Origin: a bacterium
GTDB lineage: Bacteria > UBA8248 > JACPRG01 > G963555815
NCBI GenBank assembly: GCA_965218795.1
Contig: OZ244653.1
Location: 4,480,001 to 4,544,000 of the forward strand
Reading direction: 5' to 3'
Length of the DNA: 64,000 nt
The notes under the pieces are model-generated. The model was not told the origin of the DNA, made no database searches, and saw only the letters and a program-made list of their open reading frames with translations. Positions 1-64,000 of the stretch are shown one piece after another. The translations under genes and the position numbers were made by a program. Positions within the stretch are counted from its first letter, which is position 1; the number at the start of each line of letters is the position of its first letter.

Positions 1-520
1 ATACTTCAAGACTCCGCCCCCGAGGACCACGGTCGGCACGACGGGTCTCCTGGTGAAGGACACGCTGGTCGAGATCGACCTCATCGCCTACGTCCCCAGG
101 AAGGGGCTCAACGCCAAGGCGGTCAAGTCCAGTGCGCCGCAGCCGCTGGCGAATTACACCGAGGCAACGCGCGTTGGTGATCTTGTTTTCGCCGCCGGTC
201 AGCTCGCCAGTGATTTCAAGACGGGGGTCCCGCCGAAAGCCAGAACGGATTCCGCTTTCCCGTATTACGGCTCGGACATCAAACGGCAGGCCCACTACAT
301 CCTGAAGAACCTGAAAAAAACGTTCGAGGCGGCCGGCAGTTCCTTGGGCCACGTTCTCAAGGCTCAGGTCTTCATGATGGATCTCAACGACTTCAACGCG
401 TTCGACGAGGTCTGGAAGGAGTATTTCAAGACCCCGCCCGCGAGGACGACGGTGGGGACGACGGGGCTCCTCGTCAAGGACACGATGGTCGAGATCGATC
501 TCATCGGCGTCGCGAAATAG
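1..520 (+). CDS. RidA/YjgF family protein with tandem domains (5' end outside window)
   Basis: RidA motifs 'LVFAAGQLA' and 'PPARTTVG...VEIDLI'. Bases 2-91 read in frame as YFKTPPPRTTVGTTGLLVKDTLVEIDLIAY, a near copy of the C-terminus, so there is a preceding RidA domain. Confidence 0.9.
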   Translation, partial: YFKTPPPRTTVGTTGLLVKDTLVEIDLIAYVPRKGLNAKAVKSSAPQPLANYTEATRVGDLVFAAGQLASDFKTGVPPKARTDSAFPYYGSDIKRQAHYILKNLKKTFEAAGSSLGHVLKAQVFMMDLNDFNAFDEVWKEYFKTPPARTTVGTTGLLVKDTMVEIDLIGVAK

Positions 521-774
521 GGCGGCTCCGGAGACGGGGAAAAGACCCTTCGGGAAAAGCGAGGGGGCCAATCCGGCAATGCCTGCGCGTGGAGCCGCTT
601 GCCAGCCCGGCTCAAGGCGCTGTTGTACGCCGGGTGGCGGGGGGAGGCGACTCGTCAGCTTTTCTCCATGCAGCGCGCCTCGCTCCGAGGGGATGAGGCC
701 CTCGGGTTGACCGCGTCCGCCTGGTTTTCCGTTCCCATGTCTCACTCACAGCCTCTGACAACCGAGAGGACTCT

Positions 775-3081
775 ATGAGCGAATATGCCGTTGTGGGAAA
801 GGGAGTTCCCCGCATCGACGGCATGACCAAAGCCACAGGGGAATCCGTGTACGCTGCCGACCTCTGGAGGCCGGGATGTCTTTGCGGGTGTATTCTTCGA
901 AGCCCATACCCTCATGCCCGGATACGGCACATGGATACGGCAAGGGCCGAATCCGTCCAAGGGGTCCGGGGGGTGTTCACGGCCCGAAACTCGCCCAACG
1001 GTCCATACGGGTTGTGGATTCTCGATGAGACCCTGTTCGCCGTGGAGAAGGTCCGCTACGTCGGGGACGAGGTGGCGGCGGTCGCCGCCACCGACGAAGA
1101 CGCCGCTCGTGAAGCCTTGGAGCTCATCGAAGTCGACTACGAAGAGCTGCCGGCCGTCTTCGATCCGGAGGAGGCGCTCCAGCCGGATGCGCCCTTGGTC
1201 CACGAAGACTTTGCCCAGCACCAAGTGAATTTTGAGATTGAGGGCCGGGAAGGAAATCGGGTCTGTCGGCTGGGCTATGACTACGGGGACCCGGAAGCGG
1301 GCTGGGCGCTGGCGGATGAAGTGATCGAGAACCGGTTCCGGACGCATGCGCACCACCCGACCTATCTGGAGACCCATGGGGCGCTCGCGGAGGTCGATTC
1401 AGGCGGGAACGTGACCGTCCATCTGACGACGCAGTCGGTTTACGTCTCTCAGGAGCTGATCGCCGCCATCCTGGGAATTCCCCTGTCGAAGGTTCGTGTG
1501 GTTGGTACGACGGTGGGAGGAGGCTTCGGAGGCAAGAAGCCGCGGATTGAGCACTACGCGGCGGTCATGGCCTATGAGCTCCGCAAGCCCGTCCGTATCG
1601 TCCTTTCCCGCGAGGAGGACTTGGCCTGTACGTTCAGGCGTCATCCGAGTGCAGCCCATGTCAGGAGCGGTGTTCAACGGGACGGGACGGTCACGGCCTG
1701 GGACCTGGGAATGGTGATGGACACAGGGGCCTACACCGATCACGGCCCGTCCATCGCCGGTCTTTGCGCGTTTCACTGTCGCGGACCCTACCGGATCCCC
1801 AACGTCAAAATTGATGTGAGCGTCGTCTACACGAACCAATCCATCAGCGGGGCCTTTCGCGGTTACGGGAATCCGCAGGCCGCATTCGCCGTGGAATGCC
1901 AGATGGATGCCATTGCCCGAAAGTTGGACATGGACCCGATCGAGTTGAGACAAAGGAATGCGATGGGACCGGGCGATCCCATGATCAACGGCCAATGCTA
2001 TCCGGATGTACGCCTGCGGGAGACGCTGGAGCAGGCGGCATCCGCCTTCGGATGGGAACCGGCCGGACCCGGCTCAAAGCCATCCCGTCGGGGTGGACGA
2101 AAGAGGGGGATCGGCGTCGCCTGCGGCTCTCAACCGACGGGAGGGATGGGCTCCTCAGCAGTGATCAAGATGATGGCCGACGGGACGATACAGGTTTTGA
2201 CCGGCATCATCGAGATCGGGGCCGGTGAGTACACGGTGGCCGCCCAGATCGCCGCCGAGACTCTCGGCATTCCCTACGAGAAGGTTCGGGTCATCGGAGC
2301 CGATACCGACAAGACGCCCTTTGACTTCTACACGGCCGCCAGCCGGGCGACGTTGAACCTCGGGAACTCCGTACGCCGGGCGGCCGAGGACGTCCGCAGC
2401 GAGCTGCTCCAGCGGGCCGCGGAGATGATCGAGGCCAGTCCGGACGATCTCAGAATGGAAAGCGAGCGGGTCTTCATCTCCGGTGCACCGGAGCGAAGCC
2501 TCTCCTACGCGGACGTGGCCAGAGCGGCGAACCTGTTCCGCGACGGCCCGATCGTTGGTAAGGGTTCGTACGCGGTGGATGTTCCGCCCATTCTCCCGGG
2601 CTTCCGTCAAGAGGGGGCCCCGCCCGAGGATTTCGCTACCCATGCCTACGCCACGCACATTGCCGAAGTCGAGGTGGACGAGGAAACCGGCGAGGTAGAG
2701 GTCCTTCGGCTCGTTTGCTCGCATGACATCGGCCAAGCCATCAACCGAAGCGGCCTGGAGGGGCAGATCGAAGGGGGGATCACCCAGGGATTCGGCTACG
2801 CCCTCGTTGAGGAGATGGTCTTTGAGGGCGGCGTCCTGGCGAACGGAACCATGGTGGATTACAAGATCCCCAACATTCTGGACGCCCCGCCCCTCGAATA
2901 CCACTTCATCGAAGAGGGGGATCCGGCCGGTCCTTACGGCGCCAAAGGCGTGGGAGAAGCCGTGCTGGTCCCCACGGCCCCCGCGATTGCCAATGCCGTG
3001 TACGATGCCATCGGCGCACGCGTGACCGGCCTTCCCCTCACGGCCGAAAAAGTCTTACGTGCTGTGGATGAAGGTCGGTAA
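775..3081 (+). CDS. xanthine dehydrogenase/CoxL family molybdopterin-binding subunit
   Basis: 768 aa. Motifs RSPYPHA, GGGFGGK, AFRGYGNPQ, EGQIEGG and GAKGVGE. RBS gagga upstream. Confidence 0.95.
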   Translation: MSEYAVVGKGVPRIDGMTKATGESVYAADLWRPGCLCGCILRSPYPHARIRHMDTARAESVQGVRGVFTARNSPNGPYGLWILDETLFAVEKVRYVGDEVAAVAATDEDAAREALELIEVDYEELPAVFDPEEALQPDAPLVHEDFAQHQVNFEIEGREGNRVCRLGYDYGDPEAGWALADEVIENRFRTHAHHPTYLETHGALAEVDSGGNVTVHLTTQSVYVSQELIAAILGIPLSKVRVVGTTVGGGFGGKKPRIEHYAAVMAYELRKPVRIVLSREEDLACTFRRHPSAAHVRSGVQRDGTVTAWDLGMVMDTGAYTDHGPSIAGLCAFHCRGPYRIPNVKIDVSVVYTNQSISGAFRGYGNPQAAFAVECQMDAIARKLDMDPIELRQRNAMGPGDPMINGQCYPDVRLRETLEQAASAFGWEPAGPGSKPSRRGGRKRGIGVACGSQPTGGMGSSAVIKMMADGTIQVLTGIIEIGAGEYTVAAQIAAETLGIPYEKVRVIGADTDKTPFDFYTAASRATLNLGNSVRRAAEDVRSELLQRAAEMIEASPDDLRMESERVFISGAPERSLSYADVARAANLFRDGPIVGKGSYAVDVPPILPGFRQEGAPPEDFATHAYATHIAEVEVDEETGEVEVLRLVCSHDIGQAINRSGLEGQIEGGITQGFGYALVEEMVFEGGVLANGTMVDYKIPNILDAPPLEYHFIEEGDPAGPYGAKGVGEAVLVPTAPAIANAVYDAIGARVTGLPLTAEKVLRAVDEGR

Positions 3082-3239
3082 TCCGGATTCCGTGCGTTCT
3101 GCCGAAGCGCCGGCCAGGATCCTCTCGGTCACAGTCTGTTGAATGAATTCCCCTGGTGAGGGTCGGAAGAGGCCATCCTGACGCGGCTTCCCGCGTTCAG
3201 CATCGCTATGGATCGACGACTCTGAAAAAGGAGGAACCC

Positions 3240-4268
3240 ATGAAAGTCAAAGTAGCTGCGGTCCAGGCCCTCTCCTATTACGGAGAGGAGGAATACAAGA
3301 ATGTGGATCTCGCGGTGACCTCGATTCGAGAGGCGGCCGACCGGGGGGTGGACCTGATCGTTCTCCCCGAGGGATATCCCGGCCCGAATAACGGTCCGAT
3401 GGACAGCGGCGGGAAGCTTTCCGCCCGGCCCATCGAGACGATGCAGGAGATGGCCAAAGAGACGGGAATTCACCTTCTGGCGGGCGAGCTGGAGACGAAT
3501 CCGGAAATTGAAGATACCTACTACCTGACGTTGAAGCTCATCTCGCCCCAGGGGGAGATTCTGATCAACTATGCCCGGCTGCAGCCCGATCACATGTATC
3601 TTAACGCCTACCTGATGGGCGGGCGGAAGCACATCCTCCCCGGCTCTACCCGAAAGGGGATCCCCAAGCGCGAACTCCACGGCGTCGTGGACACCCCCCT
3701 GGGAACGCTGGGAATTCAAATCTGCTCGGAAATTTTCACCGTGGAATTGGCGCGCATCCAGATGCTCTTCGGGGCGCGGATCATCCTGGATCCCATGAAC
3801 GGCTGGCCCGGCGGCCTCACCCGGGTGAGGGCCATGGATACCTGGCACTGCATTGTCCGGGCCCGCGCAGCGGAGAACATCGTGTTCGTCGTCATGCCGG
3901 ACGTCATCTATGAACGGAAGGAGATCGACTTTCATCCCGCAGATCAGGAAGCCTTCGGGATGATCGCCGGACCGGAGGGAGTGCTTGCCCAAAGAACCGA
4001 CGTCGGGATCATGTACGCCGAGCTGGACATGGACCGGCTCAACTGGCTCCGGACCCGGTACGAATTTGACGATGAAGTCCTCTCGCCGCCTCCTCCGGAT
4101 GGGGATTTCGTCCCCCTGGGCTGCCGCCCCGGTCAGTGCCACGATCGTCTCCCCGAGCTCTACGGCCCGCTGGTGGAGCCGCACGAGGAGGCATTCGATT
4201 ACTTCTACTTCCGCAAGGGGCTGGACGCCTACCTCGATGAATTCGAGCGCGTCAAGAACGCGACTTGA
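3240..4268 (+). CDS. carbon-nitrogen hydrolase (nitrilase superfamily)
   Basis: MKVKVAAVQ start after gagga. Motifs LIVLPE, GIQICSE and RARAAEN. The catalytic Lys position appears to be Arg (NYAR). Confidence 0.85.
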   Translation: MKVKVAAVQALSYYGEEEYKNVDLAVTSIREAADRGVDLIVLPEGYPGPNNGPMDSGGKLSARPIETMQEMAKETGIHLLAGELETNPEIEDTYYLTLKLISPQGEILINYARLQPDHMYLNAYLMGGRKHILPGSTRKGIPKRELHGVVDTPLGTLGIQICSEIFTVELARIQMLFGARIILDPMNGWPGGLTRVRAMDTWHCIVRARAAENIVFVVMPDVIYERKEIDFHPADQEAFGMIAGPEGVLAQRTDVGIMYAELDMDRLNWLRTRYEFDDEVLSPPPPDGDFVPLGCRPGQCHDRLPELYGPLVEPHEEAFDYFYFRKGLDAYLDEFERVKNAT

Positions 4269-4514
4269 GTTTCCGGGGCGTTCTTGATGGCGGGCAATGG
4301 ATGGATGAGGCCGCGGACGTCTGACCCGGAACCGGATTCCGCCGGGGACGGAATTCAGAGATACGGCCTGGTGATACCTCTCACACACGATTCACCGGAC
4401 CGCCTTGATGCCGCGGCGTTCTACGTTGACAAGACGCGGTCGAACACCTGGGTTCCGGCTCCTCCGGAAACCCTTGACCCGCCGGCTTGCGAGTGACTCG
4501 GCCCGGGTCGGCTC

Positions 4515-5184
4515 TCACGCGGGCTGGAACCGGGCCGGCTCCTGGATCCCGCGCCGCGCGTACCACTCGGCGACGAGATCGTCCGAGTCGACCACCACGC
4601 CAGCGTGCAGCGAGATCAGGAAAAGCGCGGCTTCCTCCGCTTCCTGTGAATAGCCGGCCGTGACATCCTGGGGCACCACGACTCGGAACATGCGATTCGC
4701 CGCATCGAACGCGGAGCACAGGTCGCAGCAGTCCGTATACGCGCCGATGATGACGACGTTCTTCTTGTCCAGGTTTCGGAGGAGGTATTCCAGGTCGGTC
4801 GGATAAAAGGCGCTGAGACGTTTTTTCGTCCGCACATAATAGTCGCTGGGCTCGGTTTCAACCATCAGATCGAGCCATTGGGTACCTTCCAAGCTGTGAT
4901 TTTTCTGATTCTCGTTAGGCCCGATGTAGGCCTCATAGAGAAAGCGCCAGTTGGACGGACTGATTCCGTTGACGTCATCGATCCCGTCGGCCCGGAGCCA
5001 GAGCTGGACGTGGATGACCGGTACGCCGCACCGCCGGGCAGGTCACGTCGGCCTCATCGCCCAAGTGTCCACGGTGCATGTCGATGCTGATGATGGCGCT
5101 CTGGGCGGGGTCCATCCATTCGGAAAAAACCTTCGGCATATCCCGCTTTTTCTTTAAGAAGTAGCACTGCATCGGCGTCATCAC
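4515..5184 (-). pseudogene. cysteine hydrolase (isochorismatase family), internal deletion and frameshift near 5030
   Basis: N-part 'SAIISIDMHRGHL..TCPA' is in one frame. 'GVPVIHVQ...KKRLSAFYPTDL...GAYTDCC' is in another. The helix normally between them is absent. Confidence 0.8.
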
Positions 5185-5684
5185 GGCGTCGGTTCCTCCT
5201 TCGTCGATGAGTTGGCATCCAAGAGCGCCTTGGCTGAAACCGGAGTTGCCATCCAGAGCTTCGGCAGCATGCGCACGCTTGATGAGCGTCTTCTTCGCTA
5301 TGGAGGGCCGCCCCGATTCCAGACGGAAAGGCGATTCGGATTTGAGATTTCCTCAAAGTATCACATGCCCAATGGAAATCCAAAGTCGGGCGCCTGCGAT
5401 GACCTCTCAGGCGGACCGTCGCCTCCGGTCAAAGCAGGATGATCCGCAGCGATGTCAGGCTCTTCTGGTTACGATAAAGGGAATGGCGGTCGGCCCCAGA
5501 ATGACGGGGTGAGCGTAGGAGGGTCGCTTATGACGGTCCTTCGTATCCAATCCAATCGGAAGTCCCGCACCGTCACGAGCGATATACGGAGTCGTGAAAA
5601 ATCATATCATGACACGGTTTCTCAGTATTCATTACGATGAGGAAAATCCCTCAGAGAGATCTTCAGTCACTTGGTATATAAGTG

Positions 5685-5713
5685 TTGACTGGCCAAGTGG
5701 ATGAGGTTGTAAT
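5685..5713 (+). promoter_or_regulatory. putative sigma70 promoter for the Rieske/SBP/amidohydrolase genes
   Basis: TTGACT-17 bp-TGTAAT in an AT-rich intergenic region, overlapped by an imperfect inverted repeat (5664-5699). Confidence 0.5.
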
Positions 5714-5842
5714 GATTTCCAATTGCTATCGTGGGCAGGAAGGCTGTGCGATGGGAACCGACTCCGGCAGATTTTGCGGGGGGCGCCGAATCCGTAGTAT
5801 ATTCATTGAATTCGAAGCGACAACATCCGGGAGGATTTTCCG

Positions 5843-6208
5843 TTGTCGGAAATTTACGTAGGACACGAATCGGAGTTCGAGGAGGGCGGGCGCAAGGTCA
5901 TCTCCGACAACGGTCTGGTGATCGGTGTATTCCGGGTCAACGGGCGGTTTTTCGCCTATGAGAACGAGTGCGCCCACATGGGGGGGCCGGTCTGCCAGGG
6001 CGGCATCTTCCAGCGGGTGGAGCAGAACCTGGCGCCCGACCGGACCATCATCGGATATCAGTTCTCGGAAGACCACTGCCACATTGTGTGTCCGTGGCAC
6101 GGGTACGAGTACGACCTGGAGAGCGGGGCCTTCCCGGCCAACCCGAAGGTGCGCCTCCGGAAGTTCGAGGTCGAGCTGCGCGACGGCGAAGTTTACGTCG
6201 TCGTCTGA
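5843..6208 (+). CDS. Rieske (2Fe-2S) ferredoxin
   Basis: Motifs CAHMGGP and CPWHGYEY. RBS ggagga. Confidence 0.92.
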   Translation: MSEIYVGHESEFEEGGRKVISDNGLVIGVFRVNGRFFAYENECAHMGGPVCQGGIFQRVEQNLAPDRTIIGYQFSEDHCHIVCPWHGYEYDLESGAFPANPKVRLRKFEVELRDGEVYVVV

Positions 6209-6399
6209 TACTGCACCGTCATTGACAGCCTGGATGAGCGGTCCGGAGCGAGGGAGAGGAGGTCCAAGCCGGCAAGCAATCATGCCAGGCGCGTTTTGAA
6301 GTCCACGGGAAGCCTGATGGAAGCGCAGGTGACCCGCACGTCGGTCACTGGAGGGACGGGGGCGGCCGGGCCCCCGCATCGAAAGGAGGGGAAAGAACG

Positions 6400-7419
6400 A
6401 TGAAGACGAGAAAGCGAAGGGTGACTCGGATTTTCGGGCGGGTTCTCGGCACGATGGTCGGGGCGGTCTTTCTGGCGGTCGGCCTGGGAGGTTCGGTCCA
6501 GGCGGCGGAGAAGGTCGGTTTCCAGAACTATTGGGTCGTTACGCCCAATGTGGGTCCGTACTTCACTGCACTGGAGCACGGCTACTACAAAGCGGAGGGT
6601 CTGGACGTCGATTTCCCCGTGGGCAAGGGGTCGGCGCACGCCATCCAGATGGTCGGGGCCGGAAAGATGGACATCGGTATTTCCGACTTCGGGGCGATGT
6701 CCCTGGCCATCTCCCGGGGAGTCCGGATCAAGGGTTTCTTCTGCTACCTTCAGAGAAGCCCGCTGGGGGTCATCACCCAGACGAAAGCCAACATCCGATC
6801 GCCGAAGGACCTGGAGGGGACGCGTCTGGCTTTCGCGCCGGCGGACAGCGGATGGCTCCTCTTCCCCGTCTTCGCCAGCATCAACGGCGTGAACATGAAG
6901 AAGATCACCCTGGTCAGCGCGCAGCCGTCGGCCCGCGACAAGCTCCTGCTCACCAACGAAGTGGATGCCTCGGTCTCCTATCCCGCCACAGGTGTTCCCC
7001 TGCTGCGCGCCCAGGGCGGGGATGTCGCCTCGATGCGCTACGCCGACTACAATGTGAACGCCCTCGGCGCCGGGCTTATGGCGACTGAGAAAACGCTCAA
7101 GGAGAGGGCGGGGATGATCCGCAAGTTCGTCCGGGCCTCCACAAGAGGGTTCAAGCAGTCCATGGCGAATCCGGAGGAGACGGTGACGATCCTCACGAAA
7201 CGGGCCCCCCTTACGATTAAGAATCGCGATACCGCCATGCAGATCCTGATGTCGGGACTGGGCGACCTGCATACGAAGCGGTCGAAAGGAAAGTCCATCG
7301 GCTGGATGGCGAAGGAGGACTGGAAGGATACCTTGGCCCTTCTGTCGAAGGTCGGCAAGCTCAAGAAGGTGCTCCCCGTGAACAGCTATTTCACCAACGA
7401 CTTCATCGCGATGAAATAG
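6400..7419 (+). CDS. ABC transporter substrate-binding protein, NMT1/THI5/SsuA family
   Basis: Signal peptide ending in VQA. Motifs 'ALEHGYYKAEGLDV' and 'IRSPKDLEG'. Confidence 0.88.
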   Translation: MKTRKRRVTRIFGRVLGTMVGAVFLAVGLGGSVQAAEKVGFQNYWVVTPNVGPYFTALEHGYYKAEGLDVDFPVGKGSAHAIQMVGAGKMDIGISDFGAMSLAISRGVRIKGFFCYLQRSPLGVITQTKANIRSPKDLEGTRLAFAPADSGWLLFPVFASINGVNMKKITLVSAQPSARDKLLLTNEVDASVSYPATGVPLLRAQGGDVASMRYADYNVNALGAGLMATEKTLKERAGMIRKFVRASTRGFKQSMANPEETVTILTKRAPLTIKNRDTAMQILMSGLGDLHTKRSKGKSIGWMAKEDWKDTLALLSKVGKLKKVLPVNSYFTNDFIAMK

Positions 7420-7543
7420 CCGGGGGCGACTGAATTCGGGTGTGTTGCAGGTGAGTCTCAGCTGAAAAGGGAGGGGCTTGTGCGCCCCGGCGGGCGGGGG
7501 AGCAGGCTCTCTCTTGTCGGCCCGGCGCAGGGGAGAGGAGGTC

Positions 7544-8755
7544 ATGGCCCAAAAGGTGGAAGGGGTGGAACAGATCCCGATCCAACGAATCGATACATAC
7601 ACCGATACCCGCGACATCCTGGCCCACGCTCGGCGGCAGGCCGAGGAGCGGAGATATCAAGACTACGTGCTCTTCGACGTGGACTCCCACTACGTGGAGT
7701 CGGTTCACTGGGAGGAGGTCTGCCAGTACATCGAAGACCCGGTCATTCGCGCCCAGTCCCTGGCGGACCAGAAGGCCCAGCCCTACGGGCTCATCGGCGA
7801 CCGGGGCCTGACCTACCAGGACTTGGGCGGCCGCATCCCCCACGACACGGCCCGGCGCGAGGGCGTCGACGACGGGAGCGGCGACCACTCCGACGTGGTC
7901 CTGACCCGGCGCGCCATGGAGAGCATCGGCCTGGACTATATGGTCATGTTCCCGACCCCCATGCTGAGCCTGGGGACCCACCCCCAGCTCCACATGGAGG
8001 TCCAGCTGGGAAAGGCCCACAACCGGTGGCTGGTGGAGCACGTCCTCAAGGCCGACCCTCGCATCAAGTCCATGGTCTACCTCCCCATCAGTGACCCGGC
8101 GGCCTCCCTGGAGATCATCGACGAGTTTGCCGAAGAGCCCGGGGTGATCGGGTTCATGGTCACCAGCGTTCGGAACAAGCCCATCCAGGAGAACCGGTTC
8201 ATGCCGGTGTACGCCGCGCTGGAGGAACGGGGGATCCCCCTGGCGTTCCACGGCGGTTACTACTGGCACGAGCCCACCATGGCCCTGTTCAACCAGTTCG
8301 TGGGGCTGCACTGCGTGGCGTTCGTGCTGTGGAACCTGGTGCACATGGTCAACTGGGTCCTGAACGCTCTGCCGGAGCGCTTCCCGAAGCTGAAGTTGAT
8401 CTGGATCGAGAGTGGCCTGGCCTGGATCCCCTTCATCATGCAGCGGCTGGACAGCGAGTACATGTTCCGCTCCTCCGAGGCGCCGGGCTTGAAGAAGCTG
8501 CCCAGCGAGTACATCCGCGAGATGTATTTCAGCTCCCAGCCCATGGAGCGCCAGAACATGAAGGCCCTGGAGTTCAATCTGGACATGATCAACGCAGAGA
8601 CCCAGCTCCTGTACGCCTCGGACTGGCCCCACCAGGACTTCGACCTCCCCAGCTCGATCTTCGACTTGCCGTTCCTGTCCGATCAGGCCAAGCGGAACAT
8701 TCTCGGAGAGACTGCCCTGAGGCTGTTTCATCTGGAAAGGCCGGAGGGAAAATGA
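7544..8755 (+). CDS. amidohydrolase-2 fold protein (possible dinuclear oxygenase subunit, PtmU3/AibH-like)
   Basis: Motifs DVDSH, LAFHGG, WIESGLAW, SSQPME and ASDWPHQDFD. RBS gaggagg before ATG 7544. Confidence 0.85.
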   Translation: MAQKVEGVEQIPIQRIDTYTDTRDILAHARRQAEERRYQDYVLFDVDSHYVESVHWEEVCQYIEDPVIRAQSLADQKAQPYGLIGDRGLTYQDLGGRIPHDTARREGVDDGSGDHSDVVLTRRAMESIGLDYMVMFPTPMLSLGTHPQLHMEVQLGKAHNRWLVEHVLKADPRIKSMVYLPISDPAASLEIIDEFAEEPGVIGFMVTSVRNKPIQENRFMPVYAALEERGIPLAFHGGYYWHEPTMALFNQFVGLHCVAFVLWNLVHMVNWVLNALPERFPKLKLIWIESGLAWIPFIMQRLDSEYMFRSSEAPGLKKLPSEYIREMYFSSQPMERQNMKALEFNLDMINAETQLLYASDWPHQDFDLPSSIFDLPFLSDQAKRNILGETALRLFHLERPEGK

Positions 8756-9040
8756 ATCGATACCGTTTTGCCGATTCGAGCCTCTGCCCCGGTCGTGGAG
8801 AGGCGCTGGGAAGAATATGAAAGTCTGAGAGTCTGGTTATCCGCTGTGTTCCAATGATCGCGCCGCCCGCGTGGATGTTCATTCCCTCGGGGCTTATTCT
8901 GATTCCTTGAATCCGGCCAACATCTCAGCATAGCGCCATCGGGTTCGAAGGCAGGCTGATGACTGGCGGATCCGGCGGAGAACTGCGGCAAGCGGGCGAT
9001 GGAGGATGGCCCAATCGAGATTTGGAAGGGCGGATTTCCG

Positions 9041-10270
9041 TTAAAGAAAAAGCTCTTTGGCGACGGAATTCTTCGCGACCATCCGTCCTTTTTTGAAGAC
9101 CCACAGCCGGGTCGGCTGGGCAACGATGGCATCCTCGAAACGATGGACATCCAAAACGACCAGATCCGCCTCGTTCCCCACCCGGACGCCGTAAGAGTCG
9201 TTGTGATAAAAGATCCGGCCGGCGACTTCTGTTCCCATGTCCAGAACCGTTTTGAGTTCATCGTGGGTTCCCATGTAGGCGCCGTGGGCGAAGATCAAGC
9301 CGACCTCCAGCATGTCGGCGTTGCCGAAGGGTGTGAACCCGTCCCGGATATTGTCTGAGGCGTAGGCGACCGGAACCCCTTCGGCAAGCAGCTCCTTCAC
9401 ACGCGTAATTCCTCTCCGCGGACGATGGTCATCCGCCCGGCCCTGAATGTGAAGGTTTGTGGAGGGCAGAGTGATCACGCTCAAGCCGGCCTCCCGCATG
9501 AGCGCGATCACTTCGCGGGCTTCCGCAGGCGGTAGGGAGGACAGGGCGCACAGGTGATCGACTGTGACCCGTCCTTCGTAGCCTTCCTGGATCGTCTTTT
9601 TCGCCACATATCGGATTGCGAGAGGCTCCGGGTCGTCCTTTTCGTCCACGTGAAGGTCGAGGCGCTTGTCGTATTCCCGAGCGAGATGAAACAGGAGATC
9701 GACGATCTTCTCATCGCCCGGAAGCGGAAAACCTCCGATAAGGTCGGAAAGCTCTATGGCTTTTCGGAATAGCTTCAAGAACTCGGGAGAGGAAACCGGA
9801 TCACCGTGCGGAAGGACGGCTAATTGAAGCGTCACCGAGTCCTTGAGCTCCTCCCGGAGGGCGGAAAGAGCCTCCACACCCTTCAGGCCAACGGCTGAAT
9901 CAAGGTCGATGTGTGTGCGAAGGCTGGTGCTGCCGTTCGAGACGGCCATTTCGATCTGTTTTCTGGCGCGGCGCTGGATGTCCTCGACGGTAAATCCTTT
10001 CTTGACCTCCATCATGATCTCGAGGCCTTCCTCGAGTGTGCCCGATCGGTTAACCGTCCGGTCGGTGACCATGCCTTTGTCGAGATGCAGGTGCGCGTCC
10101 ACGAACCCCGGGATCACCAACCTCTCTGCGACATCGATCATTTCCGCGTTATCAGGTTCGGCCTCTCCCTCCGATGGCGAGATTTGCGCTATCCGGCCGG
10201 CTTCGATGCGGATATCGACGGGAGCTTCACGCCCTTTCACTCGTGCGCGTCTGAGAAGGAAGTCACTCAT
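9041..10270 (-). CDS. cytosine/creatinine deaminase-like amidohydrolase
   Basis: Motifs PGFVDAHLHLDK, RTHID, DLHVDE, DHLC and SDNIRD. Confidence 0.9.
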   Translation of the reverse strand: MSDFLLRRARVKGREAPVDIRIEAGRIAQISPSEGEAEPDNAEMIDVAERLVIPGFVDAHLHLDKGMVTDRTVNRSGTLEEGLEIMMEVKKGFTVEDIQRRARKQIEMAVSNGSTSLRTHIDLDSAVGLKGVEALSALREELKDSVTLQLAVLPHGDPVSSPEFLKLFRKAIELSDLIGGFPLPGDEKIVDLLFHLAREYDKRLDLHVDEKDDPEPLAIRYVAKKTIQEGYEGRVTVDHLCALSSLPPAEAREVIALMREAGLSVITLPSTNLHIQGRADDHRPRRGITRVKELLAEGVPVAYASDNIRDGFTPFGNADMLEVGLIFAHGAYMGTHDELKTVLDMGTEVAGRIFYHNDSYGVRVGNEADLVVLDVHRFEDAIVAQPTRLWVFKKGRMVAKNSVAKELFL

Positions 10271-10803
10271 ACGGGATTCGTCTCATGCCATGAGTCTTGA
10301 GGAGCCTGCCATCCTGCGCAAAAGACTTGGTCAGGCGTGAAATTCTCGGTTTTAGCTGTCAAAAAGCGCTCCCCCTTCGGCCGCAGGACGCCGTTGATGA
10401 CTTGCGTTTTCGCTCCGGCAAGTTCTACGAGGCGCTCTACTGTGTACCCGTGATCATCCTTTCCTCCGCCGAACTTCTCTTCCTGGGGACCGAGCCGATC
10501 GCTGTCAACGAGGGTTGATATTTCCGTGTCGATGATTGCACCGCAGCGCATGGGGCAGGGCTCGCATGAAGAATAGAGCGTACAATCCGAGAGGGATAGG
10601 GTCTGAAGGATGCTTGTGGCTTCTCCGATGACGCCGGTTTCGGCTTGGTCCGTCGCATTGCCGGTGCAGTATTCGGTGCTCCGGGCCCTGCAAACCACTT
10701 CCCCGTTGCGGACGATGACGGCCCCGAAGGGATCCTCACCAGAATACAAGCCGGTCCGCGCCTCCTCAATGGCCATCGCCATATACTTTTCGTGGTCGCT
10801 CAC
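10267..10803 (-). CDS. nucleoside/guanine deaminase family protein with degenerate Zn motifs
   Basis: 'MAMAIEEA..PFGAVIV' and 'LYSSCEPC' are present, but HAE reads QAE and PCxxC reads PCPMRC. Confidence 0.75.
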   Translation of the reverse strand: MSDHEKYMAMAIEEARTGLYSGEDPFGAVIVRNGEVVCRARSTEYCTGNATDQAETGVIGEATSILQTLSLSDCTLYSSCEPCPMRCGAIIDTEISTLVDSDRLGPQEEKFGGGKDDHGYTVERLVELAGAKTQVINGVLRPKGERFLTAKTENFTPDQVFCAGWQAPQDSWHETNPV

Positions 10804-10870
10804 TTCTTTTCTTCCATCGGCTTTCGGTGAATGGCCCTGATTTCCGGGCGGCAAATATCTCGGGAATGGT

Positions 10871-11965
10871 TCAATTTCCCGCTCGGGCGGCTTCGGCCCT
10901 CCGGCCCCAAACCAATCGATGATGGGAAAGGATGTCTCCCCCCAAAAGGAAGAACAGGATCAATGCCTGGATGATCAAGACGATGTTGATGGGGAGGTTC
11001 ATGACGATCTGCAACGCCTCACCGCCGACATAAAGGCTGCCGAAGAACAATGAGACCAGCACGACGCCCCATGGGTGCCGCCGGGCCAGCCAGGCCACAA
11101 TGATCGCCGTGTATCCATAAGGGGCGTTGGGAGGGGAAATCCCCCGCAGCAGCCGATACTGAATTCCGGTCACCTCCACCATTCCGGCGAGACCGGCAAG
11201 GCCGCCGCTGATCAACATGACCAGAATCACGTTTCGCACAGTAAACATGCCGGCGTACCGTGCAGTCTTCGGACTTTCCCCCATGACCGATATTTCATAT
11301 CCCCAGCGGCTCCGCTCCTGGAGGAGGTACAGGATCCCAGCGGCGGCGATGGCAAAGGGGAACCCCAGATGGACGCGGGTGTCGCCAAACCGGAAGAGCT
11401 GCGCACCCTCTGGAAATTCCTTCGTCACGGGAAAGTTGAAAGTGAGAGGGTCCTTCCATGGACCGTAGACCAGAAAATCCACCCACAGGATGGCCACGTA
11501 ATTCAAGAGAAGCGTTGTGATGATCTCATTGACGTTCAGCTTGATCTTCAGGATGGCGGGAATCAGCGCCCACAGGGCTCCGGCGATCATCCCCGCGACC
11601 ACCATGACGGGGACCATCGCCCAGGACGAGCCTTCCCACCCCGTCAGGACGACCCATGTGGCGGCGAACGCGCCCATGTGAAGCTGGCCTTCGGCCCCGA
11701 TATTCCAAATGAGCATTTTGAATGACAGCATCACCCCCAGTCCACAGAGCATGAGGGGTGTCGCCACCACCAGAATCTCCGACAACCCTTGTGTGTTGCC
11801 GAAGGTTTCCATGAACATCTCGCGGTAGGCCGCGATGGGGTCCACTCCGGCCACCAACAGAATGATGGCGCCAACCAGTATTCCCAGAGTCACGGACACC
11901 AGCGGAATCGCCCACCCCAGAGAGCGTGATCGCTCCAACCGCGTTTCCAAACGAATGGATGGCAT
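10871..11965 (-). CDS. nucleoside/sugar ABC transporter permease
   Basis: Motifs WNIGAEGQ, NVNEIITTLLLN and GYTAIIVAWLA. Multiple TM segments. Confidence 0.92.
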   Translation of the reverse strand: MPSIRLETRLERSRSLGWAIPLVSVTLGILVGAIILLVAGVDPIAAYREMFMETFGNTQGLSEILVVATPLMLCGLGVMLSFKMLIWNIGAEGQLHMGAFAATWVVLTGWEGSSWAMVPVMVVAGMIAGALWALIPAILKIKLNVNEIITTLLLNYVAILWVDFLVYGPWKDPLTFNFPVTKEFPEGAQLFRFGDTRVHLGFPFAIAAAGILYLLQERSRWGYEISVMGESPKTARYAGMFTVRNVILVMLISGGLAGLAGMVEVTGIQYRLLRGISPPNAPYGYTAIIVAWLARRHPWGVVLVSLFFGSLYVGGEALQIVMNLPINIVLIIQALILFFLLGGDILSHHRLVWGRRAEAARAGN

Positions 11966-12235
11966 GGCCGTTCTCTTCCCCGCGAATCATTGCGGGTCAC
12001 CTTCGGATCCGTACATCCCGCGACGTCCTCGTCTTTGCATCCCGGAACCCGCGGAGACTTCCCGAACGAAGGACACACGTCTCCCTATCGGTTGTCACCT
12101 GAACAGTATGAAACCCAGAGTCTGTTTCGGATCCTGCCAATTCGATGACTGGATGCAGCCTTCGCCATCCCGCGACGGCGCCCCGATTCCTCACAAAGCG
12201 GGTAACTCTCGAGATCGGTCAGGCCGTAAGCCGGC

Positions 12236-13324
12236 TCAGGGAAGCGTTCCCTGGATTCCTTCCAGCAGATAGTCCATCGTGGCAAGCGCCTTTCCCTTGG
12301 CCCTTTCGCCGGCGGCAACCCGGACTTTTCCTTTGTGGTCCTTGAGGGGGCCATGAAAGACATCGAAGTCGGGCGAGGCCAGTCTTTTCCGCTCCGAATC
12401 CACCAGTTCCCGGACTTCCTTCGGGACGACAGGATTCAACGGGGCAATGCCCACAGCGCCTTTTTCCAATCCCCAAAAGATGGGCTGGCTCTTCCATGTG
12501 CCGTTGAGGACGGCTTTTGTCATGCCCTCGTAAATGACTCCCCAATTGAAGATGGCGGCCGTCAGGTGTCCCTTGGGGGCGAACCGGCTCATGTCCCAGT
12601 TATAGCCGATAGCATATTTTTTCCGGTTTTCGGCCGCCTGAACCGGGGCCGGAGAATCCTGGTGCTGAGTGACGACATCGACGCCCACGTCGAAGAGGCT
12701 GTCCGCCGCGTCGCGGGACTTCGCCGGGTCGTACCACGCCTGGGTGAATATGACGCGGACTTTCGCGCACGGATTCGCCTTGCGGACACCCAGGGCGAAT
12801 CCGTTGATCCCCCGCAGAACTGTCGGGTAAGGATGGGCGGCAACGTAGCCAATCCGGTTGGAACGGGTCATTTTTCCCGCGACGAGCCCGGTCAGGTAGC
12901 GGGCCTGATATTCCCTGCCCCAATAGGACGCCACGTTCTTCGATTGCTTCCAGCCGGAGGCGTCCATGAAGACCAGCTTGGGGTATCGTTTCCCGACACG
13001 GATCATCGCATCCTGATAATCAAAGGTATTCCCGAAAAATAACCTGAAGCCCCGGCGGATGTATGTCTTCAAGACCCGCTCCGTATCGCCCCGCGCCACG
13101 TTTTCGGTGTAGGCGGTCTCTACTTCGGAAATATTCTTCGCCATGTAACGGCGGCCTATGTCATGGGCCAGGTTGTACCCGGAATCCCCGACCACGCCAA
13201 GGTAGATGAACGCCACCTTCAGCTTCTTGTCGGCAGCTTCTGATTGAGTGCCGGCGAGATAGGACAGCGGTAGGAGAATCAGCGACAGGACAACCAGAAA
13301 TCCAAGGATTCTTTTCCGGACCAT
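12236..13324 (-). CDS. BMP family ABC substrate-binding protein (purine nucleoside type)
   Basis: Motifs 'LKVAFIYLG.VGDSGYN.AHD.GR', 'WYDP' and 'DVVTQHQDSP'. Confidence 0.92.
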   Translation of the reverse strand: MVRKRILGFLVVLSLILLPLSYLAGTQSEAADKKLKVAFIYLGVVGDSGYNLAHDIGRRYMAKNISEVETAYTENVARGDTERVLKTYIRRGFRLFFGNTFDYQDAMIRVGKRYPKLVFMDASGWKQSKNVASYWGREYQARYLTGLVAGKMTRSNRIGYVAAHPYPTVLRGINGFALGVRKANPCAKVRVIFTQAWYDPAKSRDAADSLFDVGVDVVTQHQDSPAPVQAAENRKKYAIGYNWDMSRFAPKGHLTAAIFNWGVIYEGMTKAVLNGTWKSQPIFWGLEKGAVGIAPLNPVVPKEVRELVDSERKRLASPDFDVFHGPLKDHKGKVRVAAGERAKGKALATMDYLLEGIQGTLP

Positions 13325-13568
13325 TTTTAGCTACCCTCCCTCCCATTGAAAAAAATCGACGCGCCGGGCTTCCCCTACCAGTCAGGCGCCTTGCCCTCCC
13401 TGCGATCAGACGAAGACCCCTTCCGGGTGAACGCACAGAGAATTTCGGAATTTCATCTGACCAATGGGCTTGTTACAGATTAACAGAGGCATAATTTTAT
13501 GTATACGATTTACGATCTGATAATCATTGGCATTTCATCCGGATGGAGACCCTGCGGAGGTTGCCGCA

Positions 13569-13830
13569 ATGAACAGTGCGGCGAGAAACGCCAAGGGTGC
13601 AGGGGACCGGAGATCGCACTGGGCCGACATCCCCTGCACGTTGGACGAGGGGCCGTCGCCCAGGGCGGCCATCGGCCTCATGGTGCTCACCGCGGACATA
13701 GTGATCGAGGGCGAGATGCGCGCATTTCTGCCAAGGGAGAGGGTGTCTCTCTATACCGCCCGTATCCACAAGGACCTCGGTAAGCCTGTGGTGACGATCA
13801 CGCAGGCGCTCGCGTGGCACTTGCCTGCGT
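13569..13830 (+). pseudogene. maleate isomerase/Asp-Glu racemase family remnant with large internal deletion
   Basis: The N-terminal motif 'RAAIGLMVLTADIVIEGE..LYTARI' is joined directly to the family's C-terminal motif 'LGKPVVT..QALAWH'. Confidence 0.65.
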
Positions 13831-14014
13831 CTGACCGGGTTCGAAGAACCGGTGAGGGGATTCGGCCGGCTGTTGACCATTTAGCCGGCGGGCTCGGTGG
13901 GCGCTCGGACGGGTCGGTGAAGGAAATGCATGACCTCGTGACCGCGGCGGTGATGAATGCAAGCTATCCGTTCTTTGTCAGGAAGATCACGGACAGTCGG
14001 GTCCTGCTTGGCCG

Positions 14015-14956
14015 CTATCCGGAAGGCTGACTGGGCGCCGCTTCCATCAGCCCGAGGAGACGGGCGGCATTGTTCCCCAGAATGTTCTCGATGTCCTCCC
14101 GGTCGATTTCGGGCAGACCCAGCCGGTTTGCCGTCTCATTGATCCGCTCGTACGTCGCCATGAAGTTTTTCGGGATGCACAGACGGTACTCGCTGCCGTA
14201 GAGAACCCGGTCGAGTCCGACCAGATCCCGGCACATGAGAAGCGCCCGGAGGAGCGTCTCCGGCGGAAGGGTGCACCAGTAAGCCATCTCCGCATAGAAA
14301 TTGGGATGCTTGGCCACCAGGCACACCCCTTCCTCCCACCAGGGCCATCCGGTATGCGCTACGATCACCTTCATCTCCGGAAATTGGATGCCGACCGGGT
14401 CCAGCAGGCGGGGGGGTTGAAACTTCATTGGAGCGTTCACGCTCGGGGTCCATCCCATGTGGAACTGGACGTAGATGCCGTACTGGATCGCCCGCTCGTA
14501 CAGCGGATACACGTAGGGGTCCCCGGGATCGAAGTGGCAGTATGTCGGCATGAGCTTCAGAGCCTTCATCCCCAGCTCGTTGATGCACCGGTCCAGCTCG
14601 TCGAGGGCCTCGGCGATTCCGCGCATGGGGTCGACGCCCGCGATCGCAATGAGTTTGTCGGGATGAGCCCGGGCGAGGCCCGCGACGTAATCATTGGGCA
14701 CGTGGGGGTTCGGCTTTTCAGGGCCGGGTGAGGCGCGCCGGAAATCGTAGGCCATGATGCACGACCGGTCCAGTCCGGCCTCTTCCATGTCCCGTAGAAG
14801 GGTTTCCGGCCGGACGGGCTCCCGGGTGACGGGCCGCTCTCGGCGCTTTCCATCGGCGTCGTACGTGTACTTCCAGGGACGGTACAACTCCTGACCCCAC
14901 CAGACCGGGATGTGGTTGGGGACCTCGCCGACGTGGACGTGGACGTCGATTCGCAT
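14015..14956 (-). CDS. amidohydrolase-2 family metal-dependent hydrolase
   Basis: Motifs RIDVHVH, PNDYVA, QFHMG, IVAHTGWPW and RVLYGSE. Confidence 0.88.
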   Translation of the reverse strand: MRIDVHVHVGEVPNHIPVWWGQELYRPWKYTYDADGKRRERPVTREPVRPETLLRDMEEAGLDRSCIMAYDFRRASPGPEKPNPHVPNDYVAGLARAHPDKLIAIAGVDPMRGIAEALDELDRCINELGMKALKLMPTYCHFDPGDPYVYPLYERAIQYGIYVQFHMGWTPSVNAPMKFQPPRLLDPVGIQFPEMKVIVAHTGWPWWEEGVCLVAKHPNFYAEMAYWCTLPPETLLRALLMCRDLVGLDRVLYGSEYRLCIPKNFMATYERINETANRLGLPEIDREDIENILGNNAARLLGLMEAAPSQPSG

Positions 14957-15385
14957 CGGCCATCCTCCGTGCAGATGTTTCTGAAAAGGCATTTATCATA
15001 TCATTCTATTCTGTTTCCAGGCTTGAGGGCGGCGGGGTCATCCTGATGGATGCATCAGACATTCTGACCTGGGTTGCCGATTGCCTGAACGGCGGGAAGG
15101 AGCACGAGCGGATGGAAGGCGACGCCCTGGCCGGGATTGGGCCCGAATTGCAGTCACGGAGTGTGCTTGGCGCAGCTCCGCGGCCGACAAAACGCCATGC
15201 GGGCGCGTAGAAGTCGCCTGCGATGGTTCCCACTATATTTCGTGATTCGGTACAATAACCCGCATCTGAGGCATTTGTTCGTCGCAGAGAGGTGTCAGGT
15301 ATCCCTCCAGCGGTTGGCCCACCGCCCGAAGGCGTGCGGGTCGCTGCGCGGCGGTTGCAGGAAGGGAGAGAGAGCATGAAGATTT

Positions 15386-15872
15386 GTGGGGGTGATCAAC
15401 CGTTCTGATTTCACCCATTGGGGGCCGACGCCGAGCACAGCCAGCCCTGAGTACGGCGACTGGGTCAAAGGCGCCCGCTCGTTCGGCAAAGCAGTCTGGG
15501 AAATCCTCGGAGAGCGGATAAGCCCGCAGATTGTCTTCGAGCGCCCGGTCGAGTCAATGCTTCCCACATTTTGTTTTGTATGCGCAACGGGAGGGATGGT
15601 CGTCATCTGTGCGGGAACCACCGGCGACAATGTGACAATGGAGCTCCGTTGCCACTGGATACGCCAGAAACGATTTCAAGGGAGCCGCTTGTCCAACGAT
15701 GAGGAGGCGGCTGCAGTCAATCGGCTGGTCAGCGATCGGAAAATCGATCCCTGCATGTGCCGGGTCTTTTTTTGATGAGATTGGCGAGGCTCATCAATGA
15801 ATGTATGAGACTCGTCATCCTTACGGGAACATGGCCGCCTTCGTGAATGCATTCGGGTTCAAGCAGGGATAA
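15386..15872 (+). pseudogene. ccr: crotonyl-CoA carboxylase/reductase C-terminal remnant
   Basis: 'GVINRSDFTHWG...CAGTTG...WIRQKRFQGS...IDPCM' followed by 'HPYGNMAAFVN'. Frameshift at T7 (15767-15773), internal TGA at 15798, N-terminal part missing. Confidence 0.8.
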
Positions 15873-15905
15873 AGGCGGTTACGCCCATTGGCCGAGGGAA
15901 ACGAA

Positions 15906-16263
15906 ATGGCTTACCAATTCCTGATCTACGAGAAGATCGATGCTGTGCTCCGAATTAGGCTGAACCGCCCCGAGGTGTTAAACGCGCTGAACCTCGGCCT
16001 CAAGCGTGAGCTGGAGGCGGCTCTTGACGAAGCGGTCGCCGATGATGCGATTCGGGCGATCATCCTGACCGGTGCGGGCCGGGCGTTCTCCGCCGGGTAC
16101 GACATCAACGTGTCCGGAAGGACAACCTTGCCGACCGTGGAAGAATGGCGCGACAAGCTGCGGGATCACCTCGATAATCTGATGAAGATATGGGACTGTA
16201 GGAAACCGGTCATCGCGGCGGTGAACGGATATGCCGTGGGCGGTGGGATGGAGTTGTGCATGG
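15906..16263 (+). pseudogene. enoyl-CoA hydratase/isomerase, truncated by IS
   Basis: Motifs LNRPEVLNA, GRAFSAGYD and KPVIAAVNGYAVGGG. The reading frame runs into the IS left end and no C-terminal half follows the IS. Confidence 0.88.
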
Positions 16264-16332
16264 TGACCTGCCCCCTTCAAACGGGTCCAGTTTATAAATG
16301 AGTATTCCTGGATTTTCGGAAGGAGGGGAAGG

Positions 16333-16611
16333 ATGGCAAGGAAGCGGTTTACGGCCGAGCAGATCATCATCAAGCTGCGAGAGGCGGAGGTGGCCCAGTC
16401 CCAGGGGAAGACGGTAGGCCAGGTGTGCAAGCAGATCGGGGTGACGGAGCAAACCTACTACCGGTGGAGGAAGGAGTACGGGGGTCTGAGGATGGACCAG
16501 GCCAAGCGTCTGAAGTCCCTGGAGCAGGAGAATGCCCGGCTGAAGAAGCTGGTGGCGGATCTGTCCCTGGACAACCAGCTCCTGAAGGAAGTCTCCTCGG
16601 GAAACTTCTAA
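16333..16611 (+). CDS. IS3 transposase OrfA (HTH)
   Basis: 'MARKRFTAEQII..LRE...TYYRWRKEYGG...ENARLKKLVADL'. Confidence 0.93.
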   Translation: MARKRFTAEQIIIKLREAEVAQSQGKTVGQVCKQIGVTEQTYYRWRKEYGGLRMDQAKRLKSLEQENARLKKLVADLSLDNQLLKEVSSGNF

Positions 16612-17504
16612 GCCCGGCGAAGCGGAGACGAGTCGTGGTATGGGTCAGAGAGCGATTCGGGCCTGAGCGAGTCTCCGAGCGTCGGGCCTGCCGCGTGCTG
16701 GGACAGGCCAGATCGACCCAACGAAGAATCCCGCAGTTCCCCAAGGAAGAGGCGCAACTGGTGATCCGGATGGTGGAACTGGCCAGTCAGTACGGCCGAT
16801 ACGGCTACCGGAGGATCACGGCCATGCTTCGTTGGGAGGGGTGGAAGGTGAACCACAAGCGCGTGGAAAGGCTCTGGAGGCAGGAGGGGCTGAAGGTCCC
16901 GTCCAGACAGCCGAAACGCAGGAGACTGTGGCTCCATGACGGCTCTTGCGTGCGCCTGAGACCGACTCATCGGAACCATGTCTGGAGCTATGACTTCATG
17001 CATGAGCGCACCCAAGAAGGGAGGGCTTTCCGGCTGCTGACCATTTTGGATGAGTACAGCCGAGAATGTATATCCATTGATGTCCAAAGGCAGATGAATC
17101 ACCAGGATGTGCTGGAGCGGTTGGCAGAGTTGTTTGTGGGCCGGGGCGTCCCTGAATACCTCCGGTCAGATAACGGGTCGGAGTTCACAGCGAGGGTGGT
17201 CAGGCACTGGCTCAAGGCGGTTGGCGTGAGGACATTGTATATCGAGCCAGGGAGTCCCTGGGAGAACGGATATGTGGAGAGTTTCAACGGGAAGCTGAGG
17301 GATGAGCTCCTGAACGTGGAGAGCTTCGAGACCCTGAAAGAGGCCCAGGTGCTGGTGGAGAGGTGGAGGCGGGAGTACAACCAGCGACGGCCTCACAGTG
17401 CCTTGGCCTACCGGCCACCCGCACCAGAGGCCAGATTCCCAAGAACCCAAGCCCTGGCGCCGGTTCCCCGGAGTGGACTGCAAAGGGTCCCGTGTCTAAC
17501 GTAG
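16599..17504 (+). CDS. IS3 transposase OrfB (DDE), expressed via -1 frameshift
   Basis: Motifs WSYDF, RSDNGSEF and SPWENGYVESFNG. Slippery G GGA AAC at 16599-16605; OrfB is in the -1 frame. Confidence 0.92.
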   Translation, partial: GKLLSPAKRRRVVVWVRERFGPERVSERRACRVLGQARSTQRRIPQFPKEEAQLVIRMVELASQYGRYGYRRITAMLRWEGWKVNHKRVERLWRQEGLKVPSRQPKRRRLWLHDGSCVRLRPTHRNHVWSYDFMHERTQEGRAFRLLTILDEYSRECISIDVQRQMNHQDVLERLAELFVGRGVPEYLRSDNGSEFTARVVRHWLKAVGVRTLYIEPGSPWENGYVESFNGKLRDELLNVESFETLKEAQVLVERWRREYNQRRPHSALAYRPPAPEARFPRTQALAPVPRSGLQRVPCLT

Positions 17505-17533
17505 CACGTGGTCTCGTTAGTGGGGGCAGGTCA

Positions 17534-19420
17534 CCGGGTTATCCCATGTTTCTGGTTCCGTTCTATTGGCTGTTCGGCCGTGTCCAGCTACCCGTCTATC
17601 TGGCTCAGGCGCTGCTCCACGCCGGAGCCGCCCTCATGATTTATTTCCTGGTGGTGCGGACCTTTTCCTCCCGCGCCGCATATCTTTCGGCCCTGCTGGT
17701 CGCCCTGAATCCCTTGACCGCAGTCTATGTTCCCACGATCCTGGTAGAGCCGCTCTCCTTGTTCGTCACGACGCTCTCCGTTTGCCTGTTTCTCCGCGTG
17801 GTTGACCGTCCGACTGCACTCCGGGCGGCCATCCTTGGGGTTGTTGTCGGTTACGGCGCCCTGGTCCGGCCGCCCATGCTCTTATTTTCGTTTTTTCTTT
17901 TCCTGTGTGCCTGGGTGGCTGCCGGCCGGTTCCGCGGGCTGATCAAGGCCTTTTTCATATCCCACGCGGTCTTTGCGGCGGTGATGACCCCTTGGGTCGT
18001 TCGAAACTACAGGATTTCCGGCGAATTCATCCCCCTGAGCATTGAGGCCCCGTTGCAGCTTTGGCTGGCCACACTCAATTACGGCCCTTACACCGACGCC
18101 TACTGGACCCATCCCCTCTACCCTTTGCAGCATTGGCTTGAGGCCGAACGAAGGAAGTTCTTGTTCGATCTGGTTCGCGAACCGTTTCCGTTGGAGGTGC
18201 GGGTCCATCGCCCAGGGCGCCTGCGCCCTATTCATGTTCATTATCAACTGAACGAACAAGGTCCATTCCGTGAGGTCCGGATGCGGGAGGTTTCCTCCGG
18301 CCGATTCAGAGCCGACATCCCGGGACAACCCTGGGGGACCAGCGTCCGGTATTTCTTCACTGTGAGAGACCCCGAGTTTCCTGACGAGAAGCTTCGCCTC
18401 CTGCCGGCAACCAAGGGAGCGATTTTCTACTACCGAGTGGCAAGAAACGCATTGGAGGATCTAGGAGAGGAGATCATCGACCTGAATTTCCTGTCCAAAC
18501 TGGCGAAGAACCTCACCGGCCGGCTGGTCGCCCCCGGTGTGAATGAGAAGGCGCTCGATTTAGACAAAGACGGGCTCTTAACCCAAAAGGACTTCGAGAA
18601 AGCCCTGGGACTCCTGTCCGGTGAGAATTCCCAATATATATTGAGACGGAGAGGTAGCCCCCTGCTGAAGCTCAGGTTTTCGGACGGAACACACCTTGAG
18701 GTGCCCGAGACCGCCGCGGGAGAATCGGTTTTTCCGTCGCTGGCGGAGAAGCGGACAACCGGAACGGCGCGTTTGGTGACCATGAAGGCGATAGTGCGGA
18801 AACAACGCCCGCGGGATCCTTCGGAGGAGGGGGCGGGCGTGTTGCCGCACTGCGATAGATTCTGGTTCTGGAGCCGCATTGATCCAGATATGCCCCCGAC
18901 GCTCAAGTCCCCGGAGTTAGACATTACACCTTGTTACTGGTACGCCGGTATCGAACCGGTCGCCCGGGAACTTCTCCGCTTCCGGGTGTACAACTTCCTC
19001 TTCTGGAACAATCTCCTGCGCATGCCCATGGAATATATCGGGGGAAGTCTCCTGCGCATGCCCAGGCTTTGGGTTGTTGTTGGGCGGGCCCAAGAATCCG
19101 GTCAAACCTATCTGACGGCCGGTGCGGGCTGGCTGTACCCCGCCTTGACTCTTGCGACCCTCCTGATGCTGGTGATGGCCCTGGCGGGATTCGCGGCGAC
19201 TTGGCGGACGTGGCGCGACCATTGGTACCTGGCAGCTCCGGTCATCTATATCTCGCTCGTCCATTCCCCCTTCCATCCTGAGGCCCGGTACTCCTTCCCG
19301 GGTAGGCCCTTCTTGCTTGTCTACTGCGCCATCGCCCTGATGTCCCTCTGGGAGATGTGGAAGGGGCGGCCACGCAGCCGCCCGGATGTTCCGGCTCCCC
19401 CTTCAGACAGTCCGCGTTGA
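17534..19420 (+). CDS. GT-C/ArnT-PMT-like membrane glycosyltransferase, probably N-terminally truncated by the IS, with a large soluble insertion
   Basis: Begins at PGYPMFL immediately after the IS end. Motifs 'LVEPL', 'LVRP', 'PWVVRNY' and C-terminal 'EARYSFP'. Confidence 0.7.
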   Translation, partial: PGYPMFLVPFYWLFGRVQLPVYLAQALLHAGAALMIYFLVVRTFSSRAAYLSALLVALNPLTAVYVPTILVEPLSLFVTTLSVCLFLRVVDRPTALRAAILGVVVGYGALVRPPMLLFSFFLFLCAWVAAGRFRGLIKAFFISHAVFAAVMTPWVVRNYRISGEFIPLSIEAPLQLWLATLNYGPYTDAYWTHPLYPLQHWLEAERRKFLFDLVREPFPLEVRVHRPGRLRPIHVHYQLNEQGPFREVRMREVSSGRFRADIPGQPWGTSVRYFFTVRDPEFPDEKLRLLPATKGAIFYYRVARNALEDLGEEIIDLNFLSKLAKNLTGRLVAPGVNEKALDLDKDGLLTQKDFEKALGLLSGENSQYILRRRGSPLLKLRFSDGTHLEVPETAAGESVFPSLAEKRTTGTARLVTMKAIVRKQRPRDPSEEGAGVLPHCDRFWFWSRIDPDMPPTLKSPELDITPCYWYAGIEPVARELLRFRVYNFLFWNNLLRMPMEYIGGSLLRMPRLWVVVGRAQESGQTYLTAGAGWLYPALTLATLLMLVMALAGFAATWRTWRDHWYLAAPVIYISLVHSPFHPEARYSFPGRPFLLVYCAIALMSLWEMWKGRPRSRPDVPAPPSDSPR

Positions 19421-19465
19421 CGGGGGACGTCTTCCAGCCTTTGAGTCCTGGTCTGCCGGCGATCC

Positions 19466-19494
19466 TTGACAGGGGGTGCCTCCTGACGTATGTT
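19466..19494 (+). promoter_or_regulatory. sigma70 promoter of the marR-upxY glycan operon
   Basis: TTGACA-17 bp-TATGTT. Confidence 0.7.
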
Positions 19495-19510
19495 CAACGC
19501 CTGCATTAGG

Positions 19511-19529
19511 TCGTTCATGAATTGAACGA
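19511..19529. promoter_or_regulatory. palindromic operator candidate
   Basis: Perfect 7-5-7 inverted repeat TCGTTCA-tgaat-TGAACGA just downstream of the promoter. Confidence 0.65.
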
Positions 19530-19623
19530 ACCCCGAAGGGCCGGATGGGAAGGCGCGAAAGAGGGGGGAACATCCTCAGCCTAAGAAGACGGGAGAGCGC
19601 TGGCTTTGGAAAAGTTCAAGCAT

Positions 19624-20214
19624 ATGAACTCCCAATCCCTTCGGGACTTGCATATCTTGACGGAGATTGAGGGGAGGAAGTCCGTCACGCAGAGGTCTCT
19701 GGCTACCCATTTGGGCATTGCGCTGGGGCTGGCGAATCTCTATGTCAAGCGATTGGTGAAGAAGGGTTACATCAAGGTCACGACGATCCCCAAGAACCGT
19801 GTCAAGTACCTGTTGACCCCCAGTGGGGTTGCTGCGAAAACCCGCCTAACCTATGAATACATGAGTTACTCCCTCCTCCAGTACCGACGGGCCCGCGAAC
19901 TCGTACGGGAACTTTTGAGTCCTCTGGCTCCGGAAGCGGGCAAGCGGATTGCCTTTTACGGGGTGGGCGAGGCGGCAGAGGTGGCTTACCTCTGGCTCAA
20001 GGAGATCGGTCTCGAGCCCTCCGCGGTTTTTGACGAAGGGGCCGGTGAAGAGTTCCTGGGAATTCCGGTAAGAACCCCGGAGAACCTGGTCCACGAGGAA
20101 TTTGATTCGATCATCTTAACTTCTCTGGGGAGCCGGAGAGTCACCAAGGACAGAGAAGATACGCTTCTGGCCTGGGGCGTGCCTCCAGAGAAAATTGTGT
20201 CCTTGCGGATGTGA
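19624..20214 (+). CDS. EPS-associated MarR-type winged-helix regulator with C-terminal Rossmann-like domain
   Basis: 'TQRSLA..LGIALGLANLYVKRLVKKGYIK...YLLTPSG...KTRLT'; C-terminal 'IAFYGVGE'. Confidence 0.85.
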   Translation: MNSQSLRDLHILTEIEGRKSVTQRSLATHLGIALGLANLYVKRLVKKGYIKVTTIPKNRVKYLLTPSGVAAKTRLTYEYMSYSLLQYRRARELVRELLSPLAPEAGKRIAFYGVGEAAEVAYLWLKEIGLEPSAVFDEGAGEEFLGIPVRTPENLVHEEFDSIILTSLGSRRVTKDREDTLLAWGVPPEKIVSLRM

Positions 20215-20246
20215 GCGTTGCTCACAGCAAGAAAAATTCGAATGAA

Positions 20247-20381
20247 GGCGGCAAGGGACATCGGACAGAGCATCCGTTTCGGATGGGGCTCCGGCCGGGG
20301 GCCCCTTCGGAAGTCCAGCTTCGCTGTCATTGCCCGGCCGAACCTTAGGATTTCCCCCTGTGGAATGGGGGCACCCAAAGG
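20247..20381 (+). other. candidate structured leader RNA / antiterminator loading element
   Basis: ops-like GGCGGCAAG, then stems GGAC/GTCC, CATCCG-ttt-CGGATG, CCCCC-8nt-GGGGG and CCTT/AAGG, directly upstream of the NusG paralog. Confidence 0.45.
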
Positions 20382-20468
20382 CGAATCGAGGACGTAGTTG
20401 TTCGGGTTGATTTGCGCCCGGAAGGTCACTGTAAGTGAGAGAGCGGAGCTACGCCTGTTTCCAGAACG

Positions 20469-21056
20469 ATGGAGGAATCCATGAGCCGGTTGGGGACTAT
20501 TGAAGACAGGGCCCATGGCGTGAATGAGTTGCAGGGTGCGGTCGGACCGGGCTTCCATTGTCCCTGGTACGTCCTGCGGACGCGCTCGCGACACGAGAAG
20601 CTGACCGCCGTACACTTGAGGCAGACCGGTTTCGAGGTGTTCTTGCCTTTGGTGTCTCGGATTCGACAGTGGAGAGACCGCCGCGCACGGGTCGAGTTTC
20701 CCCTGTTTCCCGGCTATTGCTTCGTCCAGTGTGCGATTGGGGACTTTCGGCAGGTCCGAATGACTCCAGGAGCGGTGGATTTAGTAGGGACCGGGGGGCA
20801 TCCCATGCCGGTTCCGGACGAGGAAGTGTCGTCCGTCTGGCAACTCGTCTACTCTACCCTTCCCTTTGATCCTCATCCGACCCTTGATAGCGGAATGACG
20901 GTTCGGGTAATTCGGGGTCCGCTGAAAGACGTGGAGGGGACCCTCATCCGCAAAGTCCCCCACGCCAGGCTACTCGTCGGCATCAACCTTCTCAACCAGG
21001 GGGCAACCGTGGACCTGGATGCCAATGACGTGGTGCCGATCCCGGGAGGTGTATGA
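20469..21056 (+). CDS. UpxY/RfaH-type NusG-paralog transcription antiterminator
   Basis: NGN motifs WYVLRTRSRHEK, FLPL...QWRDR and PLFPGYCFV; KOW motif VRVIRGPL. Confidence 0.92.
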   Translation: MEESMSRLGTIEDRAHGVNELQGAVGPGFHCPWYVLRTRSRHEKLTAVHLRQTGFEVFLPLVSRIRQWRDRRARVEFPLFPGYCFVQCAIGDFRQVRMTPGAVDLVGTGGHPMPVPDEEVSSVWQLVYSTLPFDPHPTLDSGMTVRVIRGPLKDVEGTLIRKVPHARLLVGINLLNQGATVDLDANDVVPIPGGV

Positions 21057-21394
21057 TCGGTAGGCCCTTCTGCAAATTTCATTTATGGGCGGTCGCGCCC
21101 TGCCGATCGAAAAAGCTCAAGACGTGAGGTTGCCGGGAGGCGGGAAAATCCAAAGATGTCTTCGTTCAAGGTTGGTGTGGAACGCCGAGATGGGAGGTCT
21201 CGATCCCGAAGATGATACGTTGTCTTGCGCAGGGGGAGGAGACGAAAGGCGACGTTCAGCCTCTCACACCCTAGCAGATTTCATTCGTACCGAGACACGC
21301 CGAAGTGGGCCACGGCTCTGCGTTGCAGGGGGGAGCCGAGGATTCCTTCCACGCCAGCGGATCCCCTCAAGCCGAAACGGTCGGGTTATCCTGA

Positions 21395-22366
21395 ATGGAA
21401 ATTCTCCAGGAAGACGTCTCTGACGACGAGATGGTCTGCTATTGTCATTCCATCACATTTCAAGAGGCCATGAAGCTCTTGAAGGAGGGGAACGCAAATC
21501 CTTTGATGATGTGTCCGAGAAGACCATCATGCGTACCAATTGTGGCGCCTGTGAGCTTGAAATCAAGGAATACTTCTTTCCCGAGGAGTTGGATCTGCAT
21601 GATAAAGGGAAGCAGGCAGTTCCTTCGCAGTAAGGGGTCTGCATTTTTTCGATGGGTGGATAAGCATAGTCCCCTCATCCACCGGTCGTTCCGCCACGGG
21701 TTCCCCATTTTGATTTCGAGTCAAATCAGGACGCATTTTCGAATCATGAATGTATCTTATCCGGATGCCGCTCTTCCGATTGCTGAGCAAGATGTGTGTT
21801 TTTCTTTTTACGAGTCGACCGGGAAGATCCAATGCGAGCATCAAGCGCTCCTGGGCCCGGAGGAAATCAAGACCTTTGACATCGCAGAAATCTCAGGCTT
21901 TGACTCCGGCTCTGAAGATCTTCAAGTCGGTTATTGCATGTACACGCTTCGTCCAAAGGCTGAAGTTTACTATGGATCTTTGAGGGGATATGTCCAGTTT
22001 GAGACCTCCGGATTCGTTGCCTCGATTCATGAGCACACGTACAGGAAGAAAGGGATACGTTTTTTTATCAGCTCTCGGGATAATCTCAAGGATATGGCCT
22101 ATCTCTTTCTTCATAATTGTTATTCGATCAATGCGAAGATCAAAATCACACTTTGCGATCGGCCGGGAGATCCAATTTCGCAAAGAACCTTGAAGCTTGA
22201 ATCGCATGGTTCCCAATTGCACGCTGTCAAGGATCTTTTTCCGGATCACCTATCTTCTCCTGGTTCGGAGGCCGTTCTGATACATATCGTATCCAGGGTT
22301 CCGGTGACCCCCACTTTCATTTACTGGGACCGGAAAACGGGGATGATCTCGGCGCAACATTTTTAG
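21395..22366 (+). CDS. hypothetical protein with N-terminal BFD-like [2Fe-2S] domain (second Cys pair in -1 frame)
   Basis: CYCHSIT in the main frame. 'KSFDDVSEKTIMRTNCGACELEIKEY' lies in the overlapping frame (21442-21633). Confidence 0.6.
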   Translation: MEILQEDVSDDEMVCYCHSITFQEAMKLLKEGNANPLMMCPRRPSCVPIVAPVSLKSRNTSFPRSWICMIKGSRQFLRSKGSAFFRWVDKHSPLIHRSFRHGFPILISSQIRTHFRIMNVSYPDAALPIAEQDVCFSFYESTGKIQCEHQALLGPEEIKTFDIAEISGFDSGSEDLQVGYCMYTLRPKAEVYYGSLRGYVQFETSGFVASIHEHTYRKKGIRFFISSRDNLKDMAYLFLHNCYSINAKIKITLCDRPGDPISQRTLKLESHGSQLHAVKDLFPDHLSSPGSEAVLIHIVSRVPVTPTFIYWDRKTGMISAQHF

Positions 22367-22399
22367 GCTCTCAAAGCATATACGGAGAGACGGTGCCAT

Positions 22400-23211
22400 A
22401 TGGCGATTCAGACATCGATTCCGGAGATTTTATGGCTTCCAGGCGTTGATCATTATGAGATTTCGGTTTACTTCTCGTGTAACCAATCGTTCATCCATGA
22501 TGTCAAACCTTCTATTCAAGGCGTTGTGAGTGAACATGCCTTCAGCATTAACTGCACGCTGTACGTGAACGGAAACCCTTATCAACGGAAAATCGAAGAT
22601 CGTTTGATGGTGAAGGAAGAGAGCGAGAAGCGCATCCAGAGCTTCTCCTTCCTCCCTGATGCCTTGAGAAGGGAAGAGAATTGTTATCTGGAGTGCTCCC
22701 TGACCACAATGGATGGCTTTTTCGAAAAGATGCCCCTGTCCCCCCCCTTTTGGCTGAAGGCTTGGAAGGAGGGTTCCTTTTTTTATTACCCTGCAATTCC
22801 GACGCATGGGGTCAGGGCGAGTTCTCTGGTTCCCGGAAAGACCAGGTTTTGTGAGCAATTTCCGGCGATCACTTACGAACCGACGCGAGACATGACCACG
22901 GCGCTTGCGATCGTCAATCCGCGAAAGAGAGCGATCCGTGTCACGGTTCAAATGTTCCCGAATCCGAGGGACGGGACGAGCACGACTTTGAGCTGCCTGC
23001 CCACATGGTCCGGGTTCTTCGTTTGCACGAACACTTTGACCTTCAAGGACGGGAAAGAAATTCCGGAGTCCTCGTGCTGTCAGAGCACAGGCCGATCATC
23101 TACTCCGCACATATGAATATCTCCGGCAACGAGATCTATTCGGTGGACCACACCGATGCTTGGCGCACCGAGGAGACGCAAAAGTCGGCGGTTCCGCTCA
23201 GTCTGTACTGA
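22400..23211 (+). pseudogene. hypothetical protein, frameshift near 22975
   Basis: ORF 22400-23116 appears to continue in another frame as 'HDFELPAHMVRVLRL...YSVDHTDAW' to the stop at 23211. Confidence 0.55.
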
Positions 23212-23690
23212 CGCATGAAAATTGCAAAGGCTTTGGTCAGAGGCAAATAGTTCATCTCCTGATGGCAGTGGAAACAGAATACCTTCTTCCGCCTTCCGCT
23301 GAGGGAAAAGAACGGGTTCGAGAAATGTCCTCCTCACTTCAAGCGATGCCTGGACCTCTACCTCAAATTTCTGGAACCGATACAGAACCGGATCTCGAAG
23401 ATCCCCAAGGAAAGTCGAACGGACCTTCAGAGGGTGATTGTTGAAAAGGCCACCAATCCGCGCTGGCTTTTTCGGGATATCCAGAGATGGGTGCCGGACC
23501 GGGAATACTACAATCTTCTCCTGGTTCGAAATCCCGAGTCGGCAACGTCTCCGATCCCGACGAGAGCGCCTATCGTCCCCTATCCCCCGATGTGCGCGGA
23601 ATGGGGACGCTTTCCTCTTCATTCTATGCGGCCGCGGGATTGCAAAAATGGCATCCGGGTGAGGAGCTTCCGAGGGAGAAGGGTTTCGAG

Positions 23691-25517
23691 GTGAAGCGGC
23701 GCGAACACGCAAAAAGGAGCGATTTTGTCGAAATCCTCCAGATTGTCTTACGTTTTTCCAGCATTAGACGGTGGAACTTCGCCATTTTTATCTTCTTGAT
23801 CTTACTGGCGACCCTGTTCGAAGGATTTGGGGTCGCCATGCTGTTGCCCGTCCTGGAGTTCGTGGAAAATCAGGGGGATATTCAGGTCCTCCTGGATTCC
23901 TCTCCCTACTGGAAGCATATTCTGGCTGTTGCGGACTGGTTTTCCGTTTCCGTCACGTTGGCCTCGCTGAGTGCAACTGTCCTGGCTCTTTTAATCGTGC
24001 GTCAGGCCTTCACCTATGGCAGTGCCGTGTACAGCAGCTGGTTGGGGGAGACCATCCTCTCCGACCTCCGCAGCACCGGTTTAAGCCTCCTCCTTCGGGC
24101 TGACGTCGCGTTCCACGAAAAGATAGGATCCTCGAAAACAATTAGTTCATTGACGATAGATGCTTACCAGGGACGAAATTCAGTCGGATCCTTCTTCTCG
24201 ATGATCGGGGCATCCTTGATCCTCCTCTTTTATCTAATCCTCTTGTTCGCCCTGTCCCCGATCATGACCCTTGTGGCCGCGGCTGTCATGGGGATTGTCG
24301 GATTTGTCTTACGGACCCGAGTGAGATGGGTGCGACAGCTCGGTGAGCAAATTTCAAGATTGAACGATTCGATGTCCAAGGTGGTTTCAGAGCGGATGCT
24401 CGGCAGCCGCGTGATCAAGATGGCCGCTTCGGAGTCTCGTGAGTCGGAACGGTTCTCTGAAGTGGTGAAACAGATGAAAACCGCCAGCGTGAAGGTGGCA
24501 AAGATCGTAGCCGGGGTGGAGGCGATTGTGGACCCCCTGGTGGTCGCAGCCGGTCTGTTCATCCTTTTCATGGCGGTGGAATTCTACGGTGCGGCGCTTT
24601 CCAAGGTCGGGATCTTTCTCCTGGTGCTTATACGGCTGCTTCCCTATTCAAAGAATTTGCTGAAGTCCCGCCAGAACTACGTTGCCGCTTTGGGGAGCTT
24701 GCGGGCCGTAACGAATTTGCTCTCCGACGCCAAAGGCGCGGACGTCATCCGGGGAGGGTCGCGGCCGTTCAATTCTCCGAAGAGAGAGATCACCTTCGAC
24801 AAAGTGCGTTTTTCCTATAGCCAGGAGGCGCGTCCGGCTCTGGACGACGTTTCATTCTCGATTCCGGCCGGCAAGATGACCGCCTTGGTCGGACACTCCG
24901 GTGCTGGCAAGTCGACCTTGGTCGACTTGATCCCGCGCTTGCGCCAACCGCAAAAGGGGCGAGTTCTCGTTGATGGGGTTCCCATAGAAGAATTTCGCCT
25001 TGCCGATTTGAGGCGAGCCATTGCGTTCGTTCCCCAGGACTCGTTTCTCTTCGACGACACCCTGGCGAACAACATCCGCTACGCGCGCCCCGAAGCCAGC
25101 TTGGAGGAAGTCCAGGCGTCGGCCCGGCTGGCGTATGCGGACGGTTTCATCGAAGCCTTTCCCGATGGCTATCAGACCCGCGTGGGTGAGCGCGGTGTTC
25201 GCCTCTCGGGGGGGGAGCGGCAGCGCATCGTCCTGGCGAGGGCCCTCCTCCAGAAGACCCCAATTGTTGTTCTGGATGAGCCGACGAGCGCACTGGACTC
25301 CGAATCGGAAGCCTACATCCAAAAGGCGCTGACGCAGATCCAGGCTGAGAGGAAAACGACCTTGATCGTCATTGCTCACCGGCTCTCAACGATCAAGACG
25401 GCGGACCAGATCGTCATGCTGGACAAAGGGTCTGTAGCGGGCTGCGGCAGTCACGAGGAGCTGATCGACCAGGTCGCCTGGTACTCGGGAGTTGCCACCG
25501 TCCAGGCTTCCGTATAG
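23691..25517 (+). CDS. ABC exporter, fused permease/ATPase (PglK/MsbA-like flippase)
   Basis: TM domain with 'FEGFGVAMLLP'. Walker A GHSGAGKST, signature LSGGERQR, LDEPTSALD and IAHRLST. Confidence 0.92.
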   Translation: MKRREHAKRSDFVEILQIVLRFSSIRRWNFAIFIFLILLATLFEGFGVAMLLPVLEFVENQGDIQVLLDSSPYWKHILAVADWFSVSVTLASLSATVLALLIVRQAFTYGSAVYSSWLGETILSDLRSTGLSLLLRADVAFHEKIGSSKTISSLTIDAYQGRNSVGSFFSMIGASLILLFYLILLFALSPIMTLVAAAVMGIVGFVLRTRVRWVRQLGEQISRLNDSMSKVVSERMLGSRVIKMAASESRESERFSEVVKQMKTASVKVAKIVAGVEAIVDPLVVAAGLFILFMAVEFYGAALSKVGIFLLVLIRLLPYSKNLLKSRQNYVAALGSLRAVTNLLSDAKGADVIRGGSRPFNSPKREITFDKVRFSYSQEARPALDDVSFSIPAGKMTALVGHSGAGKSTLVDLIPRLRQPQKGRVLVDGVPIEEFRLADLRRAIAFVPQDSFLFDDTLANNIRYARPEASLEEVQASARLAYADGFIEAFPDGYQTRVGERGVRLSGGERQRIVLARALLQKTPIVVLDEPTSALDSESEAYIQKALTQIQAERKTTLIVIAHRLSTIKTADQIVMLDKGSVAGCGSHEELIDQVAWYSGVATVQASV

Positions 25518-25539
25518 CGGAAGGGGAAGGATCGATTCA

Positions 25540-27081
25540 ATGGAGGCAGTCGTCATCTGGGCGGGCTCCAACTTTAGTTGGCTCTGGGCCTCACTGGCCG
25601 AGAAACTTCGGGCCGAGACGGGGGTGCGGGTCAGCTTCGTGTGCAACACGGAGTTGGACGTGGGCTATTTCAAGGCGATGGACGTCTCGGGCGCCGTAGC
25701 CGACTTCACGACCGTTAATCGATTCTTCCATCTTTACGACGATGTGGACGAGGACGAGGAATCCATCATCCGTCGAGCGCGGAAGAATGAATCGAAATAC
25801 GGTGTCTCGGTGACGGACCTTCTGCAAGTAGACCGGCACCTGGGGCTGGGTTTTTCCCCACTGGGCAGTGGACACCCCAGGTCCCGGTTGAACCGGAAGG
25901 CTTCCTACCTGAAGTCCATCCATTTCTTTAATCGGGTGATGGACTACTGGGAAAATTACCTGAACGAACGCCGGCCAGATCTCATTGTGAACCCGGCTGG
26001 CACCTTCGTGGGCAAGGGATGCGCGGTCGTGGCCCGGGCGCGCGCCATCCCCATCCGGCACATCTCCTGGTCGAGGTACCAGGAATACTTCTACTGGGCT
26101 TTCGATGAATTGGAGCAAGTCCCATATCTTCGGACGGTTTACGACTCCATCCCGCCCGAAACGCATGATGGGCCTCAGGCAATCGTCCGAAACCCGAAGG
26201 CGGAAGCTTGGCGGGAGGATATGATTCGCCGTAAAAGCGTTTTGTACCTGCTCTGGCTTTTGGGGCGCAGTGTCCTTTATGAGTCCTACAGGAAGCTCAG
26301 AAGGGTGACGATGCCGGGAAATTACCTGCTGACGGAGCGGTGGAAGAGTATGATTCGGACCTGCCTGGATTTCAAGCGGCTGAACCGCCGCCGTCTTTTT
26401 ACAATGGGAGACCTGAAAGGCAAGGATTTTGTCTTCTATCCGCTTCACACCGAACCCGAGACCTCCTTATCCGTCTTGTCGCCGGAGTTTAACGAGCAGC
26501 TCGCGATTATCCATCTGATCGCCAAGAACCTTCCCGCCGGCGTCACCCTGGCTGTCAAGGAGCACCTGTACGGCATTGGCGGCCGACCCGCGGGTCTTTA
26601 CCGCTCTTTAGAGCAGATCCCGAATGTGGTCATGGCATCCCCGTATGAAAACGCCGTGGAGTTGGCGAAACTGAGCAAGTGCGCGATTGTCATCACGGGC
26701 ACCTTGGGCCTGGAAGCGGCGGCCTTGGGGGTTCCCGTCATTTCTTTCGGCCAGCACAACATCTATGACTTCGTTTCCCACGCCCACGTGGTCATCTCCT
26801 GGATGGAGCTCCGAGAGCTTCTTTCCTCAATTTGCCTCGGAGATGACCCTCAGGCCAAGGAACGACGCGGCCGGGACGGGGCCCGGCTTCTGCACGCTAT
26901 CCGCCAGATCTCCTTTGACCTGTCTGGAATTGAATGGTCCCACGGGATGGGGACTCCCAGCAAAAAGAAGCGACCTTCACCAGAAGTGGTCGATCGTATA
27001 TTCCTTCCCCTGATGGAAAGCCTCCAAGAGAGCATGTTGGAGGATTTGGGAACCGGAGGGACCCACGTTGCGACCCGCTGA
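25540..27081 (+). CDS. KpsS/Capsule_synth-like GT-B protein (candidate ulosonate transferase)
   Basis: Motifs FYPLHTEPE, VKEH and ITGTLGLEAA..G.PVI.FG. Confidence 0.7.
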   Translation: MEAVVIWAGSNFSWLWASLAEKLRAETGVRVSFVCNTELDVGYFKAMDVSGAVADFTTVNRFFHLYDDVDEDEESIIRRARKNESKYGVSVTDLLQVDRHLGLGFSPLGSGHPRSRLNRKASYLKSIHFFNRVMDYWENYLNERRPDLIVNPAGTFVGKGCAVVARARAIPIRHISWSRYQEYFYWAFDELEQVPYLRTVYDSIPPETHDGPQAIVRNPKAEAWREDMIRRKSVLYLLWLLGRSVLYESYRKLRRVTMPGNYLLTERWKSMIRTCLDFKRLNRRRLFTMGDLKGKDFVFYPLHTEPETSLSVLSPEFNEQLAIIHLIAKNLPAGVTLAVKEHLYGIGGRPAGLYRSLEQIPNVVMASPYENAVELAKLSKCAIVITGTLGLEAAALGVPVISFGQHNIYDFVSHAHVVISWMELRELLSSICLGDDPQAKERRGRDGARLLHAIRQISFDLSGIEWSHGMGTPSKKKRPSPEVVDRIFLPLMESLQESMLEDLGTGGTHVATR

Positions 27082-27313
27082 GAGTCTCAGACTCACAGGG
27101 CGGAAGTGGGGGGAGCCGGGACGGAGTGACCGCCCTTGAGCTTGGGTGGTTGCGGTGTCGTCTTGGGGATGGATGTTCATCGGGACCTACTGGTGGCGGA
27201 GGCGGATTCCTTATCCCGGATGAATATCGGGCCTTCAGCGGCACCCCTTCACGCGATGTCCTCTCTTTGTGGAATCGGCATTCCTCCCGGTTGCCTGAAG
27301 AACGGAAAGCTGA

Positions 27314-28930
27314 GTGAAATCCAGAACCCTTCTTGACGTTCGCTCCGTCATGCGCGAGGGCGTCGAAGTGTGGCAGAAATATTTTTTCTGGCCCATCTCG
27401 ATCCATGACGGCCCCCGACTCTACGCTGACTTGAACGATGTTTTAAAGCGGATGATAAAAGAGTGCGCCGACGAGGAGATGAAGAGGGTTTTGGTGGTGG
27501 GTTATCTAGTAGCCTGGGAATGCTGTCAGCCCCTCATGGCCTTGAAGCAGCTTCAATCCCTGGAAGGTCTGGGATATGATCCGGTTCCGGGGTCTCAGTC
27601 CGATCTCTATCGGGCCCTGCTTGAGGGAGAGCCAATCCCCGGCCCCTTGTCAACGAAGATGTGGGATATTTCCCGTCTTCGCTTGAAGACCGCGCTGCGG
27701 ACTCCCATTAACTTCTACTTTTCCTGGAAGTACAACTTGGCGGCCGGCAAGTTGCCGCGACTGGGCGGGTCGAAGGAGGGTCGCCGCTGGGTGGCGCTGT
27801 ATCAGCCGGGGCCCGTTTGCGAGAACTTCATGGCCACCCTCCCCCATTGGGTCCACGTCCGGTTGATTGTCACGTGGTTCAATCATGGCGGCCTCCCTCG
27901 GCTCTCCGATGATTTGGATCGAAGAATTGACCGACAGGTCGAGAAGTGGGTCTCCGGGGTGGAAGAGGTGGCAGAGCGGCACGACGTTCGGGTGAAGGAT
28001 GAGATTCTTGAGCACACCGGGGCTGTGGCTGCCACCATTTTTCGCCGAGTGGCCAAGGACCTGATCCGGGTTCGGGACGCCCTGAGGAGGGAAGGGCCGA
28101 TCCACTACCTGGGCGTCAGCGGCACAAACTATTATTCTCGCATACTGAGTCTTATCGTGTCCGAGCTTGGCGGGACGGTGACGGCCTTTAGTCATGGGGG
28201 AGACACCTGTCGTTACCTGCGGGATTACTCCATTCTCGAGTTCTCCACGTGCGACAACTTTGGGGTCCAGAACGCCAACTGTGCCGGCTTGTTCCAGCAT
28301 GTCTTCGAGGTCTTTCCACCGCCATCGAACCGCCGGGTTCAGTTCCTGGCGGCTGGAGACCCTCAATATCTGTCTGCTTGGCGGCAGAATCGTTCCCGAG
28401 GGGCGCCAACCCGGATCAAGCGGGTCATGTTGATTGGAGAGGCATATCATGGAGATCGATTCCTGCCCTTCCAATATCCGGATTTGGTGAGACTGGATTT
28501 CAAGTGGCGCATTGTTCAGACGCTCCGGACTGCAGGCTATCAGGTGCTGTATAAACAACATCCGGGGGGGATCTTCAGAGGCGAACAGATCGATTGCTTT
28601 CCGCCGGATGTAGAAGTTGTGCGCGCCCCGTTCGAGACAGTGCTGGACCAGGCGGATGCCTTTGTGTTCCCCAACAGCTACTCCACCACCATGCCGTATT
28701 CGCTCTGCACGCAGAAGCCGGTCATTTATCTCCGGACCGGTTTCGAACCTTGGTTGGAACAACCCTATGAGTTGTTCAGCAAAAGGGCGCAGGTTGTGCC
28801 CTGCGGGGTGGATGAGCGAAATCGAATCGAGTTTGACGAGCAGGCGCTCTTGAGAGCCCTCAGGGAAAGACCGGAGAAACCCGACGAGGGGTTCTTGCGT
28901 ACCTATCTCATTCCCGAGGGGCTTTCCTGA
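27314..28930 (+). CDS. hypothetical GT-B-like protein
   Basis: 538 aa ORF with SHGG, YKQHPG and 'STT...LCTQKPVIYL', resembling polysaccharide transferase C-domains. Confidence 0.55.
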   Translation: MKSRTLLDVRSVMREGVEVWQKYFFWPISIHDGPRLYADLNDVLKRMIKECADEEMKRVLVVGYLVAWECCQPLMALKQLQSLEGLGYDPVPGSQSDLYRALLEGEPIPGPLSTKMWDISRLRLKTALRTPINFYFSWKYNLAAGKLPRLGGSKEGRRWVALYQPGPVCENFMATLPHWVHVRLIVTWFNHGGLPRLSDDLDRRIDRQVEKWVSGVEEVAERHDVRVKDEILEHTGAVAATIFRRVAKDLIRVRDALRREGPIHYLGVSGTNYYSRILSLIVSELGGTVTAFSHGGDTCRYLRDYSILEFSTCDNFGVQNANCAGLFQHVFEVFPPPSNRRVQFLAAGDPQYLSAWRQNRSRGAPTRIKRVMLIGEAYHGDRFLPFQYPDLVRLDFKWRIVQTLRTAGYQVLYKQHPGGIFRGEQIDCFPPDVEVVRAPFETVLDQADAFVFPNSYSTTMPYSLCTQKPVIYLRTGFEPWLEQPYELFSKRAQVVPCGVDERNRIEFDEQALLRALRERPEKPDEGFLRTYLIPEGLS

Positions 28931-29119
28931 CTTCTTGTTGAGAACGGGTTCGGAAGGGGATTCGATTCGCCCAGTCCGGCGCGCATGGAAGGTTGGTGAC
29001 GCGATGTGGATCGAACCACCGAATGTGGCCTTTTCCGAGCAGGTGGTGACGCCGAGTCGATCCCTTGCTTTTTGGCGGTCCAGGACGGGAGGGCCCTGTT
29101 TGCTTCAGATGTTTCAGCG

Positions 29120-30046
29120 GTGACGGTCAAGCAATCCCTTGGGACTCTCCTCATCACCGGCGCCAGCGGCCTCTTGGGAAGCAATCTATGCTTTCACTTT
29201 CGAGAGCGTTGGCGCATCGTCGGTTTGTACTGTCAGAATCCCTTGTACATGGAAGAGGTCGAAGGCTGCTCTGTCGATCTGCTGGATTTTCGAACCCTGG
29301 ATGCAATCGGCGACATCGTCCCTGACGTGGTGATTCACATGGCAGCCCATGCGAATGTTGATTCGTGCGAGGCGAATCCGAGCGAAGCGCGGCGGCTCAA
29401 TGTGGGTGCAACGCGGCACCTCAGACATCTTTGGCCCGATGCGTATTTTGTCTATGTTTCCACGGACAGCGTGTACGGCCAAGGGAAAGGGCCTCATCAA
29501 GAAGATGGCGAACTCTGTCCTCTGTCGGTCTATGCCCAAACGAAGCTTGAGGGAGAGGCCGCGGCGATGGAGATCCCCGCCCGGACCTCCGTCCTTCGGA
29601 CGTGCATTTACGGGGTGAACTACCAGACCAAGGAGAGCTTGGCCGAGTGGATGTGGAACCGACTTTCATCGGGTGAGGGTTTCGATGGGTTCACCGACGT
29701 TTATTTTTCGCCGATTCTCGTCAACGACCTGGCTCGGGTTCTCGAGGCCGTTATCGAGCGGCCTCTCAAGGGGACCTACAATGTGGGTTCGGTCGAGGGT
29801 TGTTCAAAGTTCCATTTCGGGCGTCGGTTGGCAAAGCTGGGGCGGTTTGATCCCGCCCTGGCTCGCCCGAAGCAGGGCGGGGCCCTCCAGTTGCGTGCGC
29901 CCAGGCCGTTATCTCCGTTAATGGACGTGGAGAAAGTCCAGCAAGCTCTGGGAAAATCCATGCCGAGCGTGGAGGCGGGGCTCGAGAGTTTTTGCGCGCT
30001 TCTGCAGGGTGGGTATCAGGAGCGGCTCAGAGGAAGCAGGTCGTGA
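29120..30046 (+). CDS. RmlD-like SDR (dTDP-4-dehydrorhamnose reductase family)
   Basis: Motifs ITGASGLLG, STDSVY and YAQTKLEGE. Confidence 0.85.
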   Translation: MTVKQSLGTLLITGASGLLGSNLCFHFRERWRIVGLYCQNPLYMEEVEGCSVDLLDFRTLDAIGDIVPDVVIHMAAHANVDSCEANPSEARRLNVGATRHLRHLWPDAYFVYVSTDSVYGQGKGPHQEDGELCPLSVYAQTKLEGEAAAMEIPARTSVLRTCIYGVNYQTKESLAEWMWNRLSSGEGFDGFTDVYFSPILVNDLARVLEAVIERPLKGTYNVGSVEGCSKFHFGRRLAKLGRFDPALARPKQGGALQLRAPRPLSPLMDVEKVQQALGKSMPSVEAGLESFCALLQGGYQERLRGSRS

Positions 30047-31089
30047 AGCCTGTGATGATAGATAAGCGAAAGGTAGGACCGGGCGAGCCTGCCTTCTTCA
30101 TCGCAGAGGTGGGATCCAACTTCGATGGAGATCTGAAACGTGCACGCCTGTTTGTGGATCTGGCCATTGAGGCCGGAGCCGACGCCGTCAAGTTCCAGAG
30201 CTTTCTCGCAGACCGAATCATTGCGCCGGAGGGTTTCACCCAACAGACGGATTTTCAGGCCCGGTGGAACAAGTCGGTGTATGAGGTGTACTCGGAGAGC
30301 GTTTTCCCCAGGGAATGGCACCGTGAGATCGCCGAGTACAGCCGCGAGCGCGGCATCCTTTTCTTATCGAGTCCTTACGATCTGGAGGCGGTCGAACTGC
30401 TGGTCGAACTGGGTGGGCCCGCTTTGAAAATCGGGTCGGGCGAGATCAACAATCTCACTTTCCTGGACCTTTGCGCCCGGCAGGGCCTTCCCTTGATCGT
30501 CGGGGTGGGGGCCGCCACCTTGGCTGAAGTGGATGAGGCCATGCAGGTGTTCCGTGCCGTCGGCAATGAAGACGTTGTCCTCCTCCAATGCGTGACGAGT
30601 TATCCGAGCGCGTTTGAGGATTCCAACCTGCGGGCCATGGTCGCGATGGGAGAGATGTTCGATGTGCCGGTCGGTTATTCGGACCACACGCCGGGGAACG
30701 TCGTCCCGCTGGGGGCGGTGGCGCTTGGCGGTTGCGTCATCGAAAAGCACATGACCGACGATCGCACCCGCCAGGGCCCGGACCACTCCTTCGCAGTGGA
30801 GGTGGCCGAGTTTCGGCAGATGGTGGAGGACATCCGGAAACTGGAATCAGCCCTGGGCAGCCAGACCAAGGGGGTGATTCCGGCTGAGCACGAAACGGTC
30901 ATCCTTCAGCGGCGTTCGCTATGGGCGGCTCAAGACATCCGAGCCGGGTTCGTTCTCAGCCGGGAAATGGTGGACGTCCTCAGGCCCCAGAAGGGAATCC
31001 TTCCGAAGGATCTGGACAAGGTTTTGGGGCTTCGGCTCACGCGGGACGTCCAGGCCGGTCAGCCACTGACCTGGGAGCACTTCAAATAG
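30043..31089 (+). CDS. N-acetylneuraminate/nonulosonate synthase family (NeuB/PseI/SpsE), copy 1
   Basis: Motifs IAEVGSN, ADAVKFQ, KIGSGE, GYSDHT and IEKH; C-terminal SAF domain. GTGA overlap with the previous gene. Confidence 0.93.
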   Translation: MKPVMIDKRKVGPGEPAFFIAEVGSNFDGDLKRARLFVDLAIEAGADAVKFQSFLADRIIAPEGFTQQTDFQARWNKSVYEVYSESVFPREWHREIAEYSRERGILFLSSPYDLEAVELLVELGGPALKIGSGEINNLTFLDLCARQGLPLIVGVGAATLAEVDEAMQVFRAVGNEDVVLLQCVTSYPSAFEDSNLRAMVAMGEMFDVPVGYSDHTPGNVVPLGAVALGGCVIEKHMTDDRTRQGPDHSFAVEVAEFRQMVEDIRKLESALGSQTKGVIPAEHETVILQRRSLWAAQDIRAGFVLSREMVDVLRPQKGILPKDLDKVLGLRLTRDVQAGQPLTWEHFK

Positions 31090-32132
31090 ATGAATGCGGA
31101 GATTCTCGTCCACTGCACCGTGGGGGACCGATCCGGGGCCGGTCATCTTTTTCGGTGCTTGACGCTGCAGACGCCTTGCAGGCGAGGGGATTTGATTCCA
31201 CCTTCCTGCTGGCCGACCCCGCCGCTGCCGCTCAAGGGTGGGTGGAGAACCGAGGGCATCGCCTGGAAGCCTTTTCGTCGGAAGACCCGCCCGAGTGCGG
31301 TCGGATTATCGAAACCTTCCGGAGGGGGAAATTCTCCTTCTTGGTGATGGACGGCTACGTCTACGGAAGTGATCATTTGGCTGAGTTGAGCCGGGCGGGC
31401 ATTCTCACTCTCTATATGGATGACATGATGGAGCTCGGCGAGTACCCGTCCGCTCTGGTCTGCAACCAGAATTTTTATGCGAGCCCGGAGAGTTATCGGG
31501 TTCCGGACAGCACCCGTCTTCTTCTGGGTCCCCGCTTCGCCCTGATTCGCGAAGAGTTTCGACTGGGGCGTGAACAAGGGAACCGGAACGGCTCAGAGAG
31601 GGCTTCTCGATTGCTGATCGCAATGGGGGGATCGGATCCGACGCAACAAACGGACAAGGTGCTTCGGGCCCTGGAAGGTTTGGATCGGAGACTGGAGGTG
31701 ACGGTCGTGGTCGGCGGGTTGAACGCGCGCCTCGCCGAAATTCAGGCCCAGGCCCGATCGCTTCGGGGGCATCAGGTCCGGGTCCTCTTCAGTGTGCAGC
31801 ACATGAGCAAGGTGATGGCAACAGTCGACCTCGTGGTTTCCGCCGCCGGAGACACGAGCTTTGAGTTCTGCATGATGGGGCTGACGGGACTCGTCATCGC
31901 CAACTCACCCCTTCAGATGCGCATTGCCCGCGGTCTTCAGGACCGTGGACTCTTCGTCAATCTGGGATGGTACGAAGACGTGTCAGAAGACTTGATCCAA
32001 CGGGAACTGGCCTCCTTGCTGGAAGACGCCGACCGAAGATGCGCGATGAGCCAGAGGGGCATCGAGGCGGTCGACGGCCAGGGAAGTGGACGGGTCGCAA
32101 CGGCGATTGAGGAGTGCCTGCGGGTTGGCTGA
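31090..32132 (+). pseudogene. pseG: PseG/SpsG nucleotide-sugar hydrolase, frameshift near 31166
   Basis: 'GAGHLFRCLTL' is in frame 31090. 'ADAL...MDGY...LLGPRFALIREEF...MGGSD...VDGQGSGRV' is in the other frame. Confidence 0.8.
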
Positions 32133-32349
32133 GGCCCTGGAAAGGTGCGAATGCCCGTCCGGCAAACGGCCTCATGGGGTGCCGGCAGGTTCAGAACCTC
32201 CACGCGCTGGGGGCTGATGGACGGATCCTGCGTTTGCCCCGAGACGCCCGTCTCTCACCCACGGTCCTTGGGGAGCCGCCCGGGGCTCCTCATCCCTATA
32301 CCCGGGTTTTGAAATGCCAATCTGGTCCAAGAAGACTCCTTTGAGGGCA

Positions 32350-33456
32350 ATGGCCGGGCGCGATCACGTGGAGACCTGGTTCTCCCAGGGATCTCCGGAA
32401 GACGAGGGCCGCGCTTACCAGGTGAGTGTCCGATTGGGGAAACCCGTCGACATTCTCACCCTGAAATCCAATGTCATCGAAGGATTCGGCTCTTATGTCT
32501 CCCACATGAGATCGGCCGGGACCCTGCTGTTTCAGTCGGCGGACTTGGAGGAGGTCTTGGCGTGCCCCGTGTGCAGGTCGGCCAACGTCGCCGACCTGCC
32601 CAGCCTCACCGTCTACGGGGGGGGGGGTACTGCCAGTGTGCCGATTGCGACCACTACTTCGTGGGCAAGCGGCCCTCTGAGGAATCTGTCCGGGAGTTCT
32701 ATGCGCAGGATACTTTCTATGCGGACACCTACACCGATAAGCGGACCGCCGAGATGAGGGTTCAACAGATTGCGATGTCGAAGGCCGAGTGGATGGCGGA
32801 TCAGTTTTCCGCCCTCTACGGCCGGAACCCTGAAACGGTCCTTGATGTGGGAGCGGGTAGCGGACATTTCGTTCATGCCTGCAGGCGGATGGGCATCGAA
32901 GCCCGAGGGATCGAGATCAGCGATTCAAGCCGCGAATTTTGTCGGTCACAGTTCGGCTTCGACCTGGAAGACGTCGATTTTCTAGAAGCGTGGCAAGATT
33001 ACTCGCCCGTGGACATTGTTACCTTTTGGGGCGTCATCGAGCATGTTACCGAAGCCCATGGGACTGATGCATACCGCCCGGAAAGCAATCCGTGAGGAGG
33101 AGTCGCTGGTCGTGGCGGAAGTCCCCCGATGGGACTGCCTCGGAACGGCCGTCCAGAGCGCCTACTCGGACTCCATCGTTCGTCATCTGAATCCGATCAG
33201 TCACATCCACTGTTTCACCGACACTTCCCTTGCCACGGTGTTCGAGTCCAGCGGCTTGGCACCAGCGGCCGCCTGGTACTTTGGAATGGACGCGTATGAG
33301 CTGGCCGTGCAGTTGGCCTACCACGCCCAAGAGGACAATATCTTGAGATCCATCGGCCAGCACATCCCCTCTTGGCAGGCTTGCCTCGATGGGGGCCGGC
33401 TGTCCGATGAAATTGTCGTCGCGGGGAGACCAATCGCGGCCGAGGGGTTCGCGTAG
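32350..33456 (+). pseudogene. class I SAM methyltransferase with Zn-finger, split by G11 tract and second frameshift (~33053)
   Basis: CPVC in frame 1, CADC...LDVGAGSG...FWGVIEHV in frame 2, and PM...AEVP in frame 3. Confidence 0.8.
32617..32627 (+). repeat. G11 homopolymer tract
   Basis: gtctac-G11-tactgc. It is the longest homopolymer I saw in the window and it lies at a frameshift. Confidence 0.9.
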
Positions 33457-33468
33457 CGGGAAGTCAAA

Positions 33469-33708
33469 TTGCGCACGGGTCTTCGCCTTTCATTGGATCA
33501 ACTGATTGAGGAAGCCGATGAACTTCTGCATCGCGCTTTTCCGATTGGTCGGGGTATCACGGGGGAGGGCGTTCGAGAGACCCTGTCGATGTGGAGAGAA
33601 GTGGTCGATTTTGAGATTCATAGAGTATTATTTGGATGGTCAATTAACGTCCAAACAACCGACTTTGATTCGGCAGCCCTAGCTGGTTTCGAGTGCGTTT
33701 TGCGTTGA
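33469..33708 (+). pseudogene. DUF4910 aminopeptidase-like protein, N-terminal remnant
   Basis: 'AFPIGRGITGEGVRETL...FEIH' resembles the family's LFPICRSITGNGVRETL start; truncated. Confidence 0.6.
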
Positions 33709-33877
33709 ACGCCCCTGCCGGTCTTCCCGATTCCTTGCGCCCGCCGGATCCGATATCGACAGCGTTTTCTTCCCGTGACCTTTTGAAGATTCCCTGGCGG
33801 CCCCGGTCAGTTTTCTGGGACCTCCTCCGGTCGATCTCGCCCGGGGAGTCCTCAAGGGCGCCCCGGAGGAGGGACGG

Positions 33878-34552
33878 GTGATCCAGCCCGTTCGCGCCTT
33901 TGTTCAGGCCCGGATGACTTCTCGCCGGTTTCCCGGAAAGGTCCTTGCGCCCTTTCGAGGCGAACCGCTCATCCGGCGCGTCCTGGGGGTCTTGGAAGCA
34001 GCGTTGCCCGGGGTTGCCGTCACCGTCGTCACCAGCACCGATTGTACGGACGACCCTTTGGCCGCCTATCTGGAGACCGCTGGCGCGTCTGTGTTTCGGG
34101 GACCCCTGGAGCGGGTCTTCGATCGCTTCCGCCTGTGCATGGTGAACCATCCCTGCGAGTGGGTCCTTCGGGTCTGCGCCGATAGCCCTTTGCTGAACCC
34201 TCACGTCCTTGAAGCAGTCGTCCACCGCGCCGAGGGCTCCGATGCCGACTTGGTGACGAACATCTTTCCCCGCACCTTTCCCAAAGGGCACAGCGCGGAG
34301 ATGATCCGGGTCAGCCGGTATCTGCAAATTGATGTCAAGGTTCTTTCCGATCAGGATCAAGAGCATGTGACGCCCTATTACTATCGGAACCCGAAACAGT
34401 TTCGGATCGCCAACGTAGCGTCCGGCGATTCCCGTCTTGCCCAGATGAACGTGGCCGTGGAGACCGTCGAAGACCTTTGGCGGCTGGAGCGGCTTTCAGA
34501 AAAAGAGATCCGAGGGCTGTGGAACGAGGCTTTGCCCGCAAGTCGGGGTTGA
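33878..34552 (+). CDS. SpsF-like cytidylyltransferase
   Basis: Motifs QARMTSRRFPGKVL, RVCADSP, PRTFPKG and EHVTPY. Confidence 0.9.
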   Translation: MIQPVRAFVQARMTSRRFPGKVLAPFRGEPLIRRVLGVLEAALPGVAVTVVTSTDCTDDPLAAYLETAGASVFRGPLERVFDRFRLCMVNHPCEWVLRVCADSPLLNPHVLEAVVHRAEGSDADLVTNIFPRTFPKGHSAEMIRVSRYLQIDVKVLSDQDQEHVTPYYYRNPKQFRIANVASGDSRLAQMNVAVETVEDLWRLERLSEKEIRGLWNEALPASRG

Positions 34553-35562
34553 AGGAGTCCCAAGAGCTGGGCGTTGCCGTGATCGGCCTTGGGGTGGGAG
34601 AGCAGCACGCGCGGGTGTACGCCCGCCTGAAATCGTGCTCGCTGCGATGGCTCTTCGACCTGGATCCCGCCCTCGTGGATCGGGTGGCGCAGGAACTCGG
34701 CGAAGCCCCATCCGCCGAGGACATCGAGACCATCCTTGACGACCCTTCCGTGGACGTTGTATCCGTCGCTTCCTATGACGATGCTCACTTTCGTCAGGTT
34801 CTGGCGGCGCTGCGGGCAGGGAAGCACGTCTTCGTCGAGAAGCCGCTCTGCCGGTCGCGCGATGAATTGCGGGAGATCAAGCGGGCGTGGTCGGAGGGCG
34901 CCGACCGTCACCTTCTCTCCAACCTGGTCCTTCGAGCCGCCCCCCTGTACCGGTGGCTGAAGGAGGCAGTGGAGGGGGGGGAGCTGGGCGAGATTTACGC
35001 TTTTGACGGCGACTATCTCTACGGGCGACTTTGGAAGATCACGGACGGCTGGCGGAAGGACGTAGTGAACTACTCGGTCATGCAGGGAGGCGGCGTCCAC
35101 TTGGTGGACCTGATGCTTTGGATCACCGGCCAGAGGCCCGTCTCTGTCGAGGCTGCCGGCAACCGGATGAGTACGGAGGGCACGGAGTTTCGATACAACG
35201 ATTACATGTCTGCGACCTACCAATTCGCCTCGGGACTGATCGGACGGATCACCGCCAACTTCGGCTCCGTCCACCCTCACCAGCATGTGGTCCGGGTCTT
35301 CGGAACGAAAGGGACGCTCATCTATGACGATCAAGGACCTCGATTGTTCAGCTCTCGGGATCCGGAACTCCCTGCGAAGTTTCTGGACCTGTCCCCCCTG
35401 CCCGCTTCCAAAGGCGACTTGATCCCCGATTTCGTAAAGTCGATTTCGGACGGCAGCGACACCCGAGCGGCAATCCATCACGAGTTTGACCTGATCAGCG
35501 CGTGCACGGCGGCCGATGAGGCCTTGGCCGCAGCGACCCCGGTGGAGATCGAATACGTATGA
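34549..35562 (+). CDS. Gfo/Idh/MocA oxidoreductase
   Basis: Motifs VIGLGVG, GKHVFVEKP and GGVHLVD. Confidence 0.9.
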   Translation: MKESQELGVAVIGLGVGEQHARVYARLKSCSLRWLFDLDPALVDRVAQELGEAPSAEDIETILDDPSVDVVSVASYDDAHFRQVLAALRAGKHVFVEKPLCRSRDELREIKRAWSEGADRHLLSNLVLRAAPLYRWLKEAVEGGELGEIYAFDGDYLYGRLWKITDGWRKDVVNYSVMQGGGVHLVDLMLWITGQRPVSVEAAGNRMSTEGTEFRYNDYMSATYQFASGLIGRITANFGSVHPHQHVVRVFGTKGTLIYDDQGPRLFSSRDPELPAKFLDLSPLPASKGDLIPDFVKSISDGSDTRAAIHHEFDLISACTAADEALAAATPVEIEYV

Positions 35563-36728
35563 GACAAGCCGATCAGGTTCGCGACATCCCATTCGGTCGA
35601 CCCTGGATCACGGAAGAAGACCGCCAGGCGGTGATGGAGGTCCTGCAGGGCCCCATCCTGACCCATGGTCCTCAGGGCAAGGCCTTCGAGGCGGAGTTCG
35701 CGGAGTTCATGGGCGAAGATGTCCATTGCCTGACGGTCAGTTCCTGTATGGCGGCCCTTCATTTGGCCTATCTCCACTTCGGCATTGGCCCGGGGGACGA
35801 CGTGATTGTGCCCGCCCAGACGCATACGGCCACCGCCCACGCCGTGGAGTGGGTCGGAGCCACGCCTGTTTTCGTGGATTGCGAGCCGGCCACCGCCAAC
35901 GTGACCGCAAAGTCCGTGGCCGCTGCTGTCACCCCCCGCACGAAGGCCATCTCTGTCGTGCATTTTGTCGGGATTCCATGCGATATGCCCGGCATCATGA
36001 GAGTAGCCGAGCATCACGGACTCAAGGTGATCGAAGACTGTGCTCTGGCCCTGGGGGCGTGCTGGCAGGGGAAGCACGTGGGCCTTTTTGGCGATGCGGG
36101 ATGTTTTTCCTTCTACCCGGTCAAGCACATCACCACCGGGGAAGGAGGGATGTTCATCACGCGTCACGAGGGGGTCGCCCGGGGAGTGAGGGAGCTTCGG
36201 GCCTTCGGCATCGACCGGACGCACACCGAGCGGAGCCTTCCAGGGATGTACGACGTCCCCGTCCTGGGACTCAATTATCGGATGAGTGAGCTTCAGGCGG
36301 CCCTCGGGAGAAATCAGCTTTCGCGCATCGGGGAAATCCTGGGGAAGCGCAAATCCAATTTTGAGACCTTGAGATCCAGGGTGAACGAGCTGGAGGGGGT
36401 CCATGTCCTCGATGCCGCCGAAGGAGACGCGCAGAGCAGCCACTATTGCCTGACGCTTGTTTTGGAGGGAGAGCTTCGGTCGCGACGTAGTGAAATCCAG
36501 GGCCGACTGAGAGAAGCGGGGGTCGGCACCAGTATTTATTATCCCCGTCCGGTCCCACGAATGACTTATTACCGGGAGAAGTACGGCTACGATTCGGCCG
36601 GCTATCCCTATGCATCGGAGATCAGTGACGGCTCTGTCTCATTCCCGGTGGGACCACACGTCCATGAGAAAGATGTGAGCTACATGGCCGATGTCATCCG
36701 CCAGGTTTTGGGAAAGGATACCCCATGA
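35559..36728 (+). CDS. DegT/DnrJ/EryC1/StrS sugar aminotransferase
   Basis: Motifs IEDCA, FSFYPVKHITTGEGG and GLNYRMSE. Confidence 0.95.
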   Translation: MRQADQVRDIPFGRPWITEEDRQAVMEVLQGPILTHGPQGKAFEAEFAEFMGEDVHCLTVSSCMAALHLAYLHFGIGPGDDVIVPAQTHTATAHAVEWVGATPVFVDCEPATANVTAKSVAAAVTPRTKAISVVHFVGIPCDMPGIMRVAEHHGLKVIEDCALALGACWQGKHVGLFGDAGCFSFYPVKHITTGEGGMFITRHEGVARGVRELRAFGIDRTHTERSLPGMYDVPVLGLNYRMSELQAALGRNQLSRIGEILGKRKSNFETLRSRVNELEGVHVLDAAEGDAQSSHYCLTLVLEGELRSRRSEIQGRLREAGVGTSIYYPRPVPRMTYYREKYGYDSAGYPYASEISDGSVSFPVGPHVHEKDVSYMADVIRQVLGKDTP

Positions 36729-37771
36729 CCATCGAATTACGAGGGCGCAGGGTCGCTATCATCGGCGGGGCGGGGTTTATCGGTCACAATCTGGCCCTGG
36801 GTCTGGCCCGGAGGGGGGCCCAGGTGGAGGTGATCGATAGCCTGCAGGTGAACAACCTGGTCTCGTTCTCCTCCAAGATGCCCGATCTTTACAATCGTGA
36901 CTTATACCTGCGCATCATCCATCAGCGGCTGGATCTTCTCCACAATGAGGGAATCCCGCTTCACGTGCAGGACGCCCGCGAGTATCATGCCCTGGGGGCG
37001 CTGCTCAATCACAAGATCCAGCCCCACGTCATCGTACATTTGGCCGCGGTGGCGCATGCCGGAAGAGCCAACAAGGACCCTTACAGCACGTTCGATCACA
37101 GCTCCCGCACATTGGAGAACGCCCTGGACTGCGCTCGAGGCAATGTCGAGCAGTTCATTTTTTTCTCGTCCAGCATGGTCTACGGAGATTTTCAAACCGA
37201 TGCGGTCGACGAAGAGCACCCCCTGAACCCCATCGGCATCTATGGGGCGCTCAAGGCCGGGGGGGAGAAGCTCGTTATCGCCTACCAGCAGGTGTTTGAT
37301 CTGCCCTACACCATCATCCGGCCCTCGGCCCTGTACGGGCCCCGATGCGTCAGCCGCAGGGTGGGTCAGGTGTTCATCGAGAATGCGATCCAGGGATCCG
37401 GGTTAAGGGTCGAAGGCGATGGCACGGATCGGATTGACTTCACGTTCATTGACGACTTGGTCGAAGGAATTCGTCTCGCCATCCAGATCCCCGCTGCCCG
37501 CAATCAAATTTTCAATATGACCTGTGGCAGCGCTCGTTCGGTCCGGGATCTGGTGGCCATCGTCCAAGAGCACTTCCCTGACGTGGAGGTCGAATTCGCC
37601 GAACGTGACAGACTGATCCCTTCTCGCGGCACCCTGAAAATCGACAAAGCGGCTGAGCTTTTAGGGTACGCGCCCAGGTATCCCTTGGAAACGGGTTTCC
37701 CGAAGTACATCGAGTGGTACAAGGAGCTGACGGCCGAAGGACCGGGGGGCGGGGCCCGAAACGGACCATGA
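36725..37771 (+). CDS. NAD-dependent epimerase/dehydratase
   Basis: Motifs GGAGFIG, SSSMVYG and YGALK. Confidence 0.92.
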   Translation: MTIELRGRRVAIIGGAGFIGHNLALGLARRGAQVEVIDSLQVNNLVSFSSKMPDLYNRDLYLRIIHQRLDLLHNEGIPLHVQDAREYHALGALLNHKIQPHVIVHLAAVAHAGRANKDPYSTFDHSSRTLENALDCARGNVEQFIFFSSSMVYGDFQTDAVDEEHPLNPIGIYGALKAGGEKLVIAYQQVFDLPYTIIRPSALYGPRCVSRRVGQVFIENAIQGSGLRVEGDGTDRIDFTFIDDLVEGIRLAIQIPAARNQIFNMTCGSARSVRDLVAIVQEHFPDVEVEFAERDRLIPSRGTLKIDKAAELLGYAPRYPLETGFPKYIEWYKELTAEGPGGGARNGP

Positions 37772-38721
37772 AGATCCTCTTTGCAGGCAACAAGAAGCGG
37801 GGTGTCGTCTGCCTGCAGGCCCTGGCCGGGACTGGCAACGATATTGTCGCTGTGCTCGCCCATCCCTCAGGGAACCACCCTCACCCGCCGGGAAGCGTGG
37901 CGGAGGTCGCCCTTGAGATGGGGCTGCCACTTCTTCAGCCAACCGATGTGAACGTCCTCGAAATGGTCGCTTCTTTAAGAGGGTTCGCTCCCGAACTCAT
38001 GGTGCTTGCGGGCTATGGCCAGATTCTGAAGCGGCAGGTGATCGAGGTGGCCCCTAAGGGCTGCATCAATCTGCACGCCGGGAAGCTTCCCCAATACCGG
38101 GGTTCTTCGCCTCTGAACTGGGCCCTGATCAACGGTGAAAGGGAGTTTGCGTTGTCGTTGATCGAGGTGGATGCGGGCGTGGACAGCGGAAACGTCCTGC
38201 ACGAGAGGTCCTTTCCCATCTCCATCGACGATACGATCGCCGACCTTCACGACACGGCCAACCGCGTCTTTCCGGAGATGTTGATCGAGGTTTTGGAACA
38301 GGTTCGCGCCGGGACGCTCCGTCCGCGGAAGCAGGATGACGCCCTCGCGGGTTACTATCCGCTGCGCTTTCCCGACGATGGTCTGATTTTTTGGGATTTG
38401 TTGACCTCGGAGCAGATTCACAACCGCATTCGGGCTCTGGCCGAACCTTATCCCTGCGCCTTCACCTTCTTCGATGGTCAGCGGGTCAAGCTCTTGGGGT
38501 CCCGACCGTCGAAACGCGCCTACTACGGAGAGCCGGGGCGTATTTATCAGAAGAAAGAAAACGAATTACTCGTCTGCGCGTCCGACCGGTGCCTTTGGAT
38601 TCAGCGGGCTGTCACCGAGGAGACGCAAGAGGATATCTTTGGGACCGTTCAGCGTTACGCCAAGTTCGCAACCGTGCGGGACTTGGCTGTGGCGGCATTC
38701 AGCCATCAGGGGCCGGCGTGA
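37768..38721 (+). CDS. Fmt-like sugar N-formyltransferase
   Basis: Motifs INLHAGKLPQYRGSSPLNWA and VDSG; C-terminal 'IRAL..PYP.AF' domain. Confidence 0.88.
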   Translation: MKILFAGNKKRGVVCLQALAGTGNDIVAVLAHPSGNHPHPPGSVAEVALEMGLPLLQPTDVNVLEMVASLRGFAPELMVLAGYGQILKRQVIEVAPKGCINLHAGKLPQYRGSSPLNWALINGEREFALSLIEVDAGVDSGNVLHERSFPISIDDTIADLHDTANRVFPEMLIEVLEQVRAGTLRPRKQDDALAGYYPLRFPDDGLIFWDLLTSEQIHNRIRALAEPYPCAFTFFDGQRVKLLGSRPSKRAYYGEPGRIYQKKENELLVCASDRCLWIQRAVTEETQEDIFGTVQRYAKFATVRDLAVAAFSHQGPA

Positions 38722-39740
38722 TTATTGGGGACTTTGACACTTCTGAGAAGGTCGTGGTCGTTGCCGAGATCGGCAACAACCACGAGGGCGATTTTCAGGT
38801 CGCCCAGGACTTGGTGCGGGCGGCGGCTTCGTGCGGGGTGGACGCCGTCAAGTTCCAGATGTTCCGGACAGAACACTACGTCAGCCGCAGCGACGAAAAG
38901 CGGTTTGCGCAGCTCAAGGCATTCGAACTGAGCGAGGCCCAATTCGCGGATCTGTCTCAGCTGGCGCATGGGTTGGGACTCCTCTGTATCTCGACGCCGT
39001 TTGATCTGGGCAGCGCGGATTTCCTGGAGACGAGGATCGACGCATACAAGGTGGCGTCGGGTGACAACGACTTCTATCCCCTCCTGGATCAAATCGCGCG
39101 CACGGGAAAACCGCTCATCCTTTCCACCGGTTTGAGCGACCTTTCGCAGGCGGATCGCTCGGTGTCGTTTGTGAGAAGGCGCTGGGCGGAGAGCGGGATC
39201 AAAGGACAACTGGCCGTCCTTCATTGCGTGAGTAGCTACCCGGCGCCGGCCGAACAGGCCAGTCTCCTGAGCATCCGGGCCCTGAAGGAGCGGCTGGGTG
39301 TCATCGTGGGATATTCGGACCATACGGTCGGCCTGGACGCCGCCCTACTGGCCGTTGGGGTGGGCGCGCGCATCATCGAAAAGCACTTCACCCTGAGCAA
39401 AGACTTCTCTCCCTTCCGCGACCACCGCCTTTCGGCCGACCCCCCGGAGATGGAAGAGATGGTCCGGCGGATTCGCCTGGCGGAATCAATGCTGGGGGAG
39501 CCGGCGAAAAGGCTCCAGCCGTGCGAGGAGTCGGCGGCCCAGGCGTTGCGGCGGTCGATTGTGGCCGGCCGGGACCTGCCGCGGGGCCATCGGCTGGAAT
39601 GGTCTGACCTCACCTGGGTCCGTCCCGCAGGGGGGCTTCCCCCGGGGGAGGAAGACCGGTTGGTCGGAAAGATCACAAAGCGCGGGGTGGCCTTCGGCGA
39701 GAGACTGGGCGTCGCCGACGTGGAGGAGCCGCCGAGTTGA
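38718..39740 (+). CDS. N-acetylneuraminate/nonulosonate synthase family, copy 2
   Basis: Motifs AEIGNNHEG, DAVKFQ, KVASGD, LHCVSSYP, GYSDHT and IEKHFT; SAF domain. Confidence 0.93.
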   Translation: MIIGDFDTSEKVVVVAEIGNNHEGDFQVAQDLVRAAASCGVDAVKFQMFRTEHYVSRSDEKRFAQLKAFELSEAQFADLSQLAHGLGLLCISTPFDLGSADFLETRIDAYKVASGDNDFYPLLDQIARTGKPLILSTGLSDLSQADRSVSFVRRRWAESGIKGQLAVLHCVSSYPAPAEQASLLSIRALKERLGVIVGYSDHTVGLDAALLAVGVGARIIEKHFTLSKDFSPFRDHRLSADPPEMEEMVRRIRLAESMLGEPAKRLQPCEESAAQALRRSIVAGRDLPRGHRLEWSDLTWVRPAGGLPPGEEDRLVGKITKRGVAFGERLGVADVEEPPS

Positions 39741-40447
39741 AGGTGGTTCTCCTGACGACGGATACGACCCATCACACCTATTTTGCGTGGAGGCTCAACG
39801 CAGAGCTCCCGCTTGCCTGTATTTTCCTGGAGAGCCGAGCCGCAACGGCGTCGTTTGAGACCCATCACCCCTTCGAGGAACAGCGCGACGCCTATGAGCG
39901 GGAGGTTCTGCTCTCGGACTTTCAGGGGGCTTTTACAGACATCGCGGACACCCGAGGCTTCGAATCATGCAACTCCGAGGAATGCCTCTCCGCCATCCAG
40001 GCGATTCGACCGGACGTCGCGATCGTGTTCGGCACGGGTAAGTTGGAGCGTCCTGTCTTGGAGACTCCTTCCACGGCCTGCCTGAACCTCCACGGCGGTA
40101 ACCCGGAGGAGTACCGAGGTCTGGATACCCACCTGTGGGCGATATATCACGAGGACTTCGACAACCTGGTCACCACTCTTCACCATGTGGATGAAGGGCT
40201 GGATACGGGCGAGATTGTCTTCCAATCCCGGCTGGAACTGAGCCGGGAATGCCGATTGCACGAACTCCGGGCCATGAACGCCAAGGTGTGTGTGGACCTC
40301 TCGGTTTTGGCGCTTCGAGCTCTGGCATCCAATGCAGCCCTTCCCTCACGCAAGCAGTTGAGTCGGGGAAGATACTATTCCTTTATCCCTTCTGTTCTGA
40401 AAGAAATCTGCGTCAAGAAGTTTGAGCGATACGTTTCCCGGTTGTGA
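39737..40447 (+). CDS. formyltransferase family protein (short)
   Basis: Motifs LNLHGG.PEEYRGLD and LDTG. Confidence 0.85.
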   Translation: MKVVLLTTDTTHHTYFAWRLNAELPLACIFLESRAATASFETHHPFEEQRDAYEREVLLSDFQGAFTDIADTRGFESCNSEECLSAIQAIRPDVAIVFGTGKLERPVLETPSTACLNLHGGNPEEYRGLDTHLWAIYHEDFDNLVTTLHHVDEGLDTGEIVFQSRLELSRECRLHELRAMNAKVCVDLSVLALRALASNAALPSRKQLSRGRYYSFIPSVLKEICVKKFERYVSRL

Positions 40448-41349
40448 AGAGTTACTCTGGATTCCTCAGCGACGACGGCTTCGCCATCTTCTTGTTTCAC
40501 GGCGTGATTCGGCGCCAGCGTCATGAAGTGCGAAACTACACCCGCAAACACATTTTACTGGATCGGTTCGTTTTCATTTTGCGGGACTTGGTGCAGAACG
40601 GTACGCCGGTCTCGATGCCGGAGATTGTGAAGGCCAGCGCAGAGACTCGCTCGCTGCCCGAACGCGCGTTCGCTGTGACATTCGACGACGGCTTCGAGAA
40701 CAGCTACTCCATCGCCGCGCCCGTCCTGGAGGAATTCAGGGTTCCGGCGACTTTCTACGTCACAACCCGATTTATCGAAGAAGGGGCGTGTTCCTGGATC
40801 GACATGATCGAAAGCGCGGTTGATGGGCAAGAGGAAGTCCGGCTTCGGCTGCCGGCGCTGGATGTCAACGGCCGGTACGCCACGCGGGAAGACAAGCTGG
40901 AGTTGCTCGAGGCTGTACGTCAGTATGTCAAGAATCATCCCCAGGTGGATCCCTACGCCTTCGCGCAAGAGGTCTGGGACCAATCGAGCTTGGAAGCGAT
41001 GGAACTGGATCCGGAGCTCGATGGAAAGATGAGCTGGGAGCAGCTCCGGGAACTCAACGGCAACCCTTCATTCACCGTTGGGGGACACGGGCACACCCAT
41101 CGTATCCTGGAGTTCCTGGATGATTCCGAGATGGAGGACGAGGTGGCCACGAGCCTGGGGAAGTTACGCGGGAACCTCGGCCCGGCCGTCGTTCACTATT
41201 CGTATCCCGAGGGCCTTTGGAACTGCTATTCCCAGCGGGTGATTCGAAGGCTTCGCCGTCACGGCATCGTCTGCGCCCCCAGCGCGGAAAACGGCATCAA
41301 TCATCCGGGGGACGACCTGTTCCACCTCAAACGCATTCTGGTCACCTAA
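40444..41349 (+). CDS. polysaccharide deacetylase (CE4)
   Basis: Motifs VTFDDG, GGHGHTH and SYPEG. Confidence 0.9.
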   Translation: MKSYSGFLSDDGFAIFLFHGVIRRQRHEVRNYTRKHILLDRFVFILRDLVQNGTPVSMPEIVKASAETRSLPERAFAVTFDDGFENSYSIAAPVLEEFRVPATFYVTTRFIEEGACSWIDMIESAVDGQEEVRLRLPALDVNGRYATREDKLELLEAVRQYVKNHPQVDPYAFAQEVWDQSSLEAMELDPELDGKMSWEQLRELNGNPSFTVGGHGHTHRILEFLDDSEMEDEVATSLGKLRGNLGPAVVHYSYPEGLWNCYSQRVIRRLRRHGIVCAPSAENGINHPGDDLFHLKRILVT

Positions 41350-41383
41350 GAAGGGCATTGGCGAGAAGGACACCGTCGGTTCG

Positions 41384-43213
41384 ATGTGCGGGATTGCCGG
41401 GTATTTCGGCCCAGAGCAACTCGATGAGGAGCGCGTTCGCGCCTGTCTGGCCCTGATGGGTCGCCGGGGGCCGGACCACGCGGCGCACCGTCACTGGATC
41501 AACGTCGCGGGAAATCATGTCCACCTTCTTCATTCCCGCCTCCGGATCATCGATCTGGACGACCGAGCCAACCAACCCTACAGGGTCGGCTCGAAGTGGC
41601 TGGTCTACAACGGTGAACTCTACAACTACCTGGAGTTACGTCGTGAACTGGCCGCTGCGGGATGCGGGTTCACCACCGAGTCCGACACGGAGGTGTTGCT
41701 CGAAGCCGTGGACAGCGTCGGCTGGTCGGTCCTGGACCGCTTCGAGGGGATGTGGGCCTTCGCGGTCTTTGACGAGGCGGACGGATCGCTCACCTTCTGC
41801 CGCGACCGCTTCGGCGAGAAACCGCTGTGTCTTTTCCGGGAAGGGTCGGGGCTGTACTTCGGCTCGGAGGTCAAGTTCATCGCGGCCCTCCTGGGGCGGA
41901 GGTTGGAGGTCAACGTTGATCACCTCTACCGCTACATGGTCAACGGCTACACGGCCCTCTACAAAGGACAGGAGACGTTCTTCAAAGGATTGCAGGAGCT
42001 CTCCCCGGGTACCGTCCTTCGCCTGGACGCCGACGGAGGGGAGGACCGCCGAAGCTTTTGGAGCCCGCAATTCTGTCCGGATGACACCCTGTCCTACCGG
42101 GATGCCGTGGAGGGAACCCGGGAGCGGCTGGTTCGGTCTATGGAATTGCGCCTGCGGGCCGATGTGCCGCTCGCCTTTTGCATGAGCGGCGGCATCGATT
42201 CGAATTCTCTCATCAGCGTCGCCAAGCGCGTGTGCGGCTATGACGTTCATGGCTTCACCGTCGTCAATTCCGATACCCGGTACGAAGAACAAGACATGGT
42301 CCAGTGCGCCGTCGGCGAGCTGGGGCTGCGGCATACGTCCATTCCGGCGGACACCGCGGGCTTTTTGCCGAAGCTGCGACGGTTGATTCGCTGTCACGAC
42401 GCCCCCGTGTGCACCATTACCTATTTTGCCCACTGGCTCCTGATGGAAAGCATTGCCGAGCACGGTTATCGCATTTCGGTCAGCGGGACCGCGGCCGATG
42501 AGCTGTTTACCGGTTATTACGATCACCACCTGGCCTATCTGTATGAAGTTCGACAAGACGCCGACCTGCATAAGGCCTCCCTCGAGGCGTGGAAGCGGAA
42601 TGTGAGGCCCGTGGTGCGAAACCCGTTTCTGGTCGATCCGGATGTGTTCATCGGGAACCCGGGACTTCGGGATCACATCTTCCTGGACGCCGACGAATTC
42701 GCCCGTTATTTGATGGTGGAATGGCAAGAACCCTTCACGGAGAAGCGCTTCACCGACAGCCTTCTGCGCAACCGGATGCTGAACGAGATGTTTGCGGAGA
42801 ATGTACCCGTTTTCCTCCGCGAGGACGATTTGAACGCCATGTACTTCTCCATTGAAAATCGCTCTCCATTTTTGGATCGGAATCTATTTGAGTTCTCCTT
42901 CCGTATTCCTTCCAAATACCTGATTCGGAGCGGGTTCGCCAAGGCGGTCCTGCGGGACGCTATGCGGGGCATCGTGCCGGACCCGATCTTGGACAATCCC
43001 CGGAAGGTCGGCTTCAACGCGCCCATCTTCTCGTTCCTCGACGTTGGGGACCCCGACGTTCAAGGCGAGATCCTGGATGACAGCCCCATCTACGATCACG
43101 TGCGCCGGGACAAGATGGAACAATTGCTCCAAAAGCCTGACCTCCCCAATAGCGAAAGCAAATTTCTGTTCTACTTCCTGAACTGCAAGAGCTTCCTGGA
43201 GGAGTTTTCGTGA
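41384..43213 (+). CDS. asparagine synthase-like glutamine amidotransferase (AsnB family, glycan amidation)
   Basis: N-terminal MCGIAG; motifs RRGPD, YNGELYNY, RDRFGEKPL, SGGIDS and ENRSPFLD. Confidence 0.93.
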   Translation: MCGIAGYFGPEQLDEERVRACLALMGRRGPDHAAHRHWINVAGNHVHLLHSRLRIIDLDDRANQPYRVGSKWLVYNGELYNYLELRRELAAAGCGFTTESDTEVLLEAVDSVGWSVLDRFEGMWAFAVFDEADGSLTFCRDRFGEKPLCLFREGSGLYFGSEVKFIAALLGRRLEVNVDHLYRYMVNGYTALYKGQETFFKGLQELSPGTVLRLDADGGEDRRSFWSPQFCPDDTLSYRDAVEGTRERLVRSMELRLRADVPLAFCMSGGIDSNSLISVAKRVCGYDVHGFTVVNSDTRYEEQDMVQCAVGELGLRHTSIPADTAGFLPKLRRLIRCHDAPVCTITYFAHWLLMESIAEHGYRISVSGTAADELFTGYYDHHLAYLYEVRQDADLHKASLEAWKRNVRPVVRNPFLVDPDVFIGNPGLRDHIFLDADEFARYLMVEWQEPFTEKRFTDSLLRNRMLNEMFAENVPVFLREDDLNAMYFSIENRSPFLDRNLFEFSFRIPSKYLIRSGFAKAVLRDAMRGIVPDPILDNPRKVGFNAPIFSFLDVGDPDVQGEILDDSPIYDHVRRDKMEQLLQKPDLPNSESKFLFYFLNCKSFLEEFS

Positions 43214-44331
43214 TGATGTATTGCGCGAAGTGCATCATTCCATCGACCCGGCCCAATATCCAGTTTGACGCCGGGGGCGTGTGCAACGCCTGCACCGCCC
43301 ACGACATGAAGCCCGAGATCGATTGGGATGAACGTGAGCGGGCCTTTGGGGAGACAGTCAGCCATGCGAAATCGCGTAGCCGGGGCTACGATTGCGTCAT
43401 ACCCGCCAGCGGGGGAAAGGACAGTACGTGGCAGGTCGACCTGTGCCTGAAATATGGCCTGAATCCTCTGGTTGTCACCTGGAAGCCTCCGAGTCGAACC
43501 GAGATCGGCGCGCGGAACCTTGCCAATCTGGTGAACCTCGGTGTGGACCACGTCGATTATCAGGTGAATCCCAAGGTCGAAAAAAAGTTTCTGTACCGGG
43601 CGCTCGTCCAGTACGGCGCCGCGGCCATCCCGATGCACATGGCCATGTACAACATCCCGAGGGTGGTCGCGGTGAAGTACGACATTCCTTTGGTGATTTG
43701 GGGGGAGAATTCGGCTTTCGAGTATGGCGGGTCCGGAAAGGAGCGCTACGGCTTTCAGTTGGACAACGAGTGGCTCAAAACGTATGGGGTGACCCATGGG
43801 ACGACGGCCCGGGATTGGATTTGTGAGGAGCTGACTGAGAAGGAGATGACACCGTATTTCGGGCCGACCAATGAGGAGCTGGAGGCGAAAGGGGTCCTGG
43901 CGGTGTTCCTGGGCTACTACTTTTGGTGGGACCCCGAAACCGTTCTTGAAGCGGCCCGCTCCTGCGGGTTTCAGATCCGCGAGGAGGGTCCCAAGACTGG
44001 ATATTACAACTATGCGGACATCGACGACGACTTTATTTCCGTCCACCACTATCTCAAGTGGCACAAATTCGGGCTCACCCGTACCTACGACAACTTGTCC
44101 CTGGAGATTCGAAACGGGAGGATGACCCGCGAAGAGGCCGTTCAGGTCCTTCGCGAACGCGGCGACGAGACCCCTTTGGAGGACATCGAAAAGTTCTGCG
44201 CGTTCATCGGTATTACCCAAAGGCATTTCTTCGAGGTGATCGAGCGGTTCCGTAACCCGGATATCTGGGTCAGACGGAACGGAAAGTGGCGAATCGAAGG
44301 ATTTTTGATTCCGGATTGGGAGTGGACATGA
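43210..44331 (+). CDS. N-acetyl sugar amidotransferase (WbpG/PseA family)
   Basis: CAKC..PSTRP...CNAC and YDCVIPASGGKDS; motifs WGEN and KFGLTR. Confidence 0.92.
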   Translation: MMMYCAKCIIPSTRPNIQFDAGGVCNACTAHDMKPEIDWDERERAFGETVSHAKSRSRGYDCVIPASGGKDSTWQVDLCLKYGLNPLVVTWKPPSRTEIGARNLANLVNLGVDHVDYQVNPKVEKKFLYRALVQYGAAAIPMHMAMYNIPRVVAVKYDIPLVIWGENSAFEYGGSGKERYGFQLDNEWLKTYGVTHGTTARDWICEELTEKEMTPYFGPTNEELEAKGVLAVFLGYYFWWDPETVLEAARSCGFQIREEGPKTGYYNYADIDDDFISVHHYLKWHKFGLTRTYDNLSLEIRNGRMTREEAVQVLRERGDETPLEDIEKFCAFIGITQRHFFEVIERFRNPDIWVRRNGKWRIEGFLIPDWEWT

Positions 44332-45608
44332 GGTTCAAACCCACAGAGCCTCCCCGCGTTTTTTCCGTGGGACGCGGCGAGGTCGTCAACCTGAAAGATT
44401 GCGGGCGGATTGAGCTGGAGGCGGATGAACAGGTCACCTTCGTGACCGAATCCGGAGCCGAATACGACCTGGTCCGCAAGTCTTGGGGGTTTTATGCCAC
44501 CCCCTCGCTCAACGGCCGCCTTCGCCGATTCGGTTTGCGGGCGGTGCTCGTCAAGGCCACTGACGGAAAGTTTTATATCTTTCTGGTCGAAGGCAGTCAA
44601 GAAGACGAATTCCATCGTTACTTGAAGGTCGAGGGCCATCAAGTCGTCTCGTGGCTGGATAGCGACGACGCGCTCGAAGCCCTTGAACGCAAGTTGAACC
44701 TACGTGAGATGAAAGAGATTGATGCGCCTCTCCGGTGCCCGTGTGAAGGAGCGTATTTTTCTCAGCGATTCTCCTATCTCTCTCCTCCGGAGGGCGAAGT
44801 CCGCATCCGCATCGATTCCCTCGGCGCGTATCGGAGAGAGGTCGTTCGCTGCAGCGTGTGCGGCCACTTCGCCTCCAACCATGACATGGACATCCACGAT
44901 CTCTATCGTTCCGACTACGTTACCTCCATTTACGAGGATGCGATCGGAATCCGCCGGGCCTTCGACCGGATCAATTCGCTGGATCCCGCCCTCTCGGACA
45001 ACGTCGGTCGCGTTCGGCGGGTGATCGCATTCGCGAAAGAACATCCGGCCGCCGCCGAGCGGGACAGGCGGCCTCCCTCGGTCCTGGACGTGGGATCGGG
45101 CTTGTGCGTGTTCTTGTACCGGATGAAGTCGGAGGGATGGGACTGCACGGCGGTGGACCCGGACTCCCGGTCGGTTCAACACGCCCGCGATACGGTCGGG
45201 GTGAAGGCGGTCTGTGGTGACTTCCGATCCCTTCAGGAGCTGGGTCGCTTCGACGCCTTGACCTTCAACAAGGTGCTGGAACACGTTGAGGACCCCGTGG
45301 GAATGCTGTCGAAGAGCGCGGAGAATCTCTACGACGGGGGCTTCGTCTACGTGGAGGTTCCAGACGGGGAGAGCGCGGCGGCCGAGGGAGCGGGTCGCCA
45401 AGAGTTCTTCATCGAACATTTGCATGTTTTCAGCAGTGCCTCGTTGACGTTGCTCGCAAGCCGTTCGGGGTTCACCGTCCGTCGACTGGAGCGTCTTCGT
45501 GAGCCAAGTGGGAAGTTCACACTCTGCGCCTTCCTCATTACTGAAAAGAGAGGTCAAGCAGGCGGTGGGTTCCCTCGCCGAGACGGGAGCGTTCCATCGC
45601 CCCCCTGA
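44328..45608 (+). CDS. class I SAM methyltransferase with extra N-terminal ~120-aa domain
   Basis: N-domain 'DCGRIEL..EQVTF...YDLVRKSWGFYATPSLNGRL', then CPC..CSVC, LDVGSG and KVLEHV. Confidence 0.82.
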   Translation: MRFKPTEPPRVFSVGRGEVVNLKDCGRIELEADEQVTFVTESGAEYDLVRKSWGFYATPSLNGRLRRFGLRAVLVKATDGKFYIFLVEGSQEDEFHRYLKVEGHQVVSWLDSDDALEALERKLNLREMKEIDAPLRCPCEGAYFSQRFSYLSPPEGEVRIRIDSLGAYRREVVRCSVCGHFASNHDMDIHDLYRSDYVTSIYEDAIGIRRAFDRINSLDPALSDNVGRVRRVIAFAKEHPAAAERDRRPPSVLDVGSGLCVFLYRMKSEGWDCTAVDPDSRSVQHARDTVGVKAVCGDFRSLQELGRFDALTFNKVLEHVEDPVGMLSKSAENLYDGGFVYVEVPDGESAAAEGAGRQEFFIEHLHVFSSASLTLLASRSGFTVRRLERLREPSGKFTLCAFLITEKRGQAGGGFPRRDGSVPSPP

Positions 45609-45669
45609 CCCGGCGCGAACACTCCTTCTTGGCGGATGGCCCCCGAAAGTCGATGAATAGGAGCGGAGA

Positions 45670-46419
45670 ATGACCCACGCGCATGAATCGCAGAAGCAAC
45701 TCTGGGAGGAATCCTACCGAGACCGGGCCGTCCAGCAGGCTTATAACACAGCGCCTGTAGAGGCCCTGGTCCGGGTGGTGTCTTACTATTTGCGGGATCG
45801 GTTTGATCCGGGTGAACTGGAAGGCCTTCACTTTCTGGAGATGGGATGCGGGACCGGTCCGAATCTGGTTTGGTTGGCCCAAAAAGGGATTCGTGTCAGC
45901 GGTGTGGATATCTCTGGAGCGTCGTTGCAATTGGCCCGCCAAAACCTCGAGCACGCTGACCTCTCGCATCTTGTCGGGAGATTGGTCGAGGCCCCGGTCG
46001 ACAAGGTGCCTTTCGAGGGGGAGTGCTTCGACGGCATCGTGGAGGCCTGTGTCTTCCAGCATCTGGACCGAGACCAGCGGCGATCCACCTTTCTGGAGGT
46101 GGGTCGAATGCTCAAGCCCGGCGGTCTCTTCGTGGGGTATATGTTGGACGCGGGTCACACCGTGTTTCAGGCGAAGGCCGCCGAGCAGTTGCAGGATGAC
46201 CCGGGCAGCTTGGTTTTGCAGAGCGAAGGCCCGCGCATTCGCCTCGAAAATATGGGGCTGTGCCATTTCTTTCGAAAAGATGAATTCCATGATTTGTTTG
46301 CCGGTTTTTCTGTAGTCGATCCCTGCTTGACGACCTACTGCCTGCCTCAAGAGGAATCCCGAAAACGGGGATTTGACGAATACCTTCAGAGTATGTGGAC
46401 TGTCTATGCGGTCAAGTGA
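45670..46419 (+). CDS. class I SAM methyltransferase
   Basis: Motifs LEMGCGTG, GVDIS and LKPGG. Confidence 0.88.
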   Translation: MTHAHESQKQLWEESYRDRAVQQAYNTAPVEALVRVVSYYLRDRFDPGELEGLHFLEMGCGTGPNLVWLAQKGIRVSGVDISGASLQLARQNLEHADLSHLVGRLVEAPVDKVPFEGECFDGIVEACVFQHLDRDQRRSTFLEVGRMLKPGGLFVGYMLDAGHTVFQAKAAEQLQDDPGSLVLQSEGPRIRLENMGLCHFFRKDEFHDLFAGFSVVDPCLTTYCLPQEESRKRGFDEYLQSMWTVYAVK

Positions 46420-46422
46420 AAG

Positions 46423-47139
46423 ATGAGCGGCGTTGCGAATCCGATCTGGAATCCCTGGTCGAATGATGGAAGCACGCTGGAGTTGTACCGTCGTCGTTGT
46501 CGTCAGGAGGCGGAGGAGATGACGTGCGCCGCCCAGGCGGGGGAGATCTTGAGCGAGAGGGTTTCCCCGGGGGAGACCCTTCTCGATGCCGGTTGCGGCG
46601 GGGGGTACTACTACTGGTCATTGCAGGATCGATGTGTGGATATCGAGTACTTTGGGTTGGACTACACGCCGGAGATGATTGCCATGGCCCAGGCGGAGAT
46701 GTGTCCCCGGACCGGCCTCCCTCCCGATCGATTCATTCTGGGCTCCATTGAAAATCTCGACCGGGAGTTTGACAACATCATCTGCTTCAATGTCCTGACC
46801 AATAGCCCTCACTACGCTTTGCCGTTGGGTCGTCTGCTGGCTTGTGCCAACAAGCGGATCGTCATCAGGGAGAGTCTGGGGGACGAGCTCGTCACCCGTT
46901 ACACGCCCGATCCCTATCTGGATGAAGGCAAGCGTCACATTCGCGTCTATCACAACATGTATCCCCGTCAGGAAATGGTTCGGTTCATGGAGGAGAACGG
47001 ATTTCAAGTCAGCCGTGTTGTCGATGAGCGCTCGCAGGACGGTATGGAGATGGTTGTTGACATTCCTCATTGGTGGCGGATTCTGATTGGGGAGCGGACA
47101 CCGCATGATCGCGGGGCGAGAAAGGTCAACTGTGTCTAG
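46423..47139 (+). CDS. class I SAM methyltransferase
   Basis: Motifs LDAGCGGG and GLDY. Confidence 0.85.
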   Translation: MSGVANPIWNPWSNDGSTLELYRRRCRQEAEEMTCAAQAGEILSERVSPGETLLDAGCGGGYYYWSLQDRCVDIEYFGLDYTPEMIAMAQAEMCPRTGLPPDRFILGSIENLDREFDNIICFNVLTNSPHYALPLGRLLACANKRIVIRESLGDELVTRYTPDPYLDEGKRHIRVYHNMYPRQEMVRFMEENGFQVSRVVDERSQDGMEMVVDIPHWWRILIGERTPHDRGARKVNCV

Positions 47140-49015
47140 AATCGCGGGCATTTTTCCCGCCGGCAGTACAGAGCGTCGAACATCGCAACTCAACGGTATG
47201 TTGGAGGCCTGCCGAGGGGGCGGGCACTGGGAGTTCCGTCGCCAAGAGGATGGTGTCGTGTCCCTGGGGTGGTGCGGCTGGGGGGAACCGAACGTCGCGT
47301 CGGTCGAGGGGGTCCTGGCGGTCCTGGACGGCGCGATATACAACCGAGAAGAATTAGGGACCGCCCGAAATGACGCCGGGCTGCTGGCCGACCTCTACCA
47401 GCGGTACGGCTTTGCGGCGGCCTTGCAAAAAATCAACGGCGACTTTTCAGCGGCGCTCTTTGACTCGGCGGCGCACACGCTCTGGATCGGCCGGGACCGC
47501 TTCGGCGTCAAGCCGCTCTACTACCTGAAAACGGAGGAGACATTCGCCTTCGCGTCGAGGCCGAGTGCGCTGCTTACGCTTCCAGGGGTCACCCGGGAGG
47601 TGAATCGCCAGTACGTCGGGCTTTTCGCCGCCTCCCACTATCGCTATTTCGACAACGACCCCGGGAGATCGCCCTATCGAGACATAGCCCAGCTTCCGGG
47701 CTCCCATCTGCTTTGTGTGAAGGATACGGGGTGGGAAAAGAAGCCGTATTGGTCCCTCCAGGATGCGCCGGAACTCGCGGATTCCGAGGCAGACCTTGCG
47801 GAGCGTTACCGAGAGTTGGTGTTGGATGCCGTCTCGCTACGGCTCCAGTCGGCCGACCGTCCGGCCTTTACCCTTTCCGGTGGGATGGACTCCTCCTCCG
47901 TCATGGCGTGCGCCGTTCGAGTCACAGGGAAGAAGCAGACCGCCTTCTCGACGATTTATGAGGATCCTACCTACGACGAATCGGCTGAGATTCGGACCAC
48001 GCTGGATCACACGGTGGAGCGATGGCATCCGGTGAACGTGGGAAACCCGGAGATTCCCTCCATGGTTTCCCGGATGATCGATCTCCACGATGAGCCGGTG
48101 GCCACGGCCACGTGGTTATCCCATTACCTGTTATGTCAGGAAGTCCAGAGGGAAGGATTTGACGTACTCTTTGGCGGATTGGGGGGCGACGAACTCAACG
48201 CGGGCGAGTACGAGCACTTTTTGTATTTTTTTGCCGATCTGAGATCGGTCGGATGTGATTCGGACCTGGAGCGTGAGACTCGAAAGTGGATCGAGTACCA
48301 CGATCACCCGGTTTTCCGAAAGAGCCGTGACGTCCTGGAAGATGGGCTTTCCCGTATGACCGATCCTTCCCGTCCGGGTCGATGTCTGCCGGATAGGAAT
48401 CGCCTGCACCGGTATGCCTCGGCGCTGAATCCCGATTACTTCGATCTGAACGGGTTTGACCCCGCCATGGATCACCATTTCACGAGCTATTTGAAGAACC
48501 GTACCTGGCAGGATCTGACCCGCGAAACGATTCCCTGCTGCCTGCGGGCAGAGGACAGAAACTCTATCGCCTTCGATCTCCATCCCTTTCTCCCTTTCTT
48601 CGATCACCGGTTGGTGGAGTTCATGTTTCGGATACCGGGGACTCTGAAAATCCGCGACGGGGTGACAAAGCACCTGCTTCGCGAGGCCATGCGGGGGATC
48701 CTGCCGACGGAGACCCGAACGCGGGTCAAGAAATCCGGTTGGAACGCGCCCGCGCACATGTGGTTCTCGGGTTTCGGCCGGGATTTTCTGCTGGACTTGA
48801 TTGGTTCACAAGATTTCCGGGAAAGGGGTATCTACGAGGTCAAGGAGGTGCGCCGGCTCCTCAATGAGCACGAGACCATCGTTGCCTCGGGCGCTCCAAT
48901 GGAGAACCACATGATGTTCCTTTGGCAGGTTGTGAATCTGGAACTCTGGCTCAGGACACTCGATACTCGCGAATGGGAGATGAGGCCCGTGGAGACCTCG
49001 GAAAAGGAGTACTGA
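47132..49015 (+). CDS. AsnB-like amidotransferase/amide synthetase lacking N-terminal Cys
   Basis: Start MSRIAGIF; motifs RDRFGVKPLYY, LSGGMDSS, GGDEL and PFFDHRLVE. Confidence 0.88.
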   Translation: MSRIAGIFPAGSTERRTSQLNGMLEACRGGGHWEFRRQEDGVVSLGWCGWGEPNVASVEGVLAVLDGAIYNREELGTARNDAGLLADLYQRYGFAAALQKINGDFSAALFDSAAHTLWIGRDRFGVKPLYYLKTEETFAFASRPSALLTLPGVTREVNRQYVGLFAASHYRYFDNDPGRSPYRDIAQLPGSHLLCVKDTGWEKKPYWSLQDAPELADSEADLAERYRELVLDAVSLRLQSADRPAFTLSGGMDSSSVMACAVRVTGKKQTAFSTIYEDPTYDESAEIRTTLDHTVERWHPVNVGNPEIPSMVSRMIDLHDEPVATATWLSHYLLCQEVQREGFDVLFGGLGGDELNAGEYEHFLYFFADLRSVGCDSDLERETRKWIEYHDHPVFRKSRDVLEDGLSRMTDPSRPGRCLPDRNRLHRYASALNPDYFDLNGFDPAMDHHFTSYLKNRTWQDLTRETIPCCLRAEDRNSIAFDLHPFLPFFDHRLVEFMFRIPGTLKIRDGVTKHLLREAMRGILPTETRTRVKKSGWNAPAHMWFSGFGRDFLLDLIGSQDFRERGIYEVKEVRRLLNEHETIVASGAPMENHMMFLWQVVNLELWLRTLDTREWEMRPVETSEKEY

Positions 49016-49144
49016 GGAACCAAGTGGTGCGCCCGGATTGCGTCCCGGATGATTCGACTCCCCGGACGTCAATCGATGTTCAGGCGGCCTCGCCGTATGG
49101 AAGCTTCCGACGAAACTTCTTCAGAAGAGCGTGGGACACATTCG

Positions 49145-49276
49145 ATGACGTATTCACCGGCAATACTCTCTATGCAATTTGGCGGGCATGACACGGCGGC
49201 CGCCCTCCCGATGAATGGAAAAACCGTGGGGGCCTGTGAGCAAGAAGAGAGAGTAAGAAAGGAAGAAGTTCTTTGA
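49145..49276 (+). pseudogene. carbamoyltransferase (NodU/CmcH) N-terminal remnant
   Basis: 'GGHDTAAAL..NGK.VGACEQEER' matches the HD.aAAL..dG....EEER start of the family. Confidence 0.7.
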
Positions 49277-49290
49277 CGACCCAAACACCG

Positions 49291-49360
49291 ATGATAGGGC
49301 TTATCGGCTGCGGTCCGTGGGGCCGAATATTGCCCGAAACCTGGTTCACCTGGGCCTTCC
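49291..49360 (+). pseudogene. Gfo/Idh/MocA N-terminal remnant
   Basis: MIGLIGCGPWG followed, after a frameshift, by PNIARNLVHLG. Confidence 0.45.
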
Positions 49361-49420
49361 GCTCATGGTTCATGATACCTCGCAGGCGGCCATAGAGTGG
49401 GTGAGGGATGAATATCCCTA

Positions 49421-50798
49421 ATGATGAGTGAATACCGGGGCTTTCATCGCCTTACATTCTGGCTCGTTCTTCTCGGCGTGCTCCACATGGGTTTGAGCCT
49501 CGCCATGTACGAGGTCTCCATGTCCGGTTGGTTTCCAAGCCTTACCACAGGAGATGGTTTCTGGAAATTTTTGCCGGACAGCATAGGGGACCACTTAATT
49601 GCCGCCCGAATGGCCTCCCTGCTGGCTCAGGGAGATTGGGTGTCTTGGTGGCACAGTTTTCCTCGTAATGGGCAGTTTCATGTAAGGATTGTTTCTCTGT
49701 TTTACGCTCTCTTGGGGCATTCGCCCTTGAGCGCCATTCCTTTCAATACGGGGACATACCTCTTGGTCGTCTTTCTGATCTACAAGGTCGGAGAGACGCT
49801 ATTCGATAGGGAATCGGCTTTTTGGTCCTCCGTTGTCGTTGCCCTGTGGCCGTCTTTCCTCCTTCATGGCACTCAAATTGGAAAAGAACTCCTCTATGTC
49901 TTGGGGTATTTGCTCTTTTTGTTCGCCCTGTTGAGGCTGTTATGCAAAACCATCCACTTGCATGAGGCCCACTGGGTTATTCTTCCGGCCCTGGTTGGCT
50001 TTGGGACCGTGCTGGCCATACGCTTCTATATGATTTACTACACCATTGTTATTTGGTTTTTGGGAGCGGCCGTCGTTCTCCTTCGAAGCGGAGTGAGAAG
50101 GGCCATCACATCAGGGGCCTTTCCGGTGGCGATGGGAATCCTGATCTGCTTCGTGGGAATGTCCTACCTGAAGGATAGCTATCTGGATTCCTTTTATCGT
50201 GAAGCAAAGGTCCGGATCGCAGGTGTTCCGAACGCCGGCGACCATTTCTTCGGAGACCGTAGGGACCCGGCCGAAAAACAGTGGACTTTGACCTGGCAGA
50301 TCATCTACTTTCGAAAAAAGGGCCAGGTCGTGGCGAGTGGCCAATCTTATACCAAACCAGTATTCGAGATACCTGAAGGCTCGCCTGAGATTGGAAGCAA
50401 TATCGACACGAAAGTAAATTTGCAAAACGACATGGATATCTTGAGATATCTGCCCCGCGCCCTGCAGATCGGCTTGGGCGCCCCGTTTCCGAGTATGTGG
50501 TTCAACGCCAGCGGCACAGTTGGTTTAATGGGGAGAATGTTGGCCGGTTTGGAAACCGCCCTGATGTATGCGGCCTTTGTGATGGCAGCAATGTGCTTCA
50601 TCCGAAACTGGCGAAATCCGGGCTTGTGGATTCTGGGGGTCTTTGCGCTTGTGAGGGATGCTGCTCCTGGGCTTGGTGGTCATCAATGTGGGGCAGTTGT
50701 TTCGGTTACGATACGTTTTCTGGTTCGCTGCACTCATCCCGGCAGTGAATACCTGCGTCCATTATTACAGGCGACAGATGCGAGGAGGCCATGCCTAG
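49421..50798 (+). pseudogene. GT-C/Wzy-like polytopic membrane protein, frameshift near 50655
   Basis: About 10 TM segments and 'APFPSMW'. The likely true C-terminus 'GLVVINVGQLFRLRY...' is in another frame ending at TAG 50798. Confidence 0.65.
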
Positions 50799-51488
50799 CG
50801 ATTCGGACAAATCCTCTGACGCAGTGAGGGAACTTTACGAGGAGATCAAGGCCCCGGGCCTCGACGCCAAACCTGACTTCCACATCGCCCCCGATTGGAA
50901 AAATATATCTCGGGAAAGGCCCGGGTGCTCGATGCCGGTTGCGGGACGGGCCACCTCCTTCTGGGAGTCGCGCTGACTTTCCCCGACGGTGAATTCAGCG
51001 GGATCGACTTCAGCGGATCCTCCATTGAAGTCGCCAGGGCCCTGTTCGCCAAATATGGAAAAAGGGCGACTTTTCAAATGGGGGATTACTCCCGGCCGAT
51101 GCCGTTCGAAGGGAAGTTCGATGTAATCATTCTCAATGGAACGATCCACTGCTCGCCTGATCCGACGCGGGCTTTGAAGAATGTGGCCGATTATTTGGCC
51201 GAGGACGGAATCGTTTACATCATGGTTTACGGGAAAAGGAGCCAGCAACGAAGGCTTGAAGTGAAGGAAATGCTGCATCTCCTCAACCCGGAAGACTCGC
51301 AAGGGCGTTATGCTCACTACTTGGATTATTTGAAGAAAAACAGGAAGACTGTGCGACAGTGGATCCTCGCCCTCTCCCTCGCTGAAATGATTCGCCTTGG
51401 GCGCAATGCGGCTCGCAATCTGCGAAACAGACTGAAGAAGGACCGAACGTCCTCCGGCTTCCGGTCTCCTTCCGACCTCATGTCCTGA
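50791..51488 (+). pseudogene. class I SAM methyltransferase, frameshift near 50890, probably C-truncated
   Basis: 'AVRELYE..P' start in one frame; VLDAGCGTG and GTIHC in the other. Confidence 0.7.
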
Positions 51489-51489
51489 C

Positions 51490-51690
51490 GCGGGCGGCCA
51501 ACCCTCGCTACTATGGTCTCCTCGATCATTTCAAGGCGCTGACGGGCCGAGGGGCGGTGCTCAATACCTCATCAACCTCCACGGCCATCCCATCGCCTAT
51601 ACACCCGTGGACGCACTCCGCGTATTCAAGAATTCAGGGTTGAAACACCTTGCGCTCGAAAAGGCCTTTATCTCCAAGCCTGGGGCGTAG
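51490..51690 (+). pseudogene. carbamoyltransferase C-terminal remnant
   Basis: Reads 'NPRYYGLLDHFKALTGRGAVLNTS / NLHGHPIAYTPVDALRVF.NSGL', the LNTSFN..G.PI..TP.DA motif with a frameshift. Confidence 0.75.
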
Positions 51691-51939
51691 TCTGGCCGGA
51701 GACACCGACAGTCGGTGAAGGAGCCCTTGCCGCAAACCACAATGATTTAGAGACCGTCCTTCGTTCCCGCGGGGCCGTCCGCGGAGTCGTTCGGGGATAA
51801 GCCTTCATCCTCGGGATCGCGCCTGCGAAAACAGTCGTGCCAACCGTCCGCCTAAAATATCGGAAGGAAGTGAGGATTCGGCAGCGCAGTGATAACTTCT
51901 GTCAATCCCCGAAACGGACAAATCGTTAAAGAAGCGGGA

Positions 51940-53811
51940 ATGAGCGGTTTTACCGGAATTTTTTCAGCCAAAGCGAACCTGCGAGATATCGATAAAAGTC
52001 TCTTTCAGGCCGCATCCTTGGGGCTTGGCCGGCGTTCCAAGGTCGTAGACGAACCTTGTCTGTTGACCCTTTGCGAATCTCACGAAGCGATGGGGAGCGC
52101 CTCCAAAGTCGCCTCGTCGGCGGATGACAGGGTCCGCCTTTTCCTGGAGGGCGAGATCCTTAATCTGGATGAGCTCGACCCCCCCGGAGCGCGCTCGCAG
52201 GCTGAGAGCTGCTTGACCTTCTACCTGGAAGACCGGCTGGGCGAGCTTGAGAGGGCCAATGGGTCGTTCGCCCTTTTGCTCTCGGACACGCGGGTTTCTC
52301 CAAAGGTGGTCTTGGTGACGGACCGACTTTGTACGCGGCCCATCTATGCCTTCCTCTGTGGGGACCAGTGCTTTTTCTCCACCCACATGGCCTCCCTGTT
52401 GTCGTTCCCTCAGGTGGAGAGACGACTCTCACTCCAGGGTCTCGTGGAGTTCTTTGCCGTCCGGCGCACGTCTCTCGATCACACCCTCTACGAGGACATC
52501 CGCGTCTTACCCGCGGCTTCTGTCTGGTCTTTTGACGGGCGGCGTCCCGCAGTACGGTCCTACTGGTCCATGCGCTGGAAGGGTCCGCCCTGTAGTCGAA
52601 GAGAGGCTCCCGAGGCGCTGGCTGAGGCTCTTCGCGTTGCCGTTCGGCGGCGGACCAAGGACGGAACGAGGTGTGCCCTGTTGCTGAGCGGGGGGCTGGA
52701 CGCACGGGCCGTTCTCGCCGCTGCGGACAGGCCGCTGAAGACCATCACGCTCGCCCCTTTCGAGAACGCAGAGGCGCGGGCGGCGCGCCGCTTGGCTGAA
52801 GCCGCCGGAAGTCAGCATATATTCATTGAAGTCCCTCCCGGACGAGTAGCCGAAGGTTTTGCGGATTCGGTGGCTTTTTGCGGCGGGAATTACGTATCGT
52901 CGTTCAATTTCTTTCCGGCAGCGCCGGAAATTGCAGAACATTGCGACGTGGCGCTCTCCGGGTACGGAATCGATTACACGGTTCGCGGGATGTATATGAA
53001 CAACGCATTTCTCCGGCTTGGAGGCTCGGTCACGCAGCTTCCCCGTCTGCGCAGGGCTTCGAATCACCACCTGGAAGAACAGGTGGCCGCCACACTTCGT
53101 TACCGGCTTCCTGCCAAGAGTCTTCGGCGAATCTTCCGGTCCCGGCTCGCGGTCGAGTGTGAAGCCATGCTCCGATGCTCTATCCGCGAGGCCCTCGCGC
53201 CTCATCAAACCGAAGCGCTCCACCCCCAGAACGGATGGGACTCCTTCACCCTTTCCCCGGTCTCCAAGCACTATACCTTCGGAGACCTTCTCTTTCTTCG
53301 GCATTTCGTCCAGACGCGAACCCCGGCCTATGACCGAGATCTTTTTGATTTTTTTCTGTCCATGCCGCCTGCCTGGCGGTGCTCGGGGAAGGTCTTTCGG
53401 GAGGCGCTTCGACTGCTGAACCCGGAGCTTGCGCGGCTGCGCACCAGCAATACCGGATTTCGGGGGGACATGGGTCGTTGGCCGCAGGTGGCCCTGGTGC
53501 TTGCGCGGGCCGGCCTGCGGAGGGCGCGGGCGCTCCCTCGTCCGTCGGTCCCCGAAGCCGGGGCGACCCAGGGATCCTGGGTGGATTTTCCCGAACTGTT
53601 GCGTACGCATCCTGTCCTCAAGGAGCAGATGGACCATGCCCTCGTGGACCCGGAGGTTCGCCGCCTGGAACTCTTCGACCTGGAAGCGGTCGCGGCCATG
53701 GTCCGAGAGGATCGGAGTCGGACGGCTGATCACGGAAAGGTTCTCACATTATTTTTGACCTTTTGCACCTGGAATCAGCTTTTTCCTTCTTCAGGCTCGC
53801 CGTTGACATAG
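51940..53811 (+). CDS. asparagine synthase-related protein (no N-terminal Cys)
   Basis: Start MSGFTGIF; motifs NGSF, TDRL.TRP and LLSGGLDAR. Confidence 0.8.
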   Translation: MSGFTGIFSAKANLRDIDKSLFQAASLGLGRRSKVVDEPCLLTLCESHEAMGSASKVASSADDRVRLFLEGEILNLDELDPPGARSQAESCLTFYLEDRLGELERANGSFALLLSDTRVSPKVVLVTDRLCTRPIYAFLCGDQCFFSTHMASLLSFPQVERRLSLQGLVEFFAVRRTSLDHTLYEDIRVLPAASVWSFDGRRPAVRSYWSMRWKGPPCSRREAPEALAEALRVAVRRRTKDGTRCALLLSGGLDARAVLAAADRPLKTITLAPFENAEARAARRLAEAAGSQHIFIEVPPGRVAEGFADSVAFCGGNYVSSFNFFPAAPEIAEHCDVALSGYGIDYTVRGMYMNNAFLRLGGSVTQLPRLRRASNHHLEEQVAATLRYRLPAKSLRRIFRSRLAVECEAMLRCSIREALAPHQTEALHPQNGWDSFTLSPVSKHYTFGDLLFLRHFVQTRTPAYDRDLFDFFLSMPPAWRCSGKVFREALRLLNPELARLRTSNTGFRGDMGRWPQVALVLARAGLRRARALPRPSVPEAGATQGSWVDFPELLRTHPVLKEQMDHALVDPEVRRLELFDLEAVAAMVREDRSRTADHGKVLTLFLTFCTWNQLFPSSGSPLT

Positions 53812-53843
53812 CACCCAGGAATCGCCGGTTAAGGAACCGCTCC

Positions 53844-55108
53844 TTGCGCGTTGCTCTTTTCACAACAGAAGTTTCGGCTTTCGAGCTATTTCCATCGGAT
53901 TCTGATGACAAGATTGTTCTCGTCATTTGTCCAGAGAACCACCGCGGAGCTCCTAAAGTTGAAAGTGTCATAAGGCAGGCTGAGACGTTAGGGATCCCGT
54001 TTTTATGGCACGAGAGACAGGGAGAGACCCTTGATTTAGTTCTGGAATTGCAGCGATATGAGGAGTTGGGGGTGACGTTTGGAATCCTCAGGGCTACCCA
54101 AGGGCCACCTCCTGGAAGCGAAGGAATCTGTATGGCTTCTCCCTCATGGTCCTGTGGGTGCCGTCACTGTTGAAGATCCTTCAGCGGGTCCGGCGGCTCC
54201 ATGCGGAGATCCCCATTGGTTGCGTTCACTACAATCATGAGAGCCTTTTTTACATCGCCTGGTGGCTGAAGAAAGCGCTGAAACTGAAGGCTGTGTTCCA
54301 CATTCGGACCAGGCCGATGCCGGGTCCGTGGGCAAGGCTTCAATGGAGGCTGATTCGCGCGGTCGGTGATTATCTCATCTTCATCACAGAGAACGAGTTG
54401 GAGCATGCCCGACAGATAACCGGATCCTGTCGGTTTCCAGATCATTCCGTCATCTTCAATATCGGTGAAAGTATTTTTCGCAATGGCGGGAAGCCCAAGA
54501 ACCGTCAGTTGAGGATCATGTTACTGGGGACAGTCATGCCGTCCAAGGGAGTCGATAGAGTTGTCCAAATCGCTGATTCCCTTCGAGGTCGACAGATACC
54601 CTTCCGAATTGACATCTTTGGTTCCGCGCCGGACCCTCCGAAGTCATTTTTCTCCGTGCGAGATAACTACCTCCAGAGTATTCGGTCTTCCATCGAGTCG
54701 TTGGGTCTCAGCGATTGCGTCCATTTTTGCGGCTACGTAAATGATCCTTTAATGGTGCTGGCCAAGGCGGACATTTTGCTTCGGCTGACACGGGACAACG
54801 ATCCCTAGGGCCGCGATGTGATCGAAGCGATAGCCATGGGCGTTCCCGTGATTGCGACGGGGGAGTACGAGGGTTTCATCAAGAATGGGGAGAACGGATT
54901 TGTGATCCCTGATTATTCGACGGAAGCATTTGTCGACAAGATCCATCTGTTGGCTAATGACCCCTCACTTCGCAAGGAAATATCACAGCGTTGCAGAGAG
55001 AATGCAAAGCATCTGTTTAACGGTCAGGCCAGGGCGAAAGAAGTGGAAGCCATTTATACGAAACTTCTGGACGCGGGGTTCATGTCGAAGCCCGACGGGG
55101 CGCATTGA
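53844..55108 (+). pseudogene. GT4 glycosyltransferase with frameshift and premature stop; 5' part possibly a formyltransferase remnant
   Basis: Motifs VHYNHE, KGVD and NDP*GRDVIEA..GVPVIAT (TAG at 54806-54808, probably from TGG), then NGENGF. Confidence 0.72.
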
Positions 55109-56064
55109 AACAAGCCGTCGAGGAAGCCAAAGAACATCCAGTGACGAGGTTGTTCGATCTGCGTGACTATGACCGCCTGCTCCGGACTTTTCTGAAGGCT
55201 GGGTACGAGTTGGTGGACTATGCCGAGGCCAGGTTGCGCCTGGGGCCGGGCCGGGATCGTTTTGCCGTCTGGCGCCACGATGTGGATTTCTGCTTGGGCC
55301 GGGCCCTGGCGTTGGCCCGTGTGGAGGCCGAGCACGGAATCCAGGCGGATTACTTCGTCCTCTTGAGGTCTCAAATGTACAATTTGCTGGATACCCGAGA
55401 GCTCTCCAGGCTGAAAGAGATCCGTAGGCTCGGACATCGAATCGGGCTTTATTTTGACTTTGCCCTGTACAGGGATGCAGGAATGAACTCATTAGAATCT
55501 CGAATCGAAAGAGAGTGCGGGGTCCTGGAGGACTGGATCAAGGAACCGGTTCTGATGGTTTCCTTTCACCGCCCGATCGAATCGCTTTTGGAAACGGAGA
55601 TATCCCTGGGCGATCGGGGACATGCCTACCAGTCGGATTTCTTCAAAGAGATGGCGTATTATTCAGATTCCCGAGGCTACTGGACCCACGGCTCTCCTGT
55701 AGAGGTTGCCGCATTCGCCGAAGGGCGACCCATGCAGATTCTGACTCATCCCATTTGGTGGTGTGGACCTGCCCGGCAGACGCAAACGGAAAGATTGGAA
55801 GATTTTGCAAGGGAGAGACTGGACGCCCTCCGAGTGGGGATTGCCGGGAGCTGCGAAACCTATCATTACGAAGAGAAAGAGCGGAATTTGGAACGCAGGG
55901 AGGATGGGGGGAGCGATGAGCGGCCTGTTCGTCCAAGGGAACATGAGACGGAAAATCCCCGCCAGAAGGACTGTAGGCGAGGATGGAAACCGCGTTGCCG
56001 AGGGGGCCTCCAGAGTGGGGTTGAAGGTGCGAAGCGCCCCGGGAGGGCAAGGCGCATCCGATGA
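55105..56064 (+). CDS. polysaccharide deacetylase-like hypothetical protein
   Basis: Motifs WRHDVD, GHRIGL, SFHRP, YSDSRG and LTHPIWW. The C-terminal tail looks like run-on sequence. Confidence 0.7.
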   Translation: MKQAVEEAKEHPVTRLFDLRDYDRLLRTFLKAGYELVDYAEARLRLGPGRDRFAVWRHDVDFCLGRALALARVEAEHGIQADYFVLLRSQMYNLLDTRELSRLKEIRRLGHRIGLYFDFALYRDAGMNSLESRIERECGVLEDWIKEPVLMVSFHRPIESLLETEISLGDRGHAYQSDFFKEMAYYSDSRGYWTHGSPVEVAAFAEGRPMQILTHPIWWCGPARQTQTERLEDFARERLDALRVGIAGSCETYHYEEKERNLERREDGGSDERPVRPREHETENPRQKDCRRGWKPRCRGGLQSGVEGAKRPGRARRIR

Positions 56065-56188
56065 ATGGAGTCCTCGAGGAGTTCCCTCGCGATTCTGAGG
56101 ATACCGATTGTTGCGGGCGAGTTCCGGTTGCCACGGGGATTCGACCTTCTTTCATCCCTTGAGAACGAGAAGGAGAGTTTTTAGGGCA

Positions 56189-57739
56189 ATGTTCGGGAAT
56201 CGGGTCGTCCGAGGGGTGAGGCTGCTGGCGATCGGCCTGCCTCTGGGCTTCGTTCTGGCATGGGCGCCGGGAACCTTCTTTGTATCGACGCTGGCCTTGC
56301 TGACTTGCGCGCTGATCCGTCGGATGGCCCCGAGGAATGACCGGCGATTCCTGCTGATCTTATTTCTGCTGGCCTTGGTGACGCGGTTTACGCTGTCGTG
56401 GGTGTATCAGATGTTTTTTGTGGAAGCGAGGCTGGTTTCCCCCTTGGGACCGGACGGAGAGCTCTATTCGGCGGGAGGCTGGTACATTTCGAGCATCATT
56501 GCAGGCAAGAGATTTGTCCCCCTGGAACCACAAGAATTTCAAATTCTGTTTCCCAAATCGCTCAAGCATCTGGACTTTCAGGAAATTGTGTACCGCTTCC
56601 AAGGAAAATACCTTCCCCCTCTGAATTATCACGCCACCGGTTTCTTCACCTATGCAATCGCCTTTTTTTATTCGATGGTGGGGTATGCCCCACTTGCCTT
56701 CAAATGGTTCAACGGGTTCCTGGGAAGTATTCTGCCTCTTCTCGGCTATGCCATCGGGGGACAGCTTTACGGCCAACGCGCTGGAAGAATTTCCGCAGTA
56801 TTGCTGGCTCTCCATCCGTTTCTTCTGCTCTGGTCCATCACCGCGCTGAGGGATACCGTCGTCATCTTGTGCGTTGCGGTTCTGGTCTTGTCTACCATTC
56901 GAATCCTCAAGGGTCGATGGATCTGGCTGTTGGGATGGGTCGGCGCCGGGGTGGGCCTGTATATGATGCATTGGTGGATCTGGCCAACTTTTTGGGCTTC
57001 TCTGGGAGCGGGCCTCTTGGGGATTCTGGCTTCTCGGTACAGGCGGATGGCCCGATGGATCGGAGGCGGAGTCGCGGCGGCGATTGTGGTGGGATGGGTC
57101 CTGTATTCCCCGGTTGTGAAAGCCGGGTACGATGGGATCATTGCGGAGTTTGTTAAAGTAAACGCTAAACGCTACGGTGGGGCTGGAGCTTTTAGGTACC
57201 AAATCTTCCCCCCGGAGGTCTATCAGAAAGGGATTCGGAGGTCTTTAAACGCGACGCCCCACCCGTTCCCCATCCATGCCTTGAAGGTCATTCCAGTGGC
57301 TCGGGGCGAGCTCACTTGGGGGCTGGTAATGGGTTTGAGTCACTTGACGTTTCTTCCGTTCCCTTGTTGCGCCGAAGGCAGGTGGCAGGCCTTGGCCATC
57401 GCCGCTGGCGTAGGGATCTGGTATCCGCTGATTCCATTCATGGCCCTGGGCTTCCTTCGAAGTTGCGCTCAGGTTCCCCGGGCGACCATTTTCTTGGGAT
57501 CATTCACATTCGCAGTCATCTTGATCATCGGCGCAACGCATACGAACGTCTGGGTGCTGGTGCGTCACAGAGACATCTTGAGTCCTCTCCTGCTGGTGTG
57601 GGCGGGAGGGGGGATGGCGTGGGTCTGGACTCGGTTGACGGAGGCCATCGAGAGAAAAGGTACGGGCGGTCAGGTGTTCGTCCGTCCCGGCAGCCCGCCT
57701 CAAATGCCTTCCGCTGGGGAAAATCTTGGCGATCGTTGA
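56189..57739 (+). CDS. GT-C/Wzy-like polytopic membrane protein
   Basis: Motifs PDGELY, LRD, FLPFP and TNV..LVRHR; many TM segments; same layout as the 49421 gene. Confidence 0.65.
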   Translation: MFGNRVVRGVRLLAIGLPLGFVLAWAPGTFFVSTLALLTCALIRRMAPRNDRRFLLILFLLALVTRFTLSWVYQMFFVEARLVSPLGPDGELYSAGGWYISSIIAGKRFVPLEPQEFQILFPKSLKHLDFQEIVYRFQGKYLPPLNYHATGFFTYAIAFFYSMVGYAPLAFKWFNGFLGSILPLLGYAIGGQLYGQRAGRISAVLLALHPFLLLWSITALRDTVVILCVAVLVLSTIRILKGRWIWLLGWVGAGVGLYMMHWWIWPTFWASLGAGLLGILASRYRRMARWIGGGVAAAIVVGWVLYSPVVKAGYDGIIAEFVKVNAKRYGGAGAFRYQIFPPEVYQKGIRRSLNATPHPFPIHALKVIPVARGELTWGLVMGLSHLTFLPFPCCAEGRWQALAIAAGVGIWYPLIPFMALGFLRSCAQVPRATIFLGSFTFAVILIIGATHTNVWVLVRHRDILSPLLLVWAGGGMAWVWTRLTEAIERKGTGGQVFVRPGSPPQMPSAGENLGDR

Positions 57740-58307
57740 TGAAAAAGGGCGACTCTTCGGCCGCATCAATTTGATTGACTTGGCGGCCCTTTGCGCCCTG
57801 GTTCTTTTGGTCCTTCTGTTCCTTTGGGGATATCGGCTGTATTCCTTCAATTATCGGGAGCGCGTCAGGAAGGAAGTCCGGGAGGAGTGGAAGGAGTGGA
57901 AGACGCGCCGTTATCTTCTGGGGGACAAGGTGGTCATCATCCTCTATGCGCGGATTCCCGGGTATCTCCGGAATGTTGTTGCGGTTGGGGATGCCGAAGC
58001 GGTGGATGACAGAGGCCTTGAGCGTCCAATGACCCTCTTGGGCAGGCTGGATGCGAGGAAGACGCCCGATGCGGATTTATTGCTTCTTCGGGGGTTGGCC
58101 CGGAAAAGTCCCCAAGGCGTGTGGTATGCGGGAAAGGACAGGCCGCTACGTCTCGGGGAGTCATTGGCCTTTAAGGCCCGGCAATACAGGATCACGGGCA
58201 AGATCGTCCGGCTTCTGACAGGAAAAGATGCGAATCTGGAAAACGCGTTATCGGTGATGCGCGGAATCCGCGTGGAACTCGAAGGGGAAGGAGAGAGACG
58301 GCCATGA
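57726..58307 (+). CDS. DUF4330-like membrane-anchored protein
   Basis: Characteristic start 'IVDEKGRLFGRINLIDL' followed by a TM helix. Confidence 0.7.
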   Translation: MAIVDEKGRLFGRINLIDLAALCALVLLVLLFLWGYRLYSFNYRERVRKEVREEWKEWKTRRYLLGDKVVIILYARIPGYLRNVVAVGDAEAVDDRGLERPMTLLGRLDARKTPDADLLLLRGLARKSPQGVWYAGKDRPLRLGESLAFKARQYRITGKIVRLLTGKDANLENALSVMRGIRVELEGEGERRP

Positions 58308-58693
58308 TAGGGTCCGGTCCGCAAGGGCTCGATCCAGGGAGTTCCCGAGCTCCGAGGGAGATATCAAGAGCCATCGTGGAGGGGAGCTTCGCGGCTCGAA
58401 CGCTACGGCGGGTCGGCCACTCGTTGCGGAGGGCATGGGGACGCTCGATGGTGTTGTCCTTGATGAGGTGGTTGGCCGAATCGGTCCGACAACCCCGGGA
58501 TCTCCTCTTTCAATTTGCCTGGACGGCGGCCTTTACGGTTGTATTCCTGTTCCTCCTGCCGGCCCCGTTCAATCCGCCGCTGAGTCTCATGGGGTGGCTT
58601 TCCCGCATCATGATGTTACTTGGGGCGCTCGTTGCAGTCCGGTGGATATGCCTGCCGGTGGATGAACAGGATGAAGGCCCCGAGAATCGGTGA
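58304..58693 (+). CDS. small hypothetical membrane protein
   Basis: ATGA overlap with the previous gene; two hydrophobic segments. Confidence 0.5.
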   Translation: MIGSGPQGLDPGSSRAPREISRAIVEGSFAARTLRRVGHSLRRAWGRSMVLSLMRWLAESVRQPRDLLFQFAWTAAFTVVFLFLLPAPFNPPLSLMGWLSRIMMLLGALVAVRWICLPVDEQDEGPENR

Positions 58694-58825
58694 GTCCGAC
58701 GACCGCTCCGGGCGGGCATGGCCTTCGGTCAACGCTACCAGCCCTGGAGCCGTCCCAAGGCCTGGAGGCGGTGCTGTTCGCCACCGCGCAAGAGACCGCC
58801 GCGCTCTCCGGCGTGTTGAGGTGTC

Positions 58826-59974
58826 GTGCAGTTTTTTCCCATAACTGAGGAGACCTCCGGTCCCGAGGGGGGCAAAGTGTGGACTCGGCTGCTGGTCATT
58901 GCGGCTTCACTGGGCGGCGGAGGTGCGGAACGATTTCTAACGTTATTATTGCGCAACCTCGACCGGCGACGTTTCGAGCTCCACTTGGCGCTGGTCGACG
59001 CCTCGGGCCCTCACCTCTCTAGCATCCCCCCGGATGTGGCCGTCCACGACCTGGGGGTGAGGCGCGTTCGTTATTCTTTGCCGGCCGTTATGCGGACAGT
59101 CCGCCGCCTGCGTCCCGCTACGGTGCTTTCCACGCTGGGATATCTGAATGTGGCGGTGATCGCGAGCCGCTTTTTCTGGTCCGCCGGCACGCGGCTCTGG
59201 GTCAGGGAGGCGAATATCCCTTCAGCCTCGCTGGGCAGTGGGGGAAAAAACCGTCTGCTTCGAAGGGTCTACCCTTGGTTATATCCTCGGGCGGATGGCA
59301 TTGTATGCGTCACCGAGGCGATTCGGAGAGAGCTTGCAGAAGACTTTTGCATTCCGGTCTCCCGGTTGAGGGTAATCGCCAACCCCGTCGAGGTTGACGT
59401 CTTGCGTTCACTGGCCGGGCAAGGGGGAAGCCCCTTTGAGGGCGGTGGGCCTCAGGTGATTGCGGCCGGGCGCCTGACGCGACAGAAGGGGTTCGACTTG
59501 TTGCTCCGGGCCATTTCCCCGATCATGCGTGATCGGCCTGATGTCCGATTGACCATACTGGGCACCGGCCCGGAGGCGTCATCGCTTCAGGCGCTTGCGG
59601 AGGGCCTCGGAGTTTCTGGATCAGTATCGATGCCGGGTTTTGTGGACAACCCGTTTCGGTATTTCCGGGCTGCCGACATGTTTGTCCTCTCCTCCCGGTG
59701 GGAGGGGATGCCCAACGTGGTCCTGGAGGCCTTGGCCTGCGGTACGCCCGTGGTGGCCTTTGATTGCGCCGGCGGGGGGGTCAGAGAGATCGCCGAAGAG
59801 ACCGAGAAGGTTGAAGTGGTCCCCCGAGAGGATGTACCGGCCCTGACCGAAGCCATCGCCAGTCATCTGGGCCGCAAAGTCGGGAACGGAAAACCCTTGC
59901 TACCGGACAAATTCCATATCCGGAGGGTCGTAAAGCAATACGAGGATATCCTGGAAGGGGGCGGAATTGCTTGA
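58826..59974 (+). CDS. GT4 family glycosyltransferase
   Basis: Motifs GGGAER, GRL..QKGFD and SSRWEGMPNVVLEA. Confidence 0.92.
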   Translation: MQFFPITEETSGPEGGKVWTRLLVIAASLGGGGAERFLTLLLRNLDRRRFELHLALVDASGPHLSSIPPDVAVHDLGVRRVRYSLPAVMRTVRRLRPATVLSTLGYLNVAVIASRFFWSAGTRLWVREANIPSASLGSGGKNRLLRRVYPWLYPRADGIVCVTEAIRRELAEDFCIPVSRLRVIANPVEVDVLRSLAGQGGSPFEGGGPQVIAAGRLTRQKGFDLLLRAISPIMRDRPDVRLTILGTGPEASSLQALAEGLGVSGSVSMPGFVDNPFRYFRAADMFVLSSRWEGMPNVVLEALACGTPVVAFDCAGGGVREIAEETEKVEVVPREDVPALTEAIASHLGRKVGNGKPLLPDKFHIRRVVKQYEDILEGGGIA

Positions 59975-60060
59975 TTTCCCCCCTTGCGACTGGAAGGAGT
60001 CCAACCCTTGCGGCCCCGGTTTTGCAGAGACGCCCCTCCCTTGGAAAGGCTCTTGTATCG

Positions 60061-60325
60061 ATGAAGCATAGGGTGCTCGCCGCGCTGGTCCTCATTTTTC
60101 TAGGGGATCTCTTCATGCGGACGTATCGTCTTTCCGATAGGGGTCTCCTGGTCAGCGACGAAAGCGGATATTACGGGGGCCCGGCGGCCACTGTGACCTC
60201 GCTCATCCACTGGTGGTTGGCCGGAACGGGGGATGGCCTTTCAGCTTCCTCCCGCCGGGAGGTGGGAGGAAGCCGGGTTTCCATCACGTGGCCAAACCTG
60301 GGTACGGTGTCCTGGTTCTCCTGCG
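60061..60325 (+). pseudogene. GT-C/ArnT-like membrane protein N-terminal remnant
   Basis: TM segment, then 'RTYRL..RGLLVSDESGY' and, frameshifted, 'AKPGYGVL'. Confidence 0.45.
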
Positions 60326-60538
60326 TATTCGGAGCAACAGATGAAATCGCGCCGTGTGACACAGCAGGGCTGCTATGTAGAGGAAAGCTCCGCCCACCAC
60401 CGATTGAGGGTTCGCGGAAGTCAGGAGGGAGAAGACCTCTTGCAGGTGGACCCAGGACAGGAGCAGGTAGCACAGCACCGAGGACAGGGCAATGGCCAGA
60501 AGGACGTGTATCCACTTCTTCTTATTGCGGGGGAGCAT
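60325..60538 (-). pseudogene. lysylphosphatidylglycerol-synthase TM / flippase-like (UPF0104) N-terminal remnant
   Basis: 'KWIHVLLAIALS..LLL..V...EV..LL..AN...........ARFHLLL' is the typical start of the family; truncated. Confidence 0.55.
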
Positions 60539-60704
60539 GAATTCGGCCTCGATGTAATGCGGCGGCCTCTCTTTCCCGCCCATCGGGTTATGCGTACGTC
60601 CTTGTCAGCATGGTCGAACAAGACCGGAAAACCCGGGGAGCACCCTTCTTGCCGGTGTTCCTGTGGCCCTCTCTGTGTCTCCCAGGTTCGGTCGGCGGAT
60701 TCGC

Positions 60705-60740
60705 CTTCAGGAGGCTGGCTAGCTTCAGGAGGCTGGCTAA
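60705..60740. repeat. 18-bp tandem duplication
   Basis: CTTCAGGAGGCTGGCTAG / CTTCAGGAGGCTGGCTAA. Confidence 0.85.
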
Positions 60741-60811
60741 AATGTTACAATACCTCATTTCTTTGAACAAGATACGATCCTGTGGACAACCGAAAAATCT
60801 CTCCCCCAACG

Positions 60812-61448
60812 ATGAGCCTTAACAGACGAATCCTCTTCTTCTTACTGCTCCCTCTCGTTTCCCTGAGTCTGCTCTTGGTCATCATCGAATCGGGGCTGTT
60901 TGTCCTCGAGAAGGTCGGAGTCCTCAGGCGAACGGGTTTTGTCTCCCGCCTCCTCCGTCCCAGCAATATCCCCAACATTGAATACGAGCTCGTCCCCAAC
61001 TCCGCTGACGCTGGGATTCGGATTAACAGTCTCGGATTTCGCTCCGACGAAATACCTCTGAAGAAGGTTGCCGGCGAGTTCCGCATCTTGGTGCTGGGAG
61101 ACTCGGTGACCTTCGGGACCGGAGGAAGGAACGAAGGCACCTATCCTTCAATTCTCCAGGAGCGTCTGCGGAGGTACATTCAAAAAGGGGTTCTCGGCTT
61201 CGGCTGAACGTCGTCACATGGGTATAGGCGGATACAACTCATGCGCCGAGTTACATTCCTCCAGTACAAAGGGATGATGCTGAAGGAAAGATACTGTGGC
61301 GGTCCCAAGGGTTCAATACCTGAATCACGGGCGCTCCATTTCGTTAAAGGACCGAACCCTGGCCTATGACGGAATGCACCTCACGCGAGCCGGCAACGAA
61401 ATCATCGCAGGCCACCTCTTCCCCGTCCTCAAAGATTCCATCCGCTGA
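60812..61448 (+). pseudogene. SGNH/GDSL hydrolase (O-acetylation-type), disrupted and internally deleted
   Basis: INSLGFR and LGDSVTFG, then MGIGGYN and 'DGMHLTRAGNEIIA' beyond the stop codon. Confidence 0.75.
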
Positions 61449-61720
61449 CCTTCATCTACATGTGAGTTTTGTTCTGGCGGTGTAAAGATTGGTGATGGAT
61501 GATTGATGCGTTGCGCCTGAAAGCCTACTGAGGATTCCGAATTCACAACAGTTCTGAAGCCTTGGTGAACGGATTTTATCTTGGATCCCTGAATGTAAGA
61601 CCTGACGCGATGATTTCCTTCCCAAAGGTGAGGGCAAGAAAATTTTGGATGGTGCGATGGAAAGCCGGTCGGGGTGGAATGGGGAGGTTGGTTTAGGACC
61701 GGCGGTGATTGTTGGATGAA

Positions 61721-63919
61721 TCAAGATTGAGACAAATTTCCTCGATTTGGGAATTCGATATCGAACAGATCAGGATCCTCCTTGCGTGCGACGTCCAGGC
61801 TGAGAAGCGTTCCGCAGTTGGGGCACGAAAACTCGCGGAGCTCCAGTTTTTCATGCAGGCGAATGAGCGGGCCGGCGGAGTTCGGCGGAAGAACTCCCCT
61901 CGCGGAATGATGCTTCCAGTTCTCAGACGCCGGGCCCAGGACGTGCCTGCATTTGCGGCAACGGACCGCGTTGTCTGCCCCCTGTTGAGTGAGTTCGACC
62001 GAATAGCCCAGCGGTAGAATCACCACGGCATGATCCTCCGACGGGCGATGCTTGAAACCGGCCGGCCGGTTTGTGAGCCTTTTCTGCCGGATCTTTTTGC
62101 GCTCGGCCTCTGTGGCATCGGCGTCCACCTCAAAAGTTCCGTCTTTGAGGACGACGCCGTAGAAGGTGCGGGCCGCTTCGGAAGTCACCCAGCGGCGGGC
62201 CACATCGCGCGCCACCCTCTCGGGTTCGCGATCCAGCGGATCCCCATACCCTCCACCTCCCTGCCAGGTGTACTCCAGCACGTCATCCTTGCAAAGCTGT
62301 ATTCTTCCCGGTTTGGCGCCGAGAGACTCCCATTGCGCGTCCAGCTTGCTGCTGTCCGAGGGGAATCGCCCGTCGCCGAATTGCGCCCTCACGTCCGAAT
62401 CGCGAAACACGCCGTTCACGATGCAGGACGCGGGGAAGCCGCCAAAGATGCCGGCCGAGTTGGGTACTTCGACCCCGTGAGAGACGAGAACCCCGTTCAG
62501 GCTTTCCACGTCGTGCAGAGCGAAAGCGAGGCCGCAGGCCAGGCCGCCGCGATGGTAGCCTGGGCCTCCGGAATCGGGAATCAGTCTCCGGTGCAGATAC
62601 AGGATGGGGGAGAAGTTTTCGTTGGTTTCGACGTTGGCGATGTTGGGCGTCGGGTTGTGGTAGCTCCCGGTCGCGTGCAGCCCGTCCCGGAATGAATGGG
62701 CGCCACCGCCGCCCGCCGACGCGTCGAGCAGGTAGGTGCCAAAGGGTTCCCCGTACTGATCCTTCCCCGACAGCGTGAGTACCGAGACGCCGCCGCGTGA
62801 CACCCCCTGGGCCTCCGAGCGATGTTCCCCTTTTGTTTGTACCAGCTTGGAAAGCGCCGCAATGACGACGTTCTCCACTACATGCGTCCCGGCCACCGAA
62901 GACATGCTGTTCGGCGCGGGCGGAATCGCGTTGCAGAGAGTGCCGGGGGGGGCCACGATCTCCATGGGTTTCAGCAACCCCTCGGTCCAAGGAATCTCGT
63001 AGGCCAAAATGGTGAAAGCCCCCGTCGCGACCCCTCCAATCAGTCCGGACTCCGTACAGTTGATGAAGCCGGGCGCCTGCGCGGAGGTCCCGCTGAAATC
63101 GAAGACCAGGTGGTCCTTCTTTTTTCGAACCTCGAGGGCCACCTTGTAGAGGCGGTTTTCGTGTCCGTCGTGATCGAGAAAATCGACTGCCCGGTAGATG
63201 CCGTCGGGGAGTTCCCGGAGGCGGTCTCTGAACCGCCGCTCCGAAAACCGGATCAGTTCGTCCATGACTCGGCGAACGGTTTCCGCTCCGTACCGTTGGA
63301 TGATCTCGAGAAATTGCCTCTTGGCCACGTTATTGGCGGCGATCATCGCCCGGAGGTCCAGACCCACCATGAAAGGGAGACGGGACATCGAGAGGATCAT
63401 GTTCCAAATGTCATTCCTGACCTTCCCTCCTTCGACCAACTTGACGGGGGGAATGACCATGGCCTCCTGAATTCTTTCGGTCGCCCTCGAGCACCAGCTT
63501 CCCGGGTCCATACCGCCCACATCGATCTGGTGGGCACAGGCCCCCACCCAGGCGAACAGTTCTCCGTCGACGAAGACGGGGGCTACGATGGAGACGTCCG
63601 GCGGGTGAAGGGCGCCCTTGTAGGGGTCATTGACGATGAACATGTCTCCGTCTTCGATCCCCGGATTTTCCGCACAGTCCCGCAAGGTGTACTTGATGAC
63701 TTGGGACATGGAGCCCGCGTGCAGGATGACCTGATGACTCATCTTTACGATGGATCCATCAGCCAGATACAGGCCGGTATTGAAATCGTTGGCTTCGGTC
63801 ACGATGGGGGAGCCGGAGACGGATTTTAGCGTAATGGCCTGCTCTTCCGGCACGGCCCACAGCTTGTGTTTCACGACTTCGAGGGTGACGGGATCGATTG
63901 AAGGATTGACCGTTTCCAT
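61721..63919 (-). CDS. hydantoinase B/oxoprolinase family protein with C-terminal acetone-carboxylase-gamma-like Zn domain
   Basis: Motifs DPVTLEV, NDPYKGALHPPD, HQIDVGG, DSGGPG..RGG and GGGGYGDPL. Tail has CRKC..ENWK and REFSCPNCGTLL. Confidence 0.9.
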   Translation of the reverse strand: METVNPSIDPVTLEVVKHKLWAVPEEQAITLKSVSGSPIVTEANDFNTGLYLADGSIVKMSHQVILHAGSMSQVIKYTLRDCAENPGIEDGDMFIVNDPYKGALHPPDVSIVAPVFVDGELFAWVGACAHQIDVGGMDPGSWCSRATERIQEAMVIPPVKLVEGGKVRNDIWNMILSMSRLPFMVGLDLRAMIAANNVAKRQFLEIIQRYGAETVRRVMDELIRFSERRFRDRLRELPDGIYRAVDFLDHDGHENRLYKVALEVRKKKDHLVFDFSGTSAQAPGFINCTESGLIGGVATGAFTILAYEIPWTEGLLKPMEIVAPPGTLCNAIPPAPNSMSSVAGTHVVENVVIAALSKLVQTKGEHRSEAQGVSRGGVSVLTLSGKDQYGEPFGTYLLDASAGGGGAHSFRDGLHATGSYHNPTPNIANVETNENFSPILYLHRRLIPDSGGPGYHRGGLACGLAFALHDVESLNGVLVSHGVEVPNSAGIFGGFPASCIVNGVFRDSDVRAQFGDGRFPSDSSKLDAQWESLGAKPGRIQLCKDDVLEYTWQGGGGYGDPLDREPERVARDVARRWVTSEAARTFYGVVLKDGTFEVDADATEAERKKIRQKRLTNRPAGFKHRPSEDHAVVILPLGYSVELTQQGADNAVRCRKCRHVLGPASENWKHHSARGVLPPNSAGPLIRLHEKLELREFSCPNCGTLLSLDVARKEDPDLFDIEFPNRGNLSQS

Positions 63920-63928
63920 GTCTTCCCC

Positions 63929-64000
63929 TCAGAGAGCCTCAATGGCGACGTTGAGGAACTGGTCCAGTGCCGCCTTTTGAGAAGGCCCAACGGCAATCGT
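63929..64000 (-). CDS. hydantoinase A/oxoprolinase, C-terminal end (partial)
   Basis: TIAVGPSQKAALDQFLNVAIEAL* resembles the HyuA C-terminus and lies directly upstream of the HyuB-like gene. Confidence 0.65.
   Translation of the reverse strand, partial: TIAVGPSQKAALDQFLNVAIEAL

Follow-up and report, generated by a model that had tools for sequence, protein, structure and literature searches.

The window analysed here, a stretch of 64,000 nucleotides from a bacterial genome, carries the gene of a winged-helix regulator, an intergenic leader and the gene of a NusG paralog, behind which a long series of glycan genes follows (Table 1). The regulator protein matches the Pfam families HTH_24 (3.1e-09) and MarR (1.2e-06), and against the NCBIfam model MarR_EPS (TIGR04176) it scored 62.2 bits, which is below the cut-off of 88. 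The pair of regulator and paralog is syntenic in a genome of the same genus (G001), in a genome of the same family (G003) and in a metagenome locus (L097), and the orthologues of the regulator that precede the paralog in G001 and G003 show 61% and 66% identity. The leader between the two genes is 254 nt long in the window, 218 nt in G001 and 199 nt in G003. In the leader of the window neither a terminator-like nor a promoter-like (sigma-70-like) site was found, nor a terminator-like U-tract.

The genes downstream of the paralog encode an ABC exporter, capsule synthesis, an RmlD-like protein, two NeuB, a PseG-like protein, a cytidylyltransferase and DegT, together with formyltransferases, Asn-synthase-like proteins, methyltransferases, GT1 and PMT_2-like proteins. 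They follow the paralog on the same strand and continue to at least 57.7 kb of the window; between 33.6 and 35.6 kb there are also ORFs on the minus strand, which belong to no family and are overlapped by plus-strand ORFs that do. These ~37 kb of glycan genes represent a putative operon, which would be transcribed as one unit.

Table 1: Features of the locus in window coordinates.
Feature	Position	Strand	Remarks
Winged-helix regulator gene, 202 aa	19606..20214	+	adjoins the leader on its upstream side
Intergenic leader, 254 nt	20215-20468	+	from regulator gene to NusG paralog gene
Variable spacer with the flagged stem-loops (20247-20381)	20215..20428	+	not a conserved element
29-nt ops/opsX-like motif	20429..20457	+	conserved; candidate loading site
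Upstream half of the motif (TGTAAGTGAGAG)	20430..20441	+	putative upstream-duplex recognition part
GCG-N-AGC core	20443..20449	+	G, C, G, A, G, C invariant in 70/70 copies
Predicted pause point, T/A or C/G step	20450..20453	+	predicted from the Y-G steps after the hairpin
UpxY-family NusG paralog gene	20469..21056	+	Pfam NusG 2.6e-21; NCBIfam UpxY
Putative target, ~37 kb of glycan genes	21085..57739	all +	Pfam/NCBIfam matches

The longest ORF of the paralog begins at 20469, and its true start is likely the ATG at 20481 behind a GGAGG at 20471-20475. The protein passes the NCBIfam model for UpxY (NF033644; 107.8 bits, cut-off 100, E 5.3e-31) and fails the models for RfaH (TIGR01955 with 86.0 bits, cut-off 144.5; NF006534 with 48.8 bits, cut-off 124) and LoaP (NF033641; 53.4 bits, cut-off 125) as well as the NCBIfam cut-off for the housekeeping NusG. 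The genome encodes one other NusG homologue, and this protein is the only specialised paralog. AlphaFold2, run with a 74-row alignment, gave a mean pLDDT of 78.5 and a pTM of 0.71, with pLDDT values above 90 for the NGN domain and of 58-83 for an all-beta C-terminal domain, residues 1-24 being disordered. In this prediction the paralog looks like an open NusG-type factor, in contrast to RfaH, which is autoinhibited by an alpha-hairpin in place of the beta C-terminal domain. The predicted all-beta domain fits the idea of operon-encoded, cis-acting NusG paralogs that is put forward in excerpts of PMC13015549. Among the paralogs identity is only 40-63%. The sequence R-S-R-H-E, with which the first NGN helix begins, is invariant or nearly so, and a basic beta-hairpin W-K/R-D-R-R/K is nearly invariant; by analogy to RfaH and UpxY both may be involved in DNA contacts.

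Stem-loops in the variable part of the leader

The first-pass annotation of this DNA had pointed to positions 20247-20381, where it saw an ops-like core followed by several stems and proposed a multi-stem pause/loading or antitermination RNA analogous to EAR or the LoaP hairpins. The strings it quoted are all present, namely GGCGGCAAG at 20247-20255, GGAC at 20256 and GTCC at 20313, CATCCG-ttt-CGGATG at 20271-20285 and CCCCC-8nt-GGGGG from 20355, and RNAfold draws much the same hairpins as had been described. None of them goes beyond what chance would produce. The proposed ops core GGCGGCAAG is a chance string, which does not even fit the pattern GGCGGNAG of a GGCGG-type core, and this pattern itself occurs 20 times in the window compared to 15.95 ± 3.96 expected occurrences and hence at chance frequency. 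The flagged 135 nt reach a minimum free energy of -63.6 kcal/mol (z = -1.60), a value that 11 out of 200 dinucleotide shuffles equal or surpass, and for the whole leader of 266 nt (z = -0.32) 74 of 200 shuffles fold as well. The stability of the fold is thus ordinary for G+C-rich sequence. For the leaders of G001 and G003 z values of -1.65 and +0.16 were obtained.

A blastn search with the leader against 60 relatives returned a sole match, which covers bases 216-246 (window 20430-20460) and was found in G001 only. When the four syntenic leaders (window, G001, G003 and L097) were aligned, the mean column identity was 47%; window positions 20215-20237 lie opposite gaps in all three other leaders, and positions ~20255-20294 are gapped in two of them and face only unrelated sequence in G001. 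Covariation was judged by RNAalifold together with pair counts, and RNAalifold returned 0 consensus pairs for the four leaders. The comparison with Rfam that the annotation had recommended matched no family, as cmscan of the leader gave only CC3513 with 19.5 bits (E = 1.6, cut-off 40) and eight related loci gave 0 matches at E ≤ 1. The annotation had itself counted a lack of conservation or covariation among homologous leaders against its proposal, and as neither was found, the multi-stem RNA is refuted and the flagged stem-loops are not a real element. One could still assume a species-specific cis-regulatory RNA, since the flagged stretch folds somewhat better than its shuffles and the G001 leader shows a similar z value. 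This is highly improbable, as neither sequence nor structure is kept in the four syntenic leaders and the G003 leader, the whole leader, the missing U-tract and the missing Rfam family all speak against it. Moreover, since the stretch lies upstream of the loading site proposed below, it would be out of reach of any factor that is loaded at this site.

What stood from the annotation is the expectation of an ops-like leader element that is specific for the clade of the paralog. Such an element exists, but it is located at 20429-20457 and therefore outside the flagged interval. The annotation was also right in not reading the leader as an enterobacterial JUMPstart sequence: the covariance model RF01707 found nothing at E ≤ 10 between positions 19000 and 22000, and its best match in the genome (20.7 bits, cut-off 35) lies elsewhere.

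A conserved 29-nt motif beside the paralog genes

A three-way alignment of the leaders shows one nearly invariant block just 5' of the start codon. Copies of this motif were collected beside homologues of the paralog in genome and metagenome contigs by a regular expression followed by two nhmmer rounds, which at E ≤ 1e-3 resulted in 88 matches. They are distributed over 86 of the 172 homologous loci, of which both strands were searched (722,714 nt), and without exception they are found on the strand of the paralog. Thirteen columns do not vary among the 70 distinct copies and the motif has sharp edges with flanks below 0.4 bit, and 12 columns are invariant in the set of 79 copies that includes divergent ones. 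The 5.17-Mb genome contains a single copy of the motif (E 7.4e-08; the next match has E = 2), and its pattern matches once in the window where 0.02 matches would be expected. With the exact IUPAC pattern nine matches were obtained in 51 genomes of the phylum and none with the reversed control, and all nine are located within ~650 nt of a match to the paralog. Five further genomes were reached through the loci; four of them possess exactly one copy, which in three cases lies at the paralog locus. In G061 the copy is found ~23 kb downstream of the paralog, on the same strand and between genes for a GT1 and a MurJ-like flippase. The 86 loci without the motif belong mainly to Rokubacteria, Acidobacteria and many NC10-type clades, and a search for a variant motif in them revealed only a few loose look-alikes (L041, L170 and, on the other strand, L077). 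These loci may use other signals, for example GGCGGTAG-type sites in Acidobacteria.

The copy in the window reads CTGTAAGTGAGAGAGCGGAGCTACGCCTG and the consensus is C-TGTAAGTGA(G/A)AGGGCG(A/G)AGCTGTG(Y)C(Y)G, which we number from the G of GAGAG as position 0, corresponding to window position 20437. Positions -7 to 4, TGTAAGTGA(G/A)AG, form a near-invariant block that stops sharply at -8, and this upstream half is distinct and widely conserved. Positions 6-12 are GCG-R-AGC, of which only R varies (A in 38 and G in 32 of the 70 copies), and positions 13-20 are TGTG(Y)C(Y)G with a pyrimidine at 13 and 15 in 70 of 70. Compared to the consensus, the window copy differs at positions 5, 14 and 15, where it has A, A and C instead of G, G and T. 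The motif is not palindromic.

An invariant GCG/AGC around a free base is the pattern expected of a GNA-loop mini-hairpin as described in excerpts of PMC13037366. According to these, a GCGNAGC DNA mini-hairpin is held by two G-C pairs and a sheared G-A pair, which leaves a single base in the loop. Its melting temperature is 76 °C with A as N, 73 °C with G, 71 °C with C and 70 °C with T, a stability that standard thermodynamic models do not explain. Nearest-neighbour DNA folding of our motif predicted no mini-hairpin (z = -0.80, -0.34 and +1.81), which accords with the failure of the standard models reported there. Two loci are tetraloop variants that deviate in the length of the loop, with GCG-CA-AGC in L101 and GCG-CG-AGC in L037, each followed by CTG. 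Here the loop has gained one base and the spacer has lost one, so that the 12-nt GGCG..NTG frame of ops is kept, and both variants fit a constraint on how far the Y-G step lies from the GG, as it applies to the consensus pause. The A or G in the loop was also considered as a specificity code and rejected: on a protein tree from a quick IQ-TREE run, for which rows with stops, rows below 140 aa and identical rows were dropped, the base changes 13 times, often between close relatives, and 146 of 500 shuffles were as low, which means too many flips to be informative.

The motif does not always occupy the same place relative to the paralog. In 31 copies it lies at the paralog start; in these the NTG of positions 14-16 provides the first start codon in frame, and the TGA of the motif closes the frame before it. 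Nine copies lie 120-170 nt upstream of the paralog, including that of the window, which has ACG in place of the NTG. A further 31 copies, referred to as the far class, are separated from the paralog by 250-740 nt with a gene in between, and 18 of these 31 have kept the NTG. In L006, L007, L008, L009, L011 and L167 the motif stands just after the paralog and before a regulator or flippase-like gene, the regulator following in L007, L008, L009 and L011 and a flippase-type gene in L006, as it does in G061. The common denominator of all these positions is the head of the downstream operon on its coding strand. Taken over all classes, the first in-frame start codon of the paralog coincides with this NTG in 33 of 71 copies, and part of the conservation at the 3' end may therefore be translational. 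Of the 86 motif-bearing loci, 55 also contain a homologue of the regulator.

As a side observation, genes for 23S-rRNA-IVP four-helix-bundle proteins follow the motif in 26 of 26 far loci examined, and elsewhere MNT-like or HepT-like genes are found directly behind it. Small selfish genes seem to land preferentially in the sequence that immediately follows the site.

Comparison with opsX, ops and structured leader RNAs

Since the core of the motif is that of the Bacteroides opsX and the ops stems, the motif probably belongs to a known kind of site. In Bacteroides, opsX sites of ~40 bp recruit UpxY to the paused polymerase (Saba et al. 2024, PMC11685472). The non-template hairpin of class-1 opsX is 5'-YGCGNAGCR with GCG..AGC stems like ops, the NGN domain of UpxY also reads the upstream duplex, as seen from ExoIII protection at -21 to -24 and -31 to -34, and a NusA-stimulated RNA pause hairpin assists in the recruitment (PMC11685472). 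Oligonucleotides in an excerpt of the supplement to PMC11685472 carry GCGAAGC and GCGTAGC cores.

The locus in the window resembles that of B. fragilis UpxY (YX) in that a polysaccharide operon begins with the gene of its own UpxY-family paralog, a protein with a basic NGN beta-hairpin, and as for class-1 opsX there is one cognate site per paralog. The GCG-N-AGC core is shared with class-1 opsX, and the 38 of 70 copies with GCGAAGC have the very core found in the excerpted oligonucleotides. Conserved sequence also precedes the hairpin of our motif, at the place where UpxY contacts the duplex in opsX, and a corresponding contact may be made here. The two systems also differ in several respects. 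Instead of the Y...R of opsX the core is flanked by a purine and T (G-T in 61 and A-T in 4 of 70 copies), although the flanks can still pair in 69 of 70 copies. The upstream half is a different one and ends at about -24, and the motif covers roughly 29 bp compared to 40 bp. A conserved RNA pause hairpin as in opsX was not found: pairing of positions -7 to +2 with upstream sequence amounts to 3.46 paired bases against 4.06 after shuffling (mean z -0.41, 70 copies), and in a local hairpin of five pairs no more than 60.8% of the cells pair. The upstream half as 3' arm of a conserved RNA hairpin was likewise rejected by the pair counts. A 10-bp upstream hairpin is seen in G001 alone. Furthermore, the search for a partner like UpxZ, an inhibitor whose gene in Bacteroides adjoins upxY, found no Pfam family at E ≤ 0.01 in the three ORFs that come next after the paralog (21085-21423, 21395-22366 and 22400-23116), where we presume that Pfam contains a UpxZ model. 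The start codon overlaps the site in the 33 of 71 copies mentioned above, unlike in Bacteroides where it is located at +41/42 or +9, and the phyla are different from that of Bacteroides.

For the ops site of E. coli, GGCGGTAGCGTG in an excerpt of PMC11880322, excerpts of PMC5995543 describe the recruitment of the NusG paralog RfaH and a non-template hairpin (GCGGTAGC) with the loop G4-A7, the stem C3:G8 and T6 flipped into RfaH, and they call ops an 'exemplar of a consensus pause'. Our motif has GGCG...AGC...TG over 12 nt and GCG/AGC stems in common with ops and its hairpin, and in both systems long glycan operons carry the site in their leader and the protein is a NusG paralog. In contrast to the two-base loop (GT) of ops the loop consists of one base (R), and there is no flipped T. 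If GGCG-R-AGC-T-GTG of the consensus is compared with GGCG-GT-AGC-GTG of ops, the loop is one base shorter and the spacer one base longer, both being 12 nt in length; in a direct comparison with the 12-nt ops the consensus GGCGRAGCTGTG matches at 7-8 of 12 positions and the window copy AGCGGAGCTACG at 5 of 12. While ops is found at several sites that are served by one factor in trans, there is one site per genome beside the gene here. A conserved leader block before polysaccharide genes that ends in an ops-type core is also what characterizes JUMPstart (RF01707). With LoaP and EAR the locus shares the principle of cis elements for the readthrough of long secondary-metabolite or EPS operons, LoaP being a NusG paralog as well, but unlike the structured RNAs LoaP hairpin and EAR it shows no conserved RNA structure and no Rfam match.

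Proposed function and alternative explanations

Taken together, the motif is probably an ops/opsX-type loading site for the UpxY-family paralog that is encoded just downstream. RNA polymerase coming from an upstream promoter, possibly that before the regulator gene, would pause around 20450-20453, and within the open bubble the non-template strand would fold into a GCG-G-AGC mini-hairpin that exposes one loop base. The NGN domain of the paralog would bind this mini-hairpin and also the upstream duplex TGTAAGTGAGAG, which would be located at about -24 to -11 if the pause occurs at position 15/16; this role of the upstream half is proposed by analogy to the upstream-duplex contacts of Bacteroides UpxY (PMC11685472). 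The paralog would then displace the housekeeping NusG and stay with the polymerase through the ~37-kb glycan operon, where it would suppress pauses and termination. A consensus pause follows the formula G-10, Y-1, G+1; Y-G steps are present after the hairpin at motif positions 13/14 and 15/16, and the prediction also uses a G two helical half-turns upstream. If the C of AGC stood at -3, as it does in E. coli and Bacteroides, position -1 would be a purine here, and as the NTG is kept in only 18 of 31 copies of the far class, the pause point is uncertain.

The motif might instead act as RNA, either as a translational-operator hairpin or as an RNA that is bound by the KOW domain of the paralog as proposed for LoaP, which we regard as unlikely. 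In the first form GGGCG would pair with YGYCY (positions 4-8 with 15-19) and the hairpin would cover the Shine-Dalgarno-like GAGG and the start codon, in agreement with the copies in which the NTG is the start of the paralog and the GAGG lies 8 nt upstream of it. In this hairpin 91.6% of the cells pair (79 copies) compared to 33-76% with the partner slid, and the three variable 3' positions change only between C and U opposite G. However, shuffled columns pair to 91.4% and there is just one cell in which both partners have changed, so covariation does not demonstrate the helix. Neither in the far class nor in the window is the NTG the start of a gene, and yet the 5' two-thirds of the motif are invariant. 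An invariant GCG/AGC with a free N also suits a DNA mini-hairpin better than an RNA, and in Bacteroides recognition takes place through the NGN domain and DNA, not through an RNA hairpin (PMC11685472). The RNA hairpin 4-8/15-19 is compatible with the copies and could also act later, on the start codon.

It is even less likely, and in our opinion quite improbable, that the motif is a duplex-DNA operator of the adjacent MarR/EPS-type regulator or a promoter element of the operon. Motif and regulator do co-occur strongly, with both in 55 loci, the regulator without the motif in 2 and neither in 84, and the motif is always found between or beside the regulator and paralog genes, but such co-occurrence among kin is not independent evidence, and 31 motif-bearing loci, 12 of which cover at least 5 kb, show no regulator. 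Against an operator it also speaks that the motif is non-palindromic, strictly polar in 88 of 88 matches and equal in its core to published non-template hairpins. Against a promoter speaks that no -35/-10 is conserved at a fixed distance in the flanks and that the leader contains no sigma-70-like site.

For the preferred loading site, an extended version can be formulated from the 33 of 71 copies in which the predicted pause point is the start codon of the paralog and the TGA of the motif closes the frame before it. Pausing, factor loading and ribosome loading would then coincide in a fused signal, and the newly made paralog would board the polymerase of its own operon in a self-priming cis loop. 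A factor without autoinhibition, as suggested by the predicted all-beta C-terminal domain, would fit this version, which we nevertheless put forward only as a speculative and rather unlikely one.

In excerpts of reviews up to 2021 (PMC7593976, PMC7819879) the mode of recruitment of operon-encoded NusG paralogs is called unknown. The sequence of the motif appears in no paper of the literature searched, in which also no paper other than Saba et al. connects opsX/UpxY with these phyla. The present analysis assigns the probable regulatory signal of a ~37-kb glycan operon to an exactly defined 29-nt site, open to mutation and testing, in place of a chance stem-loop, and the two loop-length variants in L101 and L037 represent a natural test of the spacing rule. 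The motif is also a practical marker for the annotation of such operons. Furthermore, our results suggest that UpxY-family factors of environmental bacteria, both Nitrospirota-labelled and NC10-type (Methylomirabilota-labelled), use the GCG-N-AGC non-template-hairpin principle established for E. coli and Bacteroides, but combine it with another upstream half.

Possible transcription start and probable translation start of the UpxY-family NusG paralog

The only sigma-70-like site between 19400 and 21600 of the window is located about 110 nt ahead of the winged-helix regulator gene and is a consensus match only, agreeing with the consensus in 10 of 12 positions (see table). Given this position of the sole site, a single transcript may cover regulator, leader and paralog. 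The longest ORF of the paralog begins with ATG 20469, which lacks a ribosome-binding site, whereas ATG 20481 is preceded by GGAGG (20471–20475) five bases upstream and is the likelier start. The N-terminal residues concerned (the first 24 from ATG 20481 or 28 from ATG 20469) are predicted to be disordered and are not conserved.

Gene content and upstream edge of the glycan region

Together with the two NeuB-family synthases, the segment 29006–39740 encodes a PseG-like hydrolase, a cytidylyltransferase, a DegT aminotransferase and formyltransferases, and this gene set is that of a nonulosonic-acid (pseudaminic/legionaminic-type) sugar pathway. The IS-type integrase gene and a 137-aa enoyl-CoA hydratase fragment (15888–17504 for both) lie side by side at the upstream border of the glycan region; the fragment aligns with no more than the first 110 of the 251 positions of its profile. 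The enoyl-CoA hydratase gene looks as if it had been cut by an IS insertion.

Features of the window and of related loci
Feature	Location	Characteristics
Sigma-70-like site	window 19466–19494	TTGACA-17-TATGTT
IS-type integrase gene	window 16425–17504	rve, rve_3, HTH_21
NeuB-family synthase	window 29992–31089	
NeuB-family synthase	window 38391–39740	
Variant motif, NC10-type locus	L101:2070–2110	two-base loop, GCG-CA-AGC
Variant motif, NC10-type locus	L037:3349–3389	two-base loop, GCG-CG-AGC
PF05635 ORF (example)	L023:2073–2447	also L021, L028, L031, L064 and 21 other loci
Motif locus of G061	L185 = G061:C1:476474–479493	GT1 gene on one side, MurJ-like flippase gene on the other

Variants, insertions and displaced copies of the ops-like motif

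In all 26 loci examined from the class with the motif far upstream of the paralog, the ORF separating the two encodes a 23S-rRNA-intervening-sequence four-helix-bundle protein (PF05635, E values 1e-27 to 1e-36); these account for 26 of the 33 ORFs of at least 90 aa. The position directly behind the motif has the appearance of a spot where small selfish genes insert. Two loci carry a motif variant in which the two-base loop is accompanied by a spacer one base shorter, reproducing the 12-nt frame of the E. coli ops element; here 850–1120 nt separate the beginning of the paralog match from the site, which is further downstream. At L065 the ORF that follows the motif is MNT-like, as judged by visual inspection of the N-terminal sequence rather than through a family search.

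G003, a genome of the same family, has three paralog loci on contigs C160, C224 and C581 (L004, L014 and L015), each with a distinct motif variant. At two of them the motif is doubled, with about 423 nt between the copies, and the similarity of the N-terminus of the ORF after the first copy to that of the paralog suggests a partial duplication. The complete genome G061 possesses a regulator–paralog pair without an adjoining motif (L027), and its sole motif copy occupies the same strand some 23 kb further downstream; a HepT-like ORF (Pfam) follows this copy. Such a placement hints that the motif could exert its effect from afar inside the cluster.
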